In this document: piece by piece, positions 1-64,000 of the stretch
Position numbering within the stretch: position 1 is the stretch's first letter
Layout: every line of letters begins with the position of its first letter
NCBI GenBank assembly: GCA_945935525.1
Contig: CAMERI010000002.1
Location: 188,482 to 252,481 of the forward strand
DNA from: an uncultured bacterium
GTDB taxonomy: Bacteria; Bacillota_I; Bacilli_A; RF39; UBA660
Length of the DNA: 64,000 nucleotides
Reading direction: 5' to 3'
Program-made: the position numbers and the translations under genes
Notes under the pieces: model-generated
Database searches by the model: none
Told to the model about the DNA's origin: nothing
The model's input: the letters and a program-made list of their open reading frames with translations, nothing else

Positions 1-47
1 ATATTTTCAATATCATATGTTTTTAATCTCTTCATTAGTTTTTTCAT
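1..47 (-). CDS. 5' end of a minus-strand CDS running off the window (MKKLMKRLKTYDIEN...)
   Basis: RC of 33-58 reads GGAGGTAGGCT-ATG (RBS then ATG at 47), followed by an open frame to the window edge. Confidence 0.25.
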   Translation of the reverse strand, partial: MKKLMKRLKTYDIEN

Positions 48-123
48 AGCCTACCTCCTAATTAAACATTATCATATATTTATATTTATTTCGACCTTTT
101 ATTTAATTGTGTTTAATTACTTT

Positions 124-1026
124 CTAATCAAGCATTTGACATCTAAGTATAAAGCTTTCTCTACTCTTGTAACTATAGATAAAATATATAAATGTTAGCA
201 TGAATAAAATTATATTTATAATTAGAAGTACATAACCATCTTGTATTATTTGCCATGCATATATGTCTTGCATAGTACAGTTTTCAAATACAACATTAAA
301 TTTCTTTGATAGTGTTATACCACCAAATATAGTTATGAAATAATTAAGTAGATAGTTTATGATAGTGCTTATTAGTAGACATTTTTTATAACTTTTTATA
401 TTCTTTAATAAAATTAGACCTATGTTAATTATAGATAAAGTGTTAAAAATAATTATTAAAAAATAATAAATGTATGTCTTATAATTTGTATAGAATGAAA
501 GCATGTTATCACCTATTTTACCTAATCCTATATCCATTAGAGGATTATAGTTAAAATTAGATAGTTTTAATGATATAAGTCCATAAATAATTAGAACTAG
601 AAGTACTAGAAATATATATTTATATGACTTTAATAGTATTCTTTTAACATAGCTTTTATATTTATGATTTTCTAAATACTTCTTAATGTAGTCATCATTA
701 TATTCTAAGTGAAGTGAATATAATATTGGATATAAAATTACTAGTGGAAGTAAATAATATATTATTATTTTGTTTATGCCTGTTCCTAGTAAATATCTAT
801 AATAGTAAAAGAAACTTCCTTGTTTTATATTTTTATCTAGTGCTTCGCAGTAATATTTATCTTTTTCTGTTAGTTCATCTATATTATTACATATTTCACT
901 ATTAGATTCTACATTCATATTTAGATATTGTTTTACTTCTCTATTGTTTTTAATACTTGAAGTGCTTATTATAATTAGTAAAATTATTATTACAAAATAA
1001 ATTATTATATTTTTCTTCATAGTCAC
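124..1026 (-). CDS. polytopic integral membrane protein, function unknown
   Basis: 300-aa ORF with many hydrophobic segments; first gene of a membrane-protein/GT2/hybrid-HK run. Confidence 0.5.
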   Translation of the reverse strand: MTMKKNIIIYFVIIILLIIISTSSIKNNREVKQYLNMNVESNSEICNNIDELTEKDKYYCEALDKNIKQGSFFYYYRYLLGTGINKIIIYYLLPLVILYPILYSLHLEYNDDYIKKYLENHKYKSYVKRILLKSYKYIFLVLLVLIIYGLISLKLSNFNYNPLMDIGLGKIGDNMLSFYTNYKTYIYYFLIIIFNTLSIINIGLILLKNIKSYKKCLLISTIINYLLNYFITIFGGITLSKKFNVVFENCTMQDIYAWQIIQDGYVLLIINIILFMLTFIYFIYSYKSRESFILRCQMLD

Positions 1027-1027
1027 C

Positions 1028-1717
1028 TCAAATAATTATTATAATTAACACTATTAATATGATTAATAAAGGTATAATCCATTTATGAATTAGTATTGAA
1101 TCTCTTATAACATGAAAGTGTGATCCTGAATTATTGTCTTCATATATTGTATCTATATCTATACATTTAAAATTTATTTTGTTTTTTGCGATGTTATAAA
1201 GAAAGTTCATTTCATATTCGTATCTGCTTCCACTAGTATTTAGACAAAGATCTTTATATTTTATATTTATTCCTCTTAGACCGGTTTGTGTGTCTTTTAG
1301 AGTTATACTAGTTTTTATTTTGAAAACAAATGATGAGATTTTATTACCAAATTTACTAGTGAATGGTACATTCTTTTTATTAAAGTTTCTTGTACCTAGT
1401 ACGATATCATTATTTCGTAGTTCTTCTTGAATCCTTAAAACATCTTTTGGACTATGTTGAAGATCTGCATCTACTGTTATGAATGCATCTGTATCTTTTA
1501 AACTTTTTATAGCTGTTTTTAAGGCTTCTCCTTTACCTTTGTTTATATCATGATAAATGATTTTTACATTAGAAAGTTCTTTATAAATCTTTTTTGCCTC
1601 TTCTGTACTTCCGTCATCAACTATTAAAATATCATTAAAATCTTTTTGAAGAAGACTTACAAGCTTTATTAACTTTTTAGTTGGATTGTATGATGGAATA
1701 ATAATAGTTACTTTCAT
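1028..1717 (-). CDS. family-2 glycosyltransferase (polyprenol-phosphate sugar transferase-like) with C-terminal TM anchor
   Basis: N-terminal IIIPSYN...DDGS and VDADLQH(S) motifs typical of GT2 (DxD type); hydrophobic C-terminus. Confidence 0.75.
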   Translation of the reverse strand: MKVTIIIPSYNPTKKLIKLVSLLQKDFNDILIVDDGSTEEAKKIYKELSNVKIIYHDINKGKGEALKTAIKSLKDTDAFITVDADLQHSPKDVLRIQEELRNNDIVLGTRNFNKKNVPFTSKFGNKISSFVFKIKTSITLKDTQTGLRGINIKYKDLCLNTSGSRYEYEMNFLYNIAKNKINFKCIDIDTIYEDNNSGSHFHVIRDSILIHKWIIPLLIILIVLIIIII

Positions 1718-1718
1718 G

Positions 1719-3497
1719 TTAGTCTCCTAGTAACTCTTTTAGTTTTTGTTCAAGTTCTTCTTTTTTGAATGGTTTTGGTATGTAGTCAGTAAAACCTGTT
1801 TTTATATATTTATTCTTTGATGTAGATAAAGCATCTGCGGTTAGAGCTACTACTTTAGTATTAAAGTTCTTGTTAGATTTTAATTTCTTTAATGTATCTA
1901 TTCCATTCATATCAGGCATCATTATATCCATAAGTATTAGGTCATAGTGTTCACCATTATTAATCTTATCTATGCATTCTATACCTCTTTCACAAGTATC
2001 TAGTTCTATATCATAAATATTTAATAATCTTTTAAGAATTCTATTATTAAGTCTATCATCATCTACTAGTAATATTCTTTTGTTAATAAACTTTGTTGTA
2101 TTAGTTTGTTCTATAGTTTCAAGTTCATTTTTTAATCTTTGAGGTATTTTAATAGTGAATACACTACCACTTCCATAATAACTACATACTGTTATAGTTC
2201 CGCCTAATAGGCTTACTAAATCTTTTGTTATTAATAGTCCTAGTCCATCTCTATCAACATCATTATTTATCTCATTATCTATGTCACTACCATTAAATAT
2301 CTTATTTAAGTCTTCTGATTTAATACCTATTCCAGTATCTTTTATTTCAATAATTAAATTACATATATCACTTACTATTTCACTATTTATAGTTAGAGAT
2401 ATACTACCTTTATCAGTATATTTAAATGAATTATCTAATACATTATTTATAATTTCTTTTATTTTAGTTTTGTCTCCAAATAAGTTTTGAGGTGTATTTT
2501 CAGAAATGGAATACTTAAATATTACATTTTCTTTATTATATTTTTTAATATTCATTTTGATTAGTTTTTCTACTGTTTCTTTAATACTATAATTCTTTTC
2601 TTTAAGATCATAGATTTTATTTTCAATCTTATTTATATCTATTACATTACCTACGATATCTAAAAGTGATGAAGATGAATCTACAATATCATTTATAGTA
2701 TCTTTAAATTCAGGTGGTAAATTATAATTCTTTATTTCATCTATAGAAGATATAATTGAAGCAAGTGGTGTTCTTAGTTCATGACTTATATTACTTAAGA
2801 AATCCGTTTTATTCATATTAGCCTTTAGAGCTCTAAGTCTTAAATTATTAATTATTTCATATTCTTTTAAAGCTGGATTTTCTATAGTTAGAAATACTAA
2901 GTATGTTATAAATAAAAGTATAGTTGTTATTATATTAAGTTCATACTTTAATTCTAAAAATGTACATATAGATAATAGTATAAGTGCTACATATATATAA
3001 TTACATTTAGTAATAGATATTACATTTCTATTAAGTATGGTTCTTAAAAATAAAATACATAACATAGATGGAAGTAATACTTTAAAAATATTTATAGAGT
3101 TTCCACTTAGATATATAAAATTAGTTGTATCTATATTAAGTGGTAAAAGTATAATAGATAAAGAAGATACTAATGTAAGAAGAGCATATAAAATCATTAT
3201 AGTTTTATTTAAAGTATCATCTTTTTTACTAATAAGAAATGTATAAACACTAAATATTGAGAACCAACATACTATAAATATTAAATATAGTTTAGTATAT
3301 ACTTCTAACATAACAGGTTTAAGTGTTAAAGTACTTAGAAAATTAATAATTAATTCTAAAATAAAACCTATAAGTAAACTAAGTGATAATATAAAGAATG
3401 TATTATTAGATAGTAAGTTATTTTTTTTCTTTATTTTAAAAACTAATATTAAAAGTAATGTAAACATTATACCTGTTATTATATATATTGTATTCAT
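1719..3497 (-). CDS. hybrid sensor histidine kinase / response regulator
   Basis: Multi-TM N-terminus; H-box SHELRTPL; HATPase motifs DTGIGI and GLGLLI; C-terminal receiver domain LLVDDD...DLILMDIMMP. Confidence 0.85.
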   Translation of the reverse strand: MNTIYIITGIMFTLLLILVFKIKKKNNLLSNNTFFILSLSLLIGFILELIINFLSTLTLKPVMLEVYTKLYLIFIVCWFSIFSVYTFLISKKDDTLNKTIMILYALLTLVSSLSIILLPLNIDTTNFIYLSGNSINIFKVLLPSMLCILFLRTILNRNVISITKCNYIYVALILLSICTFLELKYELNIITTILLFITYLVFLTIENPALKEYEIINNLRLRALKANMNKTDFLSNISHELRTPLASIISSIDEIKNYNLPPEFKDTINDIVDSSSSLLDIVGNVIDINKIENKIYDLKEKNYSIKETVEKLIKMNIKKYNKENVIFKYSISENTPQNLFGDKTKIKEIINNVLDNSFKYTDKGSISLTINSEIVSDICNLIIEIKDTGIGIKSEDLNKIFNGSDIDNEINNDVDRDGLGLLITKDLVSLLGGTITVCSYYGSGSVFTIKIPQRLKNELETIEQTNTTKFINKRILLVDDDRLNNRILKRLLNIYDIELDTCERGIECIDKINNGEHYDLILMDIMMPDMNGIDTLKKLKSNKNFNTKVVALTADALSTSKNKYIKTGFTDYIPKPFKKEELEQKLKELLGD

Positions 3498-3500
3498 TTA

Positions 3501-3974
3501 TTAGTTCTCCCTTGGTAAAGCTGGTGTAACAGTGTTTCTATCTTGACGTTTATTACATTTAATATCTTTGTAGTAATCAACATCTGATGCTTCTGTTTTA
3601 TCTACTATAGTATAAGATTCTTTATTAAGTACTAAGTAATCTTCTTTTAATTCATATTCTCTATTTATTGAGTCATTACTTGATTCACACATACTATTAT
3701 CATACTTCTTAGTTTCAGTACTTAGTTTATTATCTTTAATAGTATATGTTCCCTTCTCTAGTTCACATGAATATTCACAGTTGGCTATTACTACTACTCC
3801 ATCTTTACTAAGAAAAATTTCTTTTTTAATAGACTCATTTTGATAAAGATAATATGAGTCTTCTTTCACTTCAAATTTTGGGGTATCATTTGTGTTATTT
3901 GGTTTATTTTCTTTTTTGCCACATCCTGTTAAAACTAATAGAATTATTAATATTAAACTTATATATTTTTTCAT
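3501..3974 (-). CDS. lipoprotein, unknown function
   Basis: Signal peptide with lipobox LTGC. Confidence 0.55.
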   Translation of the reverse strand: MKKYISLILIILLVLTGCGKKENKPNNTNDTPKFEVKEDSYYLYQNESIKKEIFLSKDGVVVIANCEYSCELEKGTYTIKDNKLSTETKKYDNSMCESSNDSINREYELKEDYLVLNKESYTIVDKTEASDVDYYKDIKCNKRQDRNTVTPALPREN

Positions 3975-3996
3975 ATCGTCACCTATTTTAATTATA

Positions 3997-4023
3997 ACAA
4001 AAAGAATTCCAAAAAGGAATTCT
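3997..4023 (-). terminator. Rho-independent terminator after parC
   Basis: Perfect inverted repeat AGAATTCC-aaaaa-GGAATTCT, followed on the minus strand by a T-run. Confidence 0.5.
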
Positions 4024-6589
4024 ATATTTTAAATTCTTCGAAGAAATCACTCATTGTTAGTTGACTCTTAGTTTCTTTCTTTTCTTTTTTAACTTCAGGA
4101 GTCTTTGTTTCTTCTTTTATTTCTTGTTTTTCTTCTGCCACATCTTTAATTTCTTCGTTATTTAATTTTATTTCTTTTAGTTTAGTAACTACGAATATGT
4201 CTTCTATATTCTTTTTAGTTATTGTGCTTCCAACACTTTGTTTATCCATTATATTTATATCACTTGATTTCATATAACCTATGTCTCCATCAAGTATACC
4301 AAATATTGTTTTTGAGTTTGTGTTGAATCCTTTGAATAAGTTATATGTTTTTGATTTAGGACTCTTTATGATAGATGAACCTTTTTTAGCTCTTGTTGTT
4401 TTTGGTATTTCATCTATTTTAACTCTTTTAGCAGTGTTTCTATCAGTGAACAATGTTACATATTCTTTAGAAGTGCTTACTACGAATGCACTAATTACTT
4501 CGTCTTTGCCACTTAAGTTAATAGATTTGACTCCACTTGTTCTAAGGCCTACTACTGGTATTTCACTAGTGTTATATTTTAATGCGTTGCCTTCTTTAGT
4601 TATAACAAGTGTTTCTTCACCATTGTTTTTATTTATAGATATTAACTCATCATTATCTTTTAGTTTGAACATTGTGATAGGTTTTGTGTATCTTGATACT
4701 TCAAAGTCTTTAAGTACCATTCTTTTTACCATACCAAGTTTAGTGAATGCTGTAATAATTGTATCATCGAATTTAGCTACTCCGATAGATTTAACTACCT
4801 TTTCTCCATCACTAACTTTAATATAATTTGATATATGAGTACCTATATCTTTATATTTTGCTTCTTGTATTTCTCTTACTGGTAAGAATAAATAATTACC
4901 TAAGTTTGTGAATAATAATACAGTATCTATATTATTAATCTTATAGAAGCCTTCAATATAATCATTTTCTCTTACTCCTGGATATTCATTGTTAGTCATA
5001 TTATATGATTTTAATGATACTTTCTTAACATATCCATTATTAGAGATACATACTATAAAGTCTTCTTTACTAATCATATCTAGTGTATCTATTTTGATTT
5101 CACTTACTTCATCTTTAATAGTTGTACGTCTTGGATCAGCAAATTCTTTCTTAATACTTCTTAGTTTATCTTTGATAACGCCCATTAATTTTTCTTCACT
5201 AGCAAGTATTTCTCTAAAGTAAGCTATTTCTTTTGTAAGAGCATCAAATTCATTTTTTAGTTCTGTTACATCAGTGTTAGTTAATTTATATAGTTGCATC
5301 ATTACGATAGCTTCTGCTTGTGCTTTAGTGAATTCATATTCATGCATTAAGTTTTCTATAGCATCACTTTTGTTTTTACTTTTACGAATAGTTTTAATTA
5401 CTTCATCTAGTATATCTAGTGCTTTTATGAAGCCTTCGATAATATGTATTTTCTTTAAATCTACATCTAGATCAAATTTAGTTCTTTTAGTTACTACTTC
5501 TTTATTGTGAACTATGAATGCATCTAACATTTCTAGGATACCTAGTGTTTTTGGTGTTCTATTAACGATAGCAACCATATTAAATGCATAGTTTGTTTGT
5601 AAGTCAGTATTTTTAAGTAAGTAGTTTATTATTAAATCTTTGTTAGCATCTTTCTTTAAATCTATTACTATTCTAAGTTCATCATTTTTATCAGATTCAT
5701 CACGTACTTCAACGATACCATCTATTTTCTTATCTAGTCTTATTTCTTCAATCTTACGAATTATATTGCACTTTAATGTATCGTATGGTATTTCTGTTAT
5801 TACGATTTGATCTTTACCTTTTACTGATTCGAATGAGTATCTTGCTTTTACTACTACTTTTCCTTTTCCTGTAGTGTATGCTTTTATAAGTGCGTCTTTT
5901 CCTTCGACTATACCTCCGGTTGGGAAGTCTGGACCTTTTACGATATCCATAATAGTATCTAGTCTACAGTTTGGACTATCTATTCTTTTAATAGTAGCAT
6001 CTATTACTTCACCTAAGTTATGTGGTGGAATGTTAGTTGCATATCCTGCGCTTATACCAGTTGAACCATTTACTAAAAGGTTTGGAAAGTATGCAGGAAG
6101 TACTGTTGGTTCATAGCTATAGTCATCGAATGTAAGAGCCATTTCTACTGAATCTTTTTCTATGTCTTCTAAAAGTATATTACTTATTTTAGCTAATCTT
6201 GCCTCAGTATAACGCATTGCGGCTGGTCCATCACCATCTATTGAACCATTGTTTCCTTGCATATCTACAAGTATTACTCTTTGTTTCCATTTTTGACTAA
6301 GTCTTACCATCGCATCGTATACTGATGTATCTCCGTGTGGATGGTAATTACCTATAACGTTACCTACAGTCTTTGCTGATTTTCTGGTTTCTTTGTCATA
6401 AGTATTTTTGTCTTTGTACATTGAATAAAGTATTCTTCTTTGTACTGGTTTTAGTCCATCACGAACATCTGGAAGAGCTCTATCTTGGATTATGTATTTA
6501 GCATATCTACCAAAACGTTCTCCCATTATTTCTTCAAGGGCAAAGTCATTTATCTTTTCTATAATTGTTGTTTCTTTTTCTTTAGCCAT
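4022..6589 (-). CDS. parC: DNA topoisomerase IV subunit A
   Basis: GyrA/ParC N-terminal domain with active-site region; AMVRLSQKWKQRVIL resembles the ParC signature (AMVRLSQDWK) rather than GyrA's AMVRMAQDF; sits directly downstream of the GyrB/ParE-type gene. Confidence 0.8.
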   Translation of the reverse strand: MAKEKETTIIEKINDFALEEIMGERFGRYAKYIIQDRALPDVRDGLKPVQRRILYSMYKDKNTYDKETRKSAKTVGNVIGNYHPHGDTSVYDAMVRLSQKWKQRVILVDMQGNNGSIDGDGPAAMRYTEARLAKISNILLEDIEKDSVEMALTFDDYSYEPTVLPAYFPNLLVNGSTGISAGYATNIPPHNLGEVIDATIKRIDSPNCRLDTIMDIVKGPDFPTGGIVEGKDALIKAYTTGKGKVVVKARYSFESVKGKDQIVITEIPYDTLKCNIIRKIEEIRLDKKIDGIVEVRDESDKNDELRIVIDLKKDANKDLIINYLLKNTDLQTNYAFNMVAIVNRTPKTLGILEMLDAFIVHNKEVVTKRTKFDLDVDLKKIHIIEGFIKALDILDEVIKTIRKSKNKSDAIENLMHEYEFTKAQAEAIVMMQLYKLTNTDVTELKNEFDALTKEIAYFREILASEEKLMGVIKDKLRSIKKEFADPRRTTIKDEVSEIKIDTLDMISKEDFIVCISNNGYVKKVSLKSYNMTNNEYPGVRENDYIEGFYKINNIDTVLLFTNLGNYLFLPVREIQEAKYKDIGTHISNYIKVSDGEKVVKSIGVAKFDDTIITAFTKLGMVKRMVLKDFEVSRYTKPITMFKLKDNDELISINKNNGEETLVITKEGNALKYNTSEIPVVGLRTSGVKSINLSGKDEVISAFVVSTSKEYVTLFTDRNTAKRVKIDEIPKTTRAKKGSSIIKSPKSKTYNLFKGFNTNSKTIFGILDGDIGYMKSSDINIMDKQSVGSTITKKNIEDIFVVTKLKEIKLNNEEIKDVAEEKQEIKEETKTPEVKKEKKETKSQLTMSDFFEEFKI

Positions 6590-8502
6590 TATTTACCCCC
6601 TTTATAATCATCTTCAAGTGTGAATTCTACATTTTCTTCTATCCATTCTTTACGTACTTCTGAGTCATCTCCCATTAGGACTCCTACTCTTTTTTCAGCT
6701 AGTGCTTTATCATCTATTTTAATTTTAACTAATGTACGAGTAGCTGGATCCATTGTTGTTTCCCATAACTGGTCTGCATTCATTTCACCAAGTCCTTTAT
6801 ATCTTTGAATAGTGTATTTTCCTTTGAATGTATCTTTAAATTCATTTAATTCTTCATTTGTATTTATATATTTTTTATCTTTACCATATTTAACTAAGTA
6901 TAGAGGTGGCACTGCTATATAAAGCATTCCATGTTCTATTAAGTCTCTCATCCATCTATAGAAGAATGTTAGAAGTAATGTTTGAATGTGAGCACCATCA
7001 TCATCGGCATCGGTCATTATTATAACTTTTCCATAGTTTGATTCAGTGTAGTCAAATTCTGCTCCTACTCCTGCTCCTATAGCGTGAACTATTGTATTTA
7101 TTTCTTCATTTTTGAAAAGGTCAGCTACTGTTGACTTTTCACAGTTAATTATTTTACCTCTTAGTGGTAGTATTGCTTGATGACGTTTATCACGACCACT
7201 TTTTGCTGTACCACCTGCACTGTTTCCTTCGACTATAAATAGTTCGTTTTTATTATATTCTTTGCTTTGAGCAGGTGTTAGTTTACCAAGTAATACTTTT
7301 TCACGGCCACTCTTGCCTTTTCCAGCTCTTGCTTCTGCTCTTGCTTTTCTTGCTGCTTCACGGGCTAGTTTACTCTTTAAAGCTTTATCCATTATAGTAG
7401 TTGCTGCTTCTTTATTTTCTTCTAAATAATAAGATAACTTTTCATATACTATACTTTCTACTACTGTTCTTGCTTGAGGAGTACCTAATTTACCTTTAGT
7501 TTGTCCTTCAAATTGTAATAGATTTTCTGGTATTTTTAAACTTATTATTGCTGTTAAGCCTTCACGAGTATCAGTTCCATCTAATCCATCTTTACTCTTT
7601 AATAAGTTGTTACTTTTAATATATTCATTAAATACTTTAGTAAGTGCTGTTTTATATCCTACTTCGTGACTACCACCATCTACAGTTTTAACATTGTTAA
7701 CAAATGACATTATGTTTTCATTATATGTGTTTGTGTACTGCATTGCGATATCTACTTCAATACCATTCTTTTCTCCACTAAAGCTTATTGTTTTATGTAG
7801 TGGTTCTTTTCCTTCATTTACATATTCTACGAATGATACAAGTCCATTGTCATAACTAAATACACTATGTTTATCATCTTCTTCATCAATAACTTCCATA
7901 GTTAGTCCATTTATAAGAAAAGCACTTTCTTGCATTCTTTCACATATAGTTGTGTAACTGAATCTAGCATTACCAAATATTTCTTCGTCTGGGAAGAATT
8001 CAACAGTAGTACCAGTTTGTTTAGTTGTACCTATTTGTTTTAGTTCTTTATCTACGTGTCCACCATTTTTAAATGATATTTCACATATTTTACCTTCTCT
8101 ACATATAGTTACTTTCATCCATTTAGATAATGCGTTAACCACTGATGAACCTACTCCGTGAAGACCACCAGATACTTTGTATCCATCTGTTTCAAATTTA
8201 CCACCTGCGTGTAATACAGTGTAGATTACTTCTGGAGTTGATTTTCCTGATGAGTGTTTTCCAATTGGTACTCCACGTCCTTCATCACTTACTCTTACGC
8301 TTCCAATTTTAGTAAGTGTTACTGTTATTTTTTTACCATAACCATTGATAGCTTCATCTATTGAGTTATCAACAATTTCCCATACTAAATGGTGAAGTCC
8401 TCTTTTATCAGTACTTCCTATATACATACCAGGTCTTTTTCTTACTGCTTCAAGACCTTCTAATATCTTAATTGATTTTTCATTATATTCTGCCATAATC
8501 AC
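6589..8502 (-). CDS. parE: DNA topoisomerase IV subunit B
   Basis: GHKL ATPase plus TOPRIM domain; N-terminal SIKILEGLEAVRKRPGMYIGST is ParE-like; 1-nt overlap with parC. Confidence 0.8.
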   Translation of the reverse strand: MIMAEYNEKSIKILEGLEAVRKRPGMYIGSTDKRGLHHLVWEIVDNSIDEAINGYGKKITVTLTKIGSVRVSDEGRGVPIGKHSSGKSTPEVIYTVLHAGGKFETDGYKVSGGLHGVGSSVVNALSKWMKVTICREGKICEISFKNGGHVDKELKQIGTTKQTGTTVEFFPDEEIFGNARFSYTTICERMQESAFLINGLTMEVIDEEDDKHSVFSYDNGLVSFVEYVNEGKEPLHKTISFSGEKNGIEVDIAMQYTNTYNENIMSFVNNVKTVDGGSHEVGYKTALTKVFNEYIKSNNLLKSKDGLDGTDTREGLTAIISLKIPENLLQFEGQTKGKLGTPQARTVVESIVYEKLSYYLEENKEAATTIMDKALKSKLAREAARKARAEARAGKGKSGREKVLLGKLTPAQSKEYNKNELFIVEGNSAGGTAKSGRDKRHQAILPLRGKIINCEKSTVADLFKNEEINTIVHAIGAGVGAEFDYTESNYGKVIIMTDADDDGAHIQTLLLTFFYRWMRDLIEHGMLYIAVPPLYLVKYGKDKKYINTNEELNEFKDTFKGKYTIQRYKGLGEMNADQLWETTMDPATRTLVKIKIDDKALAEKRVGVLMGDDSEVRKEWIEENVEFTLEDDYKGGK

Positions 8503-8523
8503 CTAATCTCCATCTCATATTAT

Positions 8524-8564
8524 ACAAAAATAAACAAAAAGTGTAAACATTAACTTTACACTTT
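8524..8564 (-). terminator. Rho-independent terminator after the LRR surface protein gene
   Basis: 10-bp perfect stem AAAGTGTAAA / TTTACACTTT, followed on the minus strand by a T-rich tract. Confidence 0.5.
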
Positions 8565-8573
8565 TATTTACTA

Positions 8574-11500
8574 TTACTTTGCTCCCCAAGTGACACATCC
8601 GTTTGTTACATTACTTGTATTGTTTTTTACACAGGTTACGTCTGATGCCCATCCCCAGCCTGGTGAATAAGTTGTAAATTCATTACTCGATGATTTTCCT
8701 TGAATAGTAACTTGTTTTAAATTATTATTTCTAAATGCATCCCAAGATATTGATGTTATACTTTTCGGTATTGTTACACTTGTTAAATTATTGCTTTCAA
8801 ACGCATGACTATTTATTGTCGTTACTCCACTTGGTATGATAATATTCTTATTCTTTCCACCGTAACTTACTATTGTTGTTTTATCTTCACTGCCATCAGT
8901 ATTTCTTTTATAAATAAATGCTTGTGAATCTGATAGTTCATTATTATTGAATGCTTGTTCTTGTATTGACGATACACTATTTGGTATTGTTATACTTGTT
9001 AATTTATTATTTGCAAATGCTGAGTTTCCTATCGTTGTTACACTACTTGGCAGTGTTATACTTGTTAATTTATTATTTGCAAATGCGTAATTGCCTATTG
9101 ATGTTACACTATTTGGTATCGTAATGCTTGTTAAATTATTATTTGAAAATGCATAAATACCTATCGATGTTATTTTATTTGATAAAGTTACACTTGTTAA
9201 ATTATTATTTAAAAATGCATAATTTCCTAATGTCGTTACACTATTTGGAATTGTTAAGTTTGTTAACTTATTATCTGAAAAGGCCGAATTTCCTATTGAT
9301 GTAACTCCGCTTGATATTGTTAAACTTGTTAATTTATTGGCTCGAAATGCATTTTCTCCTATTGAGGTTACACTACTTGGAATTATTACACTTGTTAAAT
9401 TATTATTTTCAAATGCTGAACTTCCTATTGATGTTACACTATTTGGAATTATTACACTTGCTAAATTATTTTTTTCAAATGCTGAACTTCCTATTGTTTT
9501 TATACCATTTGGTATTTTAACTTCTTTATTTTTTCCACCATAACTTATAATTGTTGTTTTGTCTTCACTGCCGTCAGTATTTCTTTTGTAAATAAATGCT
9601 TGCGAATCTTCTAATTGATTATTGTTAAAAGCACTATGTCCAATGCTTTTTACACTCTTTGATATATTTATATTTGTCAATTTATTATTTTCAAATGCTG
9701 AACTTCCTATTGATGTTACGCTATTTGGTATTGTTATACTTGTTAATTCATTATTTTCGAATGCCCAATTCCCTATTGATGTTACACTATCTGGTATTGT
9801 TATACTTGTTAATTTATTATTTGAAAATGCATAAATACCTATTGATGTTACACTACTTGGTATTGTTATACTTGCTAAGTTATTATTTGCAAACGCTGAT
9901 CCACCTATTGATGTTACACTATTTGGTATTGTTATACTTGTTAATTCATTATTTTTGAATGTATAACTTCCTATTGATGTTACACCATTTGGTATTGTTA
10001 TACTTGTTAATTTATTATTTTTGAATGCTGAACCTCCTATTGATGTTACACTATTTGGTATTGTTACACTTGTTAATTTATTATTTGAAAATGCCGAATT
10101 CTCTATTGATGTTACACCATTTGGTATTGTTACACTTGTTAAATTGTTATTTGAAAATGCATTACTTCTTATTGTTGTTACACTATCTGGTATTGTCACA
10201 CTTGTTAATTTATTATTTGAAAAAACACCGTATTCTATTGTTGTTACACTATTTGGTATTGTTACATTTGTTAATTTATTATTTGAAAATGCATTACCTT
10301 CTATTGATGTTACACCATTTGGTATTGTTACACTTGTTAATTTATTATTTGAAAATGCCGAATTCTCTATTGATGTTACACCATTTGGTATTGTTACACT
10401 TGTTAAATTATTATTTGAAAATGCATTACCTTCTATTGTTGTTACACTATTTGGTATTGTTACACTTGTTAATTTATTATTTGAAAATGCATAACCTCCT
10501 ATTGATGTTACACCATTAGGTATTTCTACTTTTTTATTCTTACCACCATAACTTACTATTGTTGTTTTATCTTCACTACCATCATTATTCCTTTTGTATA
10601 TAATAGCTTGTAAATCTTCTAATTGATTATTATTAAAAGCTCCGTTTCCAATATTTTTAACACTCTTTGGTATATCTATATTTGTTAAATCATTATCTTT
10701 GAATGCATCATATGAAATATTCTCTATAGTATCAGGAATAATTACTTTCTTTAATCCTCGTCCTGCAAAAACATTTGAATAATATGAGCATGCATAGTGT
10801 TTTTTTTCTAATGATGTTATTTTTACTCCATTTACTTTTGAAGGAATTATTAATTCTTTAGGGCATTTATCATTTGTATTTGAATAATACTCTATAATAG
10901 CACTTCCAGATACACCAAAACATTCATCTGGTGGTACTATAAGATTCTCTATTGAATCTAATTTATTATCTTCTGTTAATTTAATTGTATTTGTAAATTC
11001 TGTTAGAGAACTGTCGATGTAAATTATTGAGTCATTTGTAATATTTGATTCTTTCTTTTGTGTTATTTCAATATTCTTTGTATCTAGTGTATTTCCATTG
11101 CTATCTTTTACATATAATTCGTGTTTACCTGAAACTATTCCCGATATTCTTACATAACCATTTTCATCGGTAATACCACTTTTTACGTCTGAATGTAGTT
11201 CTACTGTCATATTAGCAAGTGGATTATCATTTTGATCAACAACTCTTGTATACATAGTATATTCTGTTTGAAATGCTAGTTTTGTAGAATCTTCTATGTT
11301 AATTACACCATTAAATTTCTTTCCTTGATTGTAGTCTTGTGCTTTATTTAATTCTTTAAATTCGAAATTTAATGTTATAGTTTGTACTTCACCTGGATAT
11401 ATTATTATATTTTCAGATATTGCATTCTTGCTTGAAGGAACTGTTTTATTTTGAAAATTTATTGTCGCACAAGTATCAGTACTTGATTCACATTCTAAAC

Positions 11501-11813
11501 TCATAACTAGTTCATCATTAGTTATCTCATTTACTAAATCTTTCCAGAAAATAGTATAAAATGCATCTAATGTACCGGTATTTTCTATAGTGATTGTTTT
11601 TGTAGCTTTCCATCCTGGACTTATGTTTACTCCATTAATTGCTGTACCATCAGTATAAGTTAAACTTAATGTACCTGTTTGTACTACTTGGTCTTTTACA
11701 TCTTTATTAACTAAAGTTGCTGCAAAATATGCATATGAGAAACCAATTGTCGCTAAAAATAAAAATACTATTCCTATTCCAAATACTATTTTTTTATCAT
11801 TTAAATTTTTCAT
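8574..11813 (-). CDS. large secreted/cell-surface protein with about 30 BspA-type leucine-rich repeats
   Basis: N-terminal TM/signal segment; central array of about 23-aa repeats ([22 protein letters not shown]); a 26-aa module [26 protein letters not shown] occurs three times. Confidence 0.8.
8890..10560 (-). repeat. tandem 69-bp coding repeats (LRR units) inside the surface-protein gene
   Basis: Units of the form cctattgatgttacac(t/c)atttggtattgttacacttgttaatttattatttgaaaatgc recur many times; this periodicity generates the spurious plus-strand ORFs 9311-10519. Confidence 0.7.
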
Positions 11814-13002
11814 AATTACTTCCTTTCATTATTCTTACTTGTTCTTCATTATAGAAATAATCTTTACTATATGATGTGAAGTTAGATAACTTTTTCTTTT
11901 TTAAATTTAGTATTCTAGTTACTGATTCATTAATCTTGTTTTCTAACGTTGGATCTTTTGATACTAGTTCTGTAATAATATTTATTGCATTTGTTGAATT
12001 AGATGGCATTATGAATAAGTCTACTCCTGCCTCAATTCCATATTTATATATTTCTTCTTCTGTATAATTATCCGATAGAGCTTTCATATTTATTGCATCT
12101 ATCATAACTACTCCGTTGTATCCTAATTCATTTCTTAAGAAATCAGTTATTATTTCTTTTGAAATTGAAGCTGGTTTATCTGAAAGTTTTGGATAAGTGG
12201 AGTGTCCTAACATAATCATATCAATACTACCCATTTGTTTTATAAATGGAAGTGCATCACTTTTTAGTAGTTCTTCCTTTGATTTATCTATTATCGACAC
12301 ACCATCGTGCGTATCTATTTTGGCACTTCCAATTCCAGGAAAGTGTTTATATACTGAAATCACTCCTTGACTTTCTATTCCTTTTCCTATGCTTGATGCC
12401 ATTTCAAAAACTTTATTTGGATCACTACTAAATGCTCTATCTTCAGTTGTCTTTCCTTTTATATCCATTACTGGAGCAAATACTGTATTTAACCCTAAAC
12501 TTCTTGATTGCTCCGCAATTATTTTACCTATGTTATAGGCATATTCTTTATCATTAGTTTTTCCTACTGTTTCAGCACTTGGTATATCTAGTGTTTTATC
12601 ACTCATATATTTTATTCTTTGTACGTTTCCACCTTCTTGGTCAACACACATAAATAGTGGTATTGCTGTATAACTATTTATTTTTTCAACAAACTCTTTT
12701 GTTTTCTCGTAAGTTGTAAAATTTTCTCCTTGTACTATAAAGCCACCAGGTTGGTTCTTAATAATTATATTTGATAAAGTATTATCAACATAATCTGATG
12801 TATAACCAACTATTAACATTTGAGCAATTTTTTCTTCTAAAGTTAAATCATTAGCTGTTACACTTTCTAGAGTATATTTACCTTCGAATGCTTTTTTATC
12901 ATTATAGTTATTTTGTACTTTTGCAACTAAAATTGCTGTTATAGTTACAGCAATTATTATAGATATAATTATTATTAATACTTTCTTTTTCATACTTCTC
13001 AT
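11797..13002 (-). CDS. glycoside hydrolase family 3 beta-N-acetylhexosaminidase (NagZ-like), membrane-anchored
   Basis: N-terminal TM; GH3 N-domain motifs KHFPGIGS...DTHDG. Confidence 0.7.
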
Positions 13003-13727
13003 AAATCTATAAATTCTACTTCATCTTTTTTATCTAGTTCAGTTGTGAATTTACTTTGTGGTTTCTTTTGTTCCTCAGGTTCTTCTTCTACTGGTTTTGG
13101 TGGCTCTACTTGTTCTATTGGTTTAAACATATCTTCTTGTGGTGTAGATTGTTTTAATTTTTCCATTCCAAGTAAATCTACTTTAGCTGCTTTATACGGA
13201 GCTACTTCTTCCATCATCTCTATGTCTGATTTAAAAATAGAATCTACATGAGGTTTTTCTTCTATAGGAGCATTGTTCTCTGCTTTTATTTCCTCTTGAG
13301 TCATTAAGTTTATACTTTCACCTTTAGCATTATCAAGTGCTTTAAAGTATTCTTCGTCATTTAGTTTGTATGCTTTGTCTCCGAATGCTAACATTGGATA
13401 AAAAACTATTGGTAGAACTACTAAGCCTATTTTGTAAAACATAGAAGTATTAAATGCAGAACCTAATCTATAAAATAATATTGATAAAACTACTACATTT
13501 ACGATTGGAACAAAAAATAATATTCCTAGGAATGTTGATGTTTCTGTTATATCTAATAATGTAAATAGATTAACTAAAGGATAGAATGCTGTTGATTCTT
13601 TTTTAGAGGCTTTTTTGAATAAATTCTTTCCACCTACCATAACTAATATAGATCTTGTGAATGTCATAGATAACATTACTAGTGCAATTGTTACAAAAGT
13701 ATTGATTGTTGATACCTCTATCCTCAT
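12999..13727 (-). CDS. membrane protein with acidic C-terminal tail, unknown function
   Basis: Several TM helices followed by an E/P/K-rich tail; 4-nt overlap with the downstream gene. Confidence 0.45.
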   Translation of the reverse strand: MRIEVSTINTFVTIALVMLSMTFTRSILVMVGGKNLFKKASKKESTAFYPLVNLFTLLDITETSTFLGILFFVPIVNVVVLSILFYRLGSAFNTSMFYKIGLVVLPIVFYPMLAFGDKAYKLNDEEYFKALDNAKGESINLMTQEEIKAENNAPIEEKPHVDSIFKSDIEMMEEVAPYKAAKVDLLGMEKLKQSTPQEDMFKPIEQVEPPKPVEEEPEEQKKPQSKFTTELDKKDEVEFIDL

Positions 13728-13828
13728 AAATTTCCTCCTATTTTCATATTAATTTTACAATAAAAGGCTTATTTTTGCAATATTTTATAAAATTTATTAA
13801 AAATGTTTATATTTTTGTTAAAAAAGTG

Positions 13829-13857
13829 TTGCATTATTAGAAAAAATACTGTATTAT
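13829..13857 (+). promoter_or_regulatory. sigma-A-type promoter for the tRNA-Ile/tRNA-Glu pair
   Basis: TTGCAT, 17-nt spacer, TATTAT; about 30 nt upstream of the tRNA 5' end. Confidence 0.45.
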
Positions 13858-13887
13858 TAAGTAGTCAGCCGATTAAGTGGCGATTAG

Positions 13888-13964
13888 GGGCCTGTAGCTC
13901 AGCTGGTTAGAGCGTTCGTCTGATAAGCGAAAGGTCGATGGTTCAAGTCCATTCAGGCCCACCA
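13888..13964 (+). tRNA. tRNA-Ile (anticodon GAT)
   Basis: Cloverleaf with 7-bp acceptor stem GGGCCTG/CAGGCCC, anticodon loop CTGATAA, encoded CCA. Confidence 0.9.
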
Positions 13965-13973
13965 TTAATAAAT

Positions 13974-14049
13974 GGCCCGTTGGTGAAACGGTTAACACAC
14001 ACGCCTTTCACGCGTGCATTTATGGGTTCAAATCCCGTACGGGTCACCA
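13974..14049 (+). tRNA. tRNA-Glu (anticodon TTC)
   Basis: Acceptor stem GGCCCGT/ACGGGTC, anticodon loop CTTTCAC, encoded CCA; close to Bacillus tRNA-Glu. Confidence 0.9.
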
Positions 14050-14059
14050 TTTGAATATT

Positions 14060-14083
14060 AGTTCTCTATTGAGAACTTTTTTT
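14060..14083 (+). terminator. Rho-independent terminator after the tRNA pair
   Basis: AGTTCTC-tatt-GAGAACT followed by TTTTTT. Confidence 0.6.
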
Positions 14084-14145
14084 ATGTGTTAAAAGCCATT
14101 TATTAATGGTTTATTTTTTTATATAAATTAAAAAGAAATGTTTCA

Positions 14146-15435
14146 TTACATTTCTTTTAGTGTTTTTACTAAGTCATCTATTTTAACTAATTCTTGATTA
14201 CCAGTTATCATATCTTTAAGAGTTACTGAGTTTTGTTTAAGTTCATCTTCTCCAATGATAATAACTTTATCAATATTTTCTCTATTAGCAGTATTCATAG
14301 CTTTCTTTAGTTTTATATTATTAAGTTCTGTAAGTACTCTATATCCATTTTCTCTTAACATACTTGATATTTCAAATAAGTTTTTATCATTTGTGAATGC
14401 ATATACATAAATATCATATTTCTTTAATGTTTCTGACCATTTTTCCTTTAATAAAGCATAAATAGGTTCTAAGCCAAATGACATACCTATAGCTGGATAT
14501 TCTTCTCCATTGTGTAAGAATTTAGTTATAATATTATCATATCTTCCTCCTCCACCTAGAGCTGACTTAAATTCTCCGGTTCTATCAAATACTTCCCATA
14601 CACATCCAGTATAGATTTCAAGTCCTCTTGCTAAGAAAGGTTTAAATACACATATATCTAAATTTAAATCTTTAATTAGTTTATTTAAATCATTTAGTTC
14701 TTTTAATCCTTCACTTAAAAGTTCTACGTTTGTATCTTTAAGTTCATTAGTCAATTCATCTAAACTCAATTTAAAGTATTCAAATATCTTATCAACATTT
14801 TCTTTAGAAGTACAATCTTCTAGTTCTTCTTCAATGTCTTCTCTTTCTAGTTTATCTAGTTTATCAACTAATGTAATGAACTCTCCAACTCTTTCTTTTG
14901 GTACATTACAGTATTCTAAAAGCCCACTTAAGAATTTTCTATTGTTGTATCTTATTTCAATATCAATATCAAATTTTTGGAATGCTTCTTTTACCATCAT
15001 AAAGTATTCTATTTCTGCATAAGGTGATTCTGTTCCACAAGCATCTACATCACATTGATAAAATTCACGTGCTCTTCCTAGTTTAACAGGACCATCTCTA
15101 AATACTTTACCTATTTCATATCTTTTGAATGGTAATATTAGTCCTTTATTCATACCAATTACTTTTGAGAATGGTACAGTTAAATCATAACGTAAACCTA
15201 TATCTCTAAGTCCTTGATCTTTAAATTTATATACTTCTTTTAGTATTTCAGCTCCACCTGCATATTTACTCGCTAGTAAATCATAATAACATAATATTGG
15301 TGTCTCAAGTGGTAAGAAACCATATTTTTCAAATGTACTTTTTAAGGTATCAGTGATTTTATTTCTAATAATTTGTTCTTCTGGTAAGAAGTCACTAGTA
15401 CCTTTAAGATTCATTAATTTAAATTCTTCTTTCAT
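14146..15435 (-). CDS. hisS: histidyl-tRNA synthetase
   Basis: Class II aaRS motifs including GGGGRYD; C-terminal anticodon-binding domain. Confidence 0.85.
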   Translation of the reverse strand: MKEEFKLMNLKGTSDFLPEEQIIRNKITDTLKSTFEKYGFLPLETPILCYYDLLASKYAGGAEILKEVYKFKDQGLRDIGLRYDLTVPFSKVIGMNKGLILPFKRYEIGKVFRDGPVKLGRAREFYQCDVDACGTESPYAEIEYFMMVKEAFQKFDIDIEIRYNNRKFLSGLLEYCNVPKERVGEFITLVDKLDKLEREDIEEELEDCTSKENVDKIFEYFKLSLDELTNELKDTNVELLSEGLKELNDLNKLIKDLNLDICVFKPFLARGLEIYTGCVWEVFDRTGEFKSALGGGGRYDNIITKFLHNGEEYPAIGMSFGLEPIYALLKEKWSETLKKYDIYVYAFTNDKNLFEISSMLRENGYRVLTELNNIKLKKAMNTANRENIDKVIIIGEDELKQNSVTLKDMITGNQELVKIDDLVKTLKEM

Positions 15436-15893
15436 TATCTACTTCTTCCTTCACTTATTTTTTCTTCATAAATTGAACCATTCATATAGTTCATATATAA
15501 TTTTTGATTATAATTCTTTTTAAATTCTTCTTCAATAATTATTAATTTAGTAAGCAGAGCTTTATATTCACTTACTTTCATATATTCTTTATATTTTTTA
15601 ATAACTATTCCTTTTAATTTATTTATTTCATCTAGTACCATACCTACGTCGCCTTCAGTGGTATCTTCATCATTTAATATACGTAACATAAATTTAATAA
15701 CTCTATCTATCTTTTTATTTATTCTTTGTTTTATATAGGCATCTCTAAGTTCTGGGTCAATTAGTATTACTTTTTTGGCTTTGATAGTAAGTCCTGGAAC
15801 ACCATTTTTAGGTTCGACGTTAAGACCTACCATATTAACACTATAGTATACTAGTTTCATATCTTTGCCATTTTTTTCTATTACGTATTTCAT
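15435..15893 (-). CDS. hypothetical protein (152 aa)
   Basis: ORF between trmD and hisS; no recognisable motif. Confidence 0.35.
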   Translation of the reverse strand: MKYVIEKNGKDMKLVYYSVNMVGLNVEPKNGVPGLTIKAKKVILIDPELRDAYIKQRINKKIDRVIKFMLRILNDEDTTEGDVGMVLDEINKLKGIVIKKYKEYMKVSEYKALLTKLIIIEEEFKKNYNQKLYMNYMNGSIYEEKISEGRSR

Positions 15894-15902
15894 TTTACCA
15901 CC

Positions 15903-16562
15903 CTATAATAAATCGTCTCTATATTCCTTTGTTATTCTTCTTCTTTCACTTTCTCTATATTCATTAATAAGTTTATGGTTACCATTTACTAGTACTTCTG
16001 GTACTTCCATTCCTCTAAAATTTCTTGGCTTAGTATATACTGGATAATCAAGTAAGTTATCATTGAAACTTTCAAACTCTAAACTTGTACTTGTTATAAC
16101 TCCATCTATTAGTCTTACTACTGAATCTGTTATCATCATTGATGGAAGTTCTCCTCCCGTTAAGATGAAGTCACCTATTGATATTAGTTCATCTGCTAAA
16201 GTGTATATTCTTTCATCAAATCCTTCGTAGTGTCCGCATATGATTATTAAATGTTTTTTGTCTTTTAATTCATATGCTTTCTTTTCATTATATGTTTTTC
16301 CTCTAGGTGTTAAAAGTATTACATGTGAATCCTTTGTTTTAATACTTTCTACTGCATTAAATACTGGTTCACACATCATAATCATTCCACCACCGCCACC
16401 AAATTGATAGTCATCAACTTGATTATTTTTATATGGTGTATAGTCTCTTATATCTATTATATTTATTTCTACTTTTCCTTTTTCAATGGCTCTTTTCATT
16501 ATACTTTCTGTTAAGAATCCGTCAAACATATGAGGAAATAGTGTTAGTATATCTATTTTCAT
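15903..16562 (-). CDS. trmD: tRNA (guanine37-N1)-methyltransferase
   Basis: IDILTLFP...GGGGM...ICGHYEGFDER motifs of TrmD. Confidence 0.9.
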   Translation of the reverse strand: MKIDILTLFPHMFDGFLTESIMKRAIEKGKVEINIIDIRDYTPYKNNQVDDYQFGGGGGMIMMCEPVFNAVESIKTKDSHVILLTPRGKTYNEKKAYELKDKKHLIIICGHYEGFDERIYTLADELISIGDFILTGGELPSMMITDSVVRLIDGVITSTSLEFESFNDNLLDYPVYTKPRNFRGMEVPEVLVNGNHKLINEYRESERRRITKEYRDDLL

Positions 16563-17038
16563 AAGAATACTCCTATATCATGAAAATGTATTTCTCTATT
16601 TTGTTTATCTATTTTAGATATAAAGTCTTTATTATATGGAACAAGTTTATCATTAACTCTTACATTCTTATTACCATTGTCTTCTCTATATTCAGTTATA
16701 GTTCCAACTAAAGTATTATCATTATATGCTTTCATGCCAATTAATTCTTCAGTTAGAATCTCATCATCGTTAAGATGTAAATCTTCTTCATTTATAAATA
16801 CGCTTGCGCCTTTATATTTAATAACATCATTAATATTATCTATACCAACGAATTTAACCATATCATATTGTTTATGTCGTCTATATGTTTCGATTACTTC
16901 TTCAGTTTTTAAATGTCCTACATATAGTTTAAATCCTTTAGTGAATACTTTATCTTTAAATTCAAAATTACTTAATATTCTTATTTCGCCCTTAAGGGCA
17001 TGTGTATTAGTCACCTTTCCTATGTAAATAAATCTCAT
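16559..17038 (-). CDS. rimM: 16S rRNA processing protein RimM
   Basis: N-terminal GKVTNTHALKGEIR RimM signature; immediately upstream of trmD. Confidence 0.85.
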   Translation of the reverse strand: MRFIYIGKVTNTHALKGEIRILSNFEFKDKVFTKGFKLYVGHLKTEEVIETYRRHKQYDMVKFVGIDNINDVIKYKGASVFINEEDLHLNDDEILTEELIGMKAYNDNTLVGTITEYREDNGNKNVRVNDKLVPYNKDFISKIDKQNREIHFHDIGVFL

Positions 17039-17050
17039 AATAATTCCCCT

Positions 17051-17776
17051 TTATTTATATAAATGATATAAGACTATAGATGCTGAAACACCAACATTTA
17101 AACTTTCACATGATGGGTTCATATCTATTCTAATAATTTCATCACACTTACATAGAATATTTTCTCTTACACCATTACCTTCGTTTCCAAATATTATAGC
17201 AAATTCCTTTATTTTTTCAAGTTCTTCAAGTGATTTTGATTTTTTTAATGAAGTTCCTACTACTTTTATATTCTTTTCTTTTATTTTATCTATTAATTCT
17301 TCTAAGTCACCAATTATAATATTTGTATTATATATCATACCACCAGTACTTCTTAGTACTTTTTCATTATATGGACTAACTGAGTCTTTTGAAAATATAA
17401 CTGTGTCTGCATCAAATGCTACGCTTGATCTTATTATAGTTCCTGCATTACCTGGATCTTGTATATTGTCAAGTATTACTATTTTATTTCCAATTTCACT
17501 AGTATTATGTATCTTTGAAACTCCTAAAAGTCTTGGAGTACTTTTTAAATCACTTATGCTTTTCATAACATCTTCTGTTACATAATCATAGTTAAAGTCA
17601 TAATTACAAGCAGTACCTTCTAAAACATATAACTCTTTTAACATATGATTTTTAATAGCTTCTTCTATTAAGTTTTCACCTTCTATTACGAATAATCCTT
17701 TTTCTAAAGAGTATTTCTTAGTTAGAAGTTTTCTTATTTCTTTTATTCTATTATTATCTTTAGATGTTATAAGCAT
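17051..17776 (-). CDS. TrmH/SpoU-family RNA 2'-O-methyltransferase
   Basis: SPOUT motifs ILDNIQDPGNAGTIIRS and LNVGVSASIVLY. Confidence 0.8.
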   Translation of the reverse strand: MLITSKDNNRIKEIRKLLTKKYSLEKGLFVIEGENLIEEAIKNHMLKELYVLEGTACNYDFNYDYVTEDVMKSISDLKSTPRLLGVSKIHNTSEIGNKIVILDNIQDPGNAGTIIRSSVAFDADTVIFSKDSVSPYNEKVLRSTGGMIYNTNIIIGDLEELIDKIKEKNIKVVGTSLKKSKSLEELEKIKEFAIIFGNEGNGVRENILCKCDEIIRIDMNPSCESLNVGVSASIVLYHLYK

Positions 17777-17777
17777 A

Positions 17778-18413
17778 TTATTCCTCCTTTAGTACTTTAG
17801 TATTTTCTTTATAATTTGGTTTATATTTCTTAACATATTTCCAGAAGTTTTTTGAATGATTAAATTCTAAGAAATGACATAATTCATGAATAATAACATA
17901 ATCTATTTCATCTATACTATATTTAATTAATTCAGAATTTAATTTTATAAGTTCTTGTCTTTTATTACAATAACCCCATTTTCTTTTCATTTTACCTATC
18001 ATTACTTTAGGATAAGGAATATCTTCCTCAAATAAATTATAACATATTTTTGCTCTTTCATTAAATATTCTTTCACATTCATTCTTTAGAAAAGTATTTA
18101 AGTATGTTTTGTTTTTAACAAACACTTGGTTTCCTACGAATTCTATTTTAGATATAGTGTTTAGAACTACTACATCATAACTATTTCCTAGATAGTAGAA
18201 TTCTTCATTCTTTTTTTCTTTTCTTTGTACTGTTTCATACATTCTAATTATATCTTCTTCATTTTTCATTATGAATGATTTAATCATAGAGGCAGTTACA
18301 AAGTAATTACAAGAAATATATATACCATCTTTTTTAACTCTTAGATACATATTCTTATTATTTTTTCTTGTTATAAATACGTTAAATGTTTGATTATTTA
18401 GTGTTATTGTCAT
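17778..18413 (-). CDS. YgjP/DUF45 (SprT-like) zinc metallohydrolase
   Basis: C-terminal HELCHFLEFNHSKNFW motif. Confidence 0.7.
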   Translation of the reverse strand: MTITLNNQTFNVFITRKNNKNMYLRVKKDGIYISCNYFVTASMIKSFIMKNEEDIIRMYETVQRKEKKNEEFYYLGNSYDVVVLNTISKIEFVGNQVFVKNKTYLNTFLKNECERIFNERAKICYNLFEEDIPYPKVMIGKMKRKWGYCNKRQELIKLNSELIKYSIDEIDYVIIHELCHFLEFNHSKNFWKYVKKYKPNYKENTKVLKEE

Positions 18414-18485
18414 AATGTTTCCTCTGGTAGTATTATATCATTTTTCAAGACATTTAAAAAGCATTCGTATGTGAATGCTTAATCT

Positions 18486-20027
18486 TTATAAATTTGTTTC
18501 AGTTTCTATTGGTGTCTCTACTACTGGTGGTGTTAGTTCTGTTTCTTCTACTGGTTCATCTCTTTCAATAGTTAATTCAGTTGTTTCACCTTCAGTACTG
18601 TTATCTTCTAGAACTGTTGTATCTTCATTTGTTTTATCTTGTTCTTTCCATTTAGCTACTAATTCGTTATCAGTATTATCTTCTGGCTTGTAGTTTTCAT
18701 CTACATCAACTAATGTTTCATTTCCTTCTTCATCAGTTTCTTTAGTTTGCCATCCATCAAATTCTTTTTCAAGTTCTTCTACTGAGTCACCAACTTCTAT
18801 AGTTTCATTTTCTCCTGCTTTAGCTTTAGCATCTGATAATCTTATTTGATCTTCAAGTGCTTCTTTAACTTCATCAGGAACTACTTCTTTAGCATTTGGA
18901 TTAGTTTTATCAACTTTTACAAAATATGTTGGAGCTTCAATTCCTACTTCATCAGGTGTTGGTAAATTATAATCTCCTAAGTCTTCAGTAGTCATGCCTA
19001 CAGTTACAAGTTCTCCTTCACTTTCATAAATTACTTTAGCTGTTCCAACTACCATATATAAATCGATATCACTAGTTAAATCAATTTTTTGATTTTGTTG
19101 ATATTTGATAACTTTACTATCTTTGCTTGTACTATAGCCAAGTAGTTTCATTCCTTCTGGAACTGAAGCACTAAAATCAAATAATTGAACTGGAAGTTCA
19201 TCCTTTGATTGAATATGTTGAACTTCTGATAATTCACCGTTAAGATTATAGTATCTTATTACATATCCATCTACTATTTTAGCATATAGATAAATTTCAT
19301 TATCTGAGTTTGCTATTTTTGTCAAGTTTCTTCCTAAGTAATCAACTTTTTCTCCATCAAAGTTTGGAGTTGTATACCATCCTTCAAATAATCCAGTTTC
19401 AAGTTCTGCGTCACTTAAAGCTACTTTACCACTCTTAACTGTGTATTCTTTTGGCGAAGTTGTTTCTCTATCATAAATAATCTTATAAGTAGTAAAACTA
19501 CAACTAGTATAAATATTAGTGTTTTCTGTTATAGTCTTAGTAAAATCAAATTCACTAGTTAACTTTTCATCACTATAATATTTACAAGAATCATAACCAT
19601 ATGGTAAATATGGCCTTACTTTTCCATCTTTAGCTTCTACTGTATAGATACTATCATCATCTAATAAATTGAATGATACTACATAAGTTTTTTCTTCATC
19701 TTCTTTAGTAGTTGTATCATTTGATTTAGTAGTTACTTTTCTAATTACTGTTTTAGTAGTATTTGTTTCCTCCTTCTTGTCATCTTCTTTTATTTTGTCA
19801 TCATCGACTGGAACTATTACGTTATCTTTTGGTTTAGATGGATCTTTGTCATCTTCTTTTTTCTCACAACCAACAAGAAGTCCAATAATAGTACCAATAA
19901 TTACTAAGATTGCTATTGCTACAAAAATAATAACTCTGTTGTCACTATCGTCATCAAGAAAATTATCTTCAATCTTTACTACTTTTACAGCAGGGCTCTT
20001 CTTAGTAACTTTCTTACTATCTTTCAT
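18486..20027 (-). CDS. membrane-anchored acidic (D/E/K/T-rich) protein, unknown function
   Basis: Single TM followed by a lipobox-like LVGC; long charged low-complexity regions. Confidence 0.45.
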   Translation of the reverse strand: MKDSKKVTKKSPAVKVVKIEDNFLDDDSDNRVIIFVAIAILVIIGTIIGLLVGCEKKEDDKDPSKPKDNVIVPVDDDKIKEDDKKEETNTTKTVIRKVTTKSNDTTTKEDEEKTYVVSFNLLDDDSIYTVEAKDGKVRPYLPYGYDSCKYYSDEKLTSEFDFTKTITENTNIYTSCSFTTYKIIYDRETTSPKEYTVKSGKVALSDAELETGLFEGWYTTPNFDGEKVDYLGRNLTKIANSDNEIYLYAKIVDGYVIRYYNLNGELSEVQHIQSKDELPVQLFDFSASVPEGMKLLGYSTSKDSKVIKYQQNQKIDLTSDIDLYMVVGTAKVIYESEGELVTVGMTTEDLGDYNLPTPDEVGIEAPTYFVKVDKTNPNAKEVVPDEVKEALEDQIRLSDAKAKAGENETIEVGDSVEELEKEFDGWQTKETDEEGNETLVDVDENYKPEDNTDNELVAKWKEQDKTNEDTTVLEDNSTEGETTELTIERDEPVEETELTPPVVETPIETETNL

Positions 20028-20125
20028 TTAACCCTCCTATAGTATTAGCTTTAAGCTATCTACTCTCATATTCATTATATAAAATTGTTCAAGTGTAAAT
20101 CAATATACATTGTAAATATTTTGTA

Positions 20126-20148
20126 AATAAAAAGAGCTTTACGCTCTT
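20126..20148 (-). terminator. Rho-independent terminator after ftsZ
   Basis: AAGAGC-tttac-GCTCTT, followed on the minus strand by TTTTTATTT. Confidence 0.5.
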
Positions 20149-21205
20149 AGAAATCTCTATTTCTTAGGAATGCTGGCATTTCAAGTTCTTCGTCATCTTC
20201 TATTTCTTGAATTGCTTTCTTTTCTCCTTCGATTGATCTATATAGTGGTTCAGTTGAATCTTCAAACCCTGTTGCAATTACTGTAACTACTATTTCATCA
20301 GTAAGTGCTTCGTTGATAACTGCACCAAATATAATGTTTACATCTGTATTTGCTACTGCTCTTACAACTTCTACTGCATCTTCTGCTTCGAATAATGTCA
20401 TTGAGTTACCACCAGTGATATTTACAATACAATCTGTTGCTCCATTAATAGTTTGTTCAAGTAATGGACTATTTACAGCTTGTTTTGCAGCTTCTACTGC
20501 TCTATTATCACCGAATCCAACACCTATTCCAATAAGTGCATCTCCTCTATCTTCCATTATTGTTCTAACATCAGCAAAGTCTAAGTTTACAAGTCCTGGA
20601 ACACTAATTAAGTCAGATATAGATTGAACACCTAATCTAAGTACGTTATCTACTTCTTTGAATGCAGCATTTAATGGTGTACTTCTATCTATCAAGTCTC
20701 TTAATTTATCATTTGGAATTACTACTATAGTATCTACATGTTTTCTAAGTTCATCTAAACCTACTAAAGCATAATCCATTCTTTTCTTACCTTCGAATTT
20801 GAATGGTTTTGTAACTATAGCTACTGTTAAGCAACCTAGGTTTTGAGCTATTTCAGCAACTACTGGAGCAGCACCTGTACCAGTACCACCACCAAGTCCA
20901 CAAGTTACGAATACCATATCTGCTCCGCGTAAAGAATCTTCAATTTCTTCTTTAGCTTCAAGTGCAGCTTCTCTTCCTACTTCTGGTCTTGTTCCAGCTC
21001 CTCTTCCTTTAGTTATAGTTTTTCCTAATTGTATTTTGTGTTCTGCATGGGAAACATTTAATACTTGTTGATCAGTATTTGCTACGATAAATTCAACACC
21101 ACGAAGTCCTGAATCTATCATTCTGTTTACAGCATTACATCCACCGCCACCGACACCAATTACTTTTATGTCAGCTATTTGATCCATCTCTAGTTTATTA
21201 TTCAT
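20147..21205 (-). CDS. ftsZ: cell division GTPase FtsZ
   Basis: [13 protein letters not shown] and GGGTGTG tubulin signature motifs. Confidence 0.95.
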
Positions 21206-21215
21206 ATTTCACTCC

Positions 21216-22451
21216 TTAATCGTTGAAAAAATATCCATATATTTTTCCGAGTACTGTATTATTATTAGATTTCTTTATATTAATTAATTCTTCTTGCAAA
21301 TTCTCATCAACTGTGTATGCAAGCTTATTTCTAAAAGCCAATTTATCATGATAGTATTTGATAAGACCTAATGAACTAGAGTATTTATTACTTCTACATC
21401 CAATCTCATTTACGTGATATCTTTCCATCTCTCTTCCAAATACTTCATCAACTACTAAGTTAAAATCATTAACTTCAGTTGTTCCCCCTGTAAATATTAT
21501 ATAACTTATTTCCAACTTTGTTAAGAGGTTTATTTGCTTTTTAGTAAGGTCTAATAACTCTTTTATTCTAGAACATATTATCTCACTAATCTCATATTGA
21601 TTTATTTTAATATTTTCTTTAGAGTTTGTCAACACGTCCTCACTCCAACTAGTTGATGCATTTCTCTTACTAGCAAGAGCAAATTTTTCTTTTAACTCTT
21701 TAGCTTTCTTTCTACTTATATCATATATATAACAAATATCTCTGTCAATATTTTTGCCACCTACTTCGATATTTTCTGTGTCTACTAATATTCCTTTTTT
21801 GAAAATACTTACTTCTGTTTTTTCTTCTCCGATGTTTACTACTGCCACGTTTTTAGAATCTAATGTTTTAGTTTTGAATTCGTAATAGTCGGCTACACTT
21901 CCAAAGTTTATGTCTACTATTCCTACTCCAATACTATCTAGTAACGATACTGCAGCATATACATTCTTTTTAGGAGCTAAACTCATTACTGCTTTGCATC
22001 TTAGCACTTTTGCTTGTTTTCCTTTTGGATCTTTTGTTTTTTCTTCATCATCAAGCATAAATTCTATAGGCATAATTGATACAAATTCTTTATTGTTTGG
22101 TACTTTGTTGTAAACACATGATTGAAGTACTTTTACTATGTCATTTCCCGTCACTATTGAGTCTTCACTTTTGATATTTGTTTTTCCTTCTACCATAACG
22201 AACTCTGCATAGTATGATGGAATTGTTAATACTACTTTATTTATTCTTATATTTAGCATTTCTTCACATCTATTAAATACTTCTTTTAATGATATTAATG
22301 TTTCTTCTGGGTTTACTATAATACCTTTTTTAACTCCCTTTGATTTTACTTCAGATACAGCAAGAACGTGTACTTCGTTTTCGTACACTTCGCCTACTAC
22401 TAACTTAACTGTAGAACTACCAATATCTAAACTTGATATTATTTCTTTCAT
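21216..22451 (-). CDS. ftsA: cell division protein FtsA (start probably MKEIISSLDIG)
   Basis: Actin-fold N-terminus LDIGSSTVK; the position upstream of ftsZ is conserved; AGGAGG RBS sits before the internal ATG at 22451. Confidence 0.85.
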   Translation of the reverse strand: MKEIISSLDIGSSTVKLVVGEVYENEVHVLAVSEVKSKGVKKGIIVNPEETLISLKEVFNRCEEMLNIRINKVVLTIPSYYAEFVMVEGKTNIKSEDSIVTGNDIVKVLQSCVYNKVPNNKEFVSIMPIEFMLDDEEKTKDPKGKQAKVLRCKAVMSLAPKKNVYAAVSLLDSIGVGIVDINFGSVADYYEFKTKTLDSKNVAVVNIGEEKTEVSIFKKGILVDTENIEVGGKNIDRDICYIYDISRKKAKELKEKFALASKRNASTSWSEDVLTNSKENIKINQYEISEIICSRIKELLDLTKKQINLLTKLEISYIIFTGGTTEVNDFNLVVDEVFGREMERYHVNEIGCRSNKYSSSLGLIKYYHDKLAFRNKLAYTVDENLQEELINIKKSNNNTVLGKIYGYFFND

Positions 22452-22497
22452 GTATCCTCCTATAATCATTATCATTATATCAAAAATTTTTTTTTTT

Positions 22498-22998
22498 TTA
22501 AAGAATTACTTCATCAAAAACGTATTTTATACTAAATTCATAGTATGGTTGTTCTATTATGTCTTTACCATTATACGTTATTTTTATATTTAGTTTTTCA
22601 GTTTTACCACCTTCAATAATATTATTTTTATCTAGTGATAAATCTATATTTACGTTTTTTGTATCTATGTTTGTAAATATGTTTTCTATGTACATATTTG
22701 TTATTTTAGCATTTATGTTTCCTATGTTTGTTACGTCTACACTAAATGAGTTTGTCTTTCTAAATTTGTTTAGGTCTGGTACTTTAACTGTTATTGTGTT
22801 ATTATCACTATCTATTTTTACTGTCATATCAGTGTCATAGTCTATTGTTACATTACTAAACTTAATGTCATAATATTTCTTTTTAATATCAGCATTTCCT
22901 CTTACTGTGAAGTTATTTAAAAGATAAAATAGTGAACCTGCGAAAACAAGTAAACTGAATAATAATACAATTAGTGTGTATGTTATTTTTTCTTTCAT
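22498..22998 (-). CDS. N-terminally membrane-anchored protein, unknown function (occupies the divIB/ftsQ position upstream of ftsA)
   Basis: Single TM followed by a beta-rich extracytoplasmic region; no POTRA motif visible. Confidence 0.35.
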   Translation of the reverse strand: MKEKITYTLIVLLFSLLVFAGSLFYLLNNFTVRGNADIKKKYYDIKFSNVTIDYDTDMTVKIDSDNNTITVKVPDLNKFRKTNSFSVDVTNIGNINAKITNMYIENIFTNIDTKNVNIDLSLDKNNIIEGGKTEKLNIKITYNGKDIIEQPYYEFSIKYVFDEVIL

Positions 22999-23036
22999 AG
23001 TACCCTTCCTATTCTATAGATATAATAACATAAATA

Positions 23037-23064
23037 AAGAAAAAAAGCATTAGTTTCCTAATAC
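23037..23064 (-). terminator. hairpin plus T-run (copy A of a repeated terminator-like element)
   Basis: The 20-mer attagtttcctaatactatt is identical to the one at 24798-24817; stem ATTAG/CTAAT; an A-run lies on the plus side. Confidence 0.4.
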
Positions 23065-23069
23065 TATTG

Positions 23070-23211
23070 TTATTCTGTTATAAAATTAATGATTAAATCA
23101 ATTAATATTTCTTTTTATTTTAGATTAGACTTTGCTAGTAATGTATTATTTTCTATTACTCTCTTTTCGAACTGTCACAAAATTTGCGACCGTTGATAGT
23201 GGTTGTTGCAT
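23070..23211 (-). pseudogene. decayed, internally deleted copy of the adjacent Fic/RhuM-family gene
   Basis: RC encodes MQQPLSTVANFVTVRKESNRK*, which matches residues around 55-75 of the full gene (VAKFATVQKEGNRK). A second frame encodes LLAKSNLK*KEILIDLIINFITE*, which matches its C-terminus (LLVAQSNPKEKEIIIDLIINFITK). Confidence 0.55.
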
Positions 23212-23272
23212 TTTTTGCAACTACCACTTATCAATAATTTTGTCTTATCGGTGTGTACATTAATATTTATGA

Positions 23273-23698
23273 TTATTCGTAGATTATTCCTTCTTTATAT
23301 TTTTCAATGCATTTTTTACTTGGATTATATAAATTGGTTGGTAAATCATTTAAATCGAACCATTTCCATTCTAATATTGTTTCTGGTTCCATTGCTTTTG
23401 CTTCTCCAGTGTATTCTCTTACTATAAACCCAACAGTAACATAGTGTGCAGTATTTGTCATGTCGTCTGATATACATAATAAATCTAGTTTTGTTGCTTT
23501 TAAGCTTGTTTCTTCTTCTAATTCTCTTTTTGCTGCATCAACCAATTTTTCCATGAATTCTACTTTTCCACCAGGCATAGTCCAAGTTCCTTGACCTTGT
23601 AGTTCACTACTTGCCTTTTCTTTGTTTGGATTTCTTAATCCTAATAATATCTTCCCTTCTTTTATTATCATTACTCCCACACCTAAACCTGGTTTCAT
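23273..23698 (-). CDS. NUDIX hydrolase
   Basis: Nudix box GGKVEFMEKLVDAAKRELEEETSL. Confidence 0.8.
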   Translation of the reverse strand: MKPGLGVGVMIIKEGKILLGLRNPNKEKASSELQGQGTWTMPGGKVEFMEKLVDAAKRELEEETSLKATKLDLLCISDDMTNTAHYVTVGFIVREYTGEAKAMEPETILEWKWFDLNDLPTNLYNPSKKCIEKYKEGIIYE

Positions 23699-23784
23699 TT
23701 ATCTTCACCTCTACGCTGATTATATCATAGTTTAAGTCATGTGTACTAATATAGTTTAAAATTGGACACACATATTCTTATATT

Positions 23785-24729
23785 TTATTTTGTTATGAAG
23801 TTAATAATTAAATCAATTATTATTTCTTTTTCTTTTGGATTAGACTGTGCTACTAAAAGTGTTATAGCAGCTAATGTGTTATTATCAATTATTTGATTAT
23901 TATCTTTATTCAATATACCATAAAAATTTAAAAAATATATAAATAATGCTGCAGCAATTCTTTTATTTCCATCTATATAAATATGATTTTTAACTATAAG
24001 ATATAGAAAATTTGATGCCTTTTCTTCTACACTTTTATATACTTCTTCTCCGTCAAAAGTTTGATACAAATCATTTATAATTGATTCTAAACCTTTATTC
24101 CTTTCTATCGCAAATAAATTACTTTCGATATTAAATTTTAGTTTATTAATAATATTTACACATTCTTCATATTTAATTTGTTCTTTACTATTACTTCCTT
24201 TAGGTTTTGATAATGTTTTATGGTCATAATCATCTAAAAGATTAAGTGCTTTTGAATAGTTACCTATAACTTTTAATATTTCCCCTGCATCACCATTATT
24301 TAGTTTTCCATCTATTCTATTAGCAATATCAATTAATTTAACTGTTTTTTCTAAATATTCTAATCTTTTTTGATTTACCGCATAACCTTTAATCATATAG
24401 TCTTTCAGTATTTTATTTGCCCATTTTCTAAATGTCACTCCTTGAGGTGATTTTACCCTGTATCCAATACTTATAATCATATCGAGATTGTAATATTCAA
24501 TACTACGAATTATCTTTCTATTTCCCTCTTTTTGAACTGTTGCAAATTTTGCAACAACTGAACTATCTAGTTCTTCTTTTATTGAATTTTTTATATGTCT
24601 TGAAATAACAGATTTATCTCTATCAAATAATTTGGCCATTTGTTCTAAAGATAGCCATACTGTTTCATCCTTCATATTAACTTCTAATTTTACCTTTTGA
24701 TTCTCAAATAATACTATTTCATTTTTCAT
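23785..24729 (-). CDS. Fic/DOC-family protein with RhuM-like N-terminal region
   Basis: C-terminal Fic motif HIYIDGNKRIAAA (HxFx(D/E)GNGR-like); the N-terminus resembles RhuM virulence-family proteins. Confidence 0.7.
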   Translation of the reverse strand: MKNEIVLFENQKVKLEVNMKDETVWLSLEQMAKLFDRDKSVISRHIKNSIKEELDSSVVAKFATVQKEGNRKIIRSIEYYNLDMIISIGYRVKSPQGVTFRKWANKILKDYMIKGYAVNQKRLEYLEKTVKLIDIANRIDGKLNNGDAGEILKVIGNYSKALNLLDDYDHKTLSKPKGSNSKEQIKYEECVNIINKLKFNIESNLFAIERNKGLESIINDLYQTFDGEEVYKSVEEKASNFLYLIVKNHIYIDGNKRIAAALFIYFLNFYGILNKDNNQIIDNNTLAAITLLVAQSNPKEKEIIIDLIINFITK

Positions 24730-24787
24730 TGTTCTATCCTCCTAATATTATAGTTAGACAAAACTTTGTAAAACACTTCAAATTGTA

Positions 24788-24813
24788 TTAAAAAAGTATT
24801 AGTTTCCTAATAC
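24788..24813 (-). terminator. Rho-independent terminator after the 24813-25793 gene (copy B of the repeated element)
   Basis: GTATTAG-tttc-CTAATAC with a T-run on the minus strand; overlaps the TAG stop. Confidence 0.45.
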
Positions 24814-25793
24814 TATTTAGTTAGAGATACTACTGATGTTGATGAAGCTACTTTTAGAAGTTCTTCGTTTGTTAGGTTTTCACCTATGATGTAGTAATCT
24901 TTTCCATTCATATTCCAGTTTAGAGATGAACCTGTTAGATTACCTAATACATTTTCATAGAATACTAGTTCTCCTGATACACTTGTTACTTCGAAATCTT
25001 TTGGAGCTTTTGCTGCCTCTTCTATTAAGATAAATGATTTGTCACCGGTGAATGTTAATATTACTCTTTCTGAATCTTTTGATTTAACAGTTTCTTCACT
25101 TTTGAATTTTGTACCAGTTGGCAAGTACATTGGATAAACTATTTCATCAATTTTACTTACATCTTTGCAGCATTCTTCACCCGCATTACTTTCTACATCG
25201 AAATAATCTTCTTTGAAGTCAGGTTTAAAATCTATTTTAGATATTTTAAATGTTATATTAGCAACTCCGTCTTTATTAAATACATTTACTTCTTCTGGAT
25301 TCATATCTTTGTTAAATACTATTTTTTGACTTATCAGTGAACTATTATTAGGATAATTTACTGACGAAGATAAGATATATTTTTCTTCACTTTCTTCTAA
25401 AATTACATTTGAATCATTTTCTAAATCTTTTAAAAGCGATGATAATATATATGCTTGACTACTATTGTATGGCCATTCACTTTGAAATTTAAAGCTTTTA
25501 TTTAGTGATGGTGTTACGACATAAACTCCATCTTTGTTCTTTAATATTATTTGTTCATGATTATTATCTTTATTAGTTAGTGATGCTTTATAATAGTCTC
25601 CCTCCATATAATCTACTTTAACATCATAATGATATAGTTCTTCATTACTAACAATATCCATTTGACCAGTTAATGTATATTTTGAATTGTCATTTAAAAG
25701 TTTTTTATATTCGTTTATTGCTTTTTTAGAATCCATTTTATTACAACCTACTAAAAGAAAACATGATACTAGTAATAATATTACTTTTTTTAT
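24813..25793 (-). CDS. lipoprotein; probable non-canonical ATA/ATT start (the ORF track begins at the internal Met at 25736)
   Basis: The in-frame upstream extension encodes a textbook lipoprotein signal peptide IKKVILLLVSCFLLVGC-NK with no ATG/GTG/TTG; an AAGGGGGA Shine-Dalgarno sits 7 nt before ATA at 25793. Confidence 0.45.
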   Translation of the reverse strand: MKKVILLLVSCFLLVGCNKMDSKKAINEYKKLLNDNSKYTLTGQMDIVSNEELYHYDVKVDYMEGDYYKASLTNKDNNHEQIILKNKDGVYVVTPSLNKSFKFQSEWPYNSSQAYILSSLLKDLENDSNVILEESEEKYILSSSVNYPNNSSLISQKIVFNKDMNPEEVNVFNKDGVANITFKISKIDFKPDFKEDYFDVESNAGEECCKDVSKIDEIVYPMYLPTGTKFKSEETVKSKDSERVILTFTGDKSFILIEEAAKAPKDFEVTSVSGELVFYENVLGNLTGSSLNWNMNGKDYYIIGENLTNEELLKVASSTSVVSLTK

Positions 25794-25891
25794 ATTAATT
25801 CCCCCTTCACACTAAATTATATTTTAGTTTGTATTTTATATGAATAGAAAATCTAAAATGAGTGAATAATAATAGTGTGTAAGGAGGAAAG

Positions 25892-26098
25892 ATGAATACG
25901 CTTTATAAAGTTGCACTTACATTTACTATAATAGGTGCTATTAACTGGGGTATGGTTGGAATATTTAATGTTAACTTAGTATCTTTACTATTTGGTGTTG
26001 ATTCTATGCTAACTAATCTTGTATATGCTATTGTTGGTATATGTGGTCTTATATCAACTGGTATATTATTAAAACCACTAGATGAAAAAATCAAATAG
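25892..26098 (+). CDS. DUF378-family small membrane protein
   Basis: 68-aa two-TM protein with the INWGMVG motif; AAGGAGGA RBS 5 nt upstream of the ATG. Confidence 0.65.
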   Translation: MNTLYKVALTFTIIGAINWGMVGIFNVNLVSLLFGVDSMLTNLVYAIVGICGLISTGILLKPLDEKIK

Positions 26099-26147
26099 TG
26101 GTTTTTTTCATTTTAAAAGCAGTATTTCTACTGCTTTATTTGTTTTA

Positions 26148-26837
26148 TTATAATCCTAGAGATGCTTTATCTACTTTTACACCAGGACCCATAGTTGTTG
26201 AAACACTAATGTTTTTAACAAAAGTACCTTTAACAGCTGTTGGTTTGTTTTTAACTATTTCATTAACGATTGCTCTTAAGTTTTCTTCAAGTTTTTCTTC
26301 GCTAAATGATAGTTTTCCGATTGACATATGAACGTTTCCATAAGAATCATTCTTATATTCAACCATACCTTTTTTAATATTAGTTATTGCATCTTTAACA
26401 TTAGTAGTAACTGTTCCAAGTTTTGGGTTTGGCATTAATCCTTTAGGACCTAAAACTTTACCAAGTTTTCCTAATAATGGCATCATTTCTGGAGTAGCTA
26501 CGATTGTATCGAATTCGAACCAATTTTCTTTTTCGATTTTTTCGATCATATCTTCTGCTCCACAATAATCTGCTTCGCCAGCTTCATCAGCTTTAGTTTT
26601 AGTAACAACTAATATTCTTTTAGTCTTACCAGTTCCGTTTGGAAGAACGAAACTTCCTCTAATATTTTGATCAGTCTTTTTAGCATCAATGTTTAATTTT
26701 AATGCTAAGTCTACAGATTCATCAAATTTTCTAGGTTTAAGACTTTTAAGTACTTTTATCGCTTCAGTAACATCATAACTTTTAGTTTTATCAACGTTAC
26801 TTAATGCTTCCACATACATCTTACTATGTTTTTTCAT
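26148..26837 (-). CDS. rplA: 50S ribosomal protein L1
   Basis: Strong family similarity; downstream of rplK. Confidence 0.95.
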   Translation of the reverse strand: MKKHSKMYVEALSNVDKTKSYDVTEAIKVLKSLKPRKFDESVDLALKLNIDAKKTDQNIRGSFVLPNGTGKTKRILVVTKTKADEAGEADYCGAEDMIEKIEKENWFEFDTIVATPEMMPLLGKLGKVLGPKGLMPNPKLGTVTTNVKDAITNIKKGMVEYKNDSYGNVHMSIGKLSFSEEKLEENLRAIVNEIVKNKPTAVKGTFVKNISVSTTMGPGVKVDKASLGL

Positions 26838-26907
26838 AAACTTAACCTCCTTATGTGGTATTTGGATTATCTATATTTTCTCACGAATAATTTCAATTTT
26901 TATTTAA

Positions 26908-27516
26908 TTATTCTTCGCTTGCTTTTTCTTCGTCTTCTTTAACTTGTTCTGTTGATTCTACTTCAACATTAGCACCTTCAGCCATAGCTTTAGCACTTTC
27001 TTCCATTTCTTCAAGAGCTTCTTCTAATTTAGCAGCTTGAGCTTCTGCTTCAGCAGCTTCTTTAGCATGTTCAGCTAATTCTGAATCATTAAGTCCCTTA
27101 ATAGCAACACCCATATTTCTAGCTGTACCAGCAACTGTATTAATAGCAGCAGCTTGATCATATGCATTTAAATCTGGCATTTTGATTTCAGCTATTTTAA
27201 CGATGTCATCTTTTGAAATAGTTGCAACAATGTTATTAGCACCTTTTGTACTACCCTTTTCAATTCCAGCTGCTTTCTTAATTAATGATGCAGTTGGTGG
27301 AGTCTTTAATACGAAGTCAAATGTTCTATCATCATAAATAGATACTTCAACTGGTATGATATCTCCCATCTTATCTCTTGTTGCTTCATTGTATTTTGTA
27401 CAGAATTCTTGTAGATTAATTCCTGTAGGTCCAAGTCCAGTACCGATTGGTGGAGCTGGTGTAGCTTTACCTGCTGGAATTTGTAATTTGATTTTCTTTA
27501 CAACATCCTTTGCCAC
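26908..27516 (-). CDS. rplK: 50S ribosomal protein L11 with an unusual ~60-aa acidic/Ala-rich C-terminal extension (start at the second GTG, MAKDVVKKIKLQ)
   Basis: KIKLQIPAGKATPAPPIGTGLGP signature; AGGAGG lies 8 nt before the GTG at 27516 (the track's first GTG at 27525 lies inside the RBS); C-terminal tail AEHAKEAAEAEAQAAKLEEALEEMEE... Confidence 0.85.
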   Translation of the reverse strand: MAKDVVKKIKLQIPAGKATPAPPIGTGLGPTGINLQEFCTKYNEATRDKMGDIIPVEVSIYDDRTFDFVLKTPPTASLIKKAAGIEKGSTKGANNIVATISKDDIVKIAEIKMPDLNAYDQAAAINTVAGTARNMGVAIKGLNDSELAEHAKEAAEAEAQAAKLEEALEEMEESAKAMAEGANVEVESTEQVKEDEEKASEE

Positions 27517-27625
27517 GAAAAACACCTCCTATATATTTTAGTTATTTTTTTTCGCGAGTGGTTCCGCGATAATCCTTAAATCTCCCACTTCTAATTTATA
27601 TCCACCGATATAAATCGACTACTTG

Positions 27626-27654
27626 ATAATAGCATAAAAGTTGTATAAAATCAA
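27626..27654 (-). promoter_or_regulatory. sigma-A-type promoter of rplK-rplA, with a ~100-nt structured leader
   Basis: TTGATT, 17-nt spacer, TATTAT (minus strand); the leader contains GGGAGATTTAAGG and the hairpin CGCGGAACCACTCGCG at 27553-27568. Confidence 0.4.
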
Positions 27655-27674
27655 GGAAAATACGCATAATATTA

Positions 27675-28211
27675 GTGATTATTATGAAAAAAATTAAAAT
27701 TATTGGTGTTTTTGTTATTATGGGATTATCTGTTTTATCTCATTTTATGTATGAATGGTTTAATAACTTTGTATTCAGTATACTTTTTCCTGTTAATGAA
27801 AGTATATGGGAACACATGAAATTACTTGTTACTCCTGTATTAATTTATTCATTTATTGAGTATTTTATTTATAGAAAGAAAGGTATAAGATTTAATAATT
27901 TTTCTTTATCATATGGTATTTCTATATTAATTGGTATTGTTTCATATCTTATTATTTATTTACCAATAGATCATTTCTTTGGGCATAATATGATTGTATC
28001 TATAGCACTATTATTTTTTGATTATGTACTTATTTCATATATTAGTTATTCAATTCTTAATACTAGAAAGATTAAATATTCTAATATTATTGGTACATTA
28101 CTAATCGTATTTATATACTTTATATTCTATTATCTTACATATTATCCTGTACATTCTTATATTTTTTATGATACTAAGGATAAAGTTTATGGCATTAAAA
28201 AAGAGGATTAA
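27675..28211 (+). CDS. multi-pass membrane protein, unknown function
   Basis: 178 aa, about 5 hydrophobic helices. Confidence 0.45.
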   Translation: MIIMKKIKIIGVFVIMGLSVLSHFMYEWFNNFVFSILFPVNESIWEHMKLLVTPVLIYSFIEYFIYRKKGIRFNNFSLSYGISILIGIVSYLIIYLPIDHFFGHNMIVSIALLFFDYVLISYISYSILNTRKIKYSNIIGTLLIVFIYFIFYYLTYYPVHSYIFYDTKDKVYGIKKED

Positions 28212-28219
28212 TTCCTCTT

Positions 28220-29266
28220 TTAAAGTTCAATGATTTTATGTTTATTTGGATCTATTAGTATTTTAACTGCATCATCCATACCATTTGTTAATCTTTCAAA
28301 TGCTTTTTGTACATCATCAAGTGTTACGATATCATCTATATATTTTTCTAAATTAATTTTTCCTTTAGAAGCTAGTTCAATAACTTCATCAAATTCTTCT
28401 CTTTTATATGCGATAGAGCCTTTGATATTTACTTCTTTCATAACTCCCATAACTAATGGTATTTGTACCATACCTAGTGATATACCAACTAATGTTAAGT
28501 TTCCATTTGGTTTAGTATACATAAGTCCACTAGATAATGCAGGACTATTGCCACAACAATCGCATACTATATCGAATCCTTCTCCGTTAGTACGAGTCAT
28601 TAGTTTTTCAGTTAATTTTGGATCAAGTGCATTAAACCATTCATCTGCAGCTCCTAATTTAACTGATTTAGAACCTCTTGCTTCGTTAGTTTCTGTTAAT
28701 GCAACGTAAGAAGCACCTTTTAGTTTTAGAAATTCAGCTGTTAAAAGTCCTATGATTCCACCACCTATAACTAAGCATTTATCTCCTTTTTTAACGTTTG
28801 ATACATTTGCTGCTCTTAAACCTACTGCTGCTGGTTCAATCATTGCACCTACTTCAAAACTTACAGTATTTGGAAGATGTCTTACCATATCTTCACGAAC
28901 TAATACTCTACCACCAAATCCACCTGGAAAGTCTAAGCTAAGTCCAACTGCATGTGTCCAAGTTTCACTACATAATTGTACATTTCCTTCTTTACAATTT
29001 TTGCATTTTAAGCATGGACTAATTGGAAGAGCAGTAACTCTATCTCCTTCTTTATATTTCTTACTGTTGGCAGCATCAATAACAATACCACTAAATTCAT
29101 GACCCATTACTAGATTCCTAGGATTTCCTTCTACCCAATAATGTATATCAGAACCACAGATGCCTACTTTTAATACATCTATTAAAATATATCCTTCTTT
29201 GCCAACCATATTTTCTTTTTTCTCTACTTCTATTTTTCTAGCACCTTTTAATACAGCACTTCTCAT
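28220..29266 (-). CDS. zinc-dependent alcohol/polyol dehydrogenase (sorbitol/threonine dehydrogenase-like)
   Basis: GICGSDIHYW zinc-ADH motif and a GxGxxG Rossmann region; probable start MRSAVL at 29266, preceded by a TAGGGTG RBS. Confidence 0.8.
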   Translation of the reverse strand: MRSAVLKGARKIEVEKKENMVGKEGYILIDVLKVGICGSDIHYWVEGNPRNLVMGHEFSGIVIDAANSKKYKEGDRVTALPISPCLKCKNCKEGNVQLCSETWTHAVGLSLDFPGGFGGRVLVREDMVRHLPNTVSFEVGAMIEPAAVGLRAANVSNVKKGDKCLVIGGGIIGLLTAEFLKLKGASYVALTETNEARGSKSVKLGAADEWFNALDPKLTEKLMTRTNGEGFDIVCDCCGNSPALSSGLMYTKPNGNLTLVGISLGMVQIPLVMGVMKEVNIKGSIAYKREEFDEVIELASKGKINLEKYIDDIVTLDDVQKAFERLTNGMDDAVKILIDPNKHKIIEL

Positions 29267-29308
29267 TAATATCACACCCTATTCTTTAAATATTTTATCA
29301 TAACAAAA

Positions 29309-29340
29309 TAAAAAATGCATTATTTTTTAATGCATTTTAT
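29309..29340 (-). terminator. bidirectional hairpin terminator after the rubrerythrin gene
   Basis: AAAATGCATTA-tttttt-TAATGCATTTT. Confidence 0.5.
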
Positions 29341-29879
29341 TAATAATTTTCAGCTTTTAATTCCATATAACTTTCTGGATGCTTGCAAACTGGACAAACC
29401 TTTAATGCTGTTTTTCCTTTGTATACATGTCCACAGTTTCTACATATCCAAATTTTTTCTTCATTACGTTCAAATACTAAATTATTTTCAATATTACCAA
29501 CTAATTTCATATATCTTTCTTCATGATGTTTTTCAATTTCACCTACTTGTTCAAATAGTTTGGCAATATTATCAAATCCTTCTTCTTTAGCAGTTTTGGC
29601 AAATTCTTTGTACATTTCTGTCCATTCATAATTTTCACCAGCAGCTGCATCTTTTAGATTTTCTATTGTACTAGGTACGCTTCCACCATGTAATTCTTTA
29701 AACCACATTTTAGCATGTTCTTTTTCATTGTTAGCTGTTTCTTCAAATATTGCAGCTATTTGTTCATAACCATCTTTCTTTGCTTGACTAGCATAATAAG
29801 TATATTTATTTCTAGCTTGACTCTCACCAGCAAATGCCGCTAAAAGATTTGCTTCTGTTTTACTTCCTTTTAATTCCAT
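29340..29879 (-). CDS. rubrerythrin
   Basis: Di-iron ferritin-like ExxH motifs plus a C-terminal rubredoxin-like CxxC...CxxC. Confidence 0.9.
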
Positions 29880-29944
29880 TTTATTACCTCCTATGTAAGT
29901 TTTTCTTACTATTTAAGTATATCATCTAAATATAAAAAGTCAAT

Positions 29945-30406
29945 TTAATTTTCACTAGATTGACTTTTTTTGTTACCATTTTCTACTTCAGTATAAAGTT
30001 CTGGTGTTATAATTTCATCTTCATAAAATTTACCAGTTTTACTAAGTATTTTTATATTTAAATCACTATCAACTTCTACTATATATTTTATACTATAATC
30101 TTTTTCTTTATCTTCTTTAGAAGTGTTTATATATTTTATTTCTATTTCTGCACTTCCTGCTTCTAGAGCTTTGAATGTTATCTTTTGTACTGTTTCTAGT
30201 ACGTTGTCTTGATCTTTATAAAGAAATTCATCGCCTACTGATTTAATTACATTAGAATTTAATATTGTTGTTTGCCATAGATAACCATTTTCAGCATCAC
30301 AATTTAGTTCTAACTTCATCATATTTCCTTTTTGTTCTGTTTGCTTACATCCAGTTATCAAGAATAACATAAGTAGTATTACGCTTAAAACTTTTAATTT
30401 TTTCAT
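29945..30406 (-). CDS. lipoprotein, unknown function
   Basis: Lipobox LITGC. Confidence 0.5.
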   Translation of the reverse strand: MKKLKVLSVILLMLFLITGCKQTEQKGNMMKLELNCDAENGYLWQTTILNSNVIKSVGDEFLYKDQDNVLETVQKITFKALEAGSAEIEIKYINTSKEDKEKDYSIKYIVEVDSDLNIKILSKTGKFYEDEIITPELYTEVENGNKKSQSSEN

Positions 30407-30433
30407 AATTCCTCCGATAATTTATATCTGAAA

Positions 30434-30985
30434 TTACATTTCATCTACTCTTTTAGATACTTGAATTAAGTCTACTTCTACTGGTGTTTCTTGTCCAAAT
30501 AAGTCGATAAGAACTGTTAGTTTTTCATTTTCTTTATCTTCACTTTCAATCTTACCATACATTCCTTTGAATGGACCATCTATGATTGTAACAGTGTCTC
30601 CTACTTCTACATTTGTATTGATTGCTGCTGTTGTATCTACTCCATCACCTATAAATTTCTTAACTTCTTCTGGTGATAGTGGAATTGGTTTAGCACCTTT
30701 TCCTGATGAACCTATGAATCCTGTTACTCCTGGAGTGTTACGTACAACATACCAAGCTTCATCGCTCATTATCATTTCAATAAGAACGTATCCTGGGAAC
30801 ATCTTTTTAACTCTTTCTTTTTTAACTCCATCTTTTACTTCGATTTCTGTTCTTTCTGGAATAATAACTCTAAAAATATTATTTTCCATTCCCATACTTT
30901 CACGTCTTGATTCTAAATAATCTTTAACTTTTTGTTCATGTCCACTGTATGCGTTAACAACATACCATAATTTCTTTTCTTCCAT
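30434..30985 (-). CDS. nusG: transcription antitermination factor NusG
   Basis: NGN and KOW domains; conserved secE-nusG-rplK-rplA order. Confidence 0.9.
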   Translation of the reverse strand: MEEKKLWYVVNAYSGHEQKVKDYLESRRESMGMENNIFRVIIPERTEIEVKDGVKKERVKKMFPGYVLIEMIMSDEAWYVVRNTPGVTGFIGSSGKGAKPIPLSPEEVKKFIGDGVDTTAAINTNVEVGDTVTIIDGPFKGMYGKIESEDKENEKLTVLIDLFGQETPVEVDLIQVSKRVDEM

Positions 30986-31173
30986 TAGAATAGCCCCCTA
31001 ACTAGTGCGAATAATGCATCTAATCCATAAAAGAATAAACCAAAGAATACTAGCATTACCACTGTTATACAAGAATATTTTACTAATGTTTTTCCATCTG
31101 GCCATTTTACAGTCTTAGCTTCTTTTTTTACACCTTTAAAGAAACTTTTAATCTTTTTCATTCTACCCTCCAA
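30985..31173 (-). CDS. secE: preprotein translocase subunit SecE
   Basis: 62 aa, single TM; sits immediately upstream of nusG. Confidence 0.8.
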   Translation of the reverse strand: MEGRMKKIKSFFKGVKKEAKTVKWPDGKTLVKYSCITVVMLVFFGLFFYGLDALFALVRGLF

Positions 31174-31235
31174 AAAAAAACACTTTCATGTGTTACCTAG
31201 ATAATACCATAATTATTAGGTAAATTCAAGTGTTT

Positions 31236-31541
31236 TTAGTTAATTTCAATTATATCTTTTATCATTATTTTAGTCCCATCTATTGTTAGAAGATAGTCAT
31301 AACTTTTAGATATTATTATATAATCTTTTTCTTCATTTATAGTTTTTATGTGAAATTTCTTTTTATAGATGAAATCATTTGATCTAAAGAGTTCATTTAT
31401 TTTTCTTTGAAGAGTGTATTCATCTAATCTCTTTGGTTCTTCTATTATTTCATCAGTATCTTTATATGAATAGAATACTTCTTTGTTGTTATCAATTTTC
31501 TTATTTATTTTGTTTACGAATATCTCAGGTATTTTTTTCAT
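31236..31541 (-). CDS. hypothetical protein (101 aa)
   Basis: Lys-rich ORF between smpB and secE. Confidence 0.3.
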   Translation of the reverse strand: MKKIPEIFVNKINKKIDNNKEVFYSYKDTDEIIEEPKRLDEYTLQRKINELFRSNDFIYKKKFHIKTINEEKDYIIISKSYDYLLTIDGTKIMIKDIIEIN

Positions 31542-31567
31542 TTTACCACCTAAGATATTATATTAGT

Positions 31568-31996
31568 TTAGTATTCTATATATTCGTGTCTTTTTATATC
31601 TCTTTCTTTTATTGACTCGCGTTTATCATATAATTTTTTACCTTGACATACACCAAGTTCTACTTTTGCTTTACCTCTTGTGAAATATATTTTTAATGGA
31701 ATTAGTGTATATCTTTTAGTAGTTATTTCTGAATCTATTTTTAAGATTTCTCTTTTATGAAGTAATAGTTTTCTTTCTCTTCTTTCATCATGATTGAATA
31801 TATTACCTTCTTCATATTTTGCAATATACATATTAGTTAGATATACTTCTCCATTTTTAATTCTTGCGTATGAGTCGTTTATATTAGCATTTCCTTTTCT
31901 TAAACTTTTTATTTCTGTTCCTTGCAGTTCTATTCCAGCTTCGTAAGTTTCTTTTATAAAATAATCATAATGTGCTTTTCTATTAAGTATTTCCAT
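31568..31996 (-). CDS. smpB: SsrA-binding protein SmpB
   Basis: Family similarity; downstream of rnr as in many Firmicutes. Confidence 0.9.
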
Positions 31997-31997
31997 T

Positions 31998-34346
31998 TTA
32001 TAATTTCCTTACTAGTGCGAAGTCTATTTCACGTTTATCTGGATTGCTTCCTATACAAGAAACTAGTATTTTGTCTCCATATCTATAAACTACTCTACCT
32101 TTTTTAGTATATCCATATACTGCATCGTTGTATTCATATGGGAAAGGTTTTACGTGTTCAGCGATGAACTGTTCTATTTCATTAGGATCTGTTAGTGTCT
32201 CTAATTCTTTAGCATCTTCTTCATTAATTATGAAGTCTACTTTTCCATCTATGTATTTGTCAGTTGTTTCTGCAAAGAATGAGTTTTGCATTGGACTATC
32301 AAGTGTTGCTTCGAATGTTTTACCTATTTTGTCTTGCATATACACTGCATCATAGTAGTCATCTACTGCATATTCACATTCAGCACTTGTTCTTTCACAT
32401 TCTGATATATGGTCACATACTTCTGTTAGGTATGAAGCCCAAAATCTTAAGTTTTCTTCACTATAATCTTTTTCTATTATGAATACTCTAAATATTGTAT
32501 GTACAAGTAAGTCTGACATTCTTCTAATTGGAGAAGTAAAGTGACAGTAATCTTCTTGTCCTAAACCAAAGTGTCCTTCGTTTTCTGGTGAGTATCTTGC
32601 TTTTTGCATACTTCTTAATAGTTTTTTACTAAATACATTGTAGTGATCACTATCTTTTAAGTATTCAAGTAAGTCTCTTATATCTCTACTACTTACGTTT
32701 TCTGGATTTATCTTTTTAGGATAATTTACTCCGAATACACTAAGCATTGTCATAAAGTCTTCTATCTTCTTAGGATTTGGTTTTTCGTGAATTCTAAATA
32801 CGAATGGTACCATTTGAGGAATAATTTGTGCTAAAGCGCCACATACGAATCTTGTGAATCCAACGTTAGCATAAATCATATGGTTTTCAATTATATGTTC
32901 TGCTTCTCTTTGTACTCTTGGCTGTATGTCGATTAGTTTATCATTTTCATCAAATATTTGTTTCTTTTCGCCGTTTGAATCAAAGTCACACTTTCCATCT
33001 TTAGCAAGTCTTGAATCCATTACTTTAGAAACTTTATACATTAATTTAATAATATCACTAATTGGTATATTTACTTCATTACCTGGTTTAAAGTCTTCTA
33101 ATTTATTAAATTCTAATAATCTTTCAGGTGTAATGCAATTTTTAAATGCGATATCATCTATTGTTTCGTTTTCTTTTACTGTATATTTTACTGTCGTATA
33201 GTCTTTAGTATCTTCTGTTTCTTTACCTTCTAAAATATCTTGAACTGCATCGTAGTTCATTTTCTTTTTAGATCTTATAACTGATAAGAATACATCTTGA
33301 TTTACTATACGACCTGAATGATCTATTTCAAGTCTACAACTTACTGCGTATCTGTCTTCATTTGGATTTAATGAACATATTCCATTTGAAAGTTCTATTG
33401 GAAGCATTGGTCCAACTTTGTTAGCTAGATAGTCTGAGTTACCTTTACTTTCTGCATATTTCCATATAGCACTTCCCATTTTGACATAATAGCTAACGTC
33501 TGCGATGTCTATCGTTGATTGGAAGTTTGCATTTGGACATATTTCATCATGTACGGCGTCATCTATATCTTTAGTATCTTTTCCATCCATTGTTGTTGTT
33601 GGGTCTCCTCTTAAGTCACGTCTTCCTAGTTTTATTTCCTTTTCTATCTCGATTGGATCTAATTTTTTTGGAAACTTCTTTGCTTCTTCTTTAGCATCTT
33701 CAGGTACTTGTACACTTACTCCAAATTCACTTGCTATCATTGTGATTACAGTATCATTTCCTGGAGCATTTTTGTGTCCGATTACTCTATCTATTTTAGC
33801 TAAGACTTTTCCTTTGGATAAATCTCTTACATAATCAATGTGAACTATTAAGCCATCTACTAAACTAAAATCAGTATTATCTGTATCAACCACTATTTCA
33901 TATGGAAGATCTTTATCTAGTGGAACTATTTTATATACGCCATCAACGTCTACTACTTCTGCTAAACTTCTGCCTAGTGAACGTTTTAATACTCTTACTA
34001 CTTTTCCTTCGTTCTTTTCTTTATTTACATAATCAACAAGAACCGTATCATTGTCAGTAGCACCTTTCATATTATTTTTAGCTATGAAAATATCTTGTCC
34101 ATCTTTTACTAGAAGGTGTGCATTACCTTTTTCATGCATATCTAAAACACCAGTAATTAATTCATTCTTTTTATAAGCGTTTCCACTTGTTTGTCTGAGT
34201 ATTCCATCTCTACATAAACTATCAAGTTCATCCATTACTTTTCTATAGTCTTCTACTGTACTATTTTTATATAGCATATTAACTATTTCAATTGGATTTA
34301 AATTCTTATTTTCTCTTTCGATTATTTCTAATATTTTTTCTCTCAT
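31998..34346 (-). CDS. rnr: ribonuclease R
   Basis: RNB catalytic domain plus a C-terminal S1 domain; 782 aa. Confidence 0.9.
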
Positions 34347-34418
34347 AATTACCTCTATTTACATTTTATCATAGAAATTAAAAAGTTCATAATAGAATTA
34401 CGAACTTTATTAACATTT

Positions 34419-34631
34419 TTATACTGATAAAATCATTGAAAGAATTATAAATGCAAAACCTAATGCATAAGTAAGTCTTGTTATAAACTTTTCAAATCCT
34501 CTTTCTTTTGATTTACCTAAAAGTACACTATTTCCACCAGTTATTATTTGACTTGCGTCACTTGCTTTATTACTTTGTAATAAAACTACTACGATTAATA
34601 TAACTGATATTACTAATAAAACTTTTTCCAT
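34419..34631 (-). CDS. secG: preprotein translocase subunit SecG
   Basis: 70 aa, two TM helices; conserved secG-rnr-smpB neighbourhood. Confidence 0.75.
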   Translation of the reverse strand: MEKVLLVISVILIVVVLLQSNKASDASQIITGGNSVLLGKSKERGFEKFITRLTYALGFAFIILSMILSV

Positions 34632-34683
34632 GTTTTTCTCCCTCGAGTGATATTATACTATATTTATTATTTATTTACAAGAA

Positions 34684-35922
34684 TTAGTTTTTTTCTTCTA
34701 ATTCTTCTTCTATTTTAAGAAGTCTATTGAATTTGCAAATTCTTTCTCCACGTGATACTGAACCAGTTTTTACAAATGGTATGTTTAGAGCTACTGCTGC
34801 ATCTATTATGAATGTATCTGTTGTTTCTCCACTTCTATGTGACATAATGCATGTGTAATTATTCTTTTTAGCAAGCACTATTGTTTCAAGCATTTCATAG
34901 AAAGTACCTATTTGATTTGGTTTGATTAGAATTGAATTACATAGTCCATTTTCAATACCATGTTCTAGTTCTTTTTTATTTGTTACGAATAAATCGTCTC
35001 CAACTATGTTTATTTCTTTACCAAGCCTATCTGTTATTAGTTTGAATCCTTCATAATCATTTTCATCATATGGATCTTCTATTGAGATGATTGGATAATT
35101 CTTAACTAAATCTAAATAATAATCTAGAAGTTCTTCTTTATTTAAGAATTTGTCTTCTATTTTATATGTTTTTGTTGTTTCATTATATAGTGAAGATGCT
35201 GCAACATCTAGTGCAATAAATACATCTTTTCCTGGAACGTATCCTGCTGTTTCAGTTGCTTTTACTATGTAGTTAAGTGCTGTTTTATTTGTCTCTAGAT
35301 TTGGTGCAAATCCTCCCTCATCTCCTACTGATGTTGTAAGTCCTTCGTTATCTAGAAGTTTCTTTAATGCATGGAATACTTCACTTGCACATCTAAGTCC
35401 TTCTTTAAATGATTCTCTTTTTGGAACAATCATAAATTCTTGAATATCTAAATTATTTTTAGCATGCATTCCACCATTAATTATGTTAAACATAAGTCTT
35501 GGAATTTTCTTTTCTCTTGGATTTAAGTATTCATATACTTCTTTACCCGCTTCCGCAGCTGCTGCTTTTACACATGCAAGACTTACTCCTAGAGTTGCAT
35601 TTGCTCCTAGTTTACTTTTATTTGGTGTTCCATCTAACTCTATCATTTTAGTATCTATTTCTTTTATTTGTGATACGTCAAATCCTAAAACTGCATCTTT
35701 TATAAGAGTATTTACATTATTAACTGCTTTTAATACACCTTTTCCACAGTATCTTTCATCATTATCTCTAAGTTCTAATGCTTCTCTACTTCCAGTTGAA
35801 GCTCCTGATGGTACTGCAGCAACTGCTTTTATACCTTTTTCAGTAGTTACTTCTACTTCAACAGTTGGATAGCCTCTAGAGTCTAAAATTTCTCTTGCTT
35901 TAATATTTGTTATTTTACTCAT
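34684..35922 (-). CDS. eno: enolase (start MSKITNIKAREILDSRG)
   Basis: Full-length enolase signature; GGAGGG RBS before the ATG at 35922. Confidence 0.95.
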   Translation of the reverse strand: MSKITNIKAREILDSRGYPTVEVEVTTEKGIKAVAAVPSGASTGSREALELRDNDERYCGKGVLKAVNNVNTLIKDAVLGFDVSQIKEIDTKMIELDGTPNKSKLGANATLGVSLACVKAAAAEAGKEVYEYLNPREKKIPRLMFNIINGGMHAKNNLDIQEFMIVPKRESFKEGLRCASEVFHALKKLLDNEGLTTSVGDEGGFAPNLETNKTALNYIVKATETAGYVPGKDVFIALDVAASSLYNETTKTYKIEDKFLNKEELLDYYLDLVKNYPIISIEDPYDENDYEGFKLITDRLGKEINIVGDDLFVTNKKELEHGIENGLCNSILIKPNQIGTFYEMLETIVLAKKNNYTCIMSHRSGETTDTFIIDAAVALNIPFVKTGSVSRGERICKFNRLLKIEEELEEKN

Positions 35923-36011
35923 AAATATACCCTCCAATTATTTACATAATCATTATACTATTTTTTTTAATATTATGCTATAATATTCTTGTTAAAAAAG
36001 GGAGACAAGTT

Positions 36012-37277
36012 ATGGATATAAAAGAAATTAAACCAGAAGTTTTTAGTGAGTATGCTAAAAATCATATACTTAAAAACTTCTTTCAAACTAAAGAATATGG
36101 GGATTTAATGAAGCATAGTGATTTTTCTGTTATGTATGTAGGTGCTTATCATAAAGGATTAATCGTAGGTGCAAGTTTAATTTTATATAAATCTATAGGT
36201 CCTAATATGAAATATGGATATGCTCCTCGTGGATTCTTAGTTGATTTTTATGATGAAGCGTTACTTAAGATGTTTACTAAGAAAATTAAAGAATATTTTT
36301 TAATGAAAGGATTTGCTTTTATAAAGATTAATCCTGAGGTAACATATTCAGTAGTTAATTTTGATGATAAGAGTAAACTTGTTAATTCTAAAAGTAAAGA
36401 TTTAGTCTTAAGACTTAAAGAATTAGGATATGATAAATTAAGAGATAACTTATATTTTGAATCATTACTTCCTAAATATACGCCAGTTATAAACTTACCT
36501 AACTATGATTTTAGTGTTCTTGATGAAAAATTAATTAATAATATGAAAGATGCTGAAATATCTGGTATAAGTATGTCTATTGGAAATGAAGAAGATATTG
36601 AGAAATTTTATTCTTTTGTAAATGATAAGGAAAGTAAGACTTCTACATATTATAAATTCTTTTATAAAGAGTTTAAAAAAAGTGATATGGTTGATTTACT
36701 AATGGTTAATCTTAATTATGAAACATATGTTAAATATTTACAAAAACAATATATAGTTGAACAAGAAACTAATGATGCTTTAAATAGACAGTTTGAAATG
36801 ACTCCTAATGATGCTGCTTTATATGCTAAGAAAACTAGAAGTGATGATATTATGAATAGAATATCTGCTGATATGGCTTTAGCAAATCAAAGAATGCAAG
36901 AAAATAATCCTAAAGAAGTACTTGGTGCGGCATTTGTTGTTAAATATGAAGGAAGAGTTACTATAATAATATCTGGATATAACAAAGATTTTCAAGGTAT
37001 TGATGTTAAATCATATATTTTCTATAAAATTATTGAAGAATATAAGAAAGCTGGTTATTTATACTTAGACTTATATGGAATAACTGCTGACTTTACTGAT
37101 AGTAATCCATATAAGGCTCTTAATGATTTTAAACTTAAGTTTAAACCTACTGTATATGAGTATATTGGTGAATTTGATTTAATTGTTAATAAGCCATTCC
37201 ATCAATTATTATGGTCAACTAATCAAATACAAAAAGAATTTTATAAGCCTGCGATTAAGAGAACTGGAGCAAACTAA
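36012..37277 (+). CDS. FemAB-family peptidoglycan interpeptide-bridge aminoacyltransferase
   Basis: About 420 aa; GYAPRGF motif and a central coiled region typical of FemA/FemB/FemX. Confidence 0.75.
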   Translation: MDIKEIKPEVFSEYAKNHILKNFFQTKEYGDLMKHSDFSVMYVGAYHKGLIVGASLILYKSIGPNMKYGYAPRGFLVDFYDEALLKMFTKKIKEYFLMKGFAFIKINPEVTYSVVNFDDKSKLVNSKSKDLVLRLKELGYDKLRDNLYFESLLPKYTPVINLPNYDFSVLDEKLINNMKDAEISGISMSIGNEEDIEKFYSFVNDKESKTSTYYKFFYKEFKKSDMVDLLMVNLNYETYVKYLQKQYIVEQETNDALNRQFEMTPNDAALYAKKTRSDDIMNRISADMALANQRMQENNPKEVLGAAFVVKYEGRVTIIISGYNKDFQGIDVKSYIFYKIIEEYKKAGYLYLDLYGITADFTDSNPYKALNDFKLKFKPTVYEYIGEFDLIVNKPFHQLLWSTNQIQKEFYKPAIKRTGAN

Positions 37278-37278
37278 A

Positions 37279-37312
37279 AGAATTTCATTAAATTTGAAAT
37301 TCTTTTTTATTC
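37279..37312. terminator. bidirectional hairpin terminator between the femAB-like gene and the 37307-38908 gene
   Basis: AAGAATTTCA-ttaaat-TTGAAATTCTT followed by TTTT. Confidence 0.5.
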
Positions 37313-38908
37313 TAGTATATATGGGTCAGTATAAATTCCTGTTCCACTTGTTACTTTTATTGTTGGTTTTAATGATATTACCGGATAAATTGCCCCTTCT
37401 CTACCAAATACACTATCAAAGTCTAAACTACCATTATTTCTAACTTGCACCATATTTGCTTGTTTTACCATTAATTTACTTGTAAAGAAAGCTGGTGTCA
37501 TTGTTAAATACCATTCTCCTGTATATAAGTAATAACTATTATTTTGAGTTGCTGAGTTATTAGATGTGTATCTTACCCCTCCTGCGAAAACTCCTTCATC
37601 TCCAGTTAACAAACCTATTGGATACTTAAGCATATTATTACCATATCCTGATGTACCACCACTTGCTTCTGATAAAGTGAATGAATCGTTTACTTGAGGG
37701 CATCTAAATGTAGGTTTTCCTCCTGAAAGTGGAGCCCAAGAATCTGTAGCAACTACTCTTTCAGTAAATCCGTAGAATGTTATATTTGCTGCATATCCTT
37801 TTTTAGTATTTGATGTGTTACCTATTTTATCTCTTGTAGCAAGTGATCTATCATTACAATAAATTACATTATCAACTTTACTTTTATATGTTTCATTACT
37901 TTCAATATTTGTCTTATACCAGTTATCTAGTGTTTGTTTTGCATTACTTTCATTTATGTTTGCATGTTCTTCTTCGTATGATGAACTTCCTGCTGTTCCA
38001 TACATGTAACCCATACCTGCATTATTACTAGATGCGCTTGAGAAAGCTATTGTATCTATTGATGCAGTATTTCCTGTTTGTACGCAATTTCCGTTTACAA
38101 GGCTTCCATCATATCTTAATCTTATACCACCATTTTCATTAGTTCTTATTATTCTCCAGCAATATCCACCAAACAAAGCATAATTATTTGTGACTGCTCC
38201 TCTATAATAGTAAACTCTTCTTCCCTCTTCTGTTTGAATTCCTGAAGTATAATATAATCCTTTTCCATTAGTATCACTTGATATTTTAGCAAAGTCTATT
38301 CCATTAGCAGATGTTACATGTTCACTTGCTTCTGTGTCACTATGAGGAGTATCTGCTTCTACCATTTTGCAATTTAAATTATCTGTATTTGAGTCACATG
38401 TATAATACCATTTACTTACTTCTTCATTTATTTCTTTATATCCAGTTGGTACTATTACATCACCTAATTCATTAAAACTATAGCCACCATATACAGATAA
38501 TTCAACATCTATATTATTTAATGATTTATTATCTATTGATATTTTTATAGTGTTAGTATTTGATTTGCTTGTTAGTGTTCCATATGGTAGTGCATTATCT
38601 TTAAAATATGTTATTTCTATATTATCATCTTCTTTATAAGCTAGTTTGAATTTTGTATCTATATTGTTATTTGAATTTACAACTAATTCTATATTGTTTT
38701 CTCCTGGTTCTACTGTTAACTTTGTTATTTCTGTAGAATCTTTAATAATTTTATAAGTTAACTCTGTTACATACATTTCACTTACTCTATGATTATCTGA
38801 TGTTACAAAGAATCGTGCGTATGTTACAGCTAGAGTTATGCATAAAGTTATAACAATAATAGAAGATAAAATCCATTTTTTTGTTAAAATGCTTACAAAC
38901 AACTTCAT
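37307..38908 (-). CDS. secreted protein with a SipW-cognate-type (TasA/camelysin-class) signal peptide, G/S/T/N-rich
   Basis: N-terminus ...ITLAVTYARFFVTSD resembles the camelysin/TasA signal region (GGTFAYFSD); no other recognisable domain. Confidence 0.4.
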   Translation of the reverse strand: MKLFVSILTKKWILSSIIVITLCITLAVTYARFFVTSDNHRVSEMYVTELTYKIIKDSTEITKLTVEPGENNIELVVNSNNNIDTKFKLAYKEDDNIEITYFKDNALPYGTLTSKSNTNTIKISIDNKSLNNIDVELSVYGGYSFNELGDVIVPTGYKEINEEVSKWYYTCDSNTDNLNCKMVEADTPHSDTEASEHVTSANGIDFAKISSDTNGKGLYYTSGIQTEEGRRVYYYRGAVTNNYALFGGYCWRIIRTNENGGIRLRYDGSLVNGNCVQTGNTASIDTIAFSSASSNNAGMGYMYGTAGSSSYEEEHANINESNAKQTLDNWYKTNIESNETYKSKVDNVIYCNDRSLATRDKIGNTSNTKKGYAANITFYGFTERVVATDSWAPLSGGKPTFRCPQVNDSFTLSEASGGTSGYGNNMLKYPIGLLTGDEGVFAGGVRYTSNNSATQNNSYYLYTGEWYLTMTPAFFTSKLMVKQANMVQVRNNGSLDFDSVFGREGAIYPVISLKPTIKVTSGTGIYTDPYILE

Positions 38909-38982
38909 TCCTTTTACCTCTTTTCTATAATTCTAAATTAATTATAACATGAAACACGCTTAAACAAAATAAAAAATATGTT

Positions 38983-39228
38983 TTACACATACTTTTCAAG
39001 ATCCTTTGGTACTTTATCATTTACTATCATATCTATTATTTTATTTTCTTTTTCTTCTGATACTTCTTTCCCAGTTATATCAGATAGTTCATGTATTATT
39101 TCTTTTAGAGTGTTTCTATCTTTGAAGTTTCCTTCTTGTAGTTTTCTTGCTAAACCTATTATTGTATCTTTATCTACGTTTGTTTTTTCTGTTATCCTAT
39201 TAAAAAGATTATCATTCACATATATCAC
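38983..39228 (-). CDS. small hypothetical protein (81 aa)
   Basis: ORF only. Confidence 0.3.
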   Translation of the reverse strand: MIYVNDNLFNRITEKTNVDKDTIIGLARKLQEGNFKDRNTLKEIIHELSDITGKEVSEEKENKIIDMIVNDKVPKDLEKYV

Positions 39229-39270
39229 CTAACTTATTATATGTAAATAATAAACTTTTGTTCATTTGTC

Positions 39271-40458
39271 CTAAAAATTAAACATTAACCATTCTGGTTT
39301 ATATATCATTAGTATTCCAATTGTAATCATTATAAGTCCACCTATTAAGTGTGAATACTTTCCATATTTATTTGATATTACTTTTATCTCTAGTGTTTTC
39401 ATAGCAATTATAAATATTATAATATCATCTATCATAAAGAATAAAATATATATTAATGAATAAAGTATTTGTCCAAACTTGCTTACTTCATTTATTGTTA
39501 ATATTTGTGTGAACATTACAGGTAAGCCTAATGAGCAAAGAAGTTCTACGATATTAACTGAAGCTGCTAATAATATTATTCCTAAAAGTGCTAGTATGAA
39601 TGATTTTTCTTTAACAATTTTTTGAATTGATTTTATTATTTTCTTTCTATTTTTTGTATCTACTACTTCACATCCATCATCTTTTTTAAAGAAGAATGAG
39701 TTTACTTGAATTACACCAAATAAAACGGCTACGAATGCAATTGCAACTCTAATATATAGTATTTTATTTAAGAATACTGCTAGATTTAACCAAGATATTA
39801 GGAATAAGAAATATACTAGAGCTGATGATACTAAGAATGTTATGCCTAGAGTCCACATTCTTTTTCTATTTTTCATTCCAAGTAACATTGATATAAGAAA
39901 TAAAAGTATCCACATTGCACAAGGATTGAATCCATCAACTAAGCCAATCACAACTGCTGATAGACCTATTGAAACATCTTTTATTTTTTGTTTACCAAGT
40001 ATAGGTATTTTCACTTCTGATTCTTGATAATCTGTTTTTGTTTCTTCTTCGTTTTTATCTTCAACTATTCCAAGATAAATACCTACTTTATCTTTATAAT
40101 TTATATTTTTATAATATTCTACTGCATTTTTTATTCTTTCTGGAGTTATTTCTTCATCGAATCCTGAGATTACTGTTTCTCCAATTATCAAATATGGAAT
40201 TCCACTAGATGTATCATTTAATATGTCATGCACTTTTGAATATTTTTCTTGATTATCTTTGTTATACCACACTTCATATCTATGTATTTTTATGTAATCA
40301 TTTTTCTTCAAATAAGATTCGAACCATTTTTCCTCTTCTTTACAGTGAGGACATCCATCACCATAAAATAAATAAATATTTAAATCTTTTTCACTTCCAA
40401 ATACTAAGAATGGAATAAATAGAAGTAAAAATAATAATACTTTTAATGTCTTTTTCAT
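39271..40458 (-). CDS. thiol:disulfide interchange protein: extracytoplasmic thioredoxin-like domain fused to a CcdA/DsbD-type membrane domain
   Basis: Signal peptide; GCPHC active site; membrane domain contains the NPCAMW motif. Confidence 0.7.
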   Translation of the reverse strand: MKKTLKVLLFLLLFIPFLVFGSEKDLNIYLFYGDGCPHCKEEEKWFESYLKKNDYIKIHRYEVWYNKDNQEKYSKVHDILNDTSSGIPYLIIGETVISGFDEEITPERIKNAVEYYKNINYKDKVGIYLGIVEDKNEEETKTDYQESEVKIPILGKQKIKDVSIGLSAVVIGLVDGFNPCAMWILLFLISMLLGMKNRKRMWTLGITFLVSSALVYFLFLISWLNLAVFLNKILYIRVAIAFVAVLFGVIQVNSFFFKKDDGCEVVDTKNRKKIIKSIQKIVKEKSFILALLGIILLAASVNIVELLCSLGLPVMFTQILTINEVSKFGQILYSLIYILFFMIDDIIIFIIAMKTLEIKVISNKYGKYSHLIGGLIMITIGILMIYKPEWLMFNF

Positions 40459-40709
40459 AGTTCACCTTCTATAATCCTTATAAATTCTTCCTTTTTGTGT
40501 TCTCCACATAGTCTGGTTATTTCTTTGTCATTTTTGTAAAAGATAAATACTGGAAGAATTTTACCTACGTTAAATTTTTCTATATCATCAAAATCAAAGT
40601 CGTAGTCTTCATATTCTATATCTTCATATTCTTTTTTTAACTCATTTATTATCTTATTCATTATTATGCATGATGGACATCCTAGTGAGTTTATTTTTAC
40701 TATTTTCAT
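40455..40709 (-). CDS. small thioredoxin-family protein
   Basis: CPSC redox motif; 84 aa. Confidence 0.6.
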   Translation of the reverse strand: MKIVKINSLGCPSCIIMNKIINELKKEYEDIEYEDYDFDFDDIEKFNVGKILPVFIFYKNDKEITRLCGEHKKEEFIRIIEGEL

Positions 40710-40717
40710 AATTGCTC

Positions 40718-41470
40718 CTATTTTAATGATTTAGATTTTTGTATTTTGTATGTACATTTTACTATGAATTTCCTAGTGAATAGTCTATTTGCAAATACTC
40801 CTAGTTTTATAGTAAATCCTGGTATAATTATTAATTTATTTTTATTCATACACTTTAATGTATACTTTACAACATCTTTACTTTGTAGTGATTTTACTCC
40901 AAATTTTACGTGTGCTCTTTCATTAAAGCCAGTGTCAACTGGACCAGGACATAGGATATGGATTTTTACATTACTTTTATCTCTTCTTAATTCTTCATAT
41001 ATTCCCATGCTTAGATTATAAACATATGATTTGGTTGCATAGTATGTTGACATAAGTGGTCCAGGCTCAAATGCGGCAGAGGAAGCAACATTAAGTATTT
41101 CACCTTTATCTTTCTTAACAAAGTCTTGTAAGAATAGTTTAGTTAACATATGATAAGTAATAACATTTAAATCTATCATATTAAGTTCGTTATCTAAATC
41201 AGTATCAATAAATTTACCAAATGCTCCGAATCCTGCATTATTGATTAATAAATCTACTTTTCCTTTATACTTATTATACAATTTATAAACATTTTCTTTT
41301 ACACTTAGATCCATTACTTCGATTTCAACATTTGTTTTCAATTCTTTAGCAAGTTTTTCTAATTTATCTTTTGATCTTGCTACCAAAATTAAATCATAGC
41401 CTTCTTTTGAAAGTTCTTTTGCAAAATCTGCTCCTAGACCATTAGAAGCTCCTGTTATCAAAGCTTTCAT
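40718..41470 (-). CDS. short-chain dehydrogenase/reductase (SDR)
   Basis: TGASNGLG cofactor motif and a YxxxK catalytic region. Confidence 0.85.
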   Translation of the reverse strand: MKALITGASNGLGADFAKELSKEGYDLILVARSKDKLEKLAKELKTNVEIEVMDLSVKENVYKLYNKYKGKVDLLINNAGFGAFGKFIDTDLDNELNMIDLNVITYHMLTKLFLQDFVKKDKGEILNVASSAAFEPGPLMSTYYATKSYVYNLSMGIYEELRRDKSNVKIHILCPGPVDTGFNERAHVKFGVKSLQSKDVVKYTLKCMNKNKLIIIPGFTIKLGVFANRLFTRKFIVKCTYKIQKSKSLK

Positions 41471-41508
41471 TCTATCACCTAGTAATTATTTTAACATAGT
41501 TTTTACCT

Positions 41509-41534
41509 AAAAAAAAGATTGTTGTTACAATCTT
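41509..41534 (-). terminator. Rho-independent terminator ending the vWA/kinase/PurA-like operon
   Basis: AAGATTGT-tgtt-ACAATCTT followed on the minus strand by TTTTTTTT. Confidence 0.55.
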
Positions 41535-42460
41535 CTTCCTTTGTTTGTATTTGGTTTTAATGATAAACTCATTCCTATATCTGTGTTAACATTTGCTATC
41601 TCAGTACTATTTGATAATTCTTGTAATGACTTTGTTACTCCTTCAATTCTAGTAGTAGTTTGCCCTCTTCCTTTCATATCAAGAGCATATACTTCTAAAT
41701 CTTGTTTTTGAATAGCTATAACTCCTAATATTAAATCTATAATTGCCTTTTCTTCTGGTATTCTAACTACATGCTCTGGAGGTAATACCTCTTTCCATGC
41801 ATCAGTAATATCACTTCTAAATTTATTTCCACAGTATCTATTTAGCATTACAAATACATTATCTTTAAATTTCTTATTTAATGCTTCAAATGGTTTATAT
41901 CCTTTTTCTGCTGGAATTCCTATACCTTCTGCTTGACTAAGATTTAAATCTTTATAAGGTGCTTCATCCGCTACAAAGAATACCATTGGATTTGCATCTT
42001 TTCTAAATTCTGTATTGTTTGCTAAGTAATGTGCCATTAATTCATATGATTCTTGTACTTGTCCTCCCCCAGCTCCTTCAAGAACCAACTTTTCTAAATT
42101 ACTATCTATTTCTAATCCTTTAGCAAAGTCATTTATTTGTATTGGATAATCATCTGTGTACGCGTCTCCAACTGCACAAATTGATATATCAAAATCTTTT
42201 AAATAACCTTTTTGTTCTAATTCTCCATAGAACATTGGAAATTTATCATATACTAATCTTGCAAAATTAATATTTGAACCTGTAACATCTAATACTATTA
42301 CAATTGGTGTTTTAGCATCACTTTTTATTATTTTTCCCTTTGGTAACATTTTACTATCTAGTGAAGTACTATTTAACTTGCTTGATGAATAATCGCTTGC
42401 TCCCCAACTATCATAACTACTTCCACTATAAACATCTCTATCATAACTATAACTTCCCAT
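41525..42460 (-). CDS. von Willebrand factor A (vWA) domain protein with a Ser/Tyr/Asp-rich N-terminal tail
   Basis: MIDAS-like VLDVTGS motif; N-terminus MGSYSYDRDVYSGSSYDSWGASDYSSS. Confidence 0.7.
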   Translation of the reverse strand: MGSYSYDRDVYSGSSYDSWGASDYSSSKLNSTSLDSKMLPKGKIIKSDAKTPIVIVLDVTGSNINFARLVYDKFPMFYGELEQKGYLKDFDISICAVGDAYTDDYPIQINDFAKGLEIDSNLEKLVLEGAGGGQVQESYELMAHYLANNTEFRKDANPMVFFVADEAPYKDLNLSQAEGIGIPAEKGYKPFEALNKKFKDNVFVMLNRYCGNKFRSDITDAWKEVLPPEHVVRIPEEKAIIDLILGVIAIQKQDLEVYALDMKGRGQTTTRIEGVTKSLQELSNSTEIANVNTDIGMSLSLKPNTNKGRRL

Positions 42461-42469
42461 ATAATCCTC

Positions 42470-43504
42470 CTAATTTACTTTTCTTTCTAGTGTTTTAAAT
42501 CTTTGATGACCATACACTTCATTTCTTATTTGTATTAGTTCGTTCCATAATGCCCACGCATCATTTTCTTTTTCACTTAGTAATTTTCTAATGAATGACC
42601 TTACTTTCACATCTACATTTACTGGCAAAGCTACCCTATCCATATCACCTCCTAATAAATCTATTGCTAACATACCAACTGCATATATATCCACATTTGG
42701 AATGACTTTTGCATCCTTACCGACATATTTTGGTGAGAATGTCTCATTTACTATTTTATATTTACTCGTTTCTTTATTAGCTTCTTCAATACAAAGTGAA
42801 TAATCAGTAACTGACACATTGTGAGTAGATGGGTCAATTAAAACATTTTCTCTTTTTATATTTCCATGAACGATTTTCTTAGAATGCAAATATCCAACTA
42901 CTGAAAGTAATCTTTCTAATATCCAGCAAATATGTTCACCGCTTAAATTTCCATAATATTTTTTTATTTCTTCTATAGTGAGTCCATCTTTTCTTTCTAC
43001 TATTACGGCATTTCTGCCATTTATTTTTGCTTTTGAAATTAATTTTGGTATTGATAAATGATCTAACTCACTTAGAATTTTTCCTTCTTCTTTTATCAAA
43101 TCATCATCTGATTCATCGCTTGCAATTTTCAATTCTATTAATTGTTCATCAAGTAGTCCCTCATAAACTGTTGCAACGTCTTCACATCTTGATACTTTAT
43201 AAAATTTATATTCTCTTCCTTTTAATTCAAATTCAAATAATGGAGATGCTCTTTTTAAAAGTTCTTTTTCATCTAATATTTGGTATGTTCCATCTTGAAT
43301 TTCTTTTTGTGCGAGAGTGTAGTACTCATTTAATATTTTTGTTGCTTTTTCTGCTAACGCTTTTTCTTCTTCTTTTGCTAAATCTGGATGACATATTTTT
43401 GCATAATTTCTATACACCTTTTTTATTTCATTTTCATTACTACCAAATATCTCAATTGGCCTTTTAGCATTTATAAGTAACTCTGTAATTTCTTTGATAG
43501 ACAT
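42470..43504 (-). CDS. J-domain protein fused to a protein-kinase-like domain (catalytic HRD replaced by HGN, so probably a pseudokinase)
   Basis: J-domain IKKVYRNYAKICHPD (HPD motif); kinase-like lobes with beta3 Lys (IELKIA), alphaC Glu, catalytic loop VHGNIKRENVLID, a TDY segment in place of DFG, and SPKYV. Confidence 0.6.
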   Translation of the reverse strand: MSIKEITELLINAKRPIEIFGSNENEIKKVYRNYAKICHPDLAKEEEKALAEKATKILNEYYTLAQKEIQDGTYQILDEKELLKRASPLFEFELKGREYKFYKVSRCEDVATVYEGLLDEQLIELKIASDESDDDLIKEEGKILSELDHLSIPKLISKAKINGRNAVIVERKDGLTIEEIKKYYGNLSGEHICWILERLLSVVGYLHSKKIVHGNIKRENVLIDPSTHNVSVTDYSLCIEEANKETSKYKIVNETFSPKYVGKDAKVIPNVDIYAVGMLAIDLLGGDMDRVALPVNVDVKVRSFIRKLLSEKENDAWALWNELIQIRNEVYGHQRFKTLERKVN

Positions 43505-44043
43505 TTTATATTTTCACCTCCATCTAATATGATGTCTGCATCTTTCTTTTGTGGTTCAATGTGTGTTCTATATATGCATAAAATTACATCATTAAAGTAT
43601 TTTCTTATTTCTTCTTCACTAATTCCATAACTTTTATCTCTTTTTATTCTTCTTTCAAGAGAAATGTTTTTATCTATTTCAATAAATACTTTTAATGTGT
43701 CTCTTAAATCTTTTAATGCATCTATCGTGTGTAATCCTTCAAATATTACTCTTCCATTTGTTCTAATAATTCTTGATTTGTCTACTCTTTTATTTGCTGA
43801 TAAATCATATGTTGGAATTATTACTTTTTTCTTTTCAATTAAAGTTTTTGAGTCATTTACAAACTCTTCAATATTAAAAGCATTTGGTAAGTCCATTAAG
43901 TATCCTTTTCTAGATAGTGGTATATCTTTTTTATCTTTAAAATACCAGTCTTCCTCAAAATGACTCATATTATATTCTTTCGATAAATAGTTACTTAATG
44001 TAGTTTTGCCTGAGCAAGTCATTCCAGAAATTATAATATTCAT
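43471..44043 (-). CDS. uridine/cytidine-kinase-like P-loop nucleoside kinase
   Basis: Walker A GMTCSGKTT; IPTYDLSANKR resembles the Udk VPIYDFSTHSR motif. Confidence 0.65.
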   Translation of the reverse strand: MNIIISGMTCSGKTTLSNYLSKEYNMSHFEEDWYFKDKKDIPLSRKGYLMDLPNAFNIEEFVNDSKTLIEKKKVIIPTYDLSANKRVDKSRIIRTNGRVIFEGLHTIDALKDLRDTLKVFIEIDKNISLERRIKRDKSYGISEEEIRKYFNDVILCIYRTHIEPQKKDADIILDGGENIKCLSKKLQSYL

Positions 44044-45437
44044 TTTAAAATCCTTTCTAATTTTTGATTTCTATTTGGCCCTACGCCTATTAAAGATATT
44101 TTTGAATTTATTAAGTATTCTATTAGTTCTATAAAATTTATACATTCTTCTGGTAAATCTTCTACTCTTTTAATATCACTTATATCTTGATTCCATCCAT
44201 CAATTGTTATATATAATGGGAGCGTTTTAGCTAAATATTTTCTTAAATCCGGACTATTTCTTTTTATATTTTTAATTATTATTTTATTTCCATCTTTGTA
44301 ATATTCGAATGTTTCTTTAAACTCTTCATCTATTTGTCCTATGTAAATGTATGAGTCACAAATCTTAATTTCTTTAAATGGTGACAATCTATCAAGTGCC
44401 GATAAGAAGAAATAATCATTTTTATTAATAGAGTTAGCATATCTTGTGAGTACTGCATCAAACCATCCATATCTTGGCCTTCCTTGATAATAACTTTCTG
44501 ATTGGTTTTCATCCTTTATTAATGCTTCAACTTTCTTATCATAAGTTGGAAGAACTCCCATACCATGTCTACTTGTTAATGCAGATATAGCACCTATCTT
44601 ATGAATATTAGTATTTAATTCGTTTGCTAAAACTATCCCATTTTGATTTGTTGTATTTAATAATGTTGTGTTTGGCCTTATACCATAATCTCTATCAATT
44701 AATAACCCCTGTGAGCCTTCAAATACAATATCACTGTCAGTGTGAAATGTTCTTATATCTTTTGTAACATTGATGAAACCACTTCTTAGTAAATTCTCAT
44801 AGCATCTAATTATGTATTCTCTATTTTTAGATTCAGTTAAGTGTGATATGTCATCAGTTCTAATGAGTCTGCTTATAAGTTCTTTATTTTGAGAACTCTT
44901 ATAAAATTTTTGAGCATAACCAAATAATTCTTTTAATTTTTCTTTGTATACTTCACTATTGAAGTCACTCATCAATAGTTTAATTCCTGTTTCTTCAAAT
45001 GTTCTTGTTACTTCACTTACACCACTTCCAACAGAACCCCTTCTATTATTCTTACTTTCAATTTCTCTTAAATTATCAATTAATTTGTGATAAGGTGTCA
45101 CGATAGGTACTTCACTATCTACAAATACTCTTTTTAATATTTCTTCTCTTGGTACTTTTGTTTTTTCACTTAAGAAATTACTTTCACTAATTATGTTAAA
45201 GAGATTTACCACTGTGTATTTCGATAGAAAAGTTCTAGTGTCTTCATTTAGAAACGCTGAACCCAGTTGACTAAATTTGTGTGTTAGACCATCATTGACA
45301 ACTGTATGACTTGCTTGACTTCCACCATTATATCTAACGTTTTCTTTTATATCTTTAGTACTTGCTAGATAATCAACTAAAGTCCCTTTTCCTTCGTCAC
45401 CAAATAATGTTCCAGATACTATATAACTATTATTCAT
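44040..45437 (-). CDS. divergent adenylosuccinate-synthetase (PurA)-family ligase
   Basis: PurA motifs GDEGKG(T), QASHT (PurA has NAGHT), GSVGSGVSE (PurA has TGRGIGP), ALDRLS (PurA has KLDVL) and a C-terminal IGVGPNRNQ. Confidence 0.75.
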   Translation of the reverse strand: MNNSYIVSGTLFGDEGKGTLVDYLASTKDIKENVRYNGGSQASHTVVNDGLTHKFSQLGSAFLNEDTRTFLSKYTVVNLFNIISESNFLSEKTKVPREEILKRVFVDSEVPIVTPYHKLIDNLREIESKNNRRGSVGSGVSEVTRTFEETGIKLLMSDFNSEVYKEKLKELFGYAQKFYKSSQNKELISRLIRTDDISHLTESKNREYIIRCYENLLRSGFINVTKDIRTFHTDSDIVFEGSQGLLIDRDYGIRPNTTLLNTTNQNGIVLANELNTNIHKIGAISALTSRHGMGVLPTYDKKVEALIKDENQSESYYQGRPRYGWFDAVLTRYANSINKNDYFFLSALDRLSPFKEIKICDSYIYIGQIDEEFKETFEYYKDGNKIIIKNIKRNSPDLRKYLAKTLPLYITIDGWNQDISDIKRVEDLPEECINFIELIEYLINSKISLIGVGPNRNQKLERILK

Positions 45438-46329
45438 ATAAGAAACTCCTCCATCCTTTTAATGCTTTTTCTAATTTAGGTCCTTGTATTTCATCTTGTA
45501 ACATAAATGTTTTATATCCATATAAATACATAAGTTCTAAATCTTCCATATCAGGTAATGAAATTTCGGACTCTTTATTTAACGATGAAAATAATCTCGA
45601 TGCACATATGGTTGATGGATATTTTTTTATTATTTCTTGTAATGCTTTTAAGACATTTATATCATCTTTACATTCGAGCCATAAATCATCTCTTGCTGCC
45701 ATAGGTTGTATTGCTATATTATTTGATAAAGCAAAGCGTAAACCTTTTAATGATTCTATTTTTGCAACTATTGTTGCATTTGTATTTAAAGAAAGTATTT
45801 CTACTAAATCATCAAATGATTCTAAAAATGATGCCATATAATTATTCATTCCTAATTCTTTTGATTCTTTTATGAATTCTTTATCAAGTTGAGTTAAGTA
45901 TCCTTCTATTATTAAACTTTTTGCTTTTACATTTACTGATTGTCCTTTTCCTACAGCTCTTTCAGGAGGTTCTTCTAAAATAATTTTATTTCCTTTTGTA
46001 TGCATAATATTTGATGTATTCCCACCTCTAAAAATTACTTTTGCTGGATATTCTATATCTATTTTGTGATTTAGTTCTATTGCTTCATAACTAGTATCTG
46101 CCCAACTATTAACTCTTAGTTGTCTTCCCTTTAAATCTATCCATATTTTTTTGTTAAATTTTTCTTCTAATGATTTTAATATTTCAATTATTTTCTTTTC
46201 CTCTAAAAGTTCATTCACTCCTGTATTAAATCTTACTTCACTAATGTATTCACTTGACATCATTTCTTCTACTGCCTTCTTGTTATGAATATGTGGAAGA
46301 GTTCCAATTAATTTTATATCCTTTTTCAT
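45430..46329 (-). CDS. pyruvate-kinase-like TIM-barrel protein lacking the PK C-terminal domain
   Basis: Collinear with the PK barrel motifs: KLIGTLP (TIGP-like), EVRFNTGV (RLNFSHG-like), IDLKGRQLRV (DTKGPEIR-like), AKIESLKGL (KIEN-like), MAARDDLWLEC (MVARGDLG-like). Confidence 0.55.
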   Translation of the reverse strand: MKKDIKLIGTLPHIHNKKAVEEMMSSEYISEVRFNTGVNELLEEKKIIEILKSLEEKFNKKIWIDLKGRQLRVNSWADTSYEAIELNHKIDIEYPAKVIFRGGNTSNIMHTKGNKIILEEPPERAVGKGQSVNVKAKSLIIEGYLTQLDKEFIKESKELGMNNYMASFLESFDDLVEILSLNTNATIVAKIESLKGLRFALSNNIAIQPMAARDDLWLECKDDINVLKALQEIIKKYPSTICASRLFSSLNKESEISLPDMEDLELMYLYGYKTFMLQDEIQGPKLEKALKGWRSFLYE

Positions 46330-46338
46330 ATTTATTCC

Positions 46339-46362
46339 TTTATGTGTATTTTTTACACTTTA
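46339..46362 (-). promoter_or_regulatory. putative NrtR-like operator (copy 2), 15-30 nt upstream of the PK-like gene's start codon
   Basis: TATGTGTATTTTTTACACTT is identical over 20 nt to the copy at 47078-47099; core palindrome GTGTA-n5-TACAC. Confidence 0.4.
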
Positions 46363-46382
46363 TATTGCTTTTTAAAAGCATT

Positions 46383-47057
46383 TTAAAATATGCTTTTCTT
46401 TGTTATTTTTGAATTGAATTTATATAACTTAGCAGGTTTTTTTCCTTTATAAGTTATTGTTTTATTTATATCTTCAATAAGCTTTAAACTTAACATTTTT
46501 TTTCTGAAATTTCTTCTATCAATTTCTTTATTTAATATTGACTCATATACATTGTGTAGTTCTGGTAAAGTAAATTCATAAGGAAATAATGATTTTAGAA
46601 TATCACTAGATATTATATCCTTTTTTAATTCATCAATTCCTCCTTTTAATATTTCATTATGGTCATATGCTAATTTTGGAACTTCATCTAGTGAAAACCA
46701 ATCTGAGTTTGAAGTCTTGTTTGTTTTTGTTATTAGTTCTGCTTTTTTTATGTCTATAACGCCTATAAATAGTATAGCTATCAATCTTTTTATTGGTGAC
46801 CTATCTAATTTATCATAGATGCCGCATTGTCTTAACTCAATATTATCTAAACCAGTTTTTTCTTTTAATTCTCTTTTTGCCCCATCAATTAGTAATTCAT
46901 CATTATATAGTCCACCACCAGGTAATGCCCAATAATCTTTAAATGGTTCATTCGTTCTTCTGATTAATAATACTTTTGTTACTCCCTTATCAATTGTAAA
47001 TATAGTACTTACTACATGAATACCAATGTTTTTATAAAGCGGATTTTTTAATTCCAT
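46383..47057 (-). CDS. NrtR-family regulator (NUDIX domain plus C-terminal winged-helix DNA-binding domain)
   Basis: Nudix box GGLYNDELLIDGAKRELKEKTGL; C-terminal FTLPELHNVYESILNKEIDRRNFRKKM...KPAKLYKF matches the NrtR wHTH pattern. Confidence 0.7.
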   Translation of the reverse strand: MELKNPLYKNIGIHVVSTIFTIDKGVTKVLLIRRTNEPFKDYWALPGGGLYNDELLIDGAKRELKEKTGLDNIELRQCGIYDKLDRSPIKRLIAILFIGVIDIKKAELITKTNKTSNSDWFSLDEVPKLAYDHNEILKGGIDELKKDIISSDILKSLFPYEFTLPELHNVYESILNKEIDRRNFRKKMLSLKLIEDINKTITYKGKKPAKLYKFNSKITKKSIF

Positions 47058-47075
47058 ATCATCACTTCCATTTTC

Positions 47076-47104
47076 ATTATATGTGTATTTTTTACACTTG
47101 TCAA
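47076..47104 (-). promoter_or_regulatory. consensus sigma-A promoter of the NrtR-like gene, with an operator palindrome in the spacer
   Basis: TTGACA, 17-nt spacer, TATAAT on the minus strand; the palindrome GTGTAtttttTACAC at 47083-47097 lies between -35 and -10. Confidence 0.5.
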
Positions 47105-47113
47105 TATATTTTA

Positions 47114-47149
47114 AGAAAAATAAAAAAGAAGTTACTATTTAGCAACTTC
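47114..47149 (-). terminator. Rho-independent terminator after rny
   Basis: GAAGTT...AACTTC hairpin followed on the minus strand by TTTTTTATTTTT. Confidence 0.5.
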
Positions 47150-48688
47150 TTCAGCTCTTGTTTCTCTAATTACAACAACTTTTATTGTGCCAGGATATTG
47201 CATTGTATCTTCAATCTTTTCTTTGATTTCCCTTGCTATTTTATAACTTGATAAGTCATCAATTTCATCTGGCTTAACCATAACACGTAATTCTCTTCCA
47301 GCTTGCATTGCAAATGTCTTTTCAACGCCTTCCATTGAGTTACCTATGCTTTCTAACTCTTCAAGTCTCTTAACATAGTTTTCTAAAGAATCATTTCTAG
47401 CACCTGGTCTTGAAGCACTTAATGCATCTGCAACTGCTACTAATTCAGAAATAACATATTCAGCTTTTTTATCTCCATGATGTGATTCAATTGCATTTAT
47501 TACAACTTTATCTTCTCCATGTTTCTTAGCAACATCTGCTCCAATTTCTACATGACTTCCTTCAACTTCAAAGTCAATTGCTTTTCCTATATCATGAAGT
47601 AAACCTGCTCTTTTAGCTAATTGAACATTTTCACCTAATTCACTTGCCATTAAACCAGCTAAGTGTGCAACCTCTTTACTATGAGCAAGTGCATCTTGTC
47701 CATAACTAGTTCTAAATGCTAATTTACCAATTAATTCAACTATCTCAGGAGCAACTTTTGATATACCAAGTTCAAATAATGCTTCTTCACCTTTTTCACG
47801 AATTATTTTTTTATAATCTTCACATACTTTATCATATAATTCTTCAATTCTTGCTGGGTGAATTCTTCCATCTTTGATAAGTGTTTCAAGAGTTACTTTT
47901 GCAATTTCTCTTCTTAGTGGGTCGAATGATGATAACACAATTACTTCTGGGGTATCATCAATTATTAAATCGACTCCGGTTACAGCTTCAATTGTTCTAA
48001 TATTTCTACCTTCCCTGCCAATGATTCTTCCTTTCATTTCATCATTTGGAAGTTCTACAGTACTAACTGTTTGTTCACTAGTAACATCACTAGAATATCT
48101 TTGCATACTAGATACAATTAATTCTTTTGCTTTTCTATCTGCTTCAAGTTTTGCTTCATCTTCACGTTCTTTTAAGTAGACTGAAATTTCTCTTCCCATT
48201 TCTTCTTCTACTTTTTTTAGTATAGTTTCTCTTGCTTTTTCCTTCGAAAAACCAGAGATTTTTTCTAAAAGAGCTATTTGCTCCTTTATTATACTCTCCA
48301 TTTTTGCATCTTTTTCTTGAATTTCTTTTTGTTGTGCCAATAAATCTTTATCTTTTTGGTCTAGGTTTTTTTCTCTTTCAGTTAATAATTCATCACGTTT
48401 ATCTAAACTCTTTTCGCGGTTATCAATTCTTTGATTTAGATCATTAAGTTCTTTTTTCTTTTCCTTAATTTCTGCATCAGTTTGATTTTTTAACTTGTAA
48501 CTTTCTTCTTTTAATTCTAAAATGCCATCTCTTTTTGCTTTTTCAGCTTCTTTTTTAGCATCTTGAATTAGTTTATCAGCTTCTTTTTGTGCAGCACTTA
48601 CTTTTAATTTGTTAATTATAATCATTATGAAAGCGCCTACAAGCAATCCAACTACTACAAGCAAAATGGAGATAATTACATCATTCAT
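47135..48688 (-). CDS. rny: ribonuclease Y
   Basis: N-terminal TM, coiled coil, KH domain and HD domain; 517 aa. Confidence 0.95.
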   Translation of the reverse strand: MNDVIISILLVVVGLLVGAFIMIIINKLKVSAAQKEADKLIQDAKKEAEKAKRDGILELKEESYKLKNQTDAEIKEKKKELNDLNQRIDNREKSLDKRDELLTEREKNLDQKDKDLLAQQKEIQEKDAKMESIIKEQIALLEKISGFSKEKARETILKKVEEEMGREISVYLKEREDEAKLEADRKAKELIVSSMQRYSSDVTSEQTVSTVELPNDEMKGRIIGREGRNIRTIEAVTGVDLIIDDTPEVIVLSSFDPLRREIAKVTLETLIKDGRIHPARIEELYDKVCEDYKKIIREKGEEALFELGISKVAPEIVELIGKLAFRTSYGQDALAHSKEVAHLAGLMASELGENVQLAKRAGLLHDIGKAIDFEVEGSHVEIGADVAKKHGEDKVVINAIESHHGDKKAEYVISELVAVADALSASRPGARNDSLENYVKRLEELESIGNSMEGVEKTFAMQAGRELRVMVKPDEIDDLSSYKIAREIKEKIEDTMQYPGTIKVVVIRETRAEEVAK

Positions 48689-48797
48689 AATTTTCCTCCA
48701 TTACTTCCTAGAAGTATTTTTAAACTTCTATATCTATTGTAAAGTTTTATCGTTTTAAAGTCAATATTTAATTTTGTTTATAAAAAAACGCAGAATA

Positions 48798-50036
48798 CTA
48801 TCCCGTGATTCTATGTTTGCGTCTTTTTCTTCTTCTATTCTTTTTACTAATTAATGCAAAAAGATAAAGTATAATAATTGCTGCTATAGCGTAAAACTTG
48901 TTTTCCCAAATAAATTGCCATATGCTGAAACTTAATGTTTCATTGTAATTTATTGTAAATTCTTTTAATACTTCATTTTTATATTTTATTTTTACTGTTC
49001 CAAGTTTCGTACCTTTTTTTGTGAAATAAGAAATTTCTTTAATTCCATCATAATCATATACTAAATCTTCCTTTTTAAAATCATTTTTTAAATAACTTGT
49101 AAATTCTTCATCATGATGTATACCTATCTCTTTTTCTTTTGCATACTTTGTTTTTAATTTTACAATTGTATCATTTTTATCTAAAATATTTTTATAAGAA
49201 TAATTGGTCGAAAAATACTTATATGTTGCTGTTGCATCAAGTATATGTGGAGATTTTTTTGATGTGTATGCATTTAGTGTAACTAACAAATAGTTAACAT
49301 TATCGATAGTTGCTGTTGACGCTAAGCATCTTCCTGCTTCATCAATAAATCCGGTCTTTGCACCAGTTATATATGATATATCTTCTCCAATTTTTTCATT
49401 ATAGCTTTTTAGTGTACTCTTCACTTTTTTTCCAGTCGTTAAAATATATTCTTTTTTTTCAAATACTTCTTTGAATTTCTTACTTTTTAAACTATATTTT
49501 AATAATTCAGCTACATCATAAGCAGTACTATAATTTTCTTTACTATATAATCCAACTGGATTTTCAAAATGAGTATTTTTAAGTCCTAATTCATTTGCTT
49601 TGCTGTTCATCATTTCTACAAATTTGTCAATGCTTCCACCTATTGATATTGCAAGCCCATTTGCGCAGTCTGCAGCACTAGGCAACATTGTGCAAAACAG
49701 CAAATCATTATACGTTACAACTTGTCCTTTTTTTAAGCCAATCTTTGCAACGTCCCATTCAATATTATCTATCATTTCACTCGTTATTGTAACTTTTTTA
49801 TCGTAATCTTTTATGTTTTCAGTTGCAACAAGTACCGTCATAAGTTTTGTTAGACTTGCTATTTGTGTTCGAGTATTCTCTTCCTTCTTCATCAAAACCT
49901 TGTTGTCATTTAAATTATATAAAATATATTTATCACTTATCAATTCTAATTCTTTTGCAGATATCGTTGGCAAAATCATCAAAAAAATCATTGTGAGTGA
50001 TATTATTACATTTTTAATGTTAATTACCTTTTCCAT
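48798..50036 (-). CDS. serine-type D-Ala-D-Ala carboxypeptidase (PBP5/DacA-like) with a C-terminal membrane anchor
   Basis: SxxK motif (IASLTK); basic tail KKNRRRKRRKHR; start probably at MEKVINIK. Confidence 0.75.
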   Translation of the reverse strand: MEKVINIKNVIISLTMIFLMILPTISAKELELISDKYILYNLNDNKVLMKKEENTRTQIASLTKLMTVLVATENIKDYDKKVTITSEMIDNIEWDVAKIGLKKGQVVTYNDLLFCTMLPSAADCANGLAISIGGSIDKFVEMMNSKANELGLKNTHFENPVGLYSKENYSTAYDVAELLKYSLKSKKFKEVFEKKEYILTTGKKVKSTLKSYNEKIGEDISYITGAKTGFIDEAGRCLASTATIDNVNYLLVTLNAYTSKKSPHILDATATYKYFSTNYSYKNILDKNDTIVKLKTKYAKEKEIGIHHDEEFTSYLKNDFKKEDLVYDYDGIKEISYFTKKGTKLGTVKIKYKNEVLKEFTINYNETLSFSIWQFIWENKFYAIAAIIILYLFALISKKNRRRKRRKHRITG

Positions 50037-50454
50037 ACTTCTTCTTTTCACTCATCATGAATTCAGTAATTTTTGTTTCTATTTCAACTGCTCCTTTTGG
50101 ATCTATGTTAGAAATATAAATATTTTCTTTTACTGTATCAATTTCGATGTCACTCCATATTAAATTTTTTGTAACCTTAAGATCATTATATAAATCCGGT
50201 GTTATAGTTGTAAAAAAATAACCCCATAATAATCTTTTTTGACCTATTAATATTCTTTTATTTGTTATTGCAATTACACAGGAATTTATTATCATAAATG
50301 AACTAACATTTTTTTGCGCACAAAAAGCATATGTTACTTTTTCACCAGGATTCAAATGTTCCTCCACTACTGATGCATGCGCACTTGTTCTAAATGCTAC
50401 CGTTCTTGGAAACTTTCTTTTAAATTTTCTTACCATTCTATTCACTTCATTCAT
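50020..50454 (-). CDS. bacterial PH-domain-like protein, unknown function
   Basis: GEKVTYAFCAQ...VIAITNKRILIG pattern resembles the bPH_2 family. Confidence 0.35.
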   Translation of the reverse strand: MNEVNRMVRKFKRKFPRTVAFRTSAHASVVEEHLNPGEKVTYAFCAQKNVSSFMIINSCVIAITNKRILIGQKRLLWGYFFTTITPDLYNDLKVTKNLIWSDIEIDTVKENIYISNIDPKGAVEIETKITEFMMSEKKKYGKGN

Positions 50455-50507
50455 ATTATCACCTCTTTGATTTTACCTTATTATAGAAAAAAAGACAAGT
50501 TTGTGTT

Positions 50508-51386
50508 CTATTTTCGATTTATAATATTCATTACATCATTTAATATTGTTGTTGCTCTAGAGGCCACAAAATTATATTTCCACTTCATAAAGTTATTTTT
50601 ATAACTAAAGAATACATATGTTTTTGGAATGTTATAATCTATCCATATGCCAAGAAAATTTTGCATTGTTTTTATTATATTTTCATATTCATCCATTCCT
50701 TTTATTCCAAATGATTCTATATATCCACTTTCAAAATTCAAATATTCAAATTGATATTTTTTATGACCATTGAATAATGCATTTTTAACCCCTCTTGTTA
50801 AATCAGTCGGCTTAAAATATTTTTTGAAAAGTTCATCATAATTTATGTTAAATCCCAATTCTTTAATTAATGCTTCATCACTTGATTTATATCTTGATGA
50901 TTTTCCAAATGTCGAATCATTTAAAAAGGCCATAAAGATTTCGTATTTTTGTTCTGATGAAAAATCATATATCTCTTTAAAAAATTTATATAAAAATAGA
51001 GATGTGGCACAACAATCCGTTATTATTACGTTTTTTACTTTTCTACTATTTGGATGATGATCAATACATCCTATTATATTTGCATCTGGACCAACTGATT
51101 GTAGAAAGTCATTATGATCAACCAAAAAGAAATTATATTTTTTAATATTTTGTTTTGAAATTTTCTTGGGTTCAAATTTTGTACATTCCTCTAACATAGA
51201 TTTGTTATATTCATCAAAAATGTAATTGCTATCCAATATGGCATAGTTTGCCTTAATTCCGAAAAAGCTTAGTATTTCAGATAATAGTTTTGATGAAATA
51301 GCAGAATCAATGTCTATGTTTGAATGTCCAATTACATATATTGGTTCATATTTTTTTAGTTCATTTATATATTTTCTTTTATTCAT
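50508..51386 (-). CDS. DHH-family phosphoesterase
   Basis: N-terminal motifs and CIDHHP (the DHH motif). Confidence 0.65.
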   Translation of the reverse strand: MNKRKYINELKKYEPIYVIGHSNIDIDSAISSKLLSEILSFFGIKANYAILDSNYIFDEYNKSMLEECTKFEPKKISKQNIKKYNFFLVDHNDFLQSVGPDANIIGCIDHHPNSRKVKNVIITDCCATSLFLYKFFKEIYDFSSEQKYEIFMAFLNDSTFGKSSRYKSSDEALIKELGFNINYDELFKKYFKPTDLTRGVKNALFNGHKKYQFEYLNFESGYIESFGIKGMDEYENIIKTMQNFLGIWIDYNIPKTYVFFSYKNNFMKWKYNFVASRATTILNDVMNIINRK

Positions 51387-51398
51387 TTTACACCTATA

Positions 51399-51947
51399 TT
51401 ACATATTGCTTATTATGTTTTTAATAATTAAATTTATTGATTCAATAACAAAATTATAATTGTTTCGATTTATTTCGGTTCTTATTTCATCAGTATCTAT
51501 ATTTATTCTTGATATTATTTCTTCATTTAAGTTTCTATTATCATACACAAAAATTAATGACTTTATGTTCTCTATAAAATTATTTGAAATATTTTTAGGA
51601 AAGTTTTGTTGATTTTTCTTCGATATTTTTTCTATGAGTTTTACAGTAGACGCCTTAATTTCTGAAGTGTTACTCTTTTTTTCAACAAATTGTTGAATTA
51701 TTTTCTCATATTTTTCTAATAAGTTAATATATTTATCAATTATCTCTTCATTATTTTCAAACATTCCATTTACTAAGTTTTCTTCTATACTTTTGTTTAT
51801 AATATTTTTATTAAATGGTATAGTATATTTTTCAAATATTTTTACCATACGACTCGAAAGTCTATTTTGATATGCTACAATTAAAAAATTGTTATCTTTG
51901 ATAACATCATTAGCATTACTTTTAAGTTTTTCTATTATACTTTTCAT
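51399..51947 (-). CDS. hypothetical protein (182 aa)
   Basis: ORF only; no recognisable motif. Confidence 0.3.
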   Translation of the reverse strand: MKSIIEKLKSNANDVIKDNNFLIVAYQNRLSSRMVKIFEKYTIPFNKNIINKSIEENLVNGMFENNEEIIDKYINLLEKYEKIIQQFVEKKSNTSEIKASTVKLIEKISKKNQQNFPKNISNNFIENIKSLIFVYDNRNLNEEIISRINIDTDEIRTEINRNNYNFVIESINLIIKNIISNM

Positions 51948-52068
51948 ATTTTTATATTAACACTAAATAAGTCATTTTTTTACCTTTTTATATAAATTTA
52001 ACAATTAATTTACTTTTTTGAAGTGTTTTATTCTTTGGTGTCTAATTATAATATTAGGGAGGAATAAA

Positions 52069-52794
52069 ATGAATGATATATTTTCAGAACTAATATTCAA
52101 GTTTACTATTATAAAACGAAAAGGTTTTGTAAAATCATTATATTATGATAGTGGTGCAGCAGGAAAAATGTTTGAAACCCTGCTAAACAAAAAACTTGAC
52201 AATAAATGTTTGCCTGATTTTGAATCGATTGAAATTAAAACATTATCAAATTCTAACAAATATCCAATTACACTTTTTAGCTGTTTGCCTGTAAAAAATG
52301 GATATACACCAGGCAAAGTTATAGAATATTTATTAAATAATTATGGATATAATAAAGACATTGATTGTAAATGTTTAATGATAAATGTTAAAGATGGCAA
52401 AATTAAATACTGTAAAAATAAATTTGGATTCATGATTAAAGTTTCAAATAAATGGAAGAAAATTTACCTTTGTATTTTTTATAAGAATAAAATATTTGAT
52501 ACAAGCATTCATTGGAATTTTAATGAAATTCACAATATTTTTAATACAAAATTAAAACATTTAGTTTGTGTAAAATATATACAAAATATCACTCACAGTG
52601 ATAAAATGTTTTATTATTATAATATTAATTGCTATGTTCTTAAATCATTTGATGACGTTTTGTTTGCAATTAAAAAAGGTATTATTACAATTAATTTTAA
52701 CTTTTCTATTTCAAATGGAATTGTTAAATATCATGGGATTAATTTTGTTATATATGAAAACGACTTACCTTTCATTTATAAAAAAATTATGTAA
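52069..52794 (+). CDS. MutH/Sau3AI-family PD-(D/E)xK endonuclease (orphan; no methyltransferase partner in the window)
   Basis: GAAGKMFETLLN...LPDFESIEIKT matches the MutH/Sau3AI motifs (G..G.LE; D-x6-E-x-K); GGGAGGA RBS before the ATG at 52069. Confidence 0.55.
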   Translation: MNDIFSELIFKFTIIKRKGFVKSLYYDSGAAGKMFETLLNKKLDNKCLPDFESIEIKTLSNSNKYPITLFSCLPVKNGYTPGKVIEYLLNNYGYNKDIDCKCLMINVKDGKIKYCKNKFGFMIKVSNKWKKIYLCIFYKNKIFDTSIHWNFNEIHNIFNTKLKHLVCVKYIQNITHSDKMFYYYNINCYVLKSFDDVLFAIKKGIITINFNFSISNGIVKYHGINFVIYENDLPFIYKKIM

Positions 52795-52833
52795 TTGTAA
52801 AATTTACAAAATTTAAATTTCATTTTCTTATGT

Positions 52834-52856
52834 AAAAAAAGTTCCTAAATAGGAAC
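52834..52856 (-). terminator. Rho-independent terminator closing the 12-tRNA array
   Basis: GTTCCT-aaat-AGGAAC followed on the minus strand by TTTTTTT. Confidence 0.55.
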
Positions 52857-52868
52857 TTTGACGACTAA

Positions 52869-52945
52869 TGGTCGGGAAGACAGGATTTGAACCTGCAACC
52901 CCTTGGTCCCAAACCAAATGCTCTACCAAGTTGAGCCACTTCCCG
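52869..52945 (-). tRNA. tRNA-Pro (TGG)
   Basis: Cloverleaf; anticodon loop TTTGGGA; encoded CCA. Confidence 0.85.
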
Positions 52946-52951
52946 ATCTAA

Positions 52952-53028
52952 TGGTGCGCCCAATAGGAGTCGAACCCATAACCTTTTGATCCGTAGTCAA
53001 ATGCTCTATCCAATTGAGCTATGAGCGC
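52952..53028 (-). tRNA. tRNA-Arg (ACG)
   Basis: Anticodon loop CTACGGA; acceptor stem GCGCTCA/TGGGCGC. Confidence 0.85.
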
Positions 53029-53095
53029 GTTTAAATTTCCCTCGGAATCGCTTTGAAATTTTCTGTCTTGCATTTGTATTATTAATTTAACAAAA

Positions 53096-53171
53096 TGGTG
53101 GCTTCAGTTGGAATCGAACCAACGACACCAAGATTTTCAGTCTTGTGCTCTGCCAACTGAGCTATGAAGCC
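53096..53171 (-). tRNA. tRNA-Phe (GAA)
   Basis: Anticodon loop CTGAAAA. Confidence 0.85.
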
Positions 53172-53174
53172 ATT

Positions 53175-53250
53175 TGGCGGTTCCGACGGGACTTGAACCC
53201 GCGATCCCTCGCGTGACAGGCGAGTGTGATAACCACTACACCACGGAACC
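53175..53250 (-). tRNA. tRNA-Asp (GTC)
   Basis: Anticodon loop CTGTCAC; discriminator G. Confidence 0.85.
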
Positions 53251-53253
53251 ATT

Positions 53254-53330
<77 letters not shown>

Positions 53331-53358
53331 ATATTTGAAATTCACTGTACTTATCATA

Positions 53359-53451
53359 TGGCGGAGGAAAAGGGATTCGAACCCCTGCGCCAATTTCTTG
53401 ACCTCCCGGTTTTCAAGACCGGTCCCTTCAACCAGACTTGGGTATTCCTCC
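53359..53451 (-). tRNA. tRNA-Ser (TGA)
   Basis: Long variable arm; anticodon loop CTTGAAA; discriminator G. Confidence 0.85.
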
Positions 53452-53466
53452 AATAATATTTAAAGT

Positions 53467-53555
53467 TGGTGCCCCAGATCGGACTTGAACCGATATGAGC
53501 TTTTACACTCGCAGGATTTTAAGTCCTGTGCGTCTACCTATTCCGCCACTGAGGC
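53467..53555 (-). tRNA. tRNA-Leu (TAA)
   Basis: Long variable arm; anticodon loop CTTAAAA; Leu-type D-arm. Confidence 0.85.
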
Positions 53556-53563
53556 ACATAAAT

Positions 53564-53639
53564 TGGTGTCTCGCTGGGGATTCGAACCCCAGACCCCTTG
53601 ATTAAAAGTCAAGTGCTCTACCGGCTGAGCTAGCGAGAC
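53564..53639 (-). tRNA. tRNA-Lys (TTT)
   Basis: Anticodon loop CTTTTAA. Confidence 0.85.
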
Positions 53640-53658
53640 GTTCTATATGATAAATTTT

Positions 53659-53734
53659 TGGTTGCCTCGGCTGGATTCGAACCAGCGGAATGCAAGAGTC
53701 AAAGTCTTGTGCCTTACCACTTGGCTACGAGGCA
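53659..53734 (-). tRNA. tRNA-Gln (TTG)
   Basis: Anticodon loop CTTTGAC; U1-A72 as usual for Gln. Confidence 0.85.
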
Positions 53735-53744
53735 AAATTACAAG

Positions 53745-53828
53745 TGGTGGAGAGAGGTGGATTCGAACCACCGAACCCGAAGGAACAGATTTACAGTCTG
53801 CCGCGTTTAGCCTCTTCGCTATCTCTCC
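53745..53828 (-). tRNA. tRNA-Tyr (GTA)
   Basis: Long variable arm; anticodon loop CTGTAAA. Confidence 0.85.
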
Positions 53829-53831
53829 AAG

Positions 53832-53907
<76 letters not shown>

Positions 53908-53912
53908 AATTA

Positions 53913-53989
53913 TGGTGGGCGATGAGAGACTCGAACTCCCGACCCCCTGCTTGTAAGGCAGATGCTCTAACCAACTGAGCTAATCGCCC
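53913..53989 (-). tRNA. tRNA-Val (TAC)
   Basis: Anticodon loop CTTACAA; acceptor stem GGGCGAT/ATCGCCC. Confidence 0.85.
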
Positions 53990-54016
53990 ATAATATTTCT
54001 CCTGCTGACGCTATTA

Positions 54017-54045
54017 AATATAACATTTATTAGTTTTGATGTCAA
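54017..54045 (-). promoter_or_regulatory. sigma-A-type promoter of the 12-tRNA array
   Basis: TTGACA, 17-nt spacer, TATATT on the minus strand, about 20 nt upstream of the tRNA-Val 5' end. Confidence 0.5.
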
Positions 54046-54074
54046 TACAAAATATAAGATTTTTTAAATATATT

Positions 54075-54422
54075 TTATTTTTTTTCGATTTCTTCCATCT
54101 TTTCTTTTATCCATTCACTCAAATTTTGCTTTAATGGTTCAAATCCTTTTCCTTTTTCTTCTATACCTTTTCTTTTGGTTTGCTTACCTATTTTCTTTAT
54201 TGATAGCTTAACTTGCAATTTATTTTCATCAATTGATAATACTTTTACTCTTATTAAATCTCCTATCTTAAATATGTTATTTAAATCTTCTATATATTTA
54301 TTTGATACCTCTGATATATGTATCATTCCGGTATAATTATCTTCTAGGCTAACAAATACTCCATATTTTGTCACGCCAGTAATTTGTCCCTCAACTATCT
54401 TACCTATTTTTATATTGCTCAT
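54075..54422 (-). CDS. S1 RNA-binding domain protein (YabR / general stress protein 13-like)
   Basis: S1 fold motifs GKIVEGQITGVTKYGVFV...GMIHISE. Confidence 0.75.
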   Translation of the reverse strand: MSNIKIGKIVEGQITGVTKYGVFVSLEDNYTGMIHISEVSNKYIEDLNNIFKIGDLIRVKVLSIDENKLQVKLSIKKIGKQTKRKGIEEKGKGFEPLKQNLSEWIKEKMEEIEKK

Positions 54423-54456
54423 TATTTATCACCACATGTAAAGTATACCATATTTT

Positions 54457-55356
54457 TTAATCTTCTACCAACCATTTAATATATTTTTTATTTATTACTC
54501 TATTTTGAATGTATAATATAAATTGTTCCGTTTTTTTGATTCTTTTTACGTTTTCCACTATTGCTTTTTCATCCATTTTTTCTTCCAATATTTTATTCAT
54601 TCTTTCAAATGCTTCTGTCGGGAAAACAACTATTGATAAAAATATTTTCTTATCATCTTCATCTTCCAAATTTTTTTTTGCACTTTCTAATTCTTCGTAA
54701 TCTATTTCATCAATATATAACTTATACTTAAAATAATTTGCCACGTCATATAGTTTCAATGTTTTAATATATGCAAATGGGTCTACATAATTCTTGTAAT
54801 TATATTTATTTTCCTTTATTAATCTTCCTAAATATTTTTCTTTCTCTTTCGTAGCTTTTGTTTCACCCAATAATTGAATTGCATTCTCTGCTAATCCAAT
54901 ATAATAATTTGCATATTTCATTATTAATTGAAATTCCTTATTATATTTGACTATGTTTTCTTCAAAATTATCTATAATTTTTTTCCACTCATTATATATA
55001 TCGTAATTTTTTATTGTATGATCTTTGATTTCAATTGTTCCTGCTATTATGTCATTGTAATTTAATACAGTATTTTCAGCTTTATTAGCCATTAATAACG
55101 CCATTTTCCTATTTTTGTGTTTTATTGTATGTTTGCCCTGCCTATTTATCAAAAATGTCTCAGTTGGTTTGTTTTTACTATACAAATCATTTGTAAGTTT
55201 TATCAATTCGTCTATTTCTTTTTCATTGCTTTCTCCAACACTTTTAATATATATTTTTTTATCATTCACAAAAAAATAACTTTCATTTTCATTTTTATAA
55301 ATTTTATCTATTTTTAAATTATAGTTATCTTGTATTTCGTTTTTGATATATATCAC
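54457..55356 (-). CDS. hypothetical protein (299 aa)
   Basis: ORF only. Confidence 0.3.
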   Translation of the reverse strand: MIYIKNEIQDNYNLKIDKIYKNENESYFFVNDKKIYIKSVGESNEKEIDELIKLTNDLYSKNKPTETFLINRQGKHTIKHKNRKMALLMANKAENTVLNYNDIIAGTIEIKDHTIKNYDIYNEWKKIIDNFEENIVKYNKEFQLIMKYANYYIGLAENAIQLLGETKATKEKEKYLGRLIKENKYNYKNYVDPFAYIKTLKLYDVANYFKYKLYIDEIDYEELESAKKNLEDEDDKKIFLSIVVFPTEAFERMNKILEEKMDEKAIVENVKRIKKTEQFILYIQNRVINKKYIKWLVED

Positions 55357-55491
55357 CTTTTTATTTTTCTTTTATTAATCTTATTATTTTAATATCTTAT
55401 ATATTCTATTTACAGTTGCTTTTTTATTATAATTTTCCATATAAAAAGAAGATATTTATTTATCTTCTATGATTATATAATAATTATTCTA

Positions 55492-56616
55492 CTATGCCGC
55501 TAACCTCATTGTTGGTTCATTTTCTTTAGAAAGCATAGGATTTTCAAGTGTCATTGGAGAAATATCATTTGTGGCCGTTTCCACTTTACTTATATCTTCT
55601 TTTTCTAGATTCTTATTTTTTGACATTTCATTTAATAGTCCCATAAATTCTTCATAAGATGCATTGTATGCTATTTCAGTTACTTTACTAGATATTATGC
55701 TTGAAACTATACTTGCAAGTTTTTTTGCCATTTCTTGTTTTTCTGTTTCGTTCATTGTACTCAAAATTGGTGTTCTATTTTCTGATGTTTGTTGTGCCAC
55801 CGCTTGTTGTTCTATGACAGGACTGTTTGGTGTATTTAAAGGCATAAATGGTACAGGTGTAATTTCTTCTGTATGTGCTTCTAACGGTTTAATTTCTGCT
55901 CTTGGTTCAAATGACAAAGGTGCTGGTGCTGTTGGTTCTGAAGCAACATTTGCTGTATTATTTAGTGGTTCTACTGGAACAGTTTGAGCAATTGGTGCAA
56001 CTGATTTAGGAGGTATTGTAGATGTAACTGCTGCTATTGATTCAGTTGGAACTTCTATTGTATTTTCTGTTGGAGCTGGTGCAGATGCAAATAATTGTTC
56101 ATTTACTCCTGTTGGTTCTGTTGCTAGAACTTCTTGTGGTGTTGCAACTGGTTCTGCTACTGGCACAGCTATTTCTGGCACTTCAACTTTTGCTTCTGTT
56201 GGAGCAGGTATTGATTTTGTAATTTCAGCTATTGAATTTTTAATTGGTTCTGCTACCTCTTTCACAGTTGATAAATTTCCTAAATCTGTTGGAATTTCAA
56301 CATTCACTGCTTCAGTTGATATGGAATCATTCAAAGTCGGAGTTGGAATTGTTGTTGGTTGTCCTGATGTTGGTTCTTGAATAGGAACAGCTTGATTAGG
56401 GTTTGTTCCTAATACTTTTTCTGCAACCTCAGCTAAACTTTCTTTTACTTCAGGTACAAAAGCAGTTTGTTTTGATAATGGTGCAATTCCTGTTGCTGGA
56501 TTAGGTGTTATTGTTGGAGTGCCTATTCCAATTATTCTTTTGTTTGCATCATACTCTATTGTTGATACAACTATACCTTTTTCTAAGTTTTCGATTTCAC
56601 TTACCATTCTATTCAC
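55492..56616 (-). CDS. Pro/Thr/Ala/Val-rich low-complexity protein, unknown function
   Basis: Globular N-terminus followed by a long PT-rich region; terminator hairpin GAAGATA...TATCTTC at about 55440-55470. Confidence 0.35.
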   Translation of the reverse strand: MNRMVSEIENLEKGIVVSTIEYDANKRIIGIGTPTITPNPATGIAPLSKQTAFVPEVKESLAEVAEKVLGTNPNQAVPIQEPTSGQPTTIPTPTLNDSISTEAVNVEIPTDLGNLSTVKEVAEPIKNSIAEITKSIPAPTEAKVEVPEIAVPVAEPVATPQEVLATEPTGVNEQLFASAPAPTENTIEVPTESIAAVTSTIPPKSVAPIAQTVPVEPLNNTANVASEPTAPAPLSFEPRAEIKPLEAHTEEITPVPFMPLNTPNSPVIEQQAVAQQTSENRTPILSTMNETEKQEMAKKLASIVSSIISSKVTEIAYNASYEEFMGLLNEMSKNKNLEKEDISKVETATNDISPMTLENPMLSKENEPTMRLAA

Positions 56617-56907
56617 CTAACTTTCAACTATTTGTTTCATTGCTTCTTTTACTTTTTGCCATATTTGGTCATCTTTTATTCCAACCAAGCTATAAACGCC
56701 AGGTTCGTTTTCTACAAATTCTGATATATAAATTTTACTCATACCCTCACCTGCAGACTCACCCTTTGATAAAATTACAAATCTTTTATTAATTTCGTTA
56801 ATTTTGAATGCATTTACTAAATCAACTTCTTCCATAGTTCCATCCATATTTTTTATTGAAATTCTACTCATACCTTTTTCCTCTCTATTCTCATATAATT
56901 CTAACAT
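56617..56907 (-). CDS. DUF1292-family protein
   Basis: Length and central pattern (VDLVNAF...ILSKGES...YISEFVE) are typical of the Firmicutes DUF1292 family. Confidence 0.5.
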   Translation of the reverse strand: MLELYENREEKGMSRISIKNMDGTMEEVDLVNAFKINEINKRFVILSKGESAGEGMSKIYISEFVENEPGVYSLVGIKDDQIWQKVKEAMKQIVES

Positions 56908-56937
56908 ATAATAAAAATAATATCAATTAATTTGATA

Positions 56938-57228
56938 TTATTTGCCATTTTTTTCATTTGTTTTTTCCAATATAAAATACTTACAGTCATATGCACAATT
57001 TTCACTGATATATTTTTTTACATTTTCAAAATCATTTATTTTGTTTAATCCTTTATTATTTTTTTTATTAAACCCTTTTAATCTTAATTTTGAGTATGCA
57101 ATGTCTCCTACAATGTAATCATAGTTTTCAAAATAATTTGTATATCTTGCCAAAAATTCTTCTTTATCAAATGCATCCCTATAGTTTTCTTTCAATTTAT
57201 ATAAAGTGCCTTCTACTTCAATTTCCAT
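56938..57228 (-). CDS. YutD-like (DUF1027) protein
   Basis: NYRDAF...YDYIVGDIAYSKLRLKGF matches the YutD family pattern. Confidence 0.5.
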   Translation of the reverse strand: MEIEVEGTLYKLKENYRDAFDKEEFLARYTNYFENYDYIVGDIAYSKLRLKGFNKKNNKGLNKINDFENVKKYISENCAYDCKYFILEKTNEKNGK

Positions 57229-57324
57229 ACTTGTTCACCCTGGAATTTATTATATCATTTTAAATTTAATGGGTAAAGTTTATTGCTTTTATTTATATGA
57301 ATTTTTTGCATACTTGTCTTATTT

Positions 57325-58044
57325 TTATGTTCTTGCACTTATCATGCCACCATAATATTCAGGTATTTTTCCTTGAATTATTTTCGTACTAATTGGAATT
57401 TTCTTTTTAATCGTTGTTTTTTCTGAGGTGAATGGTAAAATTATTTGAATATTTATTTCAATCTCTAGTAATAGTTCTACTAATGAATTATTTATTCCAT
57501 ATTCTTTTACATTTGTTAATATATTATTTGTAGAACTACCTAGTATCTCTATTTTAAATGGAATTCTGGGTCCTATTCCAATTAAAGCTGGCTTTCCATT
57601 TATTACATTAAATGGAACTTGAAAAATAATATTCTTATTATCAAAAAAATTATTATTCAATTTATTTTTTACTATTTCATCATTACCATTTTCAATTGTT
57701 TTTATATTATTTAACATACTATAATTTACTTTATATAATATTTTATTTGTTAGTGTGTTATTAAAATTTACCCCTACGATTTCGTTACTTTCATTTTTAA
57801 CTATTTCTAACATATTATTTATTTTTTCATCTAGTATAGATTCTTTTATTGATTCATTAATTATTATCGTGGATAGTTCAACGGATTTGTTTTTTGCGTA
57901 TTCTAATAGTATTGTTTTACTTTTTTCAGTAAAAAGTTTTATCAATATGTATGTCAAGATTAGTATTATTACCAATATTAAGATTATCTTATCTTCTTTT
58001 TTTATAAATAACGACTTTCGTAATTTCATTTTTTGTCTAGTCAT
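57325..58044 (-). CDS. yunB: sporulation protein YunB
   Basis: N-terminal TM; C-terminal IGIGPRIPF...EYGINN...IILPFTSEKT...GKIPEYYGG closely parallels B. subtilis YunB. Confidence 0.65.
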   Translation of the reverse strand: MTRQKMKLRKSLFIKKEDKIILILVIILILTYILIKLFTEKSKTILLEYAKNKSVELSTIIINESIKESILDEKINNMLEIVKNESNEIVGVNFNNTLTNKILYKVNYSMLNNIKTIENGNDEIVKNKLNNNFFDNKNIIFQVPFNVINGKPALIGIGPRIPFKIEILGSSTNNILTNVKEYGINNSLVELLLEIEINIQIILPFTSEKTTIKKKIPISTKIIQGKIPEYYGGMISART

Positions 58045-58084
58045 AGTAAAGTATATAAAAAAAGAAGCTATTAATGCTTCCTTA

Positions 58085-59125
58085 TTAGATTATATTCCAT
58101 TCAAGTACTGAATTAAGTATTAAGAATGTTGTGGCTAAAAGTATTAGGATTATAAGCACGATGCCTATTTTTGCAAGTATTCCACTCTTTTTTTCACTCT
58201 TTTCTAAATCTTCAAATCCTTCAAAGTCTGTTTTGTTAAATGATATTGAGTTTGTATAAAACGACTTGTCTATACTACTGATTTTTGGAGCATCATTATC
58301 ACTCTCATCATCATTTTTATTTGTTTTAGTTTCTTCTTCATTTACTGACTTAAGTTGATATTGTTGCTTAATTCTTTCTTTTTCTAATATTAAATCTTGG
58401 GTAAGATCGTTTATTGGTTCTTTTATTGAATCTAATTCTCTTGTCATATCTAGAAGCACGTCTTTTATGTTGCTTTCATTTGCTTCGTTTTCGTCAATTG
58501 GAGCCATCACAATTGTATTTTCATTATCACCCATTAACTCTTTGAATAAATCTTTTGTATTGTCATTTGTATTAGTTTCGTTAGGCTTACTTTCTTTTGA
58601 TTTTCCATTTTGTATGTCTTGAATCAAATTAACAATTGTTTTTTCTTGAGTATTTAACTCGTCTATAGGTGAAGTGAATTCATCTTTATCTATATTTTTT
58701 TCTTTTTCTTCTTGTTCTTCTTTAATTTTTATATTCTTTAGAATATCATAGCCTGTATTATTTAGTTTCCTATGTCTTTCTTCTTCGTAATTTGATTCTT
58801 TCTTTTCTCTTGCTTGTTCTAAAACTGAGTTGATATCATATGTTCTTTGTTCTTTTCTTTCAACAACTTTTTCTTCTGGTTCAGGAAAGTCAAGAGAAAT
58901 TTTTTTTCTTTTTTGTTCCTCTTCATTATTTAATGCGTTTAAGTATTTTTTTATTTTTTCTATATCTATTTCTTTTGGCGCATCAGAAATAACACTAACA
59001 TTAGTATTAGTTTTTATTCTAGATAGTTCACTCATATCAGTAGAATTATAAATATCTTGATTTCTCTTTGTTCTACTTAAACTACCTAGTTCTGAATTTT
59101 CATATCTATCCATTCTTGAACTCAT
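58085..59125 (-). CDS. highly charged protein with a C-terminal TM anchor, unknown function
   Basis: E/K/N-rich low-complexity regions; hydrophobic C-terminus ILAKIGIVLIILILLATTFLIL; start probably MSSRMDRYE. Confidence 0.35.
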   Translation of the reverse strand: MSSRMDRYENSELGSLSRTKRNQDIYNSTDMSELSRIKTNTNVSVISDAPKEIDIEKIKKYLNALNNEEEQKRKKISLDFPEPEEKVVERKEQRTYDINSVLEQAREKKESNYEEERHRKLNNTGYDILKNIKIKEEQEEKEKNIDKDEFTSPIDELNTQEKTIVNLIQDIQNGKSKESKPNETNTNDNTKDLFKELMGDNENTIVMAPIDENEANESNIKDVLLDMTRELDSIKEPINDLTQDLILEKERIKQQYQLKSVNEEETKTNKNDDESDNDAPKISSIDKSFYTNSISFNKTDFEGFEDLEKSEKKSGILAKIGIVLIILILLATTFLILNSVLEWNII

Positions 59126-59250
59126 ATCTTTCACCAGTATAATAATAACATAAATGATGAGCAAATTCAATAAAAGTTATTTGACACTATTATAGATTTT
59201 TTGATGTTTTTAATATATAATTATTGTATAATTTATATGGAGGAAATAAA

Positions 59251-59454
59251 ATGGAAAAGATAAAAGTAAATGACACATGTATTGGATGCGGTTTATGTGT
59301 TAGTCAAAAAGAAGAATATTTTGAATTTAATGATGAAGGGCTAAGTCAAGCTAAGGATGTTCCAGTTAAAACTGAAGACAAGAAAGAACTTTTAAATATA
59401 GTTGAGAGTTGTCCAGTTGGAGCTATCGTTATTGAAGAAGAAAAAGAAGCTTAA
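59251..59454 (+). CDS. small 4Fe-4S ferredoxin
   Basis: CIGCGLC...CP cluster motif; GGAGGA RBS before the ATG at 59251. Confidence 0.7.
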   Translation: MEKIKVNDTCIGCGLCVSQKEEYFEFNDEGLSQAKDVPVKTEDKKELLNIVESCPVGAIVIEEEKEA

Positions 59455-59473
59455 TTTTTTTTGAAAGCTTCTT

Positions 59474-60202
59474 TTATTTTATGTTTACATAATTATAAAG
59501 TTGTTTTACTTCTTTTGTTGAAAGTCGTCTATATTCACCTGTTTTAAGACCTTCTAGATTGAAAAATGCATAATTTGTTCTTTTAAGTTTTATTACCTTG
59601 TGACCTAGTGCAGCAAACATATTTTTTACTTGATGATTTCTTCCTTCTGTTATAGTAAGTTCAACGTATGACTTATTATTTTTTTTATCCATTTTTTTGA
59701 GTTTTGCTCTTGCTTTTTTAGTTTTAACACCATCAAGTTCAATACCATTTTCAAGTTCATGTATTTCTTTTCCTGTTACAAGTCCACTTACTTTGGCAAT
59801 GTATGTTTTTTCAATGCTTCCTTTTGGATGAGTTAATTTATTTGTAAGTCCTCCATCGTTTGTAAGAAGCAGTAGTCCTGTTGTGTCATAGTCAAGTCTT
59901 CCGACCGGAAAGATTTTTTCATTTGTTTCAATTAAATCTACTACTGTCACTCTACCCTTGTCATCACTTACAGAGCATATAGTTTTCTCTGGTTTATAAA
60001 GTAGATAATATTCTTTTTGTTTTCTATAAACTTCCATATTTTCCACTTCTACTTCATCTTTGTCAGATACTTTTGTTCCAAGTTCACGAACAACAACACC
60101 ATTTACTTTTACTTTTCCGGCTAAAATTAATTCTTCACTTTTTCTTCTGGATGCAATACCGCAAGAACTTAAATATTTTTGTAATCTTTCCATACTTGCC
60201 AC
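59474..60202 (-). CDS. pseudouridine synthase, RsuA/RluB family
   Basis: N-terminal S4 domain; catalytic GRLDYDTTGLLLLTNDG. Confidence 0.85.
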   Translation of the reverse strand: MASMERLQKYLSSCGIASRRKSEELILAGKVKVNGVVVRELGTKVSDKDEVEVENMEVYRKQKEYYLLYKPEKTICSVSDDKGRVTVVDLIETNEKIFPVGRLDYDTTGLLLLTNDGGLTNKLTHPKGSIEKTYIAKVSGLVTGKEIHELENGIELDGVKTKKARAKLKKMDKKNNKSYVELTITEGRNHQVKNMFAALGHKVIKLKRTNYAFFNLEGLKTGEYRRLSTKEVKQLYNYVNIK

Positions 60203-60224
60203 CTCTCTTAGAGATTATACATTA

Positions 60225-61232
60225 TTATTTCCAAAATAACAATAAGTCTTTTACCTTCTTTAATCTACTTTGATATTTAAGTATATATAGTTTTTCACTA
60301 TGTATAAGATTATTATCTAAATAAACATCTACGTAATTATTATTTTTATTTAAGTTAACACTAATTTTTAATTTTTTGATTTCGTTTTTGGTAAGTAACA
60401 TATTAAAGTCATTTTTGATGAAATAATGGTCATGATTTTTATTCTTTACTTTGAATGAGAAAGTGTTTTTGTCTAATACTTTGTATCTTTCATATTCATC
60501 AAAGTATTTTTCATAAAGTTTTTTGTGTAAATTAAATTTATCACTTTCATTGATTGACGCTATTATGAGTGTTTTATTATCTTTTTTTGCTGCTGATACA
60601 TAGACTTGACCACTTGCTTTTGTGTACCCTATTTTACCACTTATTAAATATTTATAATCACTTAGTAATTTATTTTTGTTATACCAAATATAGTTATCGA
60701 CTTTGTATTTTTTGGTTCTTGTTATATTTAAAAATTCTTTATTTTTGATTGCATATCTCATTAATTTAGACATATCTTCAGCTGTTGAATAGTTTTTGGT
60801 GTCATCGTTTAGTCCATGAGGATTTTCAAAGGTTGAATTGTGCATACCAAGTTTATGTGCTTTTAAATTCATTTGAGCTATAAAGTTATCATAGGACATT
60901 ATTTTGGATGCAATTATCATAGCAGCATCGTTTCCACTTTGAAGCATTAGTCCATGTAGTAAATCATTTAATGTAAATGTTTTGCCTTCCCTCACATATA
61001 TCATCGAACCATTTACTGTTTGTATTTCTTTTCCTACCTTTAATTTATCAGATAACTTTGCATTTTCAAGAGCAATTATAGTTGTCATTATTTTTGTGGT
61101 AGATGCAATCAGTTTTCTTTCACTTTTGTTCTTGCTATAAAGTATCCTTCCAGAGTCTGCATCCATTACTACTATTGATGCTTTAACATTTATGCATAAT
61201 AAAAAGATTAATACTAGTAATATTTTTTTCAT
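60225..61232 (-). CDS. serine-type D-Ala-D-Ala carboxypeptidase (DacB/DacF-like)
   Basis: Signal peptide; SxxK (ASTTKIMT) and SGN motifs. Confidence 0.8.
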   Translation of the reverse strand: MKKILLVLIFLLCINVKASIVVMDADSGRILYSKNKSERKLIASTTKIMTTIIALENAKLSDKLKVGKEIQTVNGSMIYVREGKTFTLNDLLHGLMLQSGNDAAMIIASKIMSYDNFIAQMNLKAHKLGMHNSTFENPHGLNDDTKNYSTAEDMSKLMRYAIKNKEFLNITRTKKYKVDNYIWYNKNKLLSDYKYLISGKIGYTKASGQVYVSAAKKDNKTLIIASINESDKFNLHKKLYEKYFDEYERYKVLDKNTFSFKVKNKNHDHYFIKNDFNMLLTKNEIKKLKISVNLNKNNNYVDVYLDNNLIHSEKLYILKYQSRLKKVKDLLLFWK

Positions 61233-61262
61233 ATTATATCTTATGTTTTCTATTACAAAATA

Positions 61263-62057
61263 TTAATCTTTTAAGAATTTTTCATTTACTATTTTTATAA
61301 AATTATAATCTTTCATTCTTAGAAATTTTATTTTTTTATTTTTTACAAAGCACTCTATACTCTTTACATTTTCATATCTCTTGTTTGTACCATCAAATGT
61401 AATAATTAAGTCTTTTTTGATTGGTTTAATTAATATATTCTTCTTTTCTGGAAGAACTATTGGAGTAAGCAAGTTTCTATATACTTTTGTGTTTAATGGA
61501 GCAATTGGTGTTATTTGTAGTGTGTGTAGTGTGTTATAGATAAGAGCACCATTGAAACTAGTGTTGTATGCGCTACTTCCGACTGAAGTTGAAACTAAAA
61601 TTCCATCTCCTGCAAATGTTTCTAAGAAATATCCATCTATATAAATTTCCATAGTTAAAGCATTTAATTCCATTTGTCTAATAACTATTTCATTTAATGA
61701 GAAGTGTCTTGATACTGAGTCATCAGTGGTTATTTTTGTTTCGAGTGTTCCAATATTATCAACTTTAAAATTATTTTCATTCAAAGATGACACAAAATAT
61801 TCTAAATTATCTGGTTTGATTTCCTGAAGAAAACCTAAAGTACCGGTATTTATCCCAACATAATAGATATTACTATTAAAGTTAGTATTGTTAACCATTC
61901 TTAGAAATGAACCGTCTCCACCTATTGCAATTGCTAAATCATAATTTTCATCAACTAATTCAAAATTATATTTTTCTAATTCTTCTATAAGTTTTAATTT
62001 AATCTTATATGAAACTTCATTTTCATTAGCAAATATTTTTACTTTATTGATTTTTCT
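61263..62057 (-). CDS. nadK: NAD kinase
   Basis: GGDGS/T motif and an NE/D short motif; start probably MRKINKVKIF, just after the nrtR stop. Confidence 0.85.
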   Translation of the reverse strand, partial: RKINKVKIFANENEVSYKIKLKLIEELEKYNFELVDENYDLAIAIGGDGSFLRMVNNTNFNSNIYYVGINTGTLGFLQEIKPDNLEYFVSSLNENNFKVDNIGTLETKITTDDSVSRHFSLNEIVIRQMELNALTMEIYIDGYFLETFAGDGILVSTSVGSSAYNTSFNGALIYNTLHTLQITPIAPLNTKVYRNLLTPIVLPEKKNILIKPIKKDLIITFDGTNKRYENVKSIECFVKNKKIKFLRMKDYNFIKIVNEKFLKD

Positions 62058-62061
62058 CATA

Positions 62062-62880
62062 TTATTTACCTTTGTATTTGAATAGTACACTTGGTCTATG
62101 GCCTTCTCCAGTTTTAATTTTGTCTGTTTTTTCAACTTTATTTGCTATTATTCTTCTGAATGCTGGATCTAATAATTTCTTATTAAGTATTACTTCATAT
62201 ACTTGTTGAAGTTCACCTAATGTAAAATATTCACTCATCATATTAAATACAATATCAGTGTACATAATTTTGTTTTTTAATCTTTCAATTCCACTTACTA
62301 TTACAAGTGGATGGTCAAATGCTAAAGAATCGTTTTTCACTATATCAAATTTATACCTATCAGATGTGCTTTCTTTAAGGGCTTTACTTACTACAAAATT
62401 TAGTGTTTCATTACCATTATCAAGTGTTACATTAAAACTCTTTTCATCTTCAATATAGCTAATGTTAAACCATGATGTGTTTTCATATAAAGAATCGTTT
62501 AGTTTAGTTTTGTCTACTAGGGCCATGTATGAAACACTTAGTACTCTTGTTCTTGGATCTCTATCAATACTATCAAATGTATATAGTTGTTCCATAAATA
62601 TGTTGTGTAGATTTGTTTCACTTGCTAGGACTCTTCTTGCAGCTTCTTCTGTAGTTTCAGTATTCTTTACAAATCCTCCTGGAAGACACCATTTTCCTTT
62701 AAATGGATATTCTTTTCTTTTGACAAGTAAGACACTATAAAACTTATCTTTTAATTTTCTATAATTATTTTGTACTCCGCTTGATACGCTTAATAGTAAA
62801 ACATCACTTGTTACTGATGGATGATCGTATATGCTTGCATCATAGTTTTTTAAAAATTCTTCTTCGCTTTTATATTCCAT
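62062..62880 (-). CDS. nrtR: NrtR-family NUDIX/winged-helix transcriptional regulator of NAD metabolism
   Basis: Nudix box; C-terminal FTLGELQQVYEVILNKKLLDPAFRRII...RPSVLFKY wHTH signature; embedded in the nadD-pncC-nrtR-nadK cluster. Confidence 0.8.
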   Translation of the reverse strand: MEYKSEEEFLKNYDASIYDHPSVTSDVLLLSVSSGVQNNYRKLKDKFYSVLLVKRKEYPFKGKWCLPGGFVKNTETTEEAARRVLASETNLHNIFMEQLYTFDSIDRDPRTRVLSVSYMALVDKTKLNDSLYENTSWFNISYIEDEKSFNVTLDNGNETLNFVVSKALKESTSDRYKFDIVKNDSLAFDHPLVIVSGIERLKNKIMYTDIVFNMMSEYFTLGELQQVYEVILNKKLLDPAFRRIIANKVEKTDKIKTGEGHRPSVLFKYKGK

Positions 62881-62889
62881 ATTGCCTCC

Positions 62890-63360
62890 TTATAATATTT
62901 CTATTAACTTATCTAGTATATCATTTACTATTAGTTCTTTTACCTCTTTACGTGGTTTATTTGGAACTGTTATTTTCATATCAGTGTGTGTACTATTCTT
63001 ACTATTGAATATACTTACAAATACTTCATTATCATTTCCGCTTAAATTATTTTCATCAACTCTATTTATCTTTCCAGTTATGCCAACTCCATAAGTACTT
63101 CCTGCGAACTTACTTATATTTTCACTCATTTCGTGAGCAGTTTCAATGCTATAAACAGAATATTTTTCAATAACTTTAGGGTCAACTCCCATTTTAATTT
63201 TATATTCATTTGAATAAGTAACTGCTGAAAACTTTAGAGCTTCACTTGAACCATCAACGCATGTAATAGTACTTGCAAAATATCCTCCAGTACAACTTTC
63301 CATTGATGCAATTGTTTCTTTTTTATCTATTAATTTTTTTACTACTTCTTTTTCTTTCAT
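62890..63360 (-). CDS. pncC: CinA C-terminal-domain protein / NMN amidohydrolase
   Basis: ESCTGG motif; 156 aa. Confidence 0.75.
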   Translation of the reverse strand: MKEKEVVKKLIDKKETIASMESCTGGYFASTITCVDGSSEALKFSAVTYSNEYKIKMGVDPKVIEKYSVYSIETAHEMSENISKFAGSTYGVGITGKINRVDENNLSGNDNEVFVSIFNSKNSTHTDMKITVPNKPRKEVKELIVNDILDKLIEIL

Positions 63361-63396
63361 AATACCTCTTTTATATAAATTGATTATAACACATTA

Positions 63397-63957
63397 TTAA
63401 CTAACATATAAATTATTTCTTTTAATATAGTCATAAACTTTTAAATCAATATACTTTAATACATCTTTGTTATTATTTAAGATCATGTTTCTTACAATAG
63501 TAGATGATGTCTCTTTACTTGATATTTTGTTTTTGACTATAAAGTTATAATTTTCATACTTCTTATAAATAGATTCTTCTATATCATTTCTTCTAATAAC
63601 TATTATATTGTATTTTAGAATCTCTGATACATTTTTCCATTTATCAAAATCTTTTAGTAAATCATCTCCAATAACTAGATAAATCTTATCATTTTTGTAT
63701 TCATTTTGAATATTTCTTAGTACTTGATATGTAAATTCATAATTATTATTTTTATTATCAATTACTATGTCTTTCGTTTCATATAGTTTTAACATATTAA
63801 TTCTATCTTTAATACTAATTAGATTATTTTTATTCCAGTAACTCATTGTTGGAACTATTATGACTTTATCTACATATTCTTTAAGAATCTTTTTAACTAC
63901 TTTTATGTGACCTTTATGAACTGGATTGAAACTACCTACATAAACAGCTATTTTCAT
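63397..63957 (-). CDS. nadD: nicotinate-nucleotide adenylyltransferase
   Basis: N-terminal GSFNPVHKGH (H/T)xGH nucleotidyltransferase motif. Confidence 0.9.
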   Translation of the reverse strand: MKIAVYVGSFNPVHKGHIKVVKKILKEYVDKVIIVPTMSYWNKNNLISIKDRINMLKLYETKDIVIDNKNNNYEFTYQVLRNIQNEYKNDKIYLVIGDDLLKDFDKWKNVSEILKYNIIVIRRNDIEESIYKKYENYNFIVKNKISSKETSSTIVRNMILNNNKDVLKYIDLKVYDYIKRNNLYVS

Positions 63958-64000
63958 AATTTAAATCTTTTTATTGGGCCTGTTCTTTCAAGCGTTGCTT

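What the first reader, a model, noticed from the sequence alone, without database searches (positions are those of the whole stretch)
8574..11813. 1079-aa BspA-type LRR surface protein with a three-fold super-repeat architecture
About thirty 23-aa LRR units are grouped into three blocks. Each block is introduced by the same 26-aa module ([26 protein letters not shown]). The repeat DNA is 80-90% identical between units, which gives it recombinational length-variation potential. The N-terminus has a TasA/camelysin-like signal (SYAYFAAT).

BspA-like LRR proteins mediate host adhesion in oral and gut anaerobes. This is the largest accessory gene in the window.
Basis: seen in the sequence. Interest (0 to 1): 0.5.

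Follow-up and report, generated by a model that had tools for sequence, protein, structure and literature searches.

The report
LRR adhesin on a TasA-like handle
This is a real 1079-residue exported leucine-rich-repeat protein from an uncultured gut bacterium. The repeat array itself is ordinary, but it hangs on an N-terminal TasA/camelysin-like module that hundreds of related proteins use as a shared handle for different surface domains.

Summary
The ORF is real: 8574..11813 on the minus strand, 1079 aa, and the largest in the window.

Several details need correcting:
- The unit is 22 aa (66 nt), not 23.
- There are 27 canonical units plus one degenerate unit.
- The three 'introducing modules' are 28-aa beta-hairpin inserts. 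They split the solenoid into unequal runs of 2(+1), 14, 9 and 2 units, so it is not an even three-fold super-repeat.
- DNA identity between units averages 81% in the first long run and 73% in the second.

The LRR part is firmly BspA-type: Pfam LRR_5 at 3e-171, an AF2 model with pLDDT 91.5, and best folds that are all solved LRR_5 proteins. The hairpin is a common element of this LRR subfamily, seen in 32 of 120 homologues.

The new information is at the N-terminus. Residues 1-178 are a SipW-type signal plus a compact TasA/camelysin-like domain (PF12389). This domain is always N-terminal in about 1,700 protein clusters from uncultured gut Bacilli, where it is fused to LRR_5, DUF285/PARCEL, Flg_new, DUF6273 or enzymes. 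A sipW gene sits beside a family member in the closest reference genome.

There is no wall-sorting signal or SLH domain. Array length does vary between close relatives. How the protein is tethered (fibre or membrane) is inferred, not shown.

The parts
8574..11813 (-). Complete gene, 1079 aa plus TAA stop
   Evidence: ORF list. Translation. An identical copy lies on independent contig L001.
11819..11826 (-). Shine-Dalgarno-like AAAGGAAG, 5 nt upstream of the ATG. The start codon lies inside the last 17 nt of the upstream GH3 gene.
   Evidence: Read from the sequence. ORF coordinates. Co-transcription with DUF5684-GH3 is inferred.
11730..11813 (-). Signal peptide, aa 1-28: a KK-rich n-region, a hydrophobic core at aa 8-27, and the motif S-Y-A|Y-F. 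Cleavage after A28 is predicted by analogy with TasA (TWA|AF).
   Evidence: This is the only hydrophobic segment in the protein. SYAYF is the most conserved stretch in the family, with mean entropy 0.55 bits. AF2 models a helix at 4-35. Cleavage itself is inferred.
11280..11729 (-). Compact TasA/camelysin-like beta-sandwich domain, aa 29-178, with the family signatures GTLxLxYTDG, NIKPG..TK..V.NTG and QNYNQGKxFxGV
11040..11261 (-). Transthyretin-like (CarboxypepD_reg) beta-sandwich spacer, aa 185-258
10746..11039 (-). Small beta region and Cys-containing LRR N-terminal cap, aa 259-356, including one degenerate first unit
   Evidence: AF2 strands at 263-309, at lower confidence. Cys at 298, 317 and 342. 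The match to the N-cap of other family LRR proteins was made by eye.
10614..10745 (-). Two canonical 22-aa LRR units before the first hairpin, aa 357-400
   Evidence: Unit register.
10530..10613 (-). Hairpin insert 1, aa 401-428 ([26 protein letters not shown])
   Evidence: This copy lies outside the stretch that was modelled; it is taken to form the same hairpin as inserts 2 and 3, inferred from its 85-87% DNA identity to them.
9606..10529 (-). Run of 14 LRR units, aa 429-736. It holds the 93-nt exact duplicate.
   Evidence: Mean unit DNA identity is 81%.
9522..9605 (-). Hairpin insert 2, aa 737-764
   Evidence: AF2 models two antiparallel strands, FIYKR and KTTIISYGG, inside a continuous solenoid.
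8928..9521 (-). Run of 9 LRR units, aa 765-962
   Evidence: Mean unit DNA identity is 73%.
8844..8927 (-). Hairpin insert 3, aa 963-990
8712..8843 (-). Last two LRR units, aa 991-1034
8574..8711 (-). C-terminal cap, aa 1035-1079 ([30 protein letters not shown]), with two Cys and no anchor motif
   Evidence: The cap is conserved in P0001, P0002, P0167 and P0194. There is no LPXTG motif and no hydrophobic tail. Model confidence is lower here.
8538..8564 (-). AT-rich hairpin (AAAGTGTAAA / TTTACACTTT) followed by a T-run. It is a likely terminator of the operon and overlaps the promoter-like TTTACA-17-TATAAT of the downstream GyrB/ParE-type gene.
   Evidence: Read from the sequence. Promoter-like site at 8547-8519. 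The terminator scan did not list it because it has too few G-C pairs, so this is inferred.

Best explanation
The gene encodes an exported binding protein built from four parts. First comes a SipW-type signal peptide, then a compact TasA/camelysin-like beta-sandwich 'handle', then a transthyretin-like spacer. Last is a long rigid BspA-type LRR solenoid of 27-28 units of 22 aa, interrupted three times by a conserved beta-hairpin.

The LRR scaffold positions are almost invariant. Five positions per unit (11-13, 16 and 19) are highly variable, as expected for a ligand-binding surface.

There is no C-terminal anchor, so the protein must be held at the surface through its N-terminal module. My preferred reading is as follows. 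The signal is cleaved after S-Y-A. The TasA-like domain then tethers the protein by beta-strand complementation to other TasA-like subunits. This would resemble a natural version of engineered TasA-passenger fusions, or FimH on a type 1 pilus.

The array changes length by recombination between units.

Shown here: the ORF, the repeat anatomy, LRR_5 membership, PF12389 membership of the N-domain, the modular family, sipW next to a family member in the closest reference genome, and length differences between close relatives.

Inferred: export, cleavage, the mode of tethering, and ligand binding.
For: LRR part:
- LRR_5 scores 3.4e-171.
- The AF2 model of aa 691-1079 is one continuous solenoid, pLDDT 91.5 and pTM 0.87, with the inserts as hairpins.
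- The top PDB folds are all LRR_5 surface proteins: 4gt6, 4cp6 (PcpA), 4fs7, 4fdw, 4fd0 and 4h09.
- Variable positions are concentrated at 11-13, 16 and 19 of the unit.

N-terminal domain:
- PF12389 is above its cut-off, and 62 of 63 relatives hit it.
- TasA is the best PDB sequence hit.

The family:
- 852 hits in the 90% clusters and 1,691 clusters at 50% identity. In all 150 best hits listed the domain lies at the N-terminus.
- C-terminal domains include LRR_5, DUF285/PARCEL, Flg_new, DUF6273, GH18 and a GDSL lipase.
- There are at least 7-12 copies per genome in gut 'Bacilli/Mollicutes' MAGs.

SipW:
- An archaeal-type signal peptidase sits directly upstream of a family member in L014 and L031. 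TIGR02228 scores 82.4 bits against a cut-off of 51.85, and the SipW model scores 100 bits.
- L014 comes from the same MAG as L006. L006 is syntenic with the window and 93.3% identical to it.

Precedents from papers:
- TasA polymerises through its post-cleavage N-terminal donor strand, and SipW cleaves TasA and TapA (PMC9674648).
- Engineered TasA with C-terminal enzyme fusions is secreted and forms thicker fibres (PMC12744683).

Length variation:
- P0002 (464 aa) and P0167 (663 aa) lie at the same locus, with flanks about 95% identical.
- Sampled TasA-handle LRR proteins range from 3 to 27 units.
Against: - No sipW and no second family member lie inside the 64-kb window. Their presence in this genome is inferred from a 93%-identical relative.
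- The Pfam match covers only positions 4-78 of the 196-position model. The BsaA and TasA NCBIfam models score far below their cut-offs.
- The stretch that would be the donor strand (aa 31-47) is not specially conserved. Conservation peaks at the cleavage motif instead.
- The N-terminal AF2 model is only moderate: pLDDT 71 and pTM 0.47.
- No fibre-forming shaft subunit has been identified. Some 'stand-alone' members may be split genes.
- No ligand, expression or localisation data exist.
Confidence: 0.55

Rival explanations
1. Membrane-tethered adhesin. The N-terminal hydrophobic helix is not cleaved and acts as a signal anchor. The TasA-like and transthyretin-like domains then serve only as a stalk that pushes the LRR solenoid away from the cell, and no fibre is involved.
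For: The protein has one hydrophobic segment (aa 8-27) preceded by a KK-rich n-region, and no other anchor. AF2 models one long helix at 4-35. There is no sipW in the window. Family genes are scattered among housekeeping genes rather than sitting in pilus-like operons. The donor-like stretch is not specially conserved.
Against: The most conserved element of the whole family is the S-Y-A-Y-F motif at the end of the hydrophobic segment. It lines up with the TasA cleavage site, and its small residues at positions -3 and -1 fit cleavage. A sipW-type peptidase lies next to a family member in the closest reference genome.
Confidence: 0.25
2. The repeat count, or the single-gene state, is an assembly artefact. 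The array may be collapsed or expanded. Alternatively, two tandem paralogues with identical N-terminal halves may have been merged into one gene.
For: In the sister strain L002 the orthologous array is broken by a 100-N scaffold gap. L002 also has two tandem paralogues whose nt ~100-800 are 100% identical to each other. The window gene sits where gene 1 does but carries the LRR of gene 2. The contig of the closest reference MAG ends inside the gene.
Against: The longest exact repeat inside the gene is 93 nt, and most units differ at 10-25% of bases. From general knowledge of de Bruijn assemblers, which commonly run k up to about 127, I infer that such k-mers are unique across the array. A separate SPAdes contig, L001, gives exactly the same 5,482 nt. 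The reading frame is intact through all 3,240 nt. Both ends of the L002 orthologue show the same architecture, including the first and last hairpins.
Confidence: 0.12
3. Spore-surface protein. The TasA-like handle directs the protein to the spore coat or crust, so the LRR array decorates spores rather than vegetative cells.
For: [quoted passage not shown] The organisms carry sporulation and germination genes. The paralogous LRR locus lies directly upstream of cotE.
Against: The window copy is flanked by GH3 and a GyrB/ParE-type topoisomerase gene, not by spore genes. Other family members sit next to sepF/divIVA/dnaE. The cotE adjacency is seen at only one locus. There is no regulatory evidence.
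Confidence: 0.06

Closest known systems
BspA-type LRR surface proteins (Pfam LRR_5). Examples: Tannerella forsythia BspA, pneumococcal PcpA (4cp6), and the gut-bacterial structures 4gt6, 4fs7 and 4h09.
   Same: It is the same repeat family by HMM and by fold. It has the same solenoid with variable surface positions. The beta-hairpin insert 'FIY.R..DGS.D...IVSYGG' recurs in 32 of 120 homologues. From my own knowledge it also resembles the 'dGvLy.kd.t.Li.Yp' element common in LRR_5 proteins; I did not test that here.
   Different: The unit here is a very regular 22 aa with N-N-x-L instead of the usual C-x-x-L. There are no Big_2 domains and no T9SS C-terminal domain (as in BspA), and no choline-binding repeats (as in PcpA). 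Attachment is through an N-terminal TasA-like module. The array is the longest among the homologues sampled.
TasA / CalY (camelysin) / BsaA biofilm-fibre proteins with SipW
   Same: It has a signal peptide ending in a small-x-A | aromatic-F motif. It shares sequence signatures (GTLxL, N.KPG..TK.....N.G, and a QGxxxxxxF-type C-terminal strand). PF12389 membership is met, and the fold matches the TasA fibre. sipW lies next to relatives.
   Different: The domain is about 150 aa, against about 230 in TasA. It is followed by 900 aa of passenger domains. There is no tapA-sipW-tasA-like operon at this locus. The NCBIfam TasA and BsaA models score far below their cut-offs. Polymerisation has not been shown.
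Two-domain pilus adhesins (FimH-type), and LRR_5 proteins fused to a prepilin-type N-terminus
   Same: The logic is the same: a filament-integration domain plus a binding domain. Close LRR homologues (up to 61-66% identical) carry a type IV prepilin N-terminal methylation motif (PF07963) instead of the TasA-like module. The same LRR domain is therefore mounted on a filament-subunit-type N-terminus (a prepilin motif) in other organisms.
   Different: The assembly chemistry differs, and here the domain order is handle first, binding domain last. No chaperone-usher or type IV pilus genes lie nearby.
Group B streptococcal LrrG/HupY and the Listeria internalins
   Same: They have 22-aa LRR units, and NF047961 gives a partial match (360 bits).
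   Different: The score is far below the 1250-bit cut-off. There is no LPXTG anchor. The InlA model scores only 27 bits against 1600.

Membership tests
BspA-type LRR (Pfam PF13306, LRR_5) | HMM match above the curated cut-off | tested here: met
   560.8 bits against a cut-off of 27.7, in 7 stretches.
BspA-type LRR (Pfam PF13306, LRR_5) | Right-handed LRR solenoid fold like the solved LRR_5 proteins | tested here: met
   AF2 pLDDT 91.5. The Foldseek top six entries are all LRR_5 structures, at E=1e-9 to 6e-8.
BspA-type LRR (Pfam PF13306, LRR_5) | Surface exposure and adhesion to host or other cells | not testable with these tools
   Only a signal peptide and the family analogy are available.
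TasA/camelysin family (Pfam PF12389, Peptidase_M73) | HMM match above the curated cut-off | tested here: met
   24.0 bits in the whole protein and 29.9 bits on aa 1-180, against a cut-off of 22.5. Only model positions 4-78 of 196 are covered. 62 of 63 relatives hit the model, best E=9e-15.
TasA/camelysin family (Pfam PF12389, Peptidase_M73) | Jelly-roll or beta-sandwich fold like TasA | tested here: inconclusive
TasA/camelysin family (Pfam PF12389, Peptidase_M73) | A dedicated SipW-type signal peptidase encoded nearby | tested here: not met
   There is no SipW motif in the 64-kb window. The feature is met at a paralogous locus of the closest reference MAG (L014, same MAG as the syntenic L006) and in L031.
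TasA/camelysin family (Pfam PF12389, Peptidase_M73) | Fibre formation by N-terminal donor-strand exchange | not testable with these tools
   This needs a multimer prediction or an experiment. Conservation of the candidate strand is unremarkable.
BsaA family SipW-dependent matrix protein (TIGR04090) / TasA equivalog (NF046066) | HMM score above the curated cut-off | tested here: not met
   23.2 bits against 60, and 18.3 bits against 450.
LrrG/HupY adhesin (NF047961) | HMM score above the cut-off, plus an LPXTG wall anchor | tested here: not met
   360 bits against 1250. There is no LPXTG motif.
Internalins (NF033189, InlA) | HMM score above the cut-off | tested here: not met
   27.2 bits against 1600.

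The most novel reading that the evidence does not exclude
The compact TasA-like N-terminal domain may be a general, previously undescribed surface-display handle in uncultured small-genome gut Bacilli. After SipW-type cleavage it would join, by donor-strand exchange, dozens of paralogous proteins per genome into or onto TasA-type fibres. These proteins carry LRR, PARCEL/DUF285, Flg_new, lectin-like or enzyme C-terminal domains. The window's gene would then be an extreme, rapidly length-varying adhesin subunit of a natural 'decorated TasA fibre'. That would be the natural counterpart of engineered TasA-fusion living materials.
Probability: 0.3. Interest if true: 0.7.

Novelty: new variant of a known kind. 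Interest (0 to 1): 0.42.

Why it matters
BspA-type LRR proteins are common, so the repeat array alone adds little. The more useful result concerns how these uncultured, small-genome gut Bacilli mount their surface proteins. They appear to use one shared TasA-like N-terminal module with a SipW-type signal, rather than sortase, SLH or lipoprotein anchors.

If that module works by donor-strand exchange, TasA-type fibres would be modular adhesive organelles and not only biofilm scaffolds. These organisms' host-binding domains could then be listed simply by searching for the handle. The family also gives a natural test set for how large a passenger a TasA-like subunit can carry.

I found no paper in the searchable library that links TasA-like or camelysin domains with LRR, BspA or DUF285 domains. 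That library is incomplete.

Tried and rejected
- Paralogues or sipW inside the window: a phmmer search of all six-frame ORFs and a motif search found none.
- More strains for repeat counting. The N-terminal search found only P0001 and P0002 as near-full-length relatives. A scan of JGI metagenomes with the junction region found nothing. Within-species repeat-number variation at this exact locus therefore could not be measured. I used the second orthologous locus instead.
- The NCBIfam hits to HupY/LrrG, Gli349 and InlA are repeat-driven and far below their cut-offs. I rejected them as family assignments.
- The Pfam hits to FNIP, RHS_repeat and A2M inside the array are low-complexity or repeat cross-matches.
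- The plus-strand ORFs of 157 and 164 aa inside the array (10021-10519) are antisense products of the repeat, not genes.
- I asked whether the donor-strand-like stretch is unusually conserved. It is not, so I do not use conservation as support for fibre assembly.
- The neighbours of sipW in L014 that carry SYAWF-type signals gave no Pfam or NCBIfam family. No shaft subunit could be named.
Full report

The window has a single ORF at 8574..11813 on the minus strand, 1079 aa, and it is the longest in the window. It has a Shine-Dalgarno-like AAAGGAAG 5 nt upstream of the ATG. Its start lies inside the last 17 nt of the upstream GH3 gene. After the TAA stop comes an AT-rich hairpin with a T-run, then a promoter-like site for the downstream GyrB/ParE-type gene.

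Tandem Repeats Finder reports a 66-nt period, and multiples of it, over 8950-10524. Anchoring on the repeat consensus gives 27 canonical units, each exactly 22 aa, not 23. One further degenerate unit lies at the N-terminal end.

Three 28-aa inserts break the register, with cores starting at aa 402, 738 and 964. Their cores are [52 protein letters not shown] and [26 protein letters not shown], and they are 85-90% identical in DNA. The runs of units between them are 2(+1), 14, 9 and 2. The 'three-fold super-repeat' is therefore really one array punctuated at irregular intervals.

Unit DNA identity averages 81% in the 14-unit run, 73% in the 9-unit run and 74% overall. The longest exact repeat is 93 nt, present twice, four units apart.

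An independent ENA contig (L001, 5,482 nt) is 100% identical across the gene and its flanks.

**2. The LRR part**

Pfam LRR_5 ('BspA type') matches at 3.4e-171. I modelled aa 691-1079 with an alignment of 55 homologues. The result is one continuous solenoid with pLDDT 91.5 and pTM 0.87. Each insert in it forms a two-stranded antiparallel hairpin (FIYKR and KTTIISYGG) before the next unit.

The best PDB folds are the solved LRR_5 surface proteins: 4gt6, 4cp6 (PcpA), 4fs7, 4fdw, 4fd0 and 4h09.

Within the 22-aa unit, the scaffold positions (I3, P4, V7, I10, A14, F15, N18, L20) are nearly invariant. Positions 11-13, 16 and 19 carry 1.6-2.6 bits of entropy, and almost all of the differences there are non-synonymous. 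This is the pattern of a fixed scaffold carrying a variable surface.

The hairpin is not peculiar to this gene. It occurs once or twice in 32 of the 120 best LRR homologues. The number of hairpins rises with the number of units in relatives: 27 units with 3 hairpins here, then 19/2, 17/2, 14/2, 10/1 and 3-5/0.

**3. The N-terminal part**

Residues 1-28 are a signal peptide and the only hydrophobic segment in the protein. It ends in S-Y-A-Y-F. Residues 29-178 form a beta-sandwich with pLDDT about 85.

- On its own this segment scores 29.9 bits on PF12389 (Peptidase_M73, the TasA/camelysin family; cut-off 22.5). Of 63 relatives, 62 hit the same model, best E=9e-15.
- A profile of the family finds TasA (5of1, 8aur) as its best PDB sequence matches at E=7e-4. 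The alignment pairs GTLxL...N.KPG..TK.....N.G with TasA residues 4-51 of the mature chain.
- The NCBIfam BsaA and TasA models score well below their cut-offs. This is a distant and compact relative, about 150 aa against about 230.

Residues 185-258 are a transthyretin-like CarboxypepD_reg domain.

There is no LPXTG motif, no SLH domain and no C-terminal hydrophobic tail. The C-terminal 45 residues are a Cys-containing cap that is conserved in relatives.

**4. The family**

- The N-terminal 324 aa find 852 proteins in the 90% clusters.
- The 180-aa domain alone finds 1,691 clusters at 50% identity, 699 of them at E<=1e-10. In all 150 best hits listed the domain starts at residue ~1-30 of the protein. 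Total lengths among those 150 range from 90 to 1,378 aa.
- In a census of 101 representatives, 83 hit PF12389. The C-terminal domains were: CarboxypepD_reg 22, LRR_5 12, DUF285/PARCEL 11, Flg_new 10, Flg_new_2 7, DUF6273 3 and Big_1 3. Single cases carried GH18, a GDSL lipase, Laminin_G_3, RCC1 and others.
- In GTDB species representatives, all 77 loci returned come from uncultured gut 'Bacilli', 'Mollicutes', 'Mycoplasmatota' or 'Clostridium sp. CAG:524'-type MAGs. There are at least 7-12 copies per genome.
- These organisms have genomes of about 1.5 Mb and carry sporulation genes.
- The closest reference is CAJJPX01 ('uncultured Clostridium sp. ERR321635-bin.24'). Its contig 14 (L006) is syntenic with window 21824-11287 and 93.3% identical to it, and it ends inside the gene.

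**5. SipW**

No sipW lies in the window. In L014, which comes from the same MAG as L006, and in L031, a 184-aa protein lies immediately upstream of a family member. It carries the motifs TGSMEP...GD...THR...GDNN. It scores 82.4 bits on TIGR02228 (cut-off 51.85) and 100 bits on the SipW model. That cluster also holds two more proteins with SYAWF-type signals and no known family.

Within the family, the most conserved stretch of the N-domain is the cleavage motif (0.55 bits). The next most conserved is YNQGKxFxGV (0.58 bits).

**6. How it probably works**

[quoted passage not shown] The new N-terminus of TasA (residues 28-38) then inserts as a donor strand into the next subunit (PMC9674648). Engineered TasA with C-terminal enzyme passengers is still secreted, and it forms fibres whose diameter grows with the size of the passenger (PMC12744683).

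The window protein has the same order of parts: signal, TasA-like domain, passenger. It has no other anchor.

I therefore favour export, cleavage after A28, and tethering through the TasA-like handle. The transthyretin-like domain would act as a spacer and the long LRR solenoid as the binding element.

The same LRR domain is found elsewhere on type IV prepilin-type N-termini, on T9SS C-terminal domains, on Flg_new repeats and on dockerins. This fits the view that it is a portable binding module mounted on whatever display system the host uses.

The steps from 'has the domains' to 'is cleaved, joins fibres, binds a ligand' are all inference. The plainer alternative is an uncleaved signal anchor with the TasA-like domain as a stalk, and it remains quite possible. 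The candidate donor strand is not especially conserved, and family genes are scattered among housekeeping genes.

**7. Length variation and assembly**

At this locus, the sister strain L002 (flanks about 95% identical) has two tandem paralogues.

- Gene 1 (P0001) is 513 aa, with about 5-6 units and no hairpin.
- Gene 2 is the true orthologue of the window gene. It shows the same first and last hairpins, but its array is interrupted by a 100-N scaffold gap.
- The two L002 genes are 100% identical to each other over nt ~100-800. The window gene occupies the position of gene 1 but has the LRR of gene 2, at 82% against 49% identity.
- The single gene here is therefore either a genuine deletion or an ancestral state, or it is a merged pair. 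Only long reads can tell.

Within the array, collapse is unlikely because no exact repeat exceeds 93 nt.

Real length variation is shown at the second orthologous locus (ABC transporter - gene - cotE). There, P0002 (464 aa) and P0167 (663 aa) have about 95% identical flanks. Their difference lies almost entirely within the LRR array: about 200 residues, including the one hairpin insert.

**8. Comparison with what is known, and verdict**

The protein is a member of LRR_5 and, by HMM, of PF12389. It is not a member of the LrrG/HupY, internalin, BsaA or TasA equivalog families.

Three full-text searches found no paper that links TasA-like or camelysin domains with LRR, BspA or DUF285 domains. The ABP paper maps PF12389 across bacteria and archaea; none of the passages my term search returned from it mentions such fusions, and I did not read it in full.

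The LRR array as first described is ordinary. The TasA-like handle family is a new variant of known kinds and is worth a focused follow-up. Its mechanism is unproven.

Noticed in passing
L002:10001-13603 (sister strain), compared with window 8574-11813: The sister strain has two tandem paralogues between GH3 and the GyrB/ParE-type gene. Their nt ~100-800 are 100% identical to each other. The window has one gene with the position of gene 1 and the LRR of gene 2. This points to recent duplication, gene conversion or deletion at this locus, or to an assembly merge.
   Followed up: partly
L014:7509-15798 (CAJJPX010000015.1): A sipW-type peptidase (9338-9892) is flanked by a 603-aa TasA-handle/DUF285 protein. 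Two further proteins with SYAWF-type signal motifs (8216-9319 and 14632-15798) match no Pfam or NCBIfam family. They are candidate unknown SipW substrates, or possibly fibre subunits.
   Followed up: partly
L084:5001-6739: A 189-aa stand-alone TasA-handle protein (P0063) overlaps by 4 nt the start of a 390-aa ORF with no Pfam family. The same arrangement is seen in the two contigs shown and in the 3 similar places not shown. It is either a stable split gene or a two-gene unit.
   Followed up: no
window 52872-53989 (-) and 13888-14046 (+): A cluster of 12 tRNA genes explains the local rise in G+C. A pair of tRNA genes also lies just upstream of the DUF5684-GH3-LRR operon.
   Followed up: no
window 10021-10519 (+): Two overlapping antisense ORFs of 157 and 164 aa lie inside the array. 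They are Leu/His-rich products of the repeat's reverse complement and are not genes.
   Followed up: yes
P0143, P0125 and other hits: Close LRR homologues (up to 61-66% identical) carry a type IV prepilin N-terminal methylation motif (KNAFTLIELL...) instead of the TasA-like handle. These are pilin-like proteins carrying an LRR domain.
   Followed up: partly
window 1719-3497 (-): A hybrid histidine kinase with a C-terminal receiver domain lies next to a family-2 glycosyltransferase.
   Followed up: no
L003 / L081:11777-17301: Downstream of the paralogous LRR gene and cotE lie three large paralogous ORFs of 538, 754 and 546 aa with no confident Pfam family; the 538-aa ORF has only a weak DnaJ hit. 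They cross-match each other at 64-69% nucleotide identity.
   Followed up: no

Follow-up and report, generated by a model that had tools for sequence, protein, structure and literature searches.

A small accessory hotspot beside the ftsA-ftsZ block of an uncultured gut bacterium, with a probable decayed two-gene rhuM scar and a palindrome at a fixed codon of sampled rhuM-family genes

RhuM proteins make up a large, functionally uncharacterised family that is typical of restriction-modification and defence islands. In Streptococcus equi subsp. zooepidemicus, the RhuM-Fic protein BifA, described as a virulence factor that acts on host moesin, is encoded on an island gained by horizontal transfer and depends for its activity on the Fic histidine, the readout being phosphorylation of the target (PMC6529018), and RhuM-like genes also occur in restriction-modification islands (PMC3710099, PMC9881135). 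The protein considered here is encoded within a 64-kb stretch of DNA (the window) from an uncultured, small-genome gut Bacilli bacterium, and shares with BifA its architecture, an N-terminal RhuM and a C-terminal Fic region, a likeness that is drawn from the domains; unlike BifA, it belongs to a gut commensal, stands in no secretion context and is known from sequence alone. With phage P1 Doc it has in common a Lys in place of the second Gly of the catalytic loop (HIYIDGNKR, as compared to HxFx[D/N][A/G]NKR), and a Lys in Doc-type Fic loops suggests that the reaction is of the kinase type and not of the AMPylase type. Unlike Doc, however, it is 314 aa long, carries a large N-terminal RhuM/HTH extension and is accompanied by no Phd-like antitoxin gene. 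It also matches the PADLOC entries PDC-S23 and PDC-S05, which are candidates only, and its gene occupies the kind of variable accessory site in which defence genes are expected, though this is not a restriction-modification island.

Downstream of the gene lies a non-coding scar that resembles direct-repeat (slipped-strand) deletion scars in its ~13-bp repeats, its apparently neutral divergence and its progressive loss in sister lineages, and which differs from usual pseudogene scars in being a putative composite of two rhuM genes, each survivor being centred on a palindrome. As a locus this is an unremarkable case, a textbook example of a small accessory hotspot; the noteworthy result is a palindrome that recurs throughout the rhuM family. 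The features of the locus are the following.

24813–25736, minus strand: LolA/GerS-like lipoprotein gene, a conserved flank, with weak Pfam LolA and NCBIfam GerS matches.
24790–24817, minus strand: hairpin A1, AATAGTATTAGGAAACTAATACTTTTTT, predicted native intrinsic terminator of the lipoprotein gene and left copy of a 28-bp direct repeat.
24744–24772, minus strand: promoter-like site of fic (TTTACA, 16 nt, TAATAT), after which comes the ribosome-binding site AGGAGG.
23785–24729, minus strand: intact fic, encoding a 314-aa protein with N-terminal RhuM and C-terminal Fic/Doc regions (Pfam, PADLOC PDC-S23).
24534–24560, minus strand: rhuM-family palindrome inside fic, core GTTGCAAAATTTGCAAC, codons S-V-V-A-K-F-A-T-V.
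24509–24522, minus strand: short direct repeat AATAGAAAGATAAT, 5' copy; the 3' copy lies near 23878–23890.
23273–23698, minus strand: NUDIX hydrolase gene (141 aa), with its own extended -10 element TGATATAAT at 23719–23727 and the Nudix box at 23501–23572.
23195–23232, minus strand: 38-nt inverted repeat, putative relic of a second rhuM gene, with a 31-nt core AGTGGTAGTTGCAAAAAATGCAACAACCACT at 23198–23228.
23145–23194, minus strand: 5' piece of the fic remnant, codons ~57–74.
23070–23149, minus strand: 3' piece of the fic remnant, the last ~26 codons and the TAA stop at 23070–23072.
23041–23068, minus strand: hairpin A2, second (right-hand) copy of the predicted terminator.
22498–22998, minus strand: p166, a membrane-anchored protein gene without a family match, first of the p166-ftsA-ftsZ block.

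The two cargo genes had been called in a first-pass annotation of the window, and both calls agree with Pfam: 23785–24729 matches Virulence_RhuM and Fic, and 23273–23698 matches NUDIX. The Fic protein belongs to both of its families, with 91 bits for RhuM (PF13310; cutoff 33.7) over residues 57–125 and 38.8 bits for Fic/DOC (PF02661; cutoff 24) over residues 210–267. At the N-terminus it can be aligned with 13 diverse RhuM proteins (50–65% identity), and the catalytic motif HIYIDGNKR, encoded at 23959–23985, has a Tyr in place of the Phe of HxFx(D/E)GN(G/K)R. The PDC-S23 HMM is matched over its full length (E 1.7e-119, residues 1–313 against profile positions 1–324 of 327), the N-terminal part also being recognised by many PDC-S05 models, while the NCBIfam model DOC_P1 (TIGR01550) scores 28.1 bits, below its cutoff of 38.65, and leaves the protein outside the Doc subfamily. 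Neither a Phd-type antitoxin gene nor a small ORF was found upstream of fic, which is preceded by a predicted terminator and by its own promoter-like site; ~88 nt of this upstream region accompany fic in a different genome (L057), where they are 87.5% identical. At this locus, 22 read contigs encode the identical protein, and no second fic copy was found elsewhere within the 64-kb window. No related solved structure could be detected by sequence, and an AlphaFold2 model built from a shallow alignment (mean pLDDT 43.7) was too poor for a fold search, its low-confidence N-terminal pattern hinting at strands, helices at 28–35 and 39–52, and a beta-hairpin at 59–81. The Fic protein probably works without a partner, either as a Doc-like toxin that modifies proteins or as a candidate defence effector, and its predicted N-terminal helix-turn-helix probably directs or regulates it. 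The NUDIX protein is a member of its family as well (PF00293, 68 bits); its Nudix box, GGKVEFMEKLVDAAKRELEEETSL, carries a Ser at the final Gly position of GX5EX7REUXEEXGU, and its closest solved relatives are MutT/NUDT1-like. The lipoprotein gene, which adjoins p166/ftsA in almost all related species, probably starts upstream of its called start, since the frame stays open through a lipobox (...LLVGC) in the upstream translation.

At each end of the block stands a copy of the same hairpin. The 20-mer reported in the first pass at 23049–23068 and 24798–24817 does occur exactly at both places, and the full repeat extends to 28 nt (23041–23068 and 24790–24817; 27/28 identical, spacing 1749), or perhaps to ~35 bp with the TAACAA..TAG before it; within 64 kb, and allowing up to 3 mismatches, 2 copies are present as compared to 0.04 expected. 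Although two copies indeed exist, they are not a separate repeat element but a duplication of the predicted native lipoprotein terminator. A dispersed repeat or MITE was considered and rejected, there being 2 copies in the window and a single, terminator-positioned copy in empty sites: in six species in which the site is empty (L018, L019, L044, L043, L028 and L021), the same hairpin and T-run form a single predicted terminator, located after the lipoprotein stop and before the promoter of p166. In at least 6 species the hairpin stands at the lipoprotein stop, with an 8-bp stem, a GAAA loop and 6–9 T's, and it is left uncalled by an automated terminator scan because its stem has 2 G-C pairs. 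In the window, hairpin A1 (fold z -3.6) overlaps the lipoprotein TAG stop (24813–24815), hairpin A2 abuts the stop of the fic remnant (TAA-C-AATAG...), and the p166 promoter region (23011–23037) is conserved with the empty-site species. The 1.75-kb block, consisting of the fic promoter, fic, NUDIX and the scar, would be an insertion between two copies of the native terminator, because in relatives the lipoprotein gene directly precedes p166-ftsA-ftsZ, with one hairpin as its terminator.

Comparison of the locus across 41 related genomes bears out the earlier suggestion of an accessory hotspot upstream of ftsA-ftsZ that has undergone duplication, deletion and rearrangement, the site holding fic-NUDIX, a prepilin/Hint gene or neither. 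In the more distant species it is empty, p166-ftsA-ftsZ following directly upon the lipoprotein gene, and ~25 species are without fic or NUDIX at this position; the nearest relatives carry either fic-NUDIX or, at the same spot in L010 and L014, a gene for a ~400-aa prepilin-signal/Hint protein with a different left-hand hairpin. The p166 allele co-varies with the type of cargo. In L057, in another chromosomal context, a palindrome, a fic fragment, half of hairpin A, the same promoter and an intact fic follow one another, an order that reads as a circular permutation of the window arrangement. A single fic between two terminators, the expected intermediate, was not found among the related genomes compared, nor was an empty site within the window's own species.

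The scar itself, ~165 bp of non-coding DNA, had been described in part as a remnant that reproduces two pieces of fic in fic order, and this similarity holds on nucleotide alignment. Comparison of 23000–23290 with 23700–24830 by blastn yields three co-linear matches, including 23065–23149 with 23781–23865 (73/86, 85%, E 4e-20), which corresponds to the fic 3' end and stop, and 23145–23190 with 24509–24555 (39/47, 83%, E 2e-8), which corresponds to fic codons ~58–74. The shared DNA stretch, first put at ~55 bp, reaches 72 nt at 88% in a repeat search, and tblastn matches fic residues 279–313 to 23162–23076 (60% identity, E 4e-5). A weaker resemblance of the 3' piece to the lipoprotein 3' end (67–71% over ~120 nt) was set aside as an extension artefact of the shared hairpin and AT-rich DNA, the match to the fic 3' end being much better (85%). 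These alignments show an old fic copy in which codons ~57–74 are fused to the last ~26 codons, a fusion that arose by deletion between ~13-bp direct repeats (AATAGAAA[G]ATAAT): the AATAGAAAGATAAT pair in fic marks the internal-deletion junction of both the window remnant and L009. The main fic copy of L009 has the same AATAGAAAATAATACATTAG junction as the remnant, while in the L011 allele the 3' repeat of the deletion pair is intact; the identical junction in L009 and the window could reflect shared descent or gene conversion instead of recurrence. The 5' piece holds, besides the junction (23138–23160), a second palindrome, GGTCGCAAATTTTGTGACAG (23172–23191). The remnant is 96% conserved in five other strains, and sister species L008, L009 and L011 retain ~47 nt of it, always joined to A2. 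Between the window and L002 the scar is 94.1% identical, as compared to 97.9% for NUDIX third positions, and between the window and L011 the values are 74% and 87%; since it diverges at or above the synonymous rate and is mostly deleted in sister species, the scar looks neutral, on the few sites (~200 nt) that the comparison offers. An Rfam 15 scan of 22900–24900 gave one spurious sub-threshold match, with no known ncRNA or riboswitch in the scar.

The remnant had been given as 23070–23211 and attributed to fic throughout; this stands for 23070–23190, whereas the remainder, in a region that runs on to 23232, appears to derive from a second rhuM gene. The strongest hairpin of the scar (23198–23229), missed in the first pass, is not fic-derived, and is single-copy in the window, with a DNA fold of -14.1 kcal/mol (z -8). 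In L002 its 31-nt core is identical at 30/31 positions to a coding palindrome, EEKVVVAKNAITTEH, of L196-type rhuM genes, and the pattern recurs in >120 metagenome contigs, mostly within rhuM ORFs. The inverted repeat is best read as a relic of a second, different rhuM gene that would have contributed ~35–45 nt around the palindrome, although it could in principle have come from the fic palindrome through local duplication and template switching. Gene fragments often break beside the rhuM palindrome, in a count at hairpin breakpoints that is semi-quantitative and in which ~10 antisense-only pattern matches were mis-scored.

The following history could account for these observations. The block would have been inserted right after the lipoprotein terminator and before the p166-ftsA-ftsZ promoter: a promoter-fic-terminator unit would have arisen at the site and been duplicated in tandem through the terminator copies, a fic-terminator-promoter-fic arrangement that survives in L057; NUDIX and a rhuM fragment would then have replaced the junction between the fic copies, and the downstream copy would have decayed. 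The scar palindromes would be relics of the fixed-codon palindrome of the rhuM family, which is probably also a breakpoint for such rearrangements. The account as a whole, an accessory insertion with a duplicated terminator, fic and NUDIX as cargo and a decayed scar of two rhuM genes, is considered probable.

A different origin for the block, as a present or past site-specific mobile cassette whose hairpins are attL and attR and whose excised circle could reinsert elsewhere, is suggested by direct repeats of 28–35 bp that flank it at a gene 3' end, as in integrase-mediated insertions, and that are att-like in being 28 bp long, 27/28 identical and single-copy in empty sites; the permuted order in L057 (remnant, hairpin, promoter, fic) would fit a circle or a tandem array, and sister species hold other cargo at the site. 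However, neither the ORFs nor the Pfam annotations of the locus include an integrase, transposase or other recombinase within or adjoining the block in any strain examined, the alternative cargo of L010/L014 has another left-hand hairpin, and homologous recombination via the conserved flanks explains the hotspot, and unequal crossing-over between terminator copies the permutation, equally well, which makes a cassette unlikely. That Fic and NUDIX should form a two-gene toxin-antitoxin or defence system, one counteracting the other, is a very improbable proposal. The genes are neighbours with the same orientation, 87 nt separating them, and have stayed together in the window species, L008 and L011, and NUDIX weakly matches the PADLOC candidate PDC-S07 (E 1e-11). 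Each gene nonetheless has a separate promoter-like site, PADLOC lists PDC-S23 under a single-gene ('S') candidate name, and near homologues of either gene occur without the other in several contexts: the neighbours of Fic homologues of 77–83% identity are flavodoxin or IS605 genes, those of NUDIX homologues of 87–88% identity are a 170-aa gene and serine recombinases, and homology to NUDIX genes in other contexts spans the gene and 15–30 nt upstream only. In L009, moreover, NUDIX is intact and its fic neighbour carries a frameshift and an internal deletion. A conserved pair was rejected on these homologue contexts and on L009, the two genes not co-occurring consistently, and with it the first-pass idea that NUDIX is an antitoxin or immunity partner of Fic; NUDIX would be independent cargo, without a conserved Fic partner.

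The scar could alternatively be a functional cis-regulatory module of two rhuM-type palindromes, serving as an operator or decoy for the RhuM HTH, or as a stabiliser or terminator at the 3' end of the NUDIX RNA. The region folds far better than shuffled sequences (z -4.7 as RNA; z -8 for the inverted repeat as DNA), the two palindromes are spaced 31 nt from centre to centre, similar tandem palindromes lie upstream of or beside rhuM genes at unrelated loci (L057, L175, L127/L167), and the apparent terminator of the L228 rhuM gene is a rhuM-type palindrome followed by a T-run. A functional module is rather improbable, given that the scar evolves at or above the synonymous-site rate, that sister species with fic and NUDIX have lost both palindromes, that the inverted repeat of L003 and L004 has gained mismatches, and that the scar lies downstream of fic with a predicted terminator between it and p166. 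As for chance matches in a very AT-rich genome, in which weak blastn matches at 60–70% identity are many, the E-values of 4e-20 and 2e-8 for co-linear, correctly ordered pieces, the conservation of the remnant in five further strains and a homologous deletion derivative in L009 led to rejection of this reading, to which we give practically no credence.

All sampled rhuM-family genes carry a palindrome that has arms of 9–16 bp, is AT-rich at its centre and falls on the third base of one and the same codon, in the strand after the predicted helix-turn-helix. In a sample of 41 distinct sites (34 genes drawn blind to the palindrome and 7 fic-type genes from the window's group), its arms pair at 12.3/15 positions; other centres within these coding regions give 3.9, and resampling the codons of these peptides synonymously gives 9.2. 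Double-sided changes occur in 14/14 pairs, with a covariation score of 0.73 as against 0.10–0.21 with slid partners, and the arms covary even through amino-acid changes (AKFA, RKFR, SKME, KESL, KSYL, EDNS and others). The palindrome is present in 8/8 plasmid genes from Alphaproteobacteria, Gammaproteobacteria and Firmicutes. The exact 31-mer is absent from E. coli genomes and rare in plasmid and phage collections; it is therefore the structure, and not the sequence, that is universal. The arms show no G.U excess, so that the constraint looks DNA-level rather than RNA-level. Furthermore, each inner arm triplet goes without exception with particular residues at the position before the invariant His of the predicted HTH (GCA with K/R, 101; CGG with E, 8; TCC with K, 6; AAG with L/M/Q, 5; GAG with L, 2). 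A programmed -1 frameshift at the palindrome was rejected, the upstream GAAAAAG not being conserved across the family, as was an intragenic terminator, there being no U-run after it.

Quasi-palindrome template-switch hotspots, in-frame palindromic elements such as those of Rickettsia, and recombinase core sites, whose 13-bp inverted arms enclose a short spacer, are the structures with which the rhuM palindrome was compared; it resembles them in being DNA-level and almost strictly Watson-Crick, with an AT-rich centre and concerted arm changes, and differs from them in being translated and in keeping to a single codon position of a single protein family in different phyla. Its arm sequence is not conserved, and it is therefore unlike a recombinase site. 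The interpretation that we prefer, whose chances we put at about even, is that every rhuM-family gene carries a selected cis-acting palindrome that serves as a self-operator or docking site for the RhuM HTH and as a hotspot of recombination and breakage. The operator would be an autoregulatory or DNA-tethering device for the toxin domain, and the breakage hotspot would explain truncated rhuM fragments as well as the palindrome arrays in the window scar, L057, L175 and L127. The palindrome may instead be functionless, a self-perpetuating quasi-palindrome kept by template-switch correction, or an mRNA hairpin, and the correlation between HTH and arms may reflect a contact within the protein. A search of a literature library returned no paper linking RhuM to a palindrome or hairpin and none mentioning PDC-S23; the fixed-codon palindrome is apparently undescribed, and to our knowledge no rhuM-type coding palindrome has been described earlier.

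What the locus documents is gene turnover next to the cell-division genes of an uncultured gut bacterium with a reduced genome, scars recording earlier occupants, and little beyond that. For the family, the rhuM palindrome provides a concrete handle on RhuM regulation or on the DNA that is recognised, could explain why truncated rhuM fragments are so common in genomes, and is a rare case of a nucleic-acid structure visibly dictating the amino-acid sequence of a protein segment.

Between a lipoprotein gene and the ftsA-ftsZ genes, a 1.75-kb block carries fic (a RhuM-Fic/Doc gene), a NUDIX hydrolase gene, and a scar (23070-23232) that joins a decayed fic remnant to an inverted repeat. In minus-strand order, the region reads as follows:

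Ribosomal protein genes L11 and L1, ahead of the DUF378 gene
Small DUF378 gene, on the strand opposite to the block, between the L1 and lipoprotein genes
24813-25736, minus strand: LolA/GerS-like lipoprotein gene
24790-24817, minus strand: hairpin A1, overlapping the TAG stop of the lipoprotein gene
Between A1 and fic, minus strand: promoter-like site and RBS
23785-24729, minus strand: fic, 314 aa; Pfam RhuM at residues 57-125, Fic at residues 210-267, catalytic motif HIYIDGNKR
From fic to NUDIX, minus strand: 87-nt spacer carrying an extended -10
23273-23698, minus strand: NUDIX gene
23195-23232, minus strand: inverted repeat, 38 nt
23070-23194, minus strand: fic remnant
23041-23068, minus strand: hairpin A2
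After A2, minus strand: promoter of p166 (membrane-anchored protein), then p166, ftsA and ftsZ

The lipoprotein ORF is listed from the ATG at 25736, and its frame runs on upstream (25737-25800) through KKVILLLVSCFLLVGC; the true start probably lies further upstream, with KKVILLLVSCFLLVGC as a lipoprotein signal with lipobox. Proteins identical to those of the window occur in many human-gut metagenome assemblies, including scaffolds of 1.29-1.38 Mb, and gene order is unchanged throughout.

The first-pass annotation had read the remnant as two pieces of fic kept in their original order, and this similarity persists in nucleotide-level alignment (blastn, 23000-23290 against 23700-24830), which returned co-linear matches. 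The last ~26 fic codons and stop are recovered at 23065-23149 (matching 23781-23865; 73/86 identical, E 4e-20) and codons ~58-74 at 23145-23190 (matching 24509-24555; 39/47, E 2e-8), while the hairpin accounts for a third match, of 23041-23068 to 24790-24817 (27/28). An independent repeat search returned a 72-nt repeat at 88% and a 28-nt repeat at 96% with a spacing of 1749, and at the protein level fic residues 279-313 are 60% identical to the remnant. The hairpin sequence, reported earlier at two places, has indeed only these two copies in 64 kb with up to 3 mismatches allowed, versus 0.04 expected.

FtsA-anchored loci were compared across 41 species-level genomes, whose labels are uncultured Bacilli, Mollicutes or 'Clostridium sp. 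CAG:524/CAG:1000', which makes the source an uncultured gut lineage of Bacilli with a small genome. In species with an FtsA identity of at most 83%, fic and NUDIX are absent between the lipoprotein gene and p166 or ftsA; the lipoprotein gene is followed by p166 within 70-110 nt, or directly by ftsA. In six of these empty-site loci (L018, L019, L021, L028, L043 and L044) the intergene has, between the lipoprotein stop and the p166 promoter, a single copy of this hairpin (AGTATTAGGAAACTAATRCT) followed by a T-run. Since A1 retains the lipoprotein-gene junction and A2 the p166-promoter junction, the block is bracketed by a duplication of the putative native terminator. The duplication may have spanned ~35 bp, as TAACAATAG, which precedes A2, resembles the ...TAACAAAATAG of the lipoprotein gene.

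Among the closest species (FtsA 96-98% identical), fic-NUDIX is found in L008 and L011, and L009 carries NUDIX beside an internally deleted fic. In L010 (2962-4176) and L014 (8196-9389), the exact fic-NUDIX position is taken by a gene for a protein of ~400 aa that has a prepilin-type signal, KGFTLVELLAVIAIL, at its N-terminus and a Hint domain, with the signature ...LVHNA, at its C-terminus; L012, L013 and L015 probably carry it too. At these loci the left-hand hairpin differs and the right-hand one is the ancestral hairpin. The p166 allele class (22498-22998; 72-100% amino acid identity across L008-L015) follows cargo type: identity to the window is 72-76% in the prepilin/Hint group versus 88-100% in the group with fic, against 96-98% for FtsA in both (FtsZ >99%), which suggests that whole regional alleles are swapped via the conserved flanks. 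Some related species, such as L023, L029, L032, L034 and L037, have no p166 at all. A second variable spot lies ~1.5 kb from the first, between the L1 and DUF378 genes; there L017, L021, L022, L028, L030, L041 and L042 have 0.8-1.4 kb of additional sequence that is missing from the window. The gene fic is itself a mosaic: its N-terminal third (24400-24660, codons ~25-110) is hypervariable between conspecific strains (compared with L003, L004 and L011), the whole protein being 85% identical between such strains and the flanking lipoprotein 100%. These comparisons uphold the earlier view of duplication, deletion and rearrangement in an accessory hotspot upstream of ftsA-ftsZ.

The Fic catalytic loop, NKR, is Doc-like; loops of this type predict phosphorylation and not AMPylation, and the former would be the predicted activity of the window protein. 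To our knowledge, BifA is the only RhuM-Fic protein that has been studied, and the window Fic shares its architecture. BifA activity was read out as target phosphorylation (PMC6529018). RhuM-like genes typically occur in restriction-modification (R-M) and defence islands, and a role as toxins has been suggested for them (PMC3710099, PMC9881135). The window Fic matches the PADLOC phage-defence candidate PDC-S23 over its full length, and no antitoxin gene lies adjacent to fic at the locus. NUDIX is MutT/NUDT1-like with a near-canonical Nudix box. Its homologues at 87-88% identity occupy other, recombinase-rich contexts, and homology with those loci covers only the gene and 15-30 nt upstream. In L268 and L270-L272 (~4001-6118) they overlap a conserved gene of ~170 aa at its start and lie near serine recombinase and DDE-transposase-associated genes, which suggests that NUDIX is itself mobile cargo. 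Close Fic homologues adjoin flavodoxin or IS605 genes; in L053 (6073-7565) an IS200/IS605-type TnpA (Y1) and TnpB pair lies directly downstream of a 78%-identical homologue, and in the sibling contigs L054-L056 only a TnpB-type gene was called there. Because homologues of each gene occur in these separate contexts, we conclude that fic and NUDIX came together by chance, as accessory genes that move independently of each other.

The scar is 96% identical across six strains. In L008, L009 and L011 the fic 3' end is down to ~47 nt, joined to A2 via ...GAATAA-CAATAG; as the window remnant is likewise fused to A2, a fic copy ending directly at A2 must be older than the split between these lineages. 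The window lineage keeps a larger remnant, with codons ~57-74 fused to the last ~26. Comparison of the junction, AGTAATAGAAAATAATACATTAC, with the 5' side in intact alleles, GGAAATAGAAAGATAAT, and the 3' side in the L011 allele, GTAATAGAAAATAATACATTAG, indicates a deletion between ~13-bp direct repeats. This junction is also found in the main fic copy of L009, where codons 1-72 run into 281-314 and a frameshift leads to a stop after ...GNRK; the deletion either recurs at the repeat or was copied between the two positions.

The inverted repeat appears not to be fic-derived. Searched as AGTGGTANNTGCA-N3-8-TGCANNWACCACT against metagenome contigs, it matches at least 120; among the matches listed, contig GC ranges from 25% to 63% over many biomes, and approximately two thirds belong to rhuM-like ORFs, in which they lie at residue ~60-90 and encode VVCA(K/N)FAHTT. 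In the L002 version of the repeat, 30/31 positions of the core agree with EEKVVVAKNAITTEH, the palindrome within the coding sequence of another rhuM type that is frequent in human-gut viral contigs. Both observations indicate that a second rhuM gene left its palindrome region in the scar, 14 nt ahead of the one from the old fic copy.

Such a palindrome is present in all rhuM-family genes examined (window fic, at 24534-24560, and loci L058-L266), with arms of 9-16 bp, centred at residue ~60-70, that covary, paired non-synonymous changes included. Ascertainment bias was avoided by aligning 13 RhuM N-termini and fetching rhuM genes from viral contigs with the peptide patterns GYRVKS and DRTVISKH, both outside the palindrome. 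In 30/30 distinct retrieved sites the palindrome shares one centre, which is the third position of the codon for K/N/E in A-K-F-A. Over 41 distinct sites (retrieved plus fic-type genes), the mean is 12.3/15 Watson-Crick pairs, versus 3.9 +/- 1.8 at other centres in the same coding regions and 9.2 +/- 1.6 after synonymous-codon resampling of the same peptides. The sole apparent exception is allele L003, whose palindrome is two codons off. In a 25-sequence alignment, 91% of cells are paired versus 26-44% with slid partners, double-sided changes occur in 14/14 pairs, and the covariation score is 0.727 versus 0.10-0.21 for slid partners, a value reached by 0/500 shuffles. Plasmid-borne rhuM genes (Legionella, Pseudomonas, Neotabrizicola, Proteus, Roseomonas, Aeromonas, Monoglobus and Vibrio) have the palindrome at the expected position in 8/8 cases. 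It was not found in Rfam or the searched literature.

The arms are wholly different from one subfamily to another (GTTGTTGCA/TGCAACAAC, GTTGTTCGG/CCGAACAAC, GTTGTTTCC/GGAAACAAC, GTTAGTAAGG/CCTTACTAAC, CTATCAAG/CTTGATAG, CTACCGAG/CTCGGTAG), and because the encoded tetrapeptides change along with them (AKFA, RKFR, SKME, KESL, KSYL, KKYL, EDNS, SVLE), the constraint acts on nucleic acid rather than on peptide. Non-Watson-Crick cells are few, and since G.T shows no clear excess over A.C (12 vs 7), a symmetric constraint on DNA is favoured over an RNA hairpin. One candidate reader is the helix-turn-helix (HTH) predicted at residues ~39-52. Across 123 distinct RhuM N-termini (L058-L266 and window fic), the residue before the invariant His of its predicted recognition helix (...TVIS-x-HIKNIF) is partitioned perfectly by the inner arm triplet, in counts taken without phylogeny correction: GCA with K/R (101), CGG with E (8), TCC with K (6), AAG with L/M/Q (5) and GAG with L (2). 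The E-CGG pairing is seen in subfamilies of three different downstream sequence types and in L003, another fic allele from the same species as the window (the L003/L004 allele has CGG arms). This partition fits direct reading of the palindrome by the HTH, as a self-operator, and fits as well a contact within the protein between the residue before His and those encoded by the arms.

Palindromes also occur at several rearranged loci. In L057, a different locus of another genome (cupin ... fic-flavodoxin) with an intact fic, the upstream region holds a canonical rhuM palindrome, perfectly matched, together with ~30 nt of degenerate rhuM coding sequence, then codons ~48-75 of fic, ATAATAGAATTAA, one half of hairpin A, and the fic promoter as in the window. 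Relative to the window's A1-promoter-fic-NUDIX-remnant-A2, this arrangement of remnant, hairpin A, promoter and fic is circularly permuted. In the type I R-M locus L175, an 88-aa truncated rhuM ends just past its palindrome, before a second palindrome and an intact rhuM, and L127 and L167 hold three rhuM-type palindromes in tandem. Several metagenome matches lose rhuM homology on one side within ~25 nt of the palindrome, and several PADLOC PDC-S05 models (82-87 residues) match only Fic residues 1-73 to 1-82, from which we infer that it is common for short N-terminal ORFs to stop close to the palindrome. Combined, these cases are suggestive, though not proof, of preferential breakage at the palindrome. 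As to gene content, L175 (170-4254) has three rhuM genes, of 351 aa, 289 aa (intact) and 88 aa (truncated); the palindromes of L127 (2796-2925; identical in L167) are all different and intergenic; the gene next to them encodes an ATPase-like protein of 421 aa, and the neighbourhood lacks rhuM. In L228 (2495-2535; also L219, L229 and L230), the palindrome AAAGCAATGTGCAAAATTTGCACATTGCTTT and a T-run come right after the rhuM stop, apparently as its terminator.

In the proposed history, a promoter-fic-terminator unit would have settled behind the lipoprotein terminator, and unequal crossing-over between terminator copies would have generated a tandem array, a state preserved in L057. NUDIX and a fragment of another rhuM gene would then have replaced the stretch from the first fic stop to the palindrome of the second fic, which would have lost its middle by direct-repeat deletion and decayed since. 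No recombinase is present at the block, and no single-fic intermediate was found among the loci compared.

The scar folds well (z -4.7), which could speak for a function. Its identity is 94.1% between the window and L002, versus 97.9% at NUDIX third positions, and 74% versus 87% between the window and L011; despite the folding, divergence at or above the synonymous-site rate and the deletion of most of the scar in sister species point to a neutral relic. Of the 12 window/L002 differences, 7 fall within the two palindromes, including a complementary T>C / A>G pair read from the alignment, a pattern consistent with palindromes that mutate often, their arms changing in concert, even where they are neutral. 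As a locus, this is an ordinary accessory hotspot scarred by pseudogenes, and the unexpected result of the analysis is the covarying palindrome across the rhuM family.

Follow-up and report, generated by a model that had tools for sequence, protein, structure and literature searches.

The six-gene operon examined here is one lineage's extended form of a widespread, mobile module, centred on a J-domain-pseudokinase, a divergent vWA protein and a PurA-family ligase, that is undescribed in the sources searchable here. Evidence for the module comes from its observed anatomy, conservation, residue patterns, operator footprint and NAD-gene neighbours. For its function we tentatively favour a reading that is quite possible, if somewhat short of probable: an ADP-ribose/NAD-responsive, chaperone-coupled nucleotide ligase for salvage or counter-defence. 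All coordinates refer to the window, the whole 64,000-nucleotide stretch of DNA that was analysed.

Anatomy of the operon

A compact minus-strand operon (41525-47057) is served by one promoter and lies between two flanking terminator hairpins. It encodes, in order, an NrtR-family regulator with a Nudix-like domain and an NrtR winged-helix domain (46383-47057), a PK-like protein or mini pyruvate kinase (45430-46329), a PurA-family GTP-dependent ligase (44040-45437), a Udk-family nucleoside kinase (43471-44043), a J-domain-pseudokinase fusion, here called the J-kinase (42470-43504), and a divergent vWA protein (41525-42460), all on the minus strand. The six minus-strand genes of the initial annotation are all present as open reading frames at these positions, and its six domain assignments hold (Pfam, with Foldseek on two AlphaFold models). 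Its stop/start overlaps between the PK-like and ligase genes (45430-45437, 8 nt) and between the ligase and Udk-like genes (44040-44043, ATGA) are likewise real; the Udk-like and J-kinase frames overlap by 34 nt, and 9 nt separate the J-kinase and vWA genes.

The single consensus promoter that had been proposed is a minus-strand sigma-70 element, TTGACA-17-TATAAT (47076-47104), with a 12/12 match in the scan. Promoter-like sites overall were fewer than expected from shuffles (54 against 72), so only this site, the sole 12/12 match within 39-50 kb (47104-47076), carries weight. Both bracketing terminators fold as had been claimed, each at -13.5 kcal/mol. The upstream boundary is the minus-strand terminator hairpin of rny, found by the scan, which spans the rny stop codon (47125-47152; z = -3.0 for the hairpin read 47152-47125); the downstream boundary is a minus-strand hairpin followed by a U-run after the vWA gene (41509-41540; z = -4.3), recognised from the sequence and its folding; with fewer than 3 G-C pairs, it escaped the terminator scan.

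A conserved triad in bacteria and phages

The grouping of these genes is not due to chance. The order PK-like/PurA-like/Udk-like/J-kinase/vWA is shared by 27 of 80 species genomes, and the core, a triad of J-pseudokinase, vWA and PurA-like proteins, was found at 59 genome loci and at 61 of 70 IMG/VR loci. Triad linkage spans more than ten phyla, among them Firmicutes, Bacteroidota, Ignavibacteria, Myxococcota, Spirochaetota, CPR, Acidobacteriota, Planctomycetota and Actinomycetota, and extends to one archaeon. The neighbourhood searches proposed earlier thus recover both the five-gene order and its sub-module, with the conserved unit being the triad and not, as had been assumed, an enzyme trio joined to a vWA/kinase pair. 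At 126/152 loci the ligase gene is accompanied by a member of one particular vWA family. More variable companions are the PK-like protein, a frequent accessory (40 loci), the Udk-like kinase (28 loci, mainly Firmicutes) and the NrtR gene (18 distinct loci), and at five loci (L037, L039, L042, L045 and L050) an AAA+ ATPase and a 247-aa protein stand in place of the J-kinase. Matches to the PurA-like protein in cultured phages include 202 Mycobacterium phage records. Checked individually, one Bixzunavirus (SilverDipper gp265-268) carries the whole triad, and one Rhizobium and one Vibrio phage each carry the vWA/PurA-like pair; some phage loci hold just vWA and PurA-like genes with a small unknown protein. 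No description of the module was found in PADLOC, Pfam, NCBIfam or the searchable literature, in agreement with the earlier statement that the combination was not recognised.

The source species carries the module as a fixed feature of a single housekeeping locus: the exact rny is carried by 22 long contigs, all 22 of which contain the module. Its GC content equals that of the flanks, and the initial impression of an island does not survive these two observations.

A PurA-family ligase with remodelled pockets

The description of the central enzyme as a divergent PurA-family ligase is borne out by a Pfam PF00709 match of 4.1e-75 and a best PDB match to PurA (4m0g, 9e-64), together with an NCBIfam PurA score of 210 bits against a cut-off of 402; the NCBIfam PurZ score is 28 bits (cut-off 300). 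We audited 124 sequences against E. coli PurA, taking the roles of its residue positions to be those assigned from PurA structures. D13, K16, H41, Q224, T239 and D333 (E. coli numbering) are invariant. By contrast with PurA (EC 6.3.4.4) and phage PurZ, with which the clade shares fold, family, P-loop, the catalytic Asp/His pair, Q224, T239 and the guanine-specifying Asp, N38 is replaced by Gln, T129 by Val or Cys and V273 by an invariant His, and R143 is lost. The aspartate loop TTGRRR has become (W/Y/F)(Q/N)G-x-(F/P/I)R, with T300 changed to Trp, Tyr or Phe, T301 to Gln or Asn, R303 deleted and R305 hydrophobic, and 1 of 152 ligase sequences retains the canonical TTGR. A further difference is that the ligase nearly always adjoins a vWA gene. 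The clade thus retains residues for GTP binding and phosphotransfer, but its aspartate pocket is gone and two ligands of the IMP 5'-phosphate are missing, which would make it neither PurA nor PurZ. The chemistry first suggested, ligation of an amino acid onto the base in the manner of PurA or PurZ, is doubtful because the aspartate pocket is gone.

The accessory enzymes likewise score far below their NCBIfam equivalog cut-offs. The PK-like protein (Pfam PK 1.1e-08; 52 bits against an NCBIfam PK cut-off of 432) is predicted to comprise the pyruvate kinase A barrel and B domain without the C domain, as its AF2 model (pLDDT 90) has only pyruvate kinases as top Foldseek matches (E ~1e-15). R33, N35, D65, K67, R72, K190, E192, D215 and S244 are invariant, and regeneration of NTP (GTP) from PEP is its likely role. 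At locus L084 it is an extra paralogue, with a full-length PK 10 kb away. The Udk-like kinase (Pfam PRK 5.4e-17; 103 bits against an NCBIfam Udk cut-off of 180) carries Asn at the base-specificity position, N84 being at least 90% conserved, and finds its best PDB match in Thermus uridine kinase (1.4e-17), with NRK1 at merely 4e-5.

The J-pseudokinase and vWA pair compared with known systems

The J-kinase matches Pfam DnaJ (1.1e-06) and Pkinase (1.9e-18). Its HPD motif (residues 39-41) is present in 71 of 93 homologues, and the HRD motif, HGN in the operon's protein, keeps its Asp in none of the 93, in line with the earlier call of a degenerate kinase. The vWA protein has a MIDAS motif (D58-x-T60-G-S62), a GGGGQxxESYE loop, a GDE motif and a strongly conserved, disordered N-terminus (MG..YDRDVY); an MG start is found in 108 of 149 representatives, some complete ones beginning MS or MC. 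It gave no sequence match in Pfam, NCBIfam, PADLOC or the PDB and corresponds to phrog_2971, a family of unknown function. An integrin-I/vWF-A fold is predicted for it from an AF2 model (pLDDT 77) whose Foldseek matches are integrin I and vWF A3 domains.

The TerY-P triad, which Anantharaman, Iyer and Aravind reportedly described in 2012, is said to combine the vWA protein TerY with a Ser/Thr kinase and a PP2C. The module resembles it in pairing a vWA with a kinase-fold protein beside nucleotide-metabolism genes, and one Rhizobium phage locus has PRTase_3 (ComF-like) and HAD genes nearby. However, the likeness drawn in the initial annotation fails on the active kinase, the PP2C and the Ter neighbours: the module's kinase is catalytically dead in 93/93 homologues and has an added J-domain, neither PP2C nor Ter genes occur within the window, and no Pfam vWA or TerY model picks up the vWA protein.

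Another parallel is offered by the vWA/AAA+ co-chaperone systems, which include the CbbQ/CbbO-type enzyme activases. MoxR-vWA ternary systems belong to the same class (Kaur et al. 2020, PMC7159879). What they have in common with the module is a vWA adaptor that is linked both to an ATP-driven remodeller and to an enzyme or effector, and an AAA+ ATPase occupies the J-pseudokinase position in the five module loci mentioned above. Conversely, the module is without MoxR, its remodeller would by analogy be recruited in trans through the J-domain (Hsp70), and its partner is a PurA-family ligase, a partner enzyme absent from PMC7159879.

NrtR, its candidate operators and NAD-gene neighbours

The operon's NrtR matches Pfam NrtR_WHD (1.6e-21) and NUDIX (5.8e-16), has a degenerate Nudix box (RELKEK) and scores 133 bits against NCBIfam NtrR, below the cut-off of 400. 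Two copies of the palindrome GTGTAAAAAATACAC form candidate operators, one in the promoter spacer (47083-47097) and one just 5' of the PK-like ribosome-binding site (46344-46358); both read GTGTA-N5-TACAC, consistent with the published NrtR operator core GT-N7-AC (PMC2330246). The promoter with an operator in its spacer and the position of the second operator are both conserved at four further loci (L004, L011, L012 and L013), and candidate sites lie near the PK-like gene at L008 and L009. The exact pattern occurs 16 times in 2.7 Mb of collected loci, about 12 of these sites falling between the -35 and -10 elements of a module promoter or just 5' of a PK-like ribosome-binding site, and Myxococcota, Saccharibacteria and phage loci have similar sites. 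This placement of operators, within the promoter spacer and before the PK-like gene, is conserved across phyla.

With the NrtR regulons of Rodionov et al. 2008 (PMC2330246) the operon shares a regulator with Nudix and NrtR winged-helix domains and apparent autoregulation through a promoter-overlapping palindrome with the GT-N7-AC core; it differs in that none of its genes is among the NAD biosynthesis, salvage or pentose genes listed there. The same paper reports unexplained targets, 'nrtX-nrtY', and the genera it names for them were absent among the matches of one genome scan. Since members of the NrtR family have also come to control pathways other than those of NAD (arabinose, xylose; PMC2330246, PMC4666351), the effector of the operon's NrtR need not be ADP-ribose.

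A connection to NAD is visible in the gene neighbourhoods. Phage loci L103 and L139 have the order NrtR-NAMPT-vWA-PurA-like-J-kinase-NMNAT-like, and at L104 and L106 this gene set is slightly rearranged. At 10 loci NAMPT is no more than 10 kb away, NadE is adjacent at 4, in some fused to an NMNAT-like domain, and NADAR and Nudix genes adjoin the vWA/PurA-like pair in cultured Vibrio and Rhizobium phages. By contrast, about 100 of about 140 loci, including those of Bixzunavirus, have no NAD-related gene within 10 kb. Phages reconstitute NAD+ by NARP1 (Adps and Namat), NARP2 (NAMPT and NMNAT) and NARP3 (PnuC and NadR-like), and the module resembles these pathways in being phage-borne and, at several large-phage loci, co-operonic with NAMPT, NMNAT-like and NrtR genes. 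It differs in having no NARP enzyme in the triad or the window's operon, and the papers on NARP1-3 mention no PurA-like, vWA or J-kinase component. We know of no step in NAD synthesis or salvage that needs PurA-type chemistry.

Proposed function and alternatives

In the model that we favour, the PurA-like enzyme, its GTP binding and phosphoryl transfer probably retained and its aspartate pocket and part of the IMP 5'-phosphate site apparently rebuilt, would use another nitrogen nucleophile and ligate it to a nucleotide that is itself different or is anchored in a different way. Reasoning by analogy from co-chaperone pairs of the vWA/AAA+ type, we infer that the vWA protein acts as an adaptor and that the J-domain recruits DnaK/Hsp70 to assemble, activate or gate the ligase, an AAA+ ATPase presumably substituting for the J-protein in some lineages. 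In Firmicutes, a Udk-type nucleoside kinase would supply the nucleotide, and a pyruvate kinase lacking the C domain, its gene translationally coupled to that of the ligase, would regenerate GTP from PEP. NrtR at the operon head may repress transcription through the two candidate operators. Characterized NrtR is freed from DNA by ADP-ribose (PMC2330246), which suggests that the module is turned on during NAD+ cleavage, and it may serve NAD/adenylate nucleotide salvage, the phage triad being a putative partner of NAMPT/NMNAT counter-defence. Substrates, chaperone role and physiological purpose are in this model drawn from residue patterns, neighbours and analogy. Besides the many loci with no NAD-related gene nearby and the phage loci reduced to vWA and PurA-like genes, two observations speak against this model: the Udk-like kinase is far closer to uridine kinase than to nicotinamide riboside kinase, and the operon's NrtR falls below the NCBIfam equivalog cut-off.

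We consider it unlikely that the module is an anti-phage or conflict system, in which the vWA/J-pseudokinase pair would sense infection and set free the ligase, which together with its feeder enzymes would produce a nucleotide analogue that is toxic or acts as a signal, phage copies acting in superinfection exclusion. Predicted conflict systems typically feature vWA, kinase and chaperone themes (Kaur et al. 2020, PMC7159879), the distribution over phyla is patchy, with serine recombinases flanking 3 loci, the kinase domain generically resembles PD-T4-6, PglW and MAD6 kinases (PADLOC/NCBIfam), and an ADP-ribose-responsive repressor would suit a second-line response to NAD depletion. However, beyond this generic kinase likeness the six proteins gave no PADLOC family match other than two weak ones (NrtR to PDC-S07, Udk-like to VakA). 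The co-localization with defence islands raised in the initial annotation is not seen either, as 150 flanking proteins from 59 loci, searched with PADLOC and Pfam, gave scattered PADLOC matches, mostly housekeeping Pfam families and no defence enrichment. The fixed housekeeping locus (22/22 contigs) and flank-like GC content also count against such a system, and the placement of phage copies in NAD-salvage operons between NAMPT and NMNAT-like genes, together with carriage by Bixzunavirus mycobacteriophages, fits a pro-replication function better.

Less probable again is a protein-directed ligase, attaching a nucleotide to an amine or another group of a protein, for instance within the MG..YDRD tail of the vWA protein, with J-domain/Hsp70 presenting or unfolding the target. 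It would account for the replacement of the free-aspartate pocket by aromatic and Gln/Asn residues, the two lost phosphate ligands, the linkage to one vWA family, the conserved yet disordered vWA N-terminus and the interchangeable unfoldase partners (J-protein or AAA+ ATPase). On the other hand, Gly2 of the vWA protein is not strictly invariant, none of the top 150 family representatives is a vWA/ligase fusion, the nucleoside kinase and PK accessories suit small-molecule flux better, and to our knowledge no PurA-family enzyme acts on proteins.

Two further alternatives we regard as highly improbable. Ordinary purine/pyrimidine salvage by mere purA, pyk and udk paralogues, functionless in their grouping with vWA and J-kinase genes, would match the source annotations ('adenylosuccinate synthetase', 'pyruvate kinase'), the many carriers that are salvage-dependent reduced-genome gut Bacilli or CPR bacteria and the intact catalytic residues of all three enzymes, but the equivalog scores are far too low, the aspartate-binding loop is absent throughout the ligase clade, L084 has its own full-length PK, and the linkage recurs in more than ten phyla and in phages whose hosts own purA. 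PurZ-like nucleic-acid base modification, producing a nucleotide substituted at N6 or N4 that would enter the DNA or RNA of phage or cell, is suggested by the name '2-aminooxy adenylosuccinate synthetase' that PHROGs and RefSeq give phage homologues, by the frequency of the ligase in large phages and by NDT-like and dNMP-kinase-like genes upstream in some phage operons, but it is opposed by the PurZ score, the missing pocket for the aspartate that PurZ uses, the lack of Z-genome companions (DatZ, MazZ, DpoZ) in the loci examined and the poor fit of NrtR-controlled chromosomal copies at a housekeeping locus.

Two leads go beyond the initial annotation: the triad is common in phages, and it has ties to NrtR and NAD salvage genes.

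Anatomy of the operon

All six minus-strand open reading frames called in the initial annotation are present, encoding in order of transcription an NrtR-family protein (46383-47057, 224 aa), a pyruvate kinase (PK)-like protein (45430-46329, 299 aa), a PurA-like ligase (44040-45437, 465 aa), a uridine kinase (Udk)-like protein (43471-44043, 190 aa), a J-domain protein with a degenerate kinase domain (J-kinase; 42470-43504, 344 aa) and a vWA protein (41525-42460, 311 aa). The two gene overlaps that it had pointed out, of 8 nt between the PK-like and ligase genes and of 4 nt between the ligase and Udk-like genes, were borne out, as were its consensus promoter and both bracketing terminators; in addition, the Udk-like and J-kinase genes share 34 nt, and the J-kinase and vWA genes lie 9 nt apart. 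The promoter, TTGACA-17-TATAAT at 47104-47076 upstream of gene 1, is the sole perfect sigma-70 match between 39 and 50 kb. Promoter-like sites are generally not enriched (54 found versus 72 expected), so that internal 'promoters' in the operon carry no weight. Of the two hairpins, the one upstream (47152-47125) terminates the housekeeping gene rny, and the other (41509-41540) lies downstream of the operon, where a terminator scan had missed it for its scarcity of G-C pairs. Each has a folding energy of -13.5 kcal/mol, far below shuffled controls, and is followed by a U-run. Rfam matched no RNA element anywhere in the operon, and a riboswitch or other RNA leader was rejected on this basis; the GC content of 0.25-0.30 equals that of the flanks. 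Pfam identified five of the proteins, in agreement with the original domain calls (NrtR_WHD plus NUDIX, PK barrel, Adenylsucc_synt, PRK/uridine kinase, and DnaJ plus Pkinase), and the sixth, the vWA protein, was identified from an AlphaFold model searched with Foldseek. All of the operon's enzymes score far under the NCBIfam equivalog cut-offs.

A PurA-like ligase with a rebuilt substrate pocket

The ligase scores 210 bits on the NCBIfam PurA model NF002223 (cut-off 402) and 191 on TIGR00184 (cut-off 396). We aligned E. coli purA with 124 vWA-linked members of its clade and audited the residues, assuming the roles that they have in E. coli PurA structures. The P-loop GDEGKG and residues D13, K16, H41, Q224, T239 and D333 (E. 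coli numbering) are invariant in all 124 proteins; they include D13 and H41, which we take to be the catalytic pair, and D333, presumably guanine-specific. Given this invariance, members of the clade presumably still bind GTP, select for guanine and carry out phosphoryl transfer. The L-aspartate-binding loop has been rebuilt in every one of the 124 ligases, with T300 replaced by W, Y or F, T301 by Q or N, R303 deleted and R305 replaced by a hydrophobic residue. The IMP 5'-phosphate ligands T129 and R143 are lost as well (the former is V or C, the latter column is unconserved or gapped), N38 is replaced by Gln and V273 by an invariant His. Across the whole clade of 152 sequences, vWA-less loci counted, a single one retains the canonical TTGR motif. 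This clade-wide replacement of the aspartate loop speaks against the earlier proposal that the enzyme ligates an amino acid onto a base by PurA- or PurZ-type chemistry, and we infer that its nucleophile is another one and that its acceptor is held in another way.

A PurZ or Z-genome pathway was rejected on a score of 28 bits with the NCBIfam PurZ model (NF038379, cut-off 300). RefSeq and PHROGs label vWA-linked phage ligases '2-aminooxy adenylosuccinate synthetase' (PurZ; for example NC_031080.1, NC_054715.1, PP083315.1 and phrog_1211), a label that is probably wrong for this clade, given that score of the window protein and the missing aspartate loop. Six loci from Myxococcota and Pseudomonadota metagenome-assembled genomes (MAGs; L046, L049, L052, L053, L056 and L061) encode a ligase with the clade signature and no adjacent vWA protein; conserved there are a HAMP-SpoIIE (PP2C) phosphatase, a 1,200-1,300-aa Ser/Thr kinase-AAA_16 protein, an amine oxidase and a type III glutamine synthetase.

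A vWA protein and a J-domain pseudokinase accompany the ligase

The vWA protein has no sequence match in Pfam, NCBIfam, PADLOC or PDB. In Foldseek, its AlphaFold model, built from 27 homologues (pLDDT 77, pTM 0.80), finds integrin I-domains and vWF A3 at a probability of 1.00, and a MIDAS-like D58-V-T60-G-S62 motif is invariant. A search of 1.84 billion cluster representatives yields 1,166 from this family at E <= 1e-10, and none of the best 150 of these is long enough to be a vWA/ligase fusion. Residues 1-22, predicted to be disordered, carry a motif, MG(G)xx(Y/W)(D/S)xD(V)Y, conserved from Firmicutes to phages, and the Firmicute proteins also share a C-terminal KGRRL. Gly2 is frequent in the family and not strictly invariant; non-MG starts weaken its candidacy as an obligatory N-terminal nucleophile.

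The prediction of a degenerate kinase held throughout the family. The J-kinase of the window has HGN in place of HRD, and the catalytic Asp is missing from all 93 vWA-adjacent homologues, most bacterial copies having HGN and most viral copies HGA; the catalytic-loop Lys/Asn and the DFG Asp are variable. The HPD motif of the J-domain (H39-P40-D41 in the window) is present in 71 of the 93. Judged by these residues, the kinase domain is dead and the J-domain live. Pfam fvmX5 also matches weakly over the J-domain region (E = 0.011). In five loci, a classical AAA+ ATPase (PF00004) and a 247-aa protein replace the J-kinase, and this alternation of J-protein and AAA+ as partners of the vWA protein suggests, by analogy, an adaptor-plus-remodeller pair that would act on the ligase. 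CbbQ/CbbO-type pairs are one model for such an arrangement. MoxR-vWA systems provide a second (Kaur et al. 2020, PMC7159879).

The triad recurs across bacterial phyla and phages

The exact PurA-like protein occurs in 404 gut-metagenome assembly blocks, always in the same context. Searching one genome per species with a profile of the ligase family yielded 80 loci, in which open reading frames were called and searched with the window proteins. The order PK-like, PurA-like, Udk-like, J-kinase, vWA is intact in 27 genomes from Bacilli, Clostridia, one Muribaculaceae and one Ignavibacteriales, confirming that the gene neighbourhood recurs. The J-kinase/vWA/PurA-like core extends to Myxococcota, Leptospiraceae, Saccharibacteria, Paceibacterota, Moraniibacteriota, Acidobacteriota, Planctomycetota, Actinomycetota, Geobacter/Syntrophaceae and one archaeal MAG, and in these lineages the PK-like gene often lies directly 5' of the ligase gene. 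When neighbours were clustered, the vWA protein was found in 59 loci, the J-kinase in 53, the PK-like protein in 40, the Udk-like protein in 28 and NrtR in 11, further recurrent neighbours being a NadE/NMNAT-like fusion, an M41-peptidase-like protein and a zinc-ribbon protein. What is conserved as a unit is the triad of ligase, vWA protein and J-kinase, not the originally proposed combination of an enzyme trio (PK-like, PurA-like and Udk-like) with a vWA/J-kinase pair.

The same profile recovered 70 loci in IMG/VR, many on contigs of 100-500 kb; the vWA gene adjoins the ligase gene in 61 of the 70, and 46 of these carry a J-kinase gene as well. Among annotated phages, 240 records match the ligase, 202 of them Mycobacterium phages. 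In the Bixzunavirus mycobacteriophage SilverDipper, gp265, annotated as a 'serine/threonine kinase', bears the hallmarks HPD, HGA and DWC; gp266, annotated as hypothetical, has MG..., DVTGS and GDE; gp267 is likewise annotated as hypothetical; and gp268, a 'PurA-like adenylosuccinate synthetase', has RHG, WQG and THLD. PHROGs keeps the triad families apart, as phrog_3043 ('kinase'), phrog_2971 ('unknown function') and the ligase family under its PurZ label. Such database labels on phage triad genes, 'serine/threonine kinase' among them, are probably misleading.

PK-like and Udk-like accessory enzymes

The PK-like model (pLDDT 90) retrieved only pyruvate kinases among the top 50 Foldseek matches, which cover the A and B domains (E ~1e-15). 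R33, N35, D65, K67, R72, K190, E192 and D215 are invariant and S244 is kept; by comparison with rabbit PK, we take R33/N35, D65-x-K-G...R72, K190-x-E192, D215 and S244 to be catalytic. At 299 aa the protein lacks the allosteric PK_C domain of Pfam, and it scores 52 bits against an NCBIfam cut-off of 432. In one locus (L084), it is an extra copy, since a full-length PK gene with PK_C lies 10 kb from the module. The Udk-like protein (103 bits, cut-off 180) aligns best to Thermus uridine kinase (1.4e-17), yet has Asn at the position of Thermus Y93, the U/C-specificity site at which His or Tyr is expected in a uridine kinase; this Asn is kept in at least 90% of module-linked homologues. The match to the nicotinamide riboside kinase NRK1 is weak and confined to the N-terminal P-loop.

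Candidate NrtR operators and neighbouring NAD genes suggest a possible link to NAD metabolism

The first protein of the operon matches Pfam PF21906 (winged helix, 1.6e-21) and PF00293 (Nudix, 5.8e-16) and scores 133 bits against the NCBIfam NtrR cut-off of 400. Its Nudix box reads RELKEK, and a degenerate box of this kind is usual in NrtR. The window has two copies of a 15-nt palindrome, GTGTAAAAAATACAC, as candidate operators within the promoter spacer (47083-47097) and directly before the PK-like ribosome-binding site (46344-46358). Its pattern, GTGTA-N5-TACAC, has 16 sites in the 2.7 Mb of all collected loci and is conserved in at least eight divergent ones. In the window and in four further loci (L004, L011, L012 and L013), one site lies precisely in the TTGACA/TATAAT spacer and another beside the PK-like ribosome-binding site; L008 and L009 have a single site near the PK-like gene, and single copies also occur in a divergent intergenic region of a Myxococcota locus (L064) and in a Saccharibacteria locus (L075). 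Ahead of NrtR in two phage loci (L089 and L090) and in another Saccharibacteria locus (L040) lie related pairs, TGTGT-N7-ACACA. NrtR sites are 21-bp palindromes with a GT-N7-AC core, and ADP-ribose frees NrtR from DNA (Rodionov et al. 2008, PMC2330246); the candidate operators fit this core. Among the NrtR targets in Table 1 of that paper are nrtX and nrtY, which it leaves unexplained.

NrtR is encoded in 18 distinct loci overall. Two phage loci (L103 and L139) have the order NrtR, NAMPT, vWA, PurA-like, J-kinase and a 388-aa cytidylyltransferase-like (NMNAT-type) protein, and in two others (L104 and L106) these genes are arranged slightly differently. Genes for nucleoside 2-deoxyribosyltransferase (NDT)-like and dNMP-kinase-like proteins lie upstream in these NrtR/NAMPT/triad phage loci: the NDT-like protein has 417 aa, is followed in L103 and L139 by the dNMP-kinase-like protein, also precedes NrtR and the triad genes in the phage loci L089 and L090, and appears in the Saccharibacteria locus L040. 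NAMPT lies within 10 kb in 10 loci, including one from Saccharibacteria (L067); NadE, which in some loci is fused to an NMNAT-like domain, adjoins the module in four (L036, L040, L047 and L055). A NADAR gene lies two genes upstream of the vWA/ligase pair in a Vibrio phage, and Nudix, PRTase_3 and HAD genes lie upstream of it in a Rhizobium phage. Ribose-5-phosphate isomerase B appeared three times among 150 sampled flanking proteins. The NAD link is strong but not universal, as about 100 of about 140 loci have no NAD gene nearby. NrtR with ADP-ribose, together with NAD salvage genes shared with phages, offers a better contextual lead than the Ter-like defence setting initially envisaged. We tentatively read the module as a nucleotide ligase that responds to NAD or ADP-ribose, is coupled to chaperones and serves salvage or counter-defence, a reading to which we grant not quite half of our confidence.

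A fixed chromosomal operon distinct from described systems

A role in defence or conflict is the strongest competing reading, although we hold it to be unlikely. PADLOC-DB v2 returned generic Ser/Thr-kinase matches and two weak ones (NrtR to PDC-S07, 1.9e-05; the Udk-like protein to VakA, 1.6e-04), and none for the ligase, PK-like and vWA proteins. In the sample of 150 proteins flanking the module at 59 bacterial loci, PADLOC matches were scattered, Pfam assignments were mostly housekeeping and three proteins were serine recombinases. A defence island was rejected on this inconsistent signal. All 22 long contigs with this exact rny carry the module, so that none of the 22 has an empty site, and a strain-variable island was rejected too. 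In one of the 22, a metagenome contig of the same species (L162), the ligase gene is split into two open reading frames (326 and 157 aa; 12253-13651), through either a frameshift or an assembly error. The rny-module-SDR synteny is common to related species (L005, L006 and L011), and in the closest species representative (L004) the module is at another place. The initial description as an island is thus not upheld by these contigs, by the flank-like GC content or by flanks without defence enrichment. Contig, synteny, flank and L084 evidence indicate a module that phages share and that is mobile on an evolutionary scale. In the organism of the window, it sits as a fixed operon on the chromosome and is not defence-island cargo.

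The resemblance to TerY-P triads does not extend to their defining parts. They require an active Ser/Thr kinase and a PP2C in a Ter-gene context, whereas the kinase of the window family lacks its catalytic Asp in 93 of 93 homologues and no PP2C is found among the six genes or the conserved neighbours of vWA-linked loci; membership is ruled out on both counts. A HAMP-SpoIIE gene goes only with the Myxococcota ligase loci that lack vWA. The sole Ter-like hint lies in the Rhizobium phage RHph_TM2_3B (L158, 1905-4241), in the PRTase_3 (ComF-like) and HAD hydrolase genes upstream of its vWA/PurA-like pair. Both families are parts of the Ter-associated 'nucleoside-like metabolite' module. MoxR, the hallmark of MoxR-vWA ternary systems, is absent from the window and the conserved clusters, where the five AAA+ proteins are of the classical PF00004 type. 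Identity with MoxR-vWA or FtsH ternary systems was rejected, as J-domain, PurA and PK are not mentioned in Kaur et al. 2020 (PMC7159879). The phage NAD+ reconstitution pathways NARP1, NARP2 and NARP3 differ in that Adps plus Namat, NAMPT plus NMNAT, and PnuC plus NadR-like proteins are not encoded in the window operon, NAMPT and NMNAT-like genes being neighbours of the module only in some phage and CPR loci; the published NARP1-3 pathways rely on other enzymes, and the searchable papers about them do not mention the triad. No description of the combination turned up in full-text literature searches, and within the open literature and databases searched the claim of an undescribed system is supported.

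Smaller weight falls to a ligase directed at proteins, to base modification and to a plain housekeeping role. Identity with housekeeping purA, pyk and udk was rejected on the NCBIfam cut-offs, the aspartate-loop loss, the full-length PK near the module in L084 and the vWA/J-kinase linkage across phyla and phages.

A speculative route to NAD+ and its implications

A more specific version of the NAD/ADP-ribose-responsive reading, which we regard as quite improbable, is that the cleavage products of NAD+ are reassembled by a fourth route, driven by GTP, with the PurA-like enzyme as its catalyst. In one conceivable scheme, ADP-ribose would be phosphorylated at the 1'' position and nicotinamide would displace the phosphate, the aromatic and Gln/Asn residues in the former aspartate pocket forming the nicotinamide site; alternatively, the enzyme might amidate a nicotinate nucleotide. 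The vWA/J-pseudokinase pair would gate the enzyme by recruiting Hsp70, ADP-ribose would induce the module through NrtR, its own PEP-to-GTP regenerator would power the reaction, and bacteria and phages alike would deploy the module against NAD-depleting immunity.

If the triad is one machine, it would represent a new specificity in the old PurA family and a new coupling of an enzyme to Hsp70. The vWA family, for which Pfam has no model, spans about 1,200 clusters at 50% identity. If the module acts on NAD or ADP-ribose, it would add a player to the phage-bacterium NAD+ contest, and this player is a fixed feature of common human-gut Bacilli as well. The triad is probably carried by some 200 sequenced Bixzunavirus phages that grow on Mycobacterium smegmatis, which makes both the chemistry and the role of the vWA/J pair testable.

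Surroundings of the operon

The window comes from a spore-forming human-gut bacterium of about 27% GC, whose nearest MAGs are labelled Bacilli. Beyond the SDR gene, the 'redox block' (39271-40709, minus strand) encodes an 84-aa thioredoxin-like protein, which has a CxxC motif, and a 395-aa membrane protein, which has CPHC in its N-terminal part; it is conserved with the module among close relatives only. The GC peak near 53-54 kb reflects a cluster of 12 tRNA genes (52872-53989, minus strand); a tRNA gene pair lies at 13888-14046 (plus strand). Beside the tRNA cluster and on the opposite strand, a very AT-rich stretch (GC 0.21-0.25) holds a gene for an MvaI/BcnI-type restriction endonuclease (52018-52794, plus strand; PF15515 in the contig annotation).
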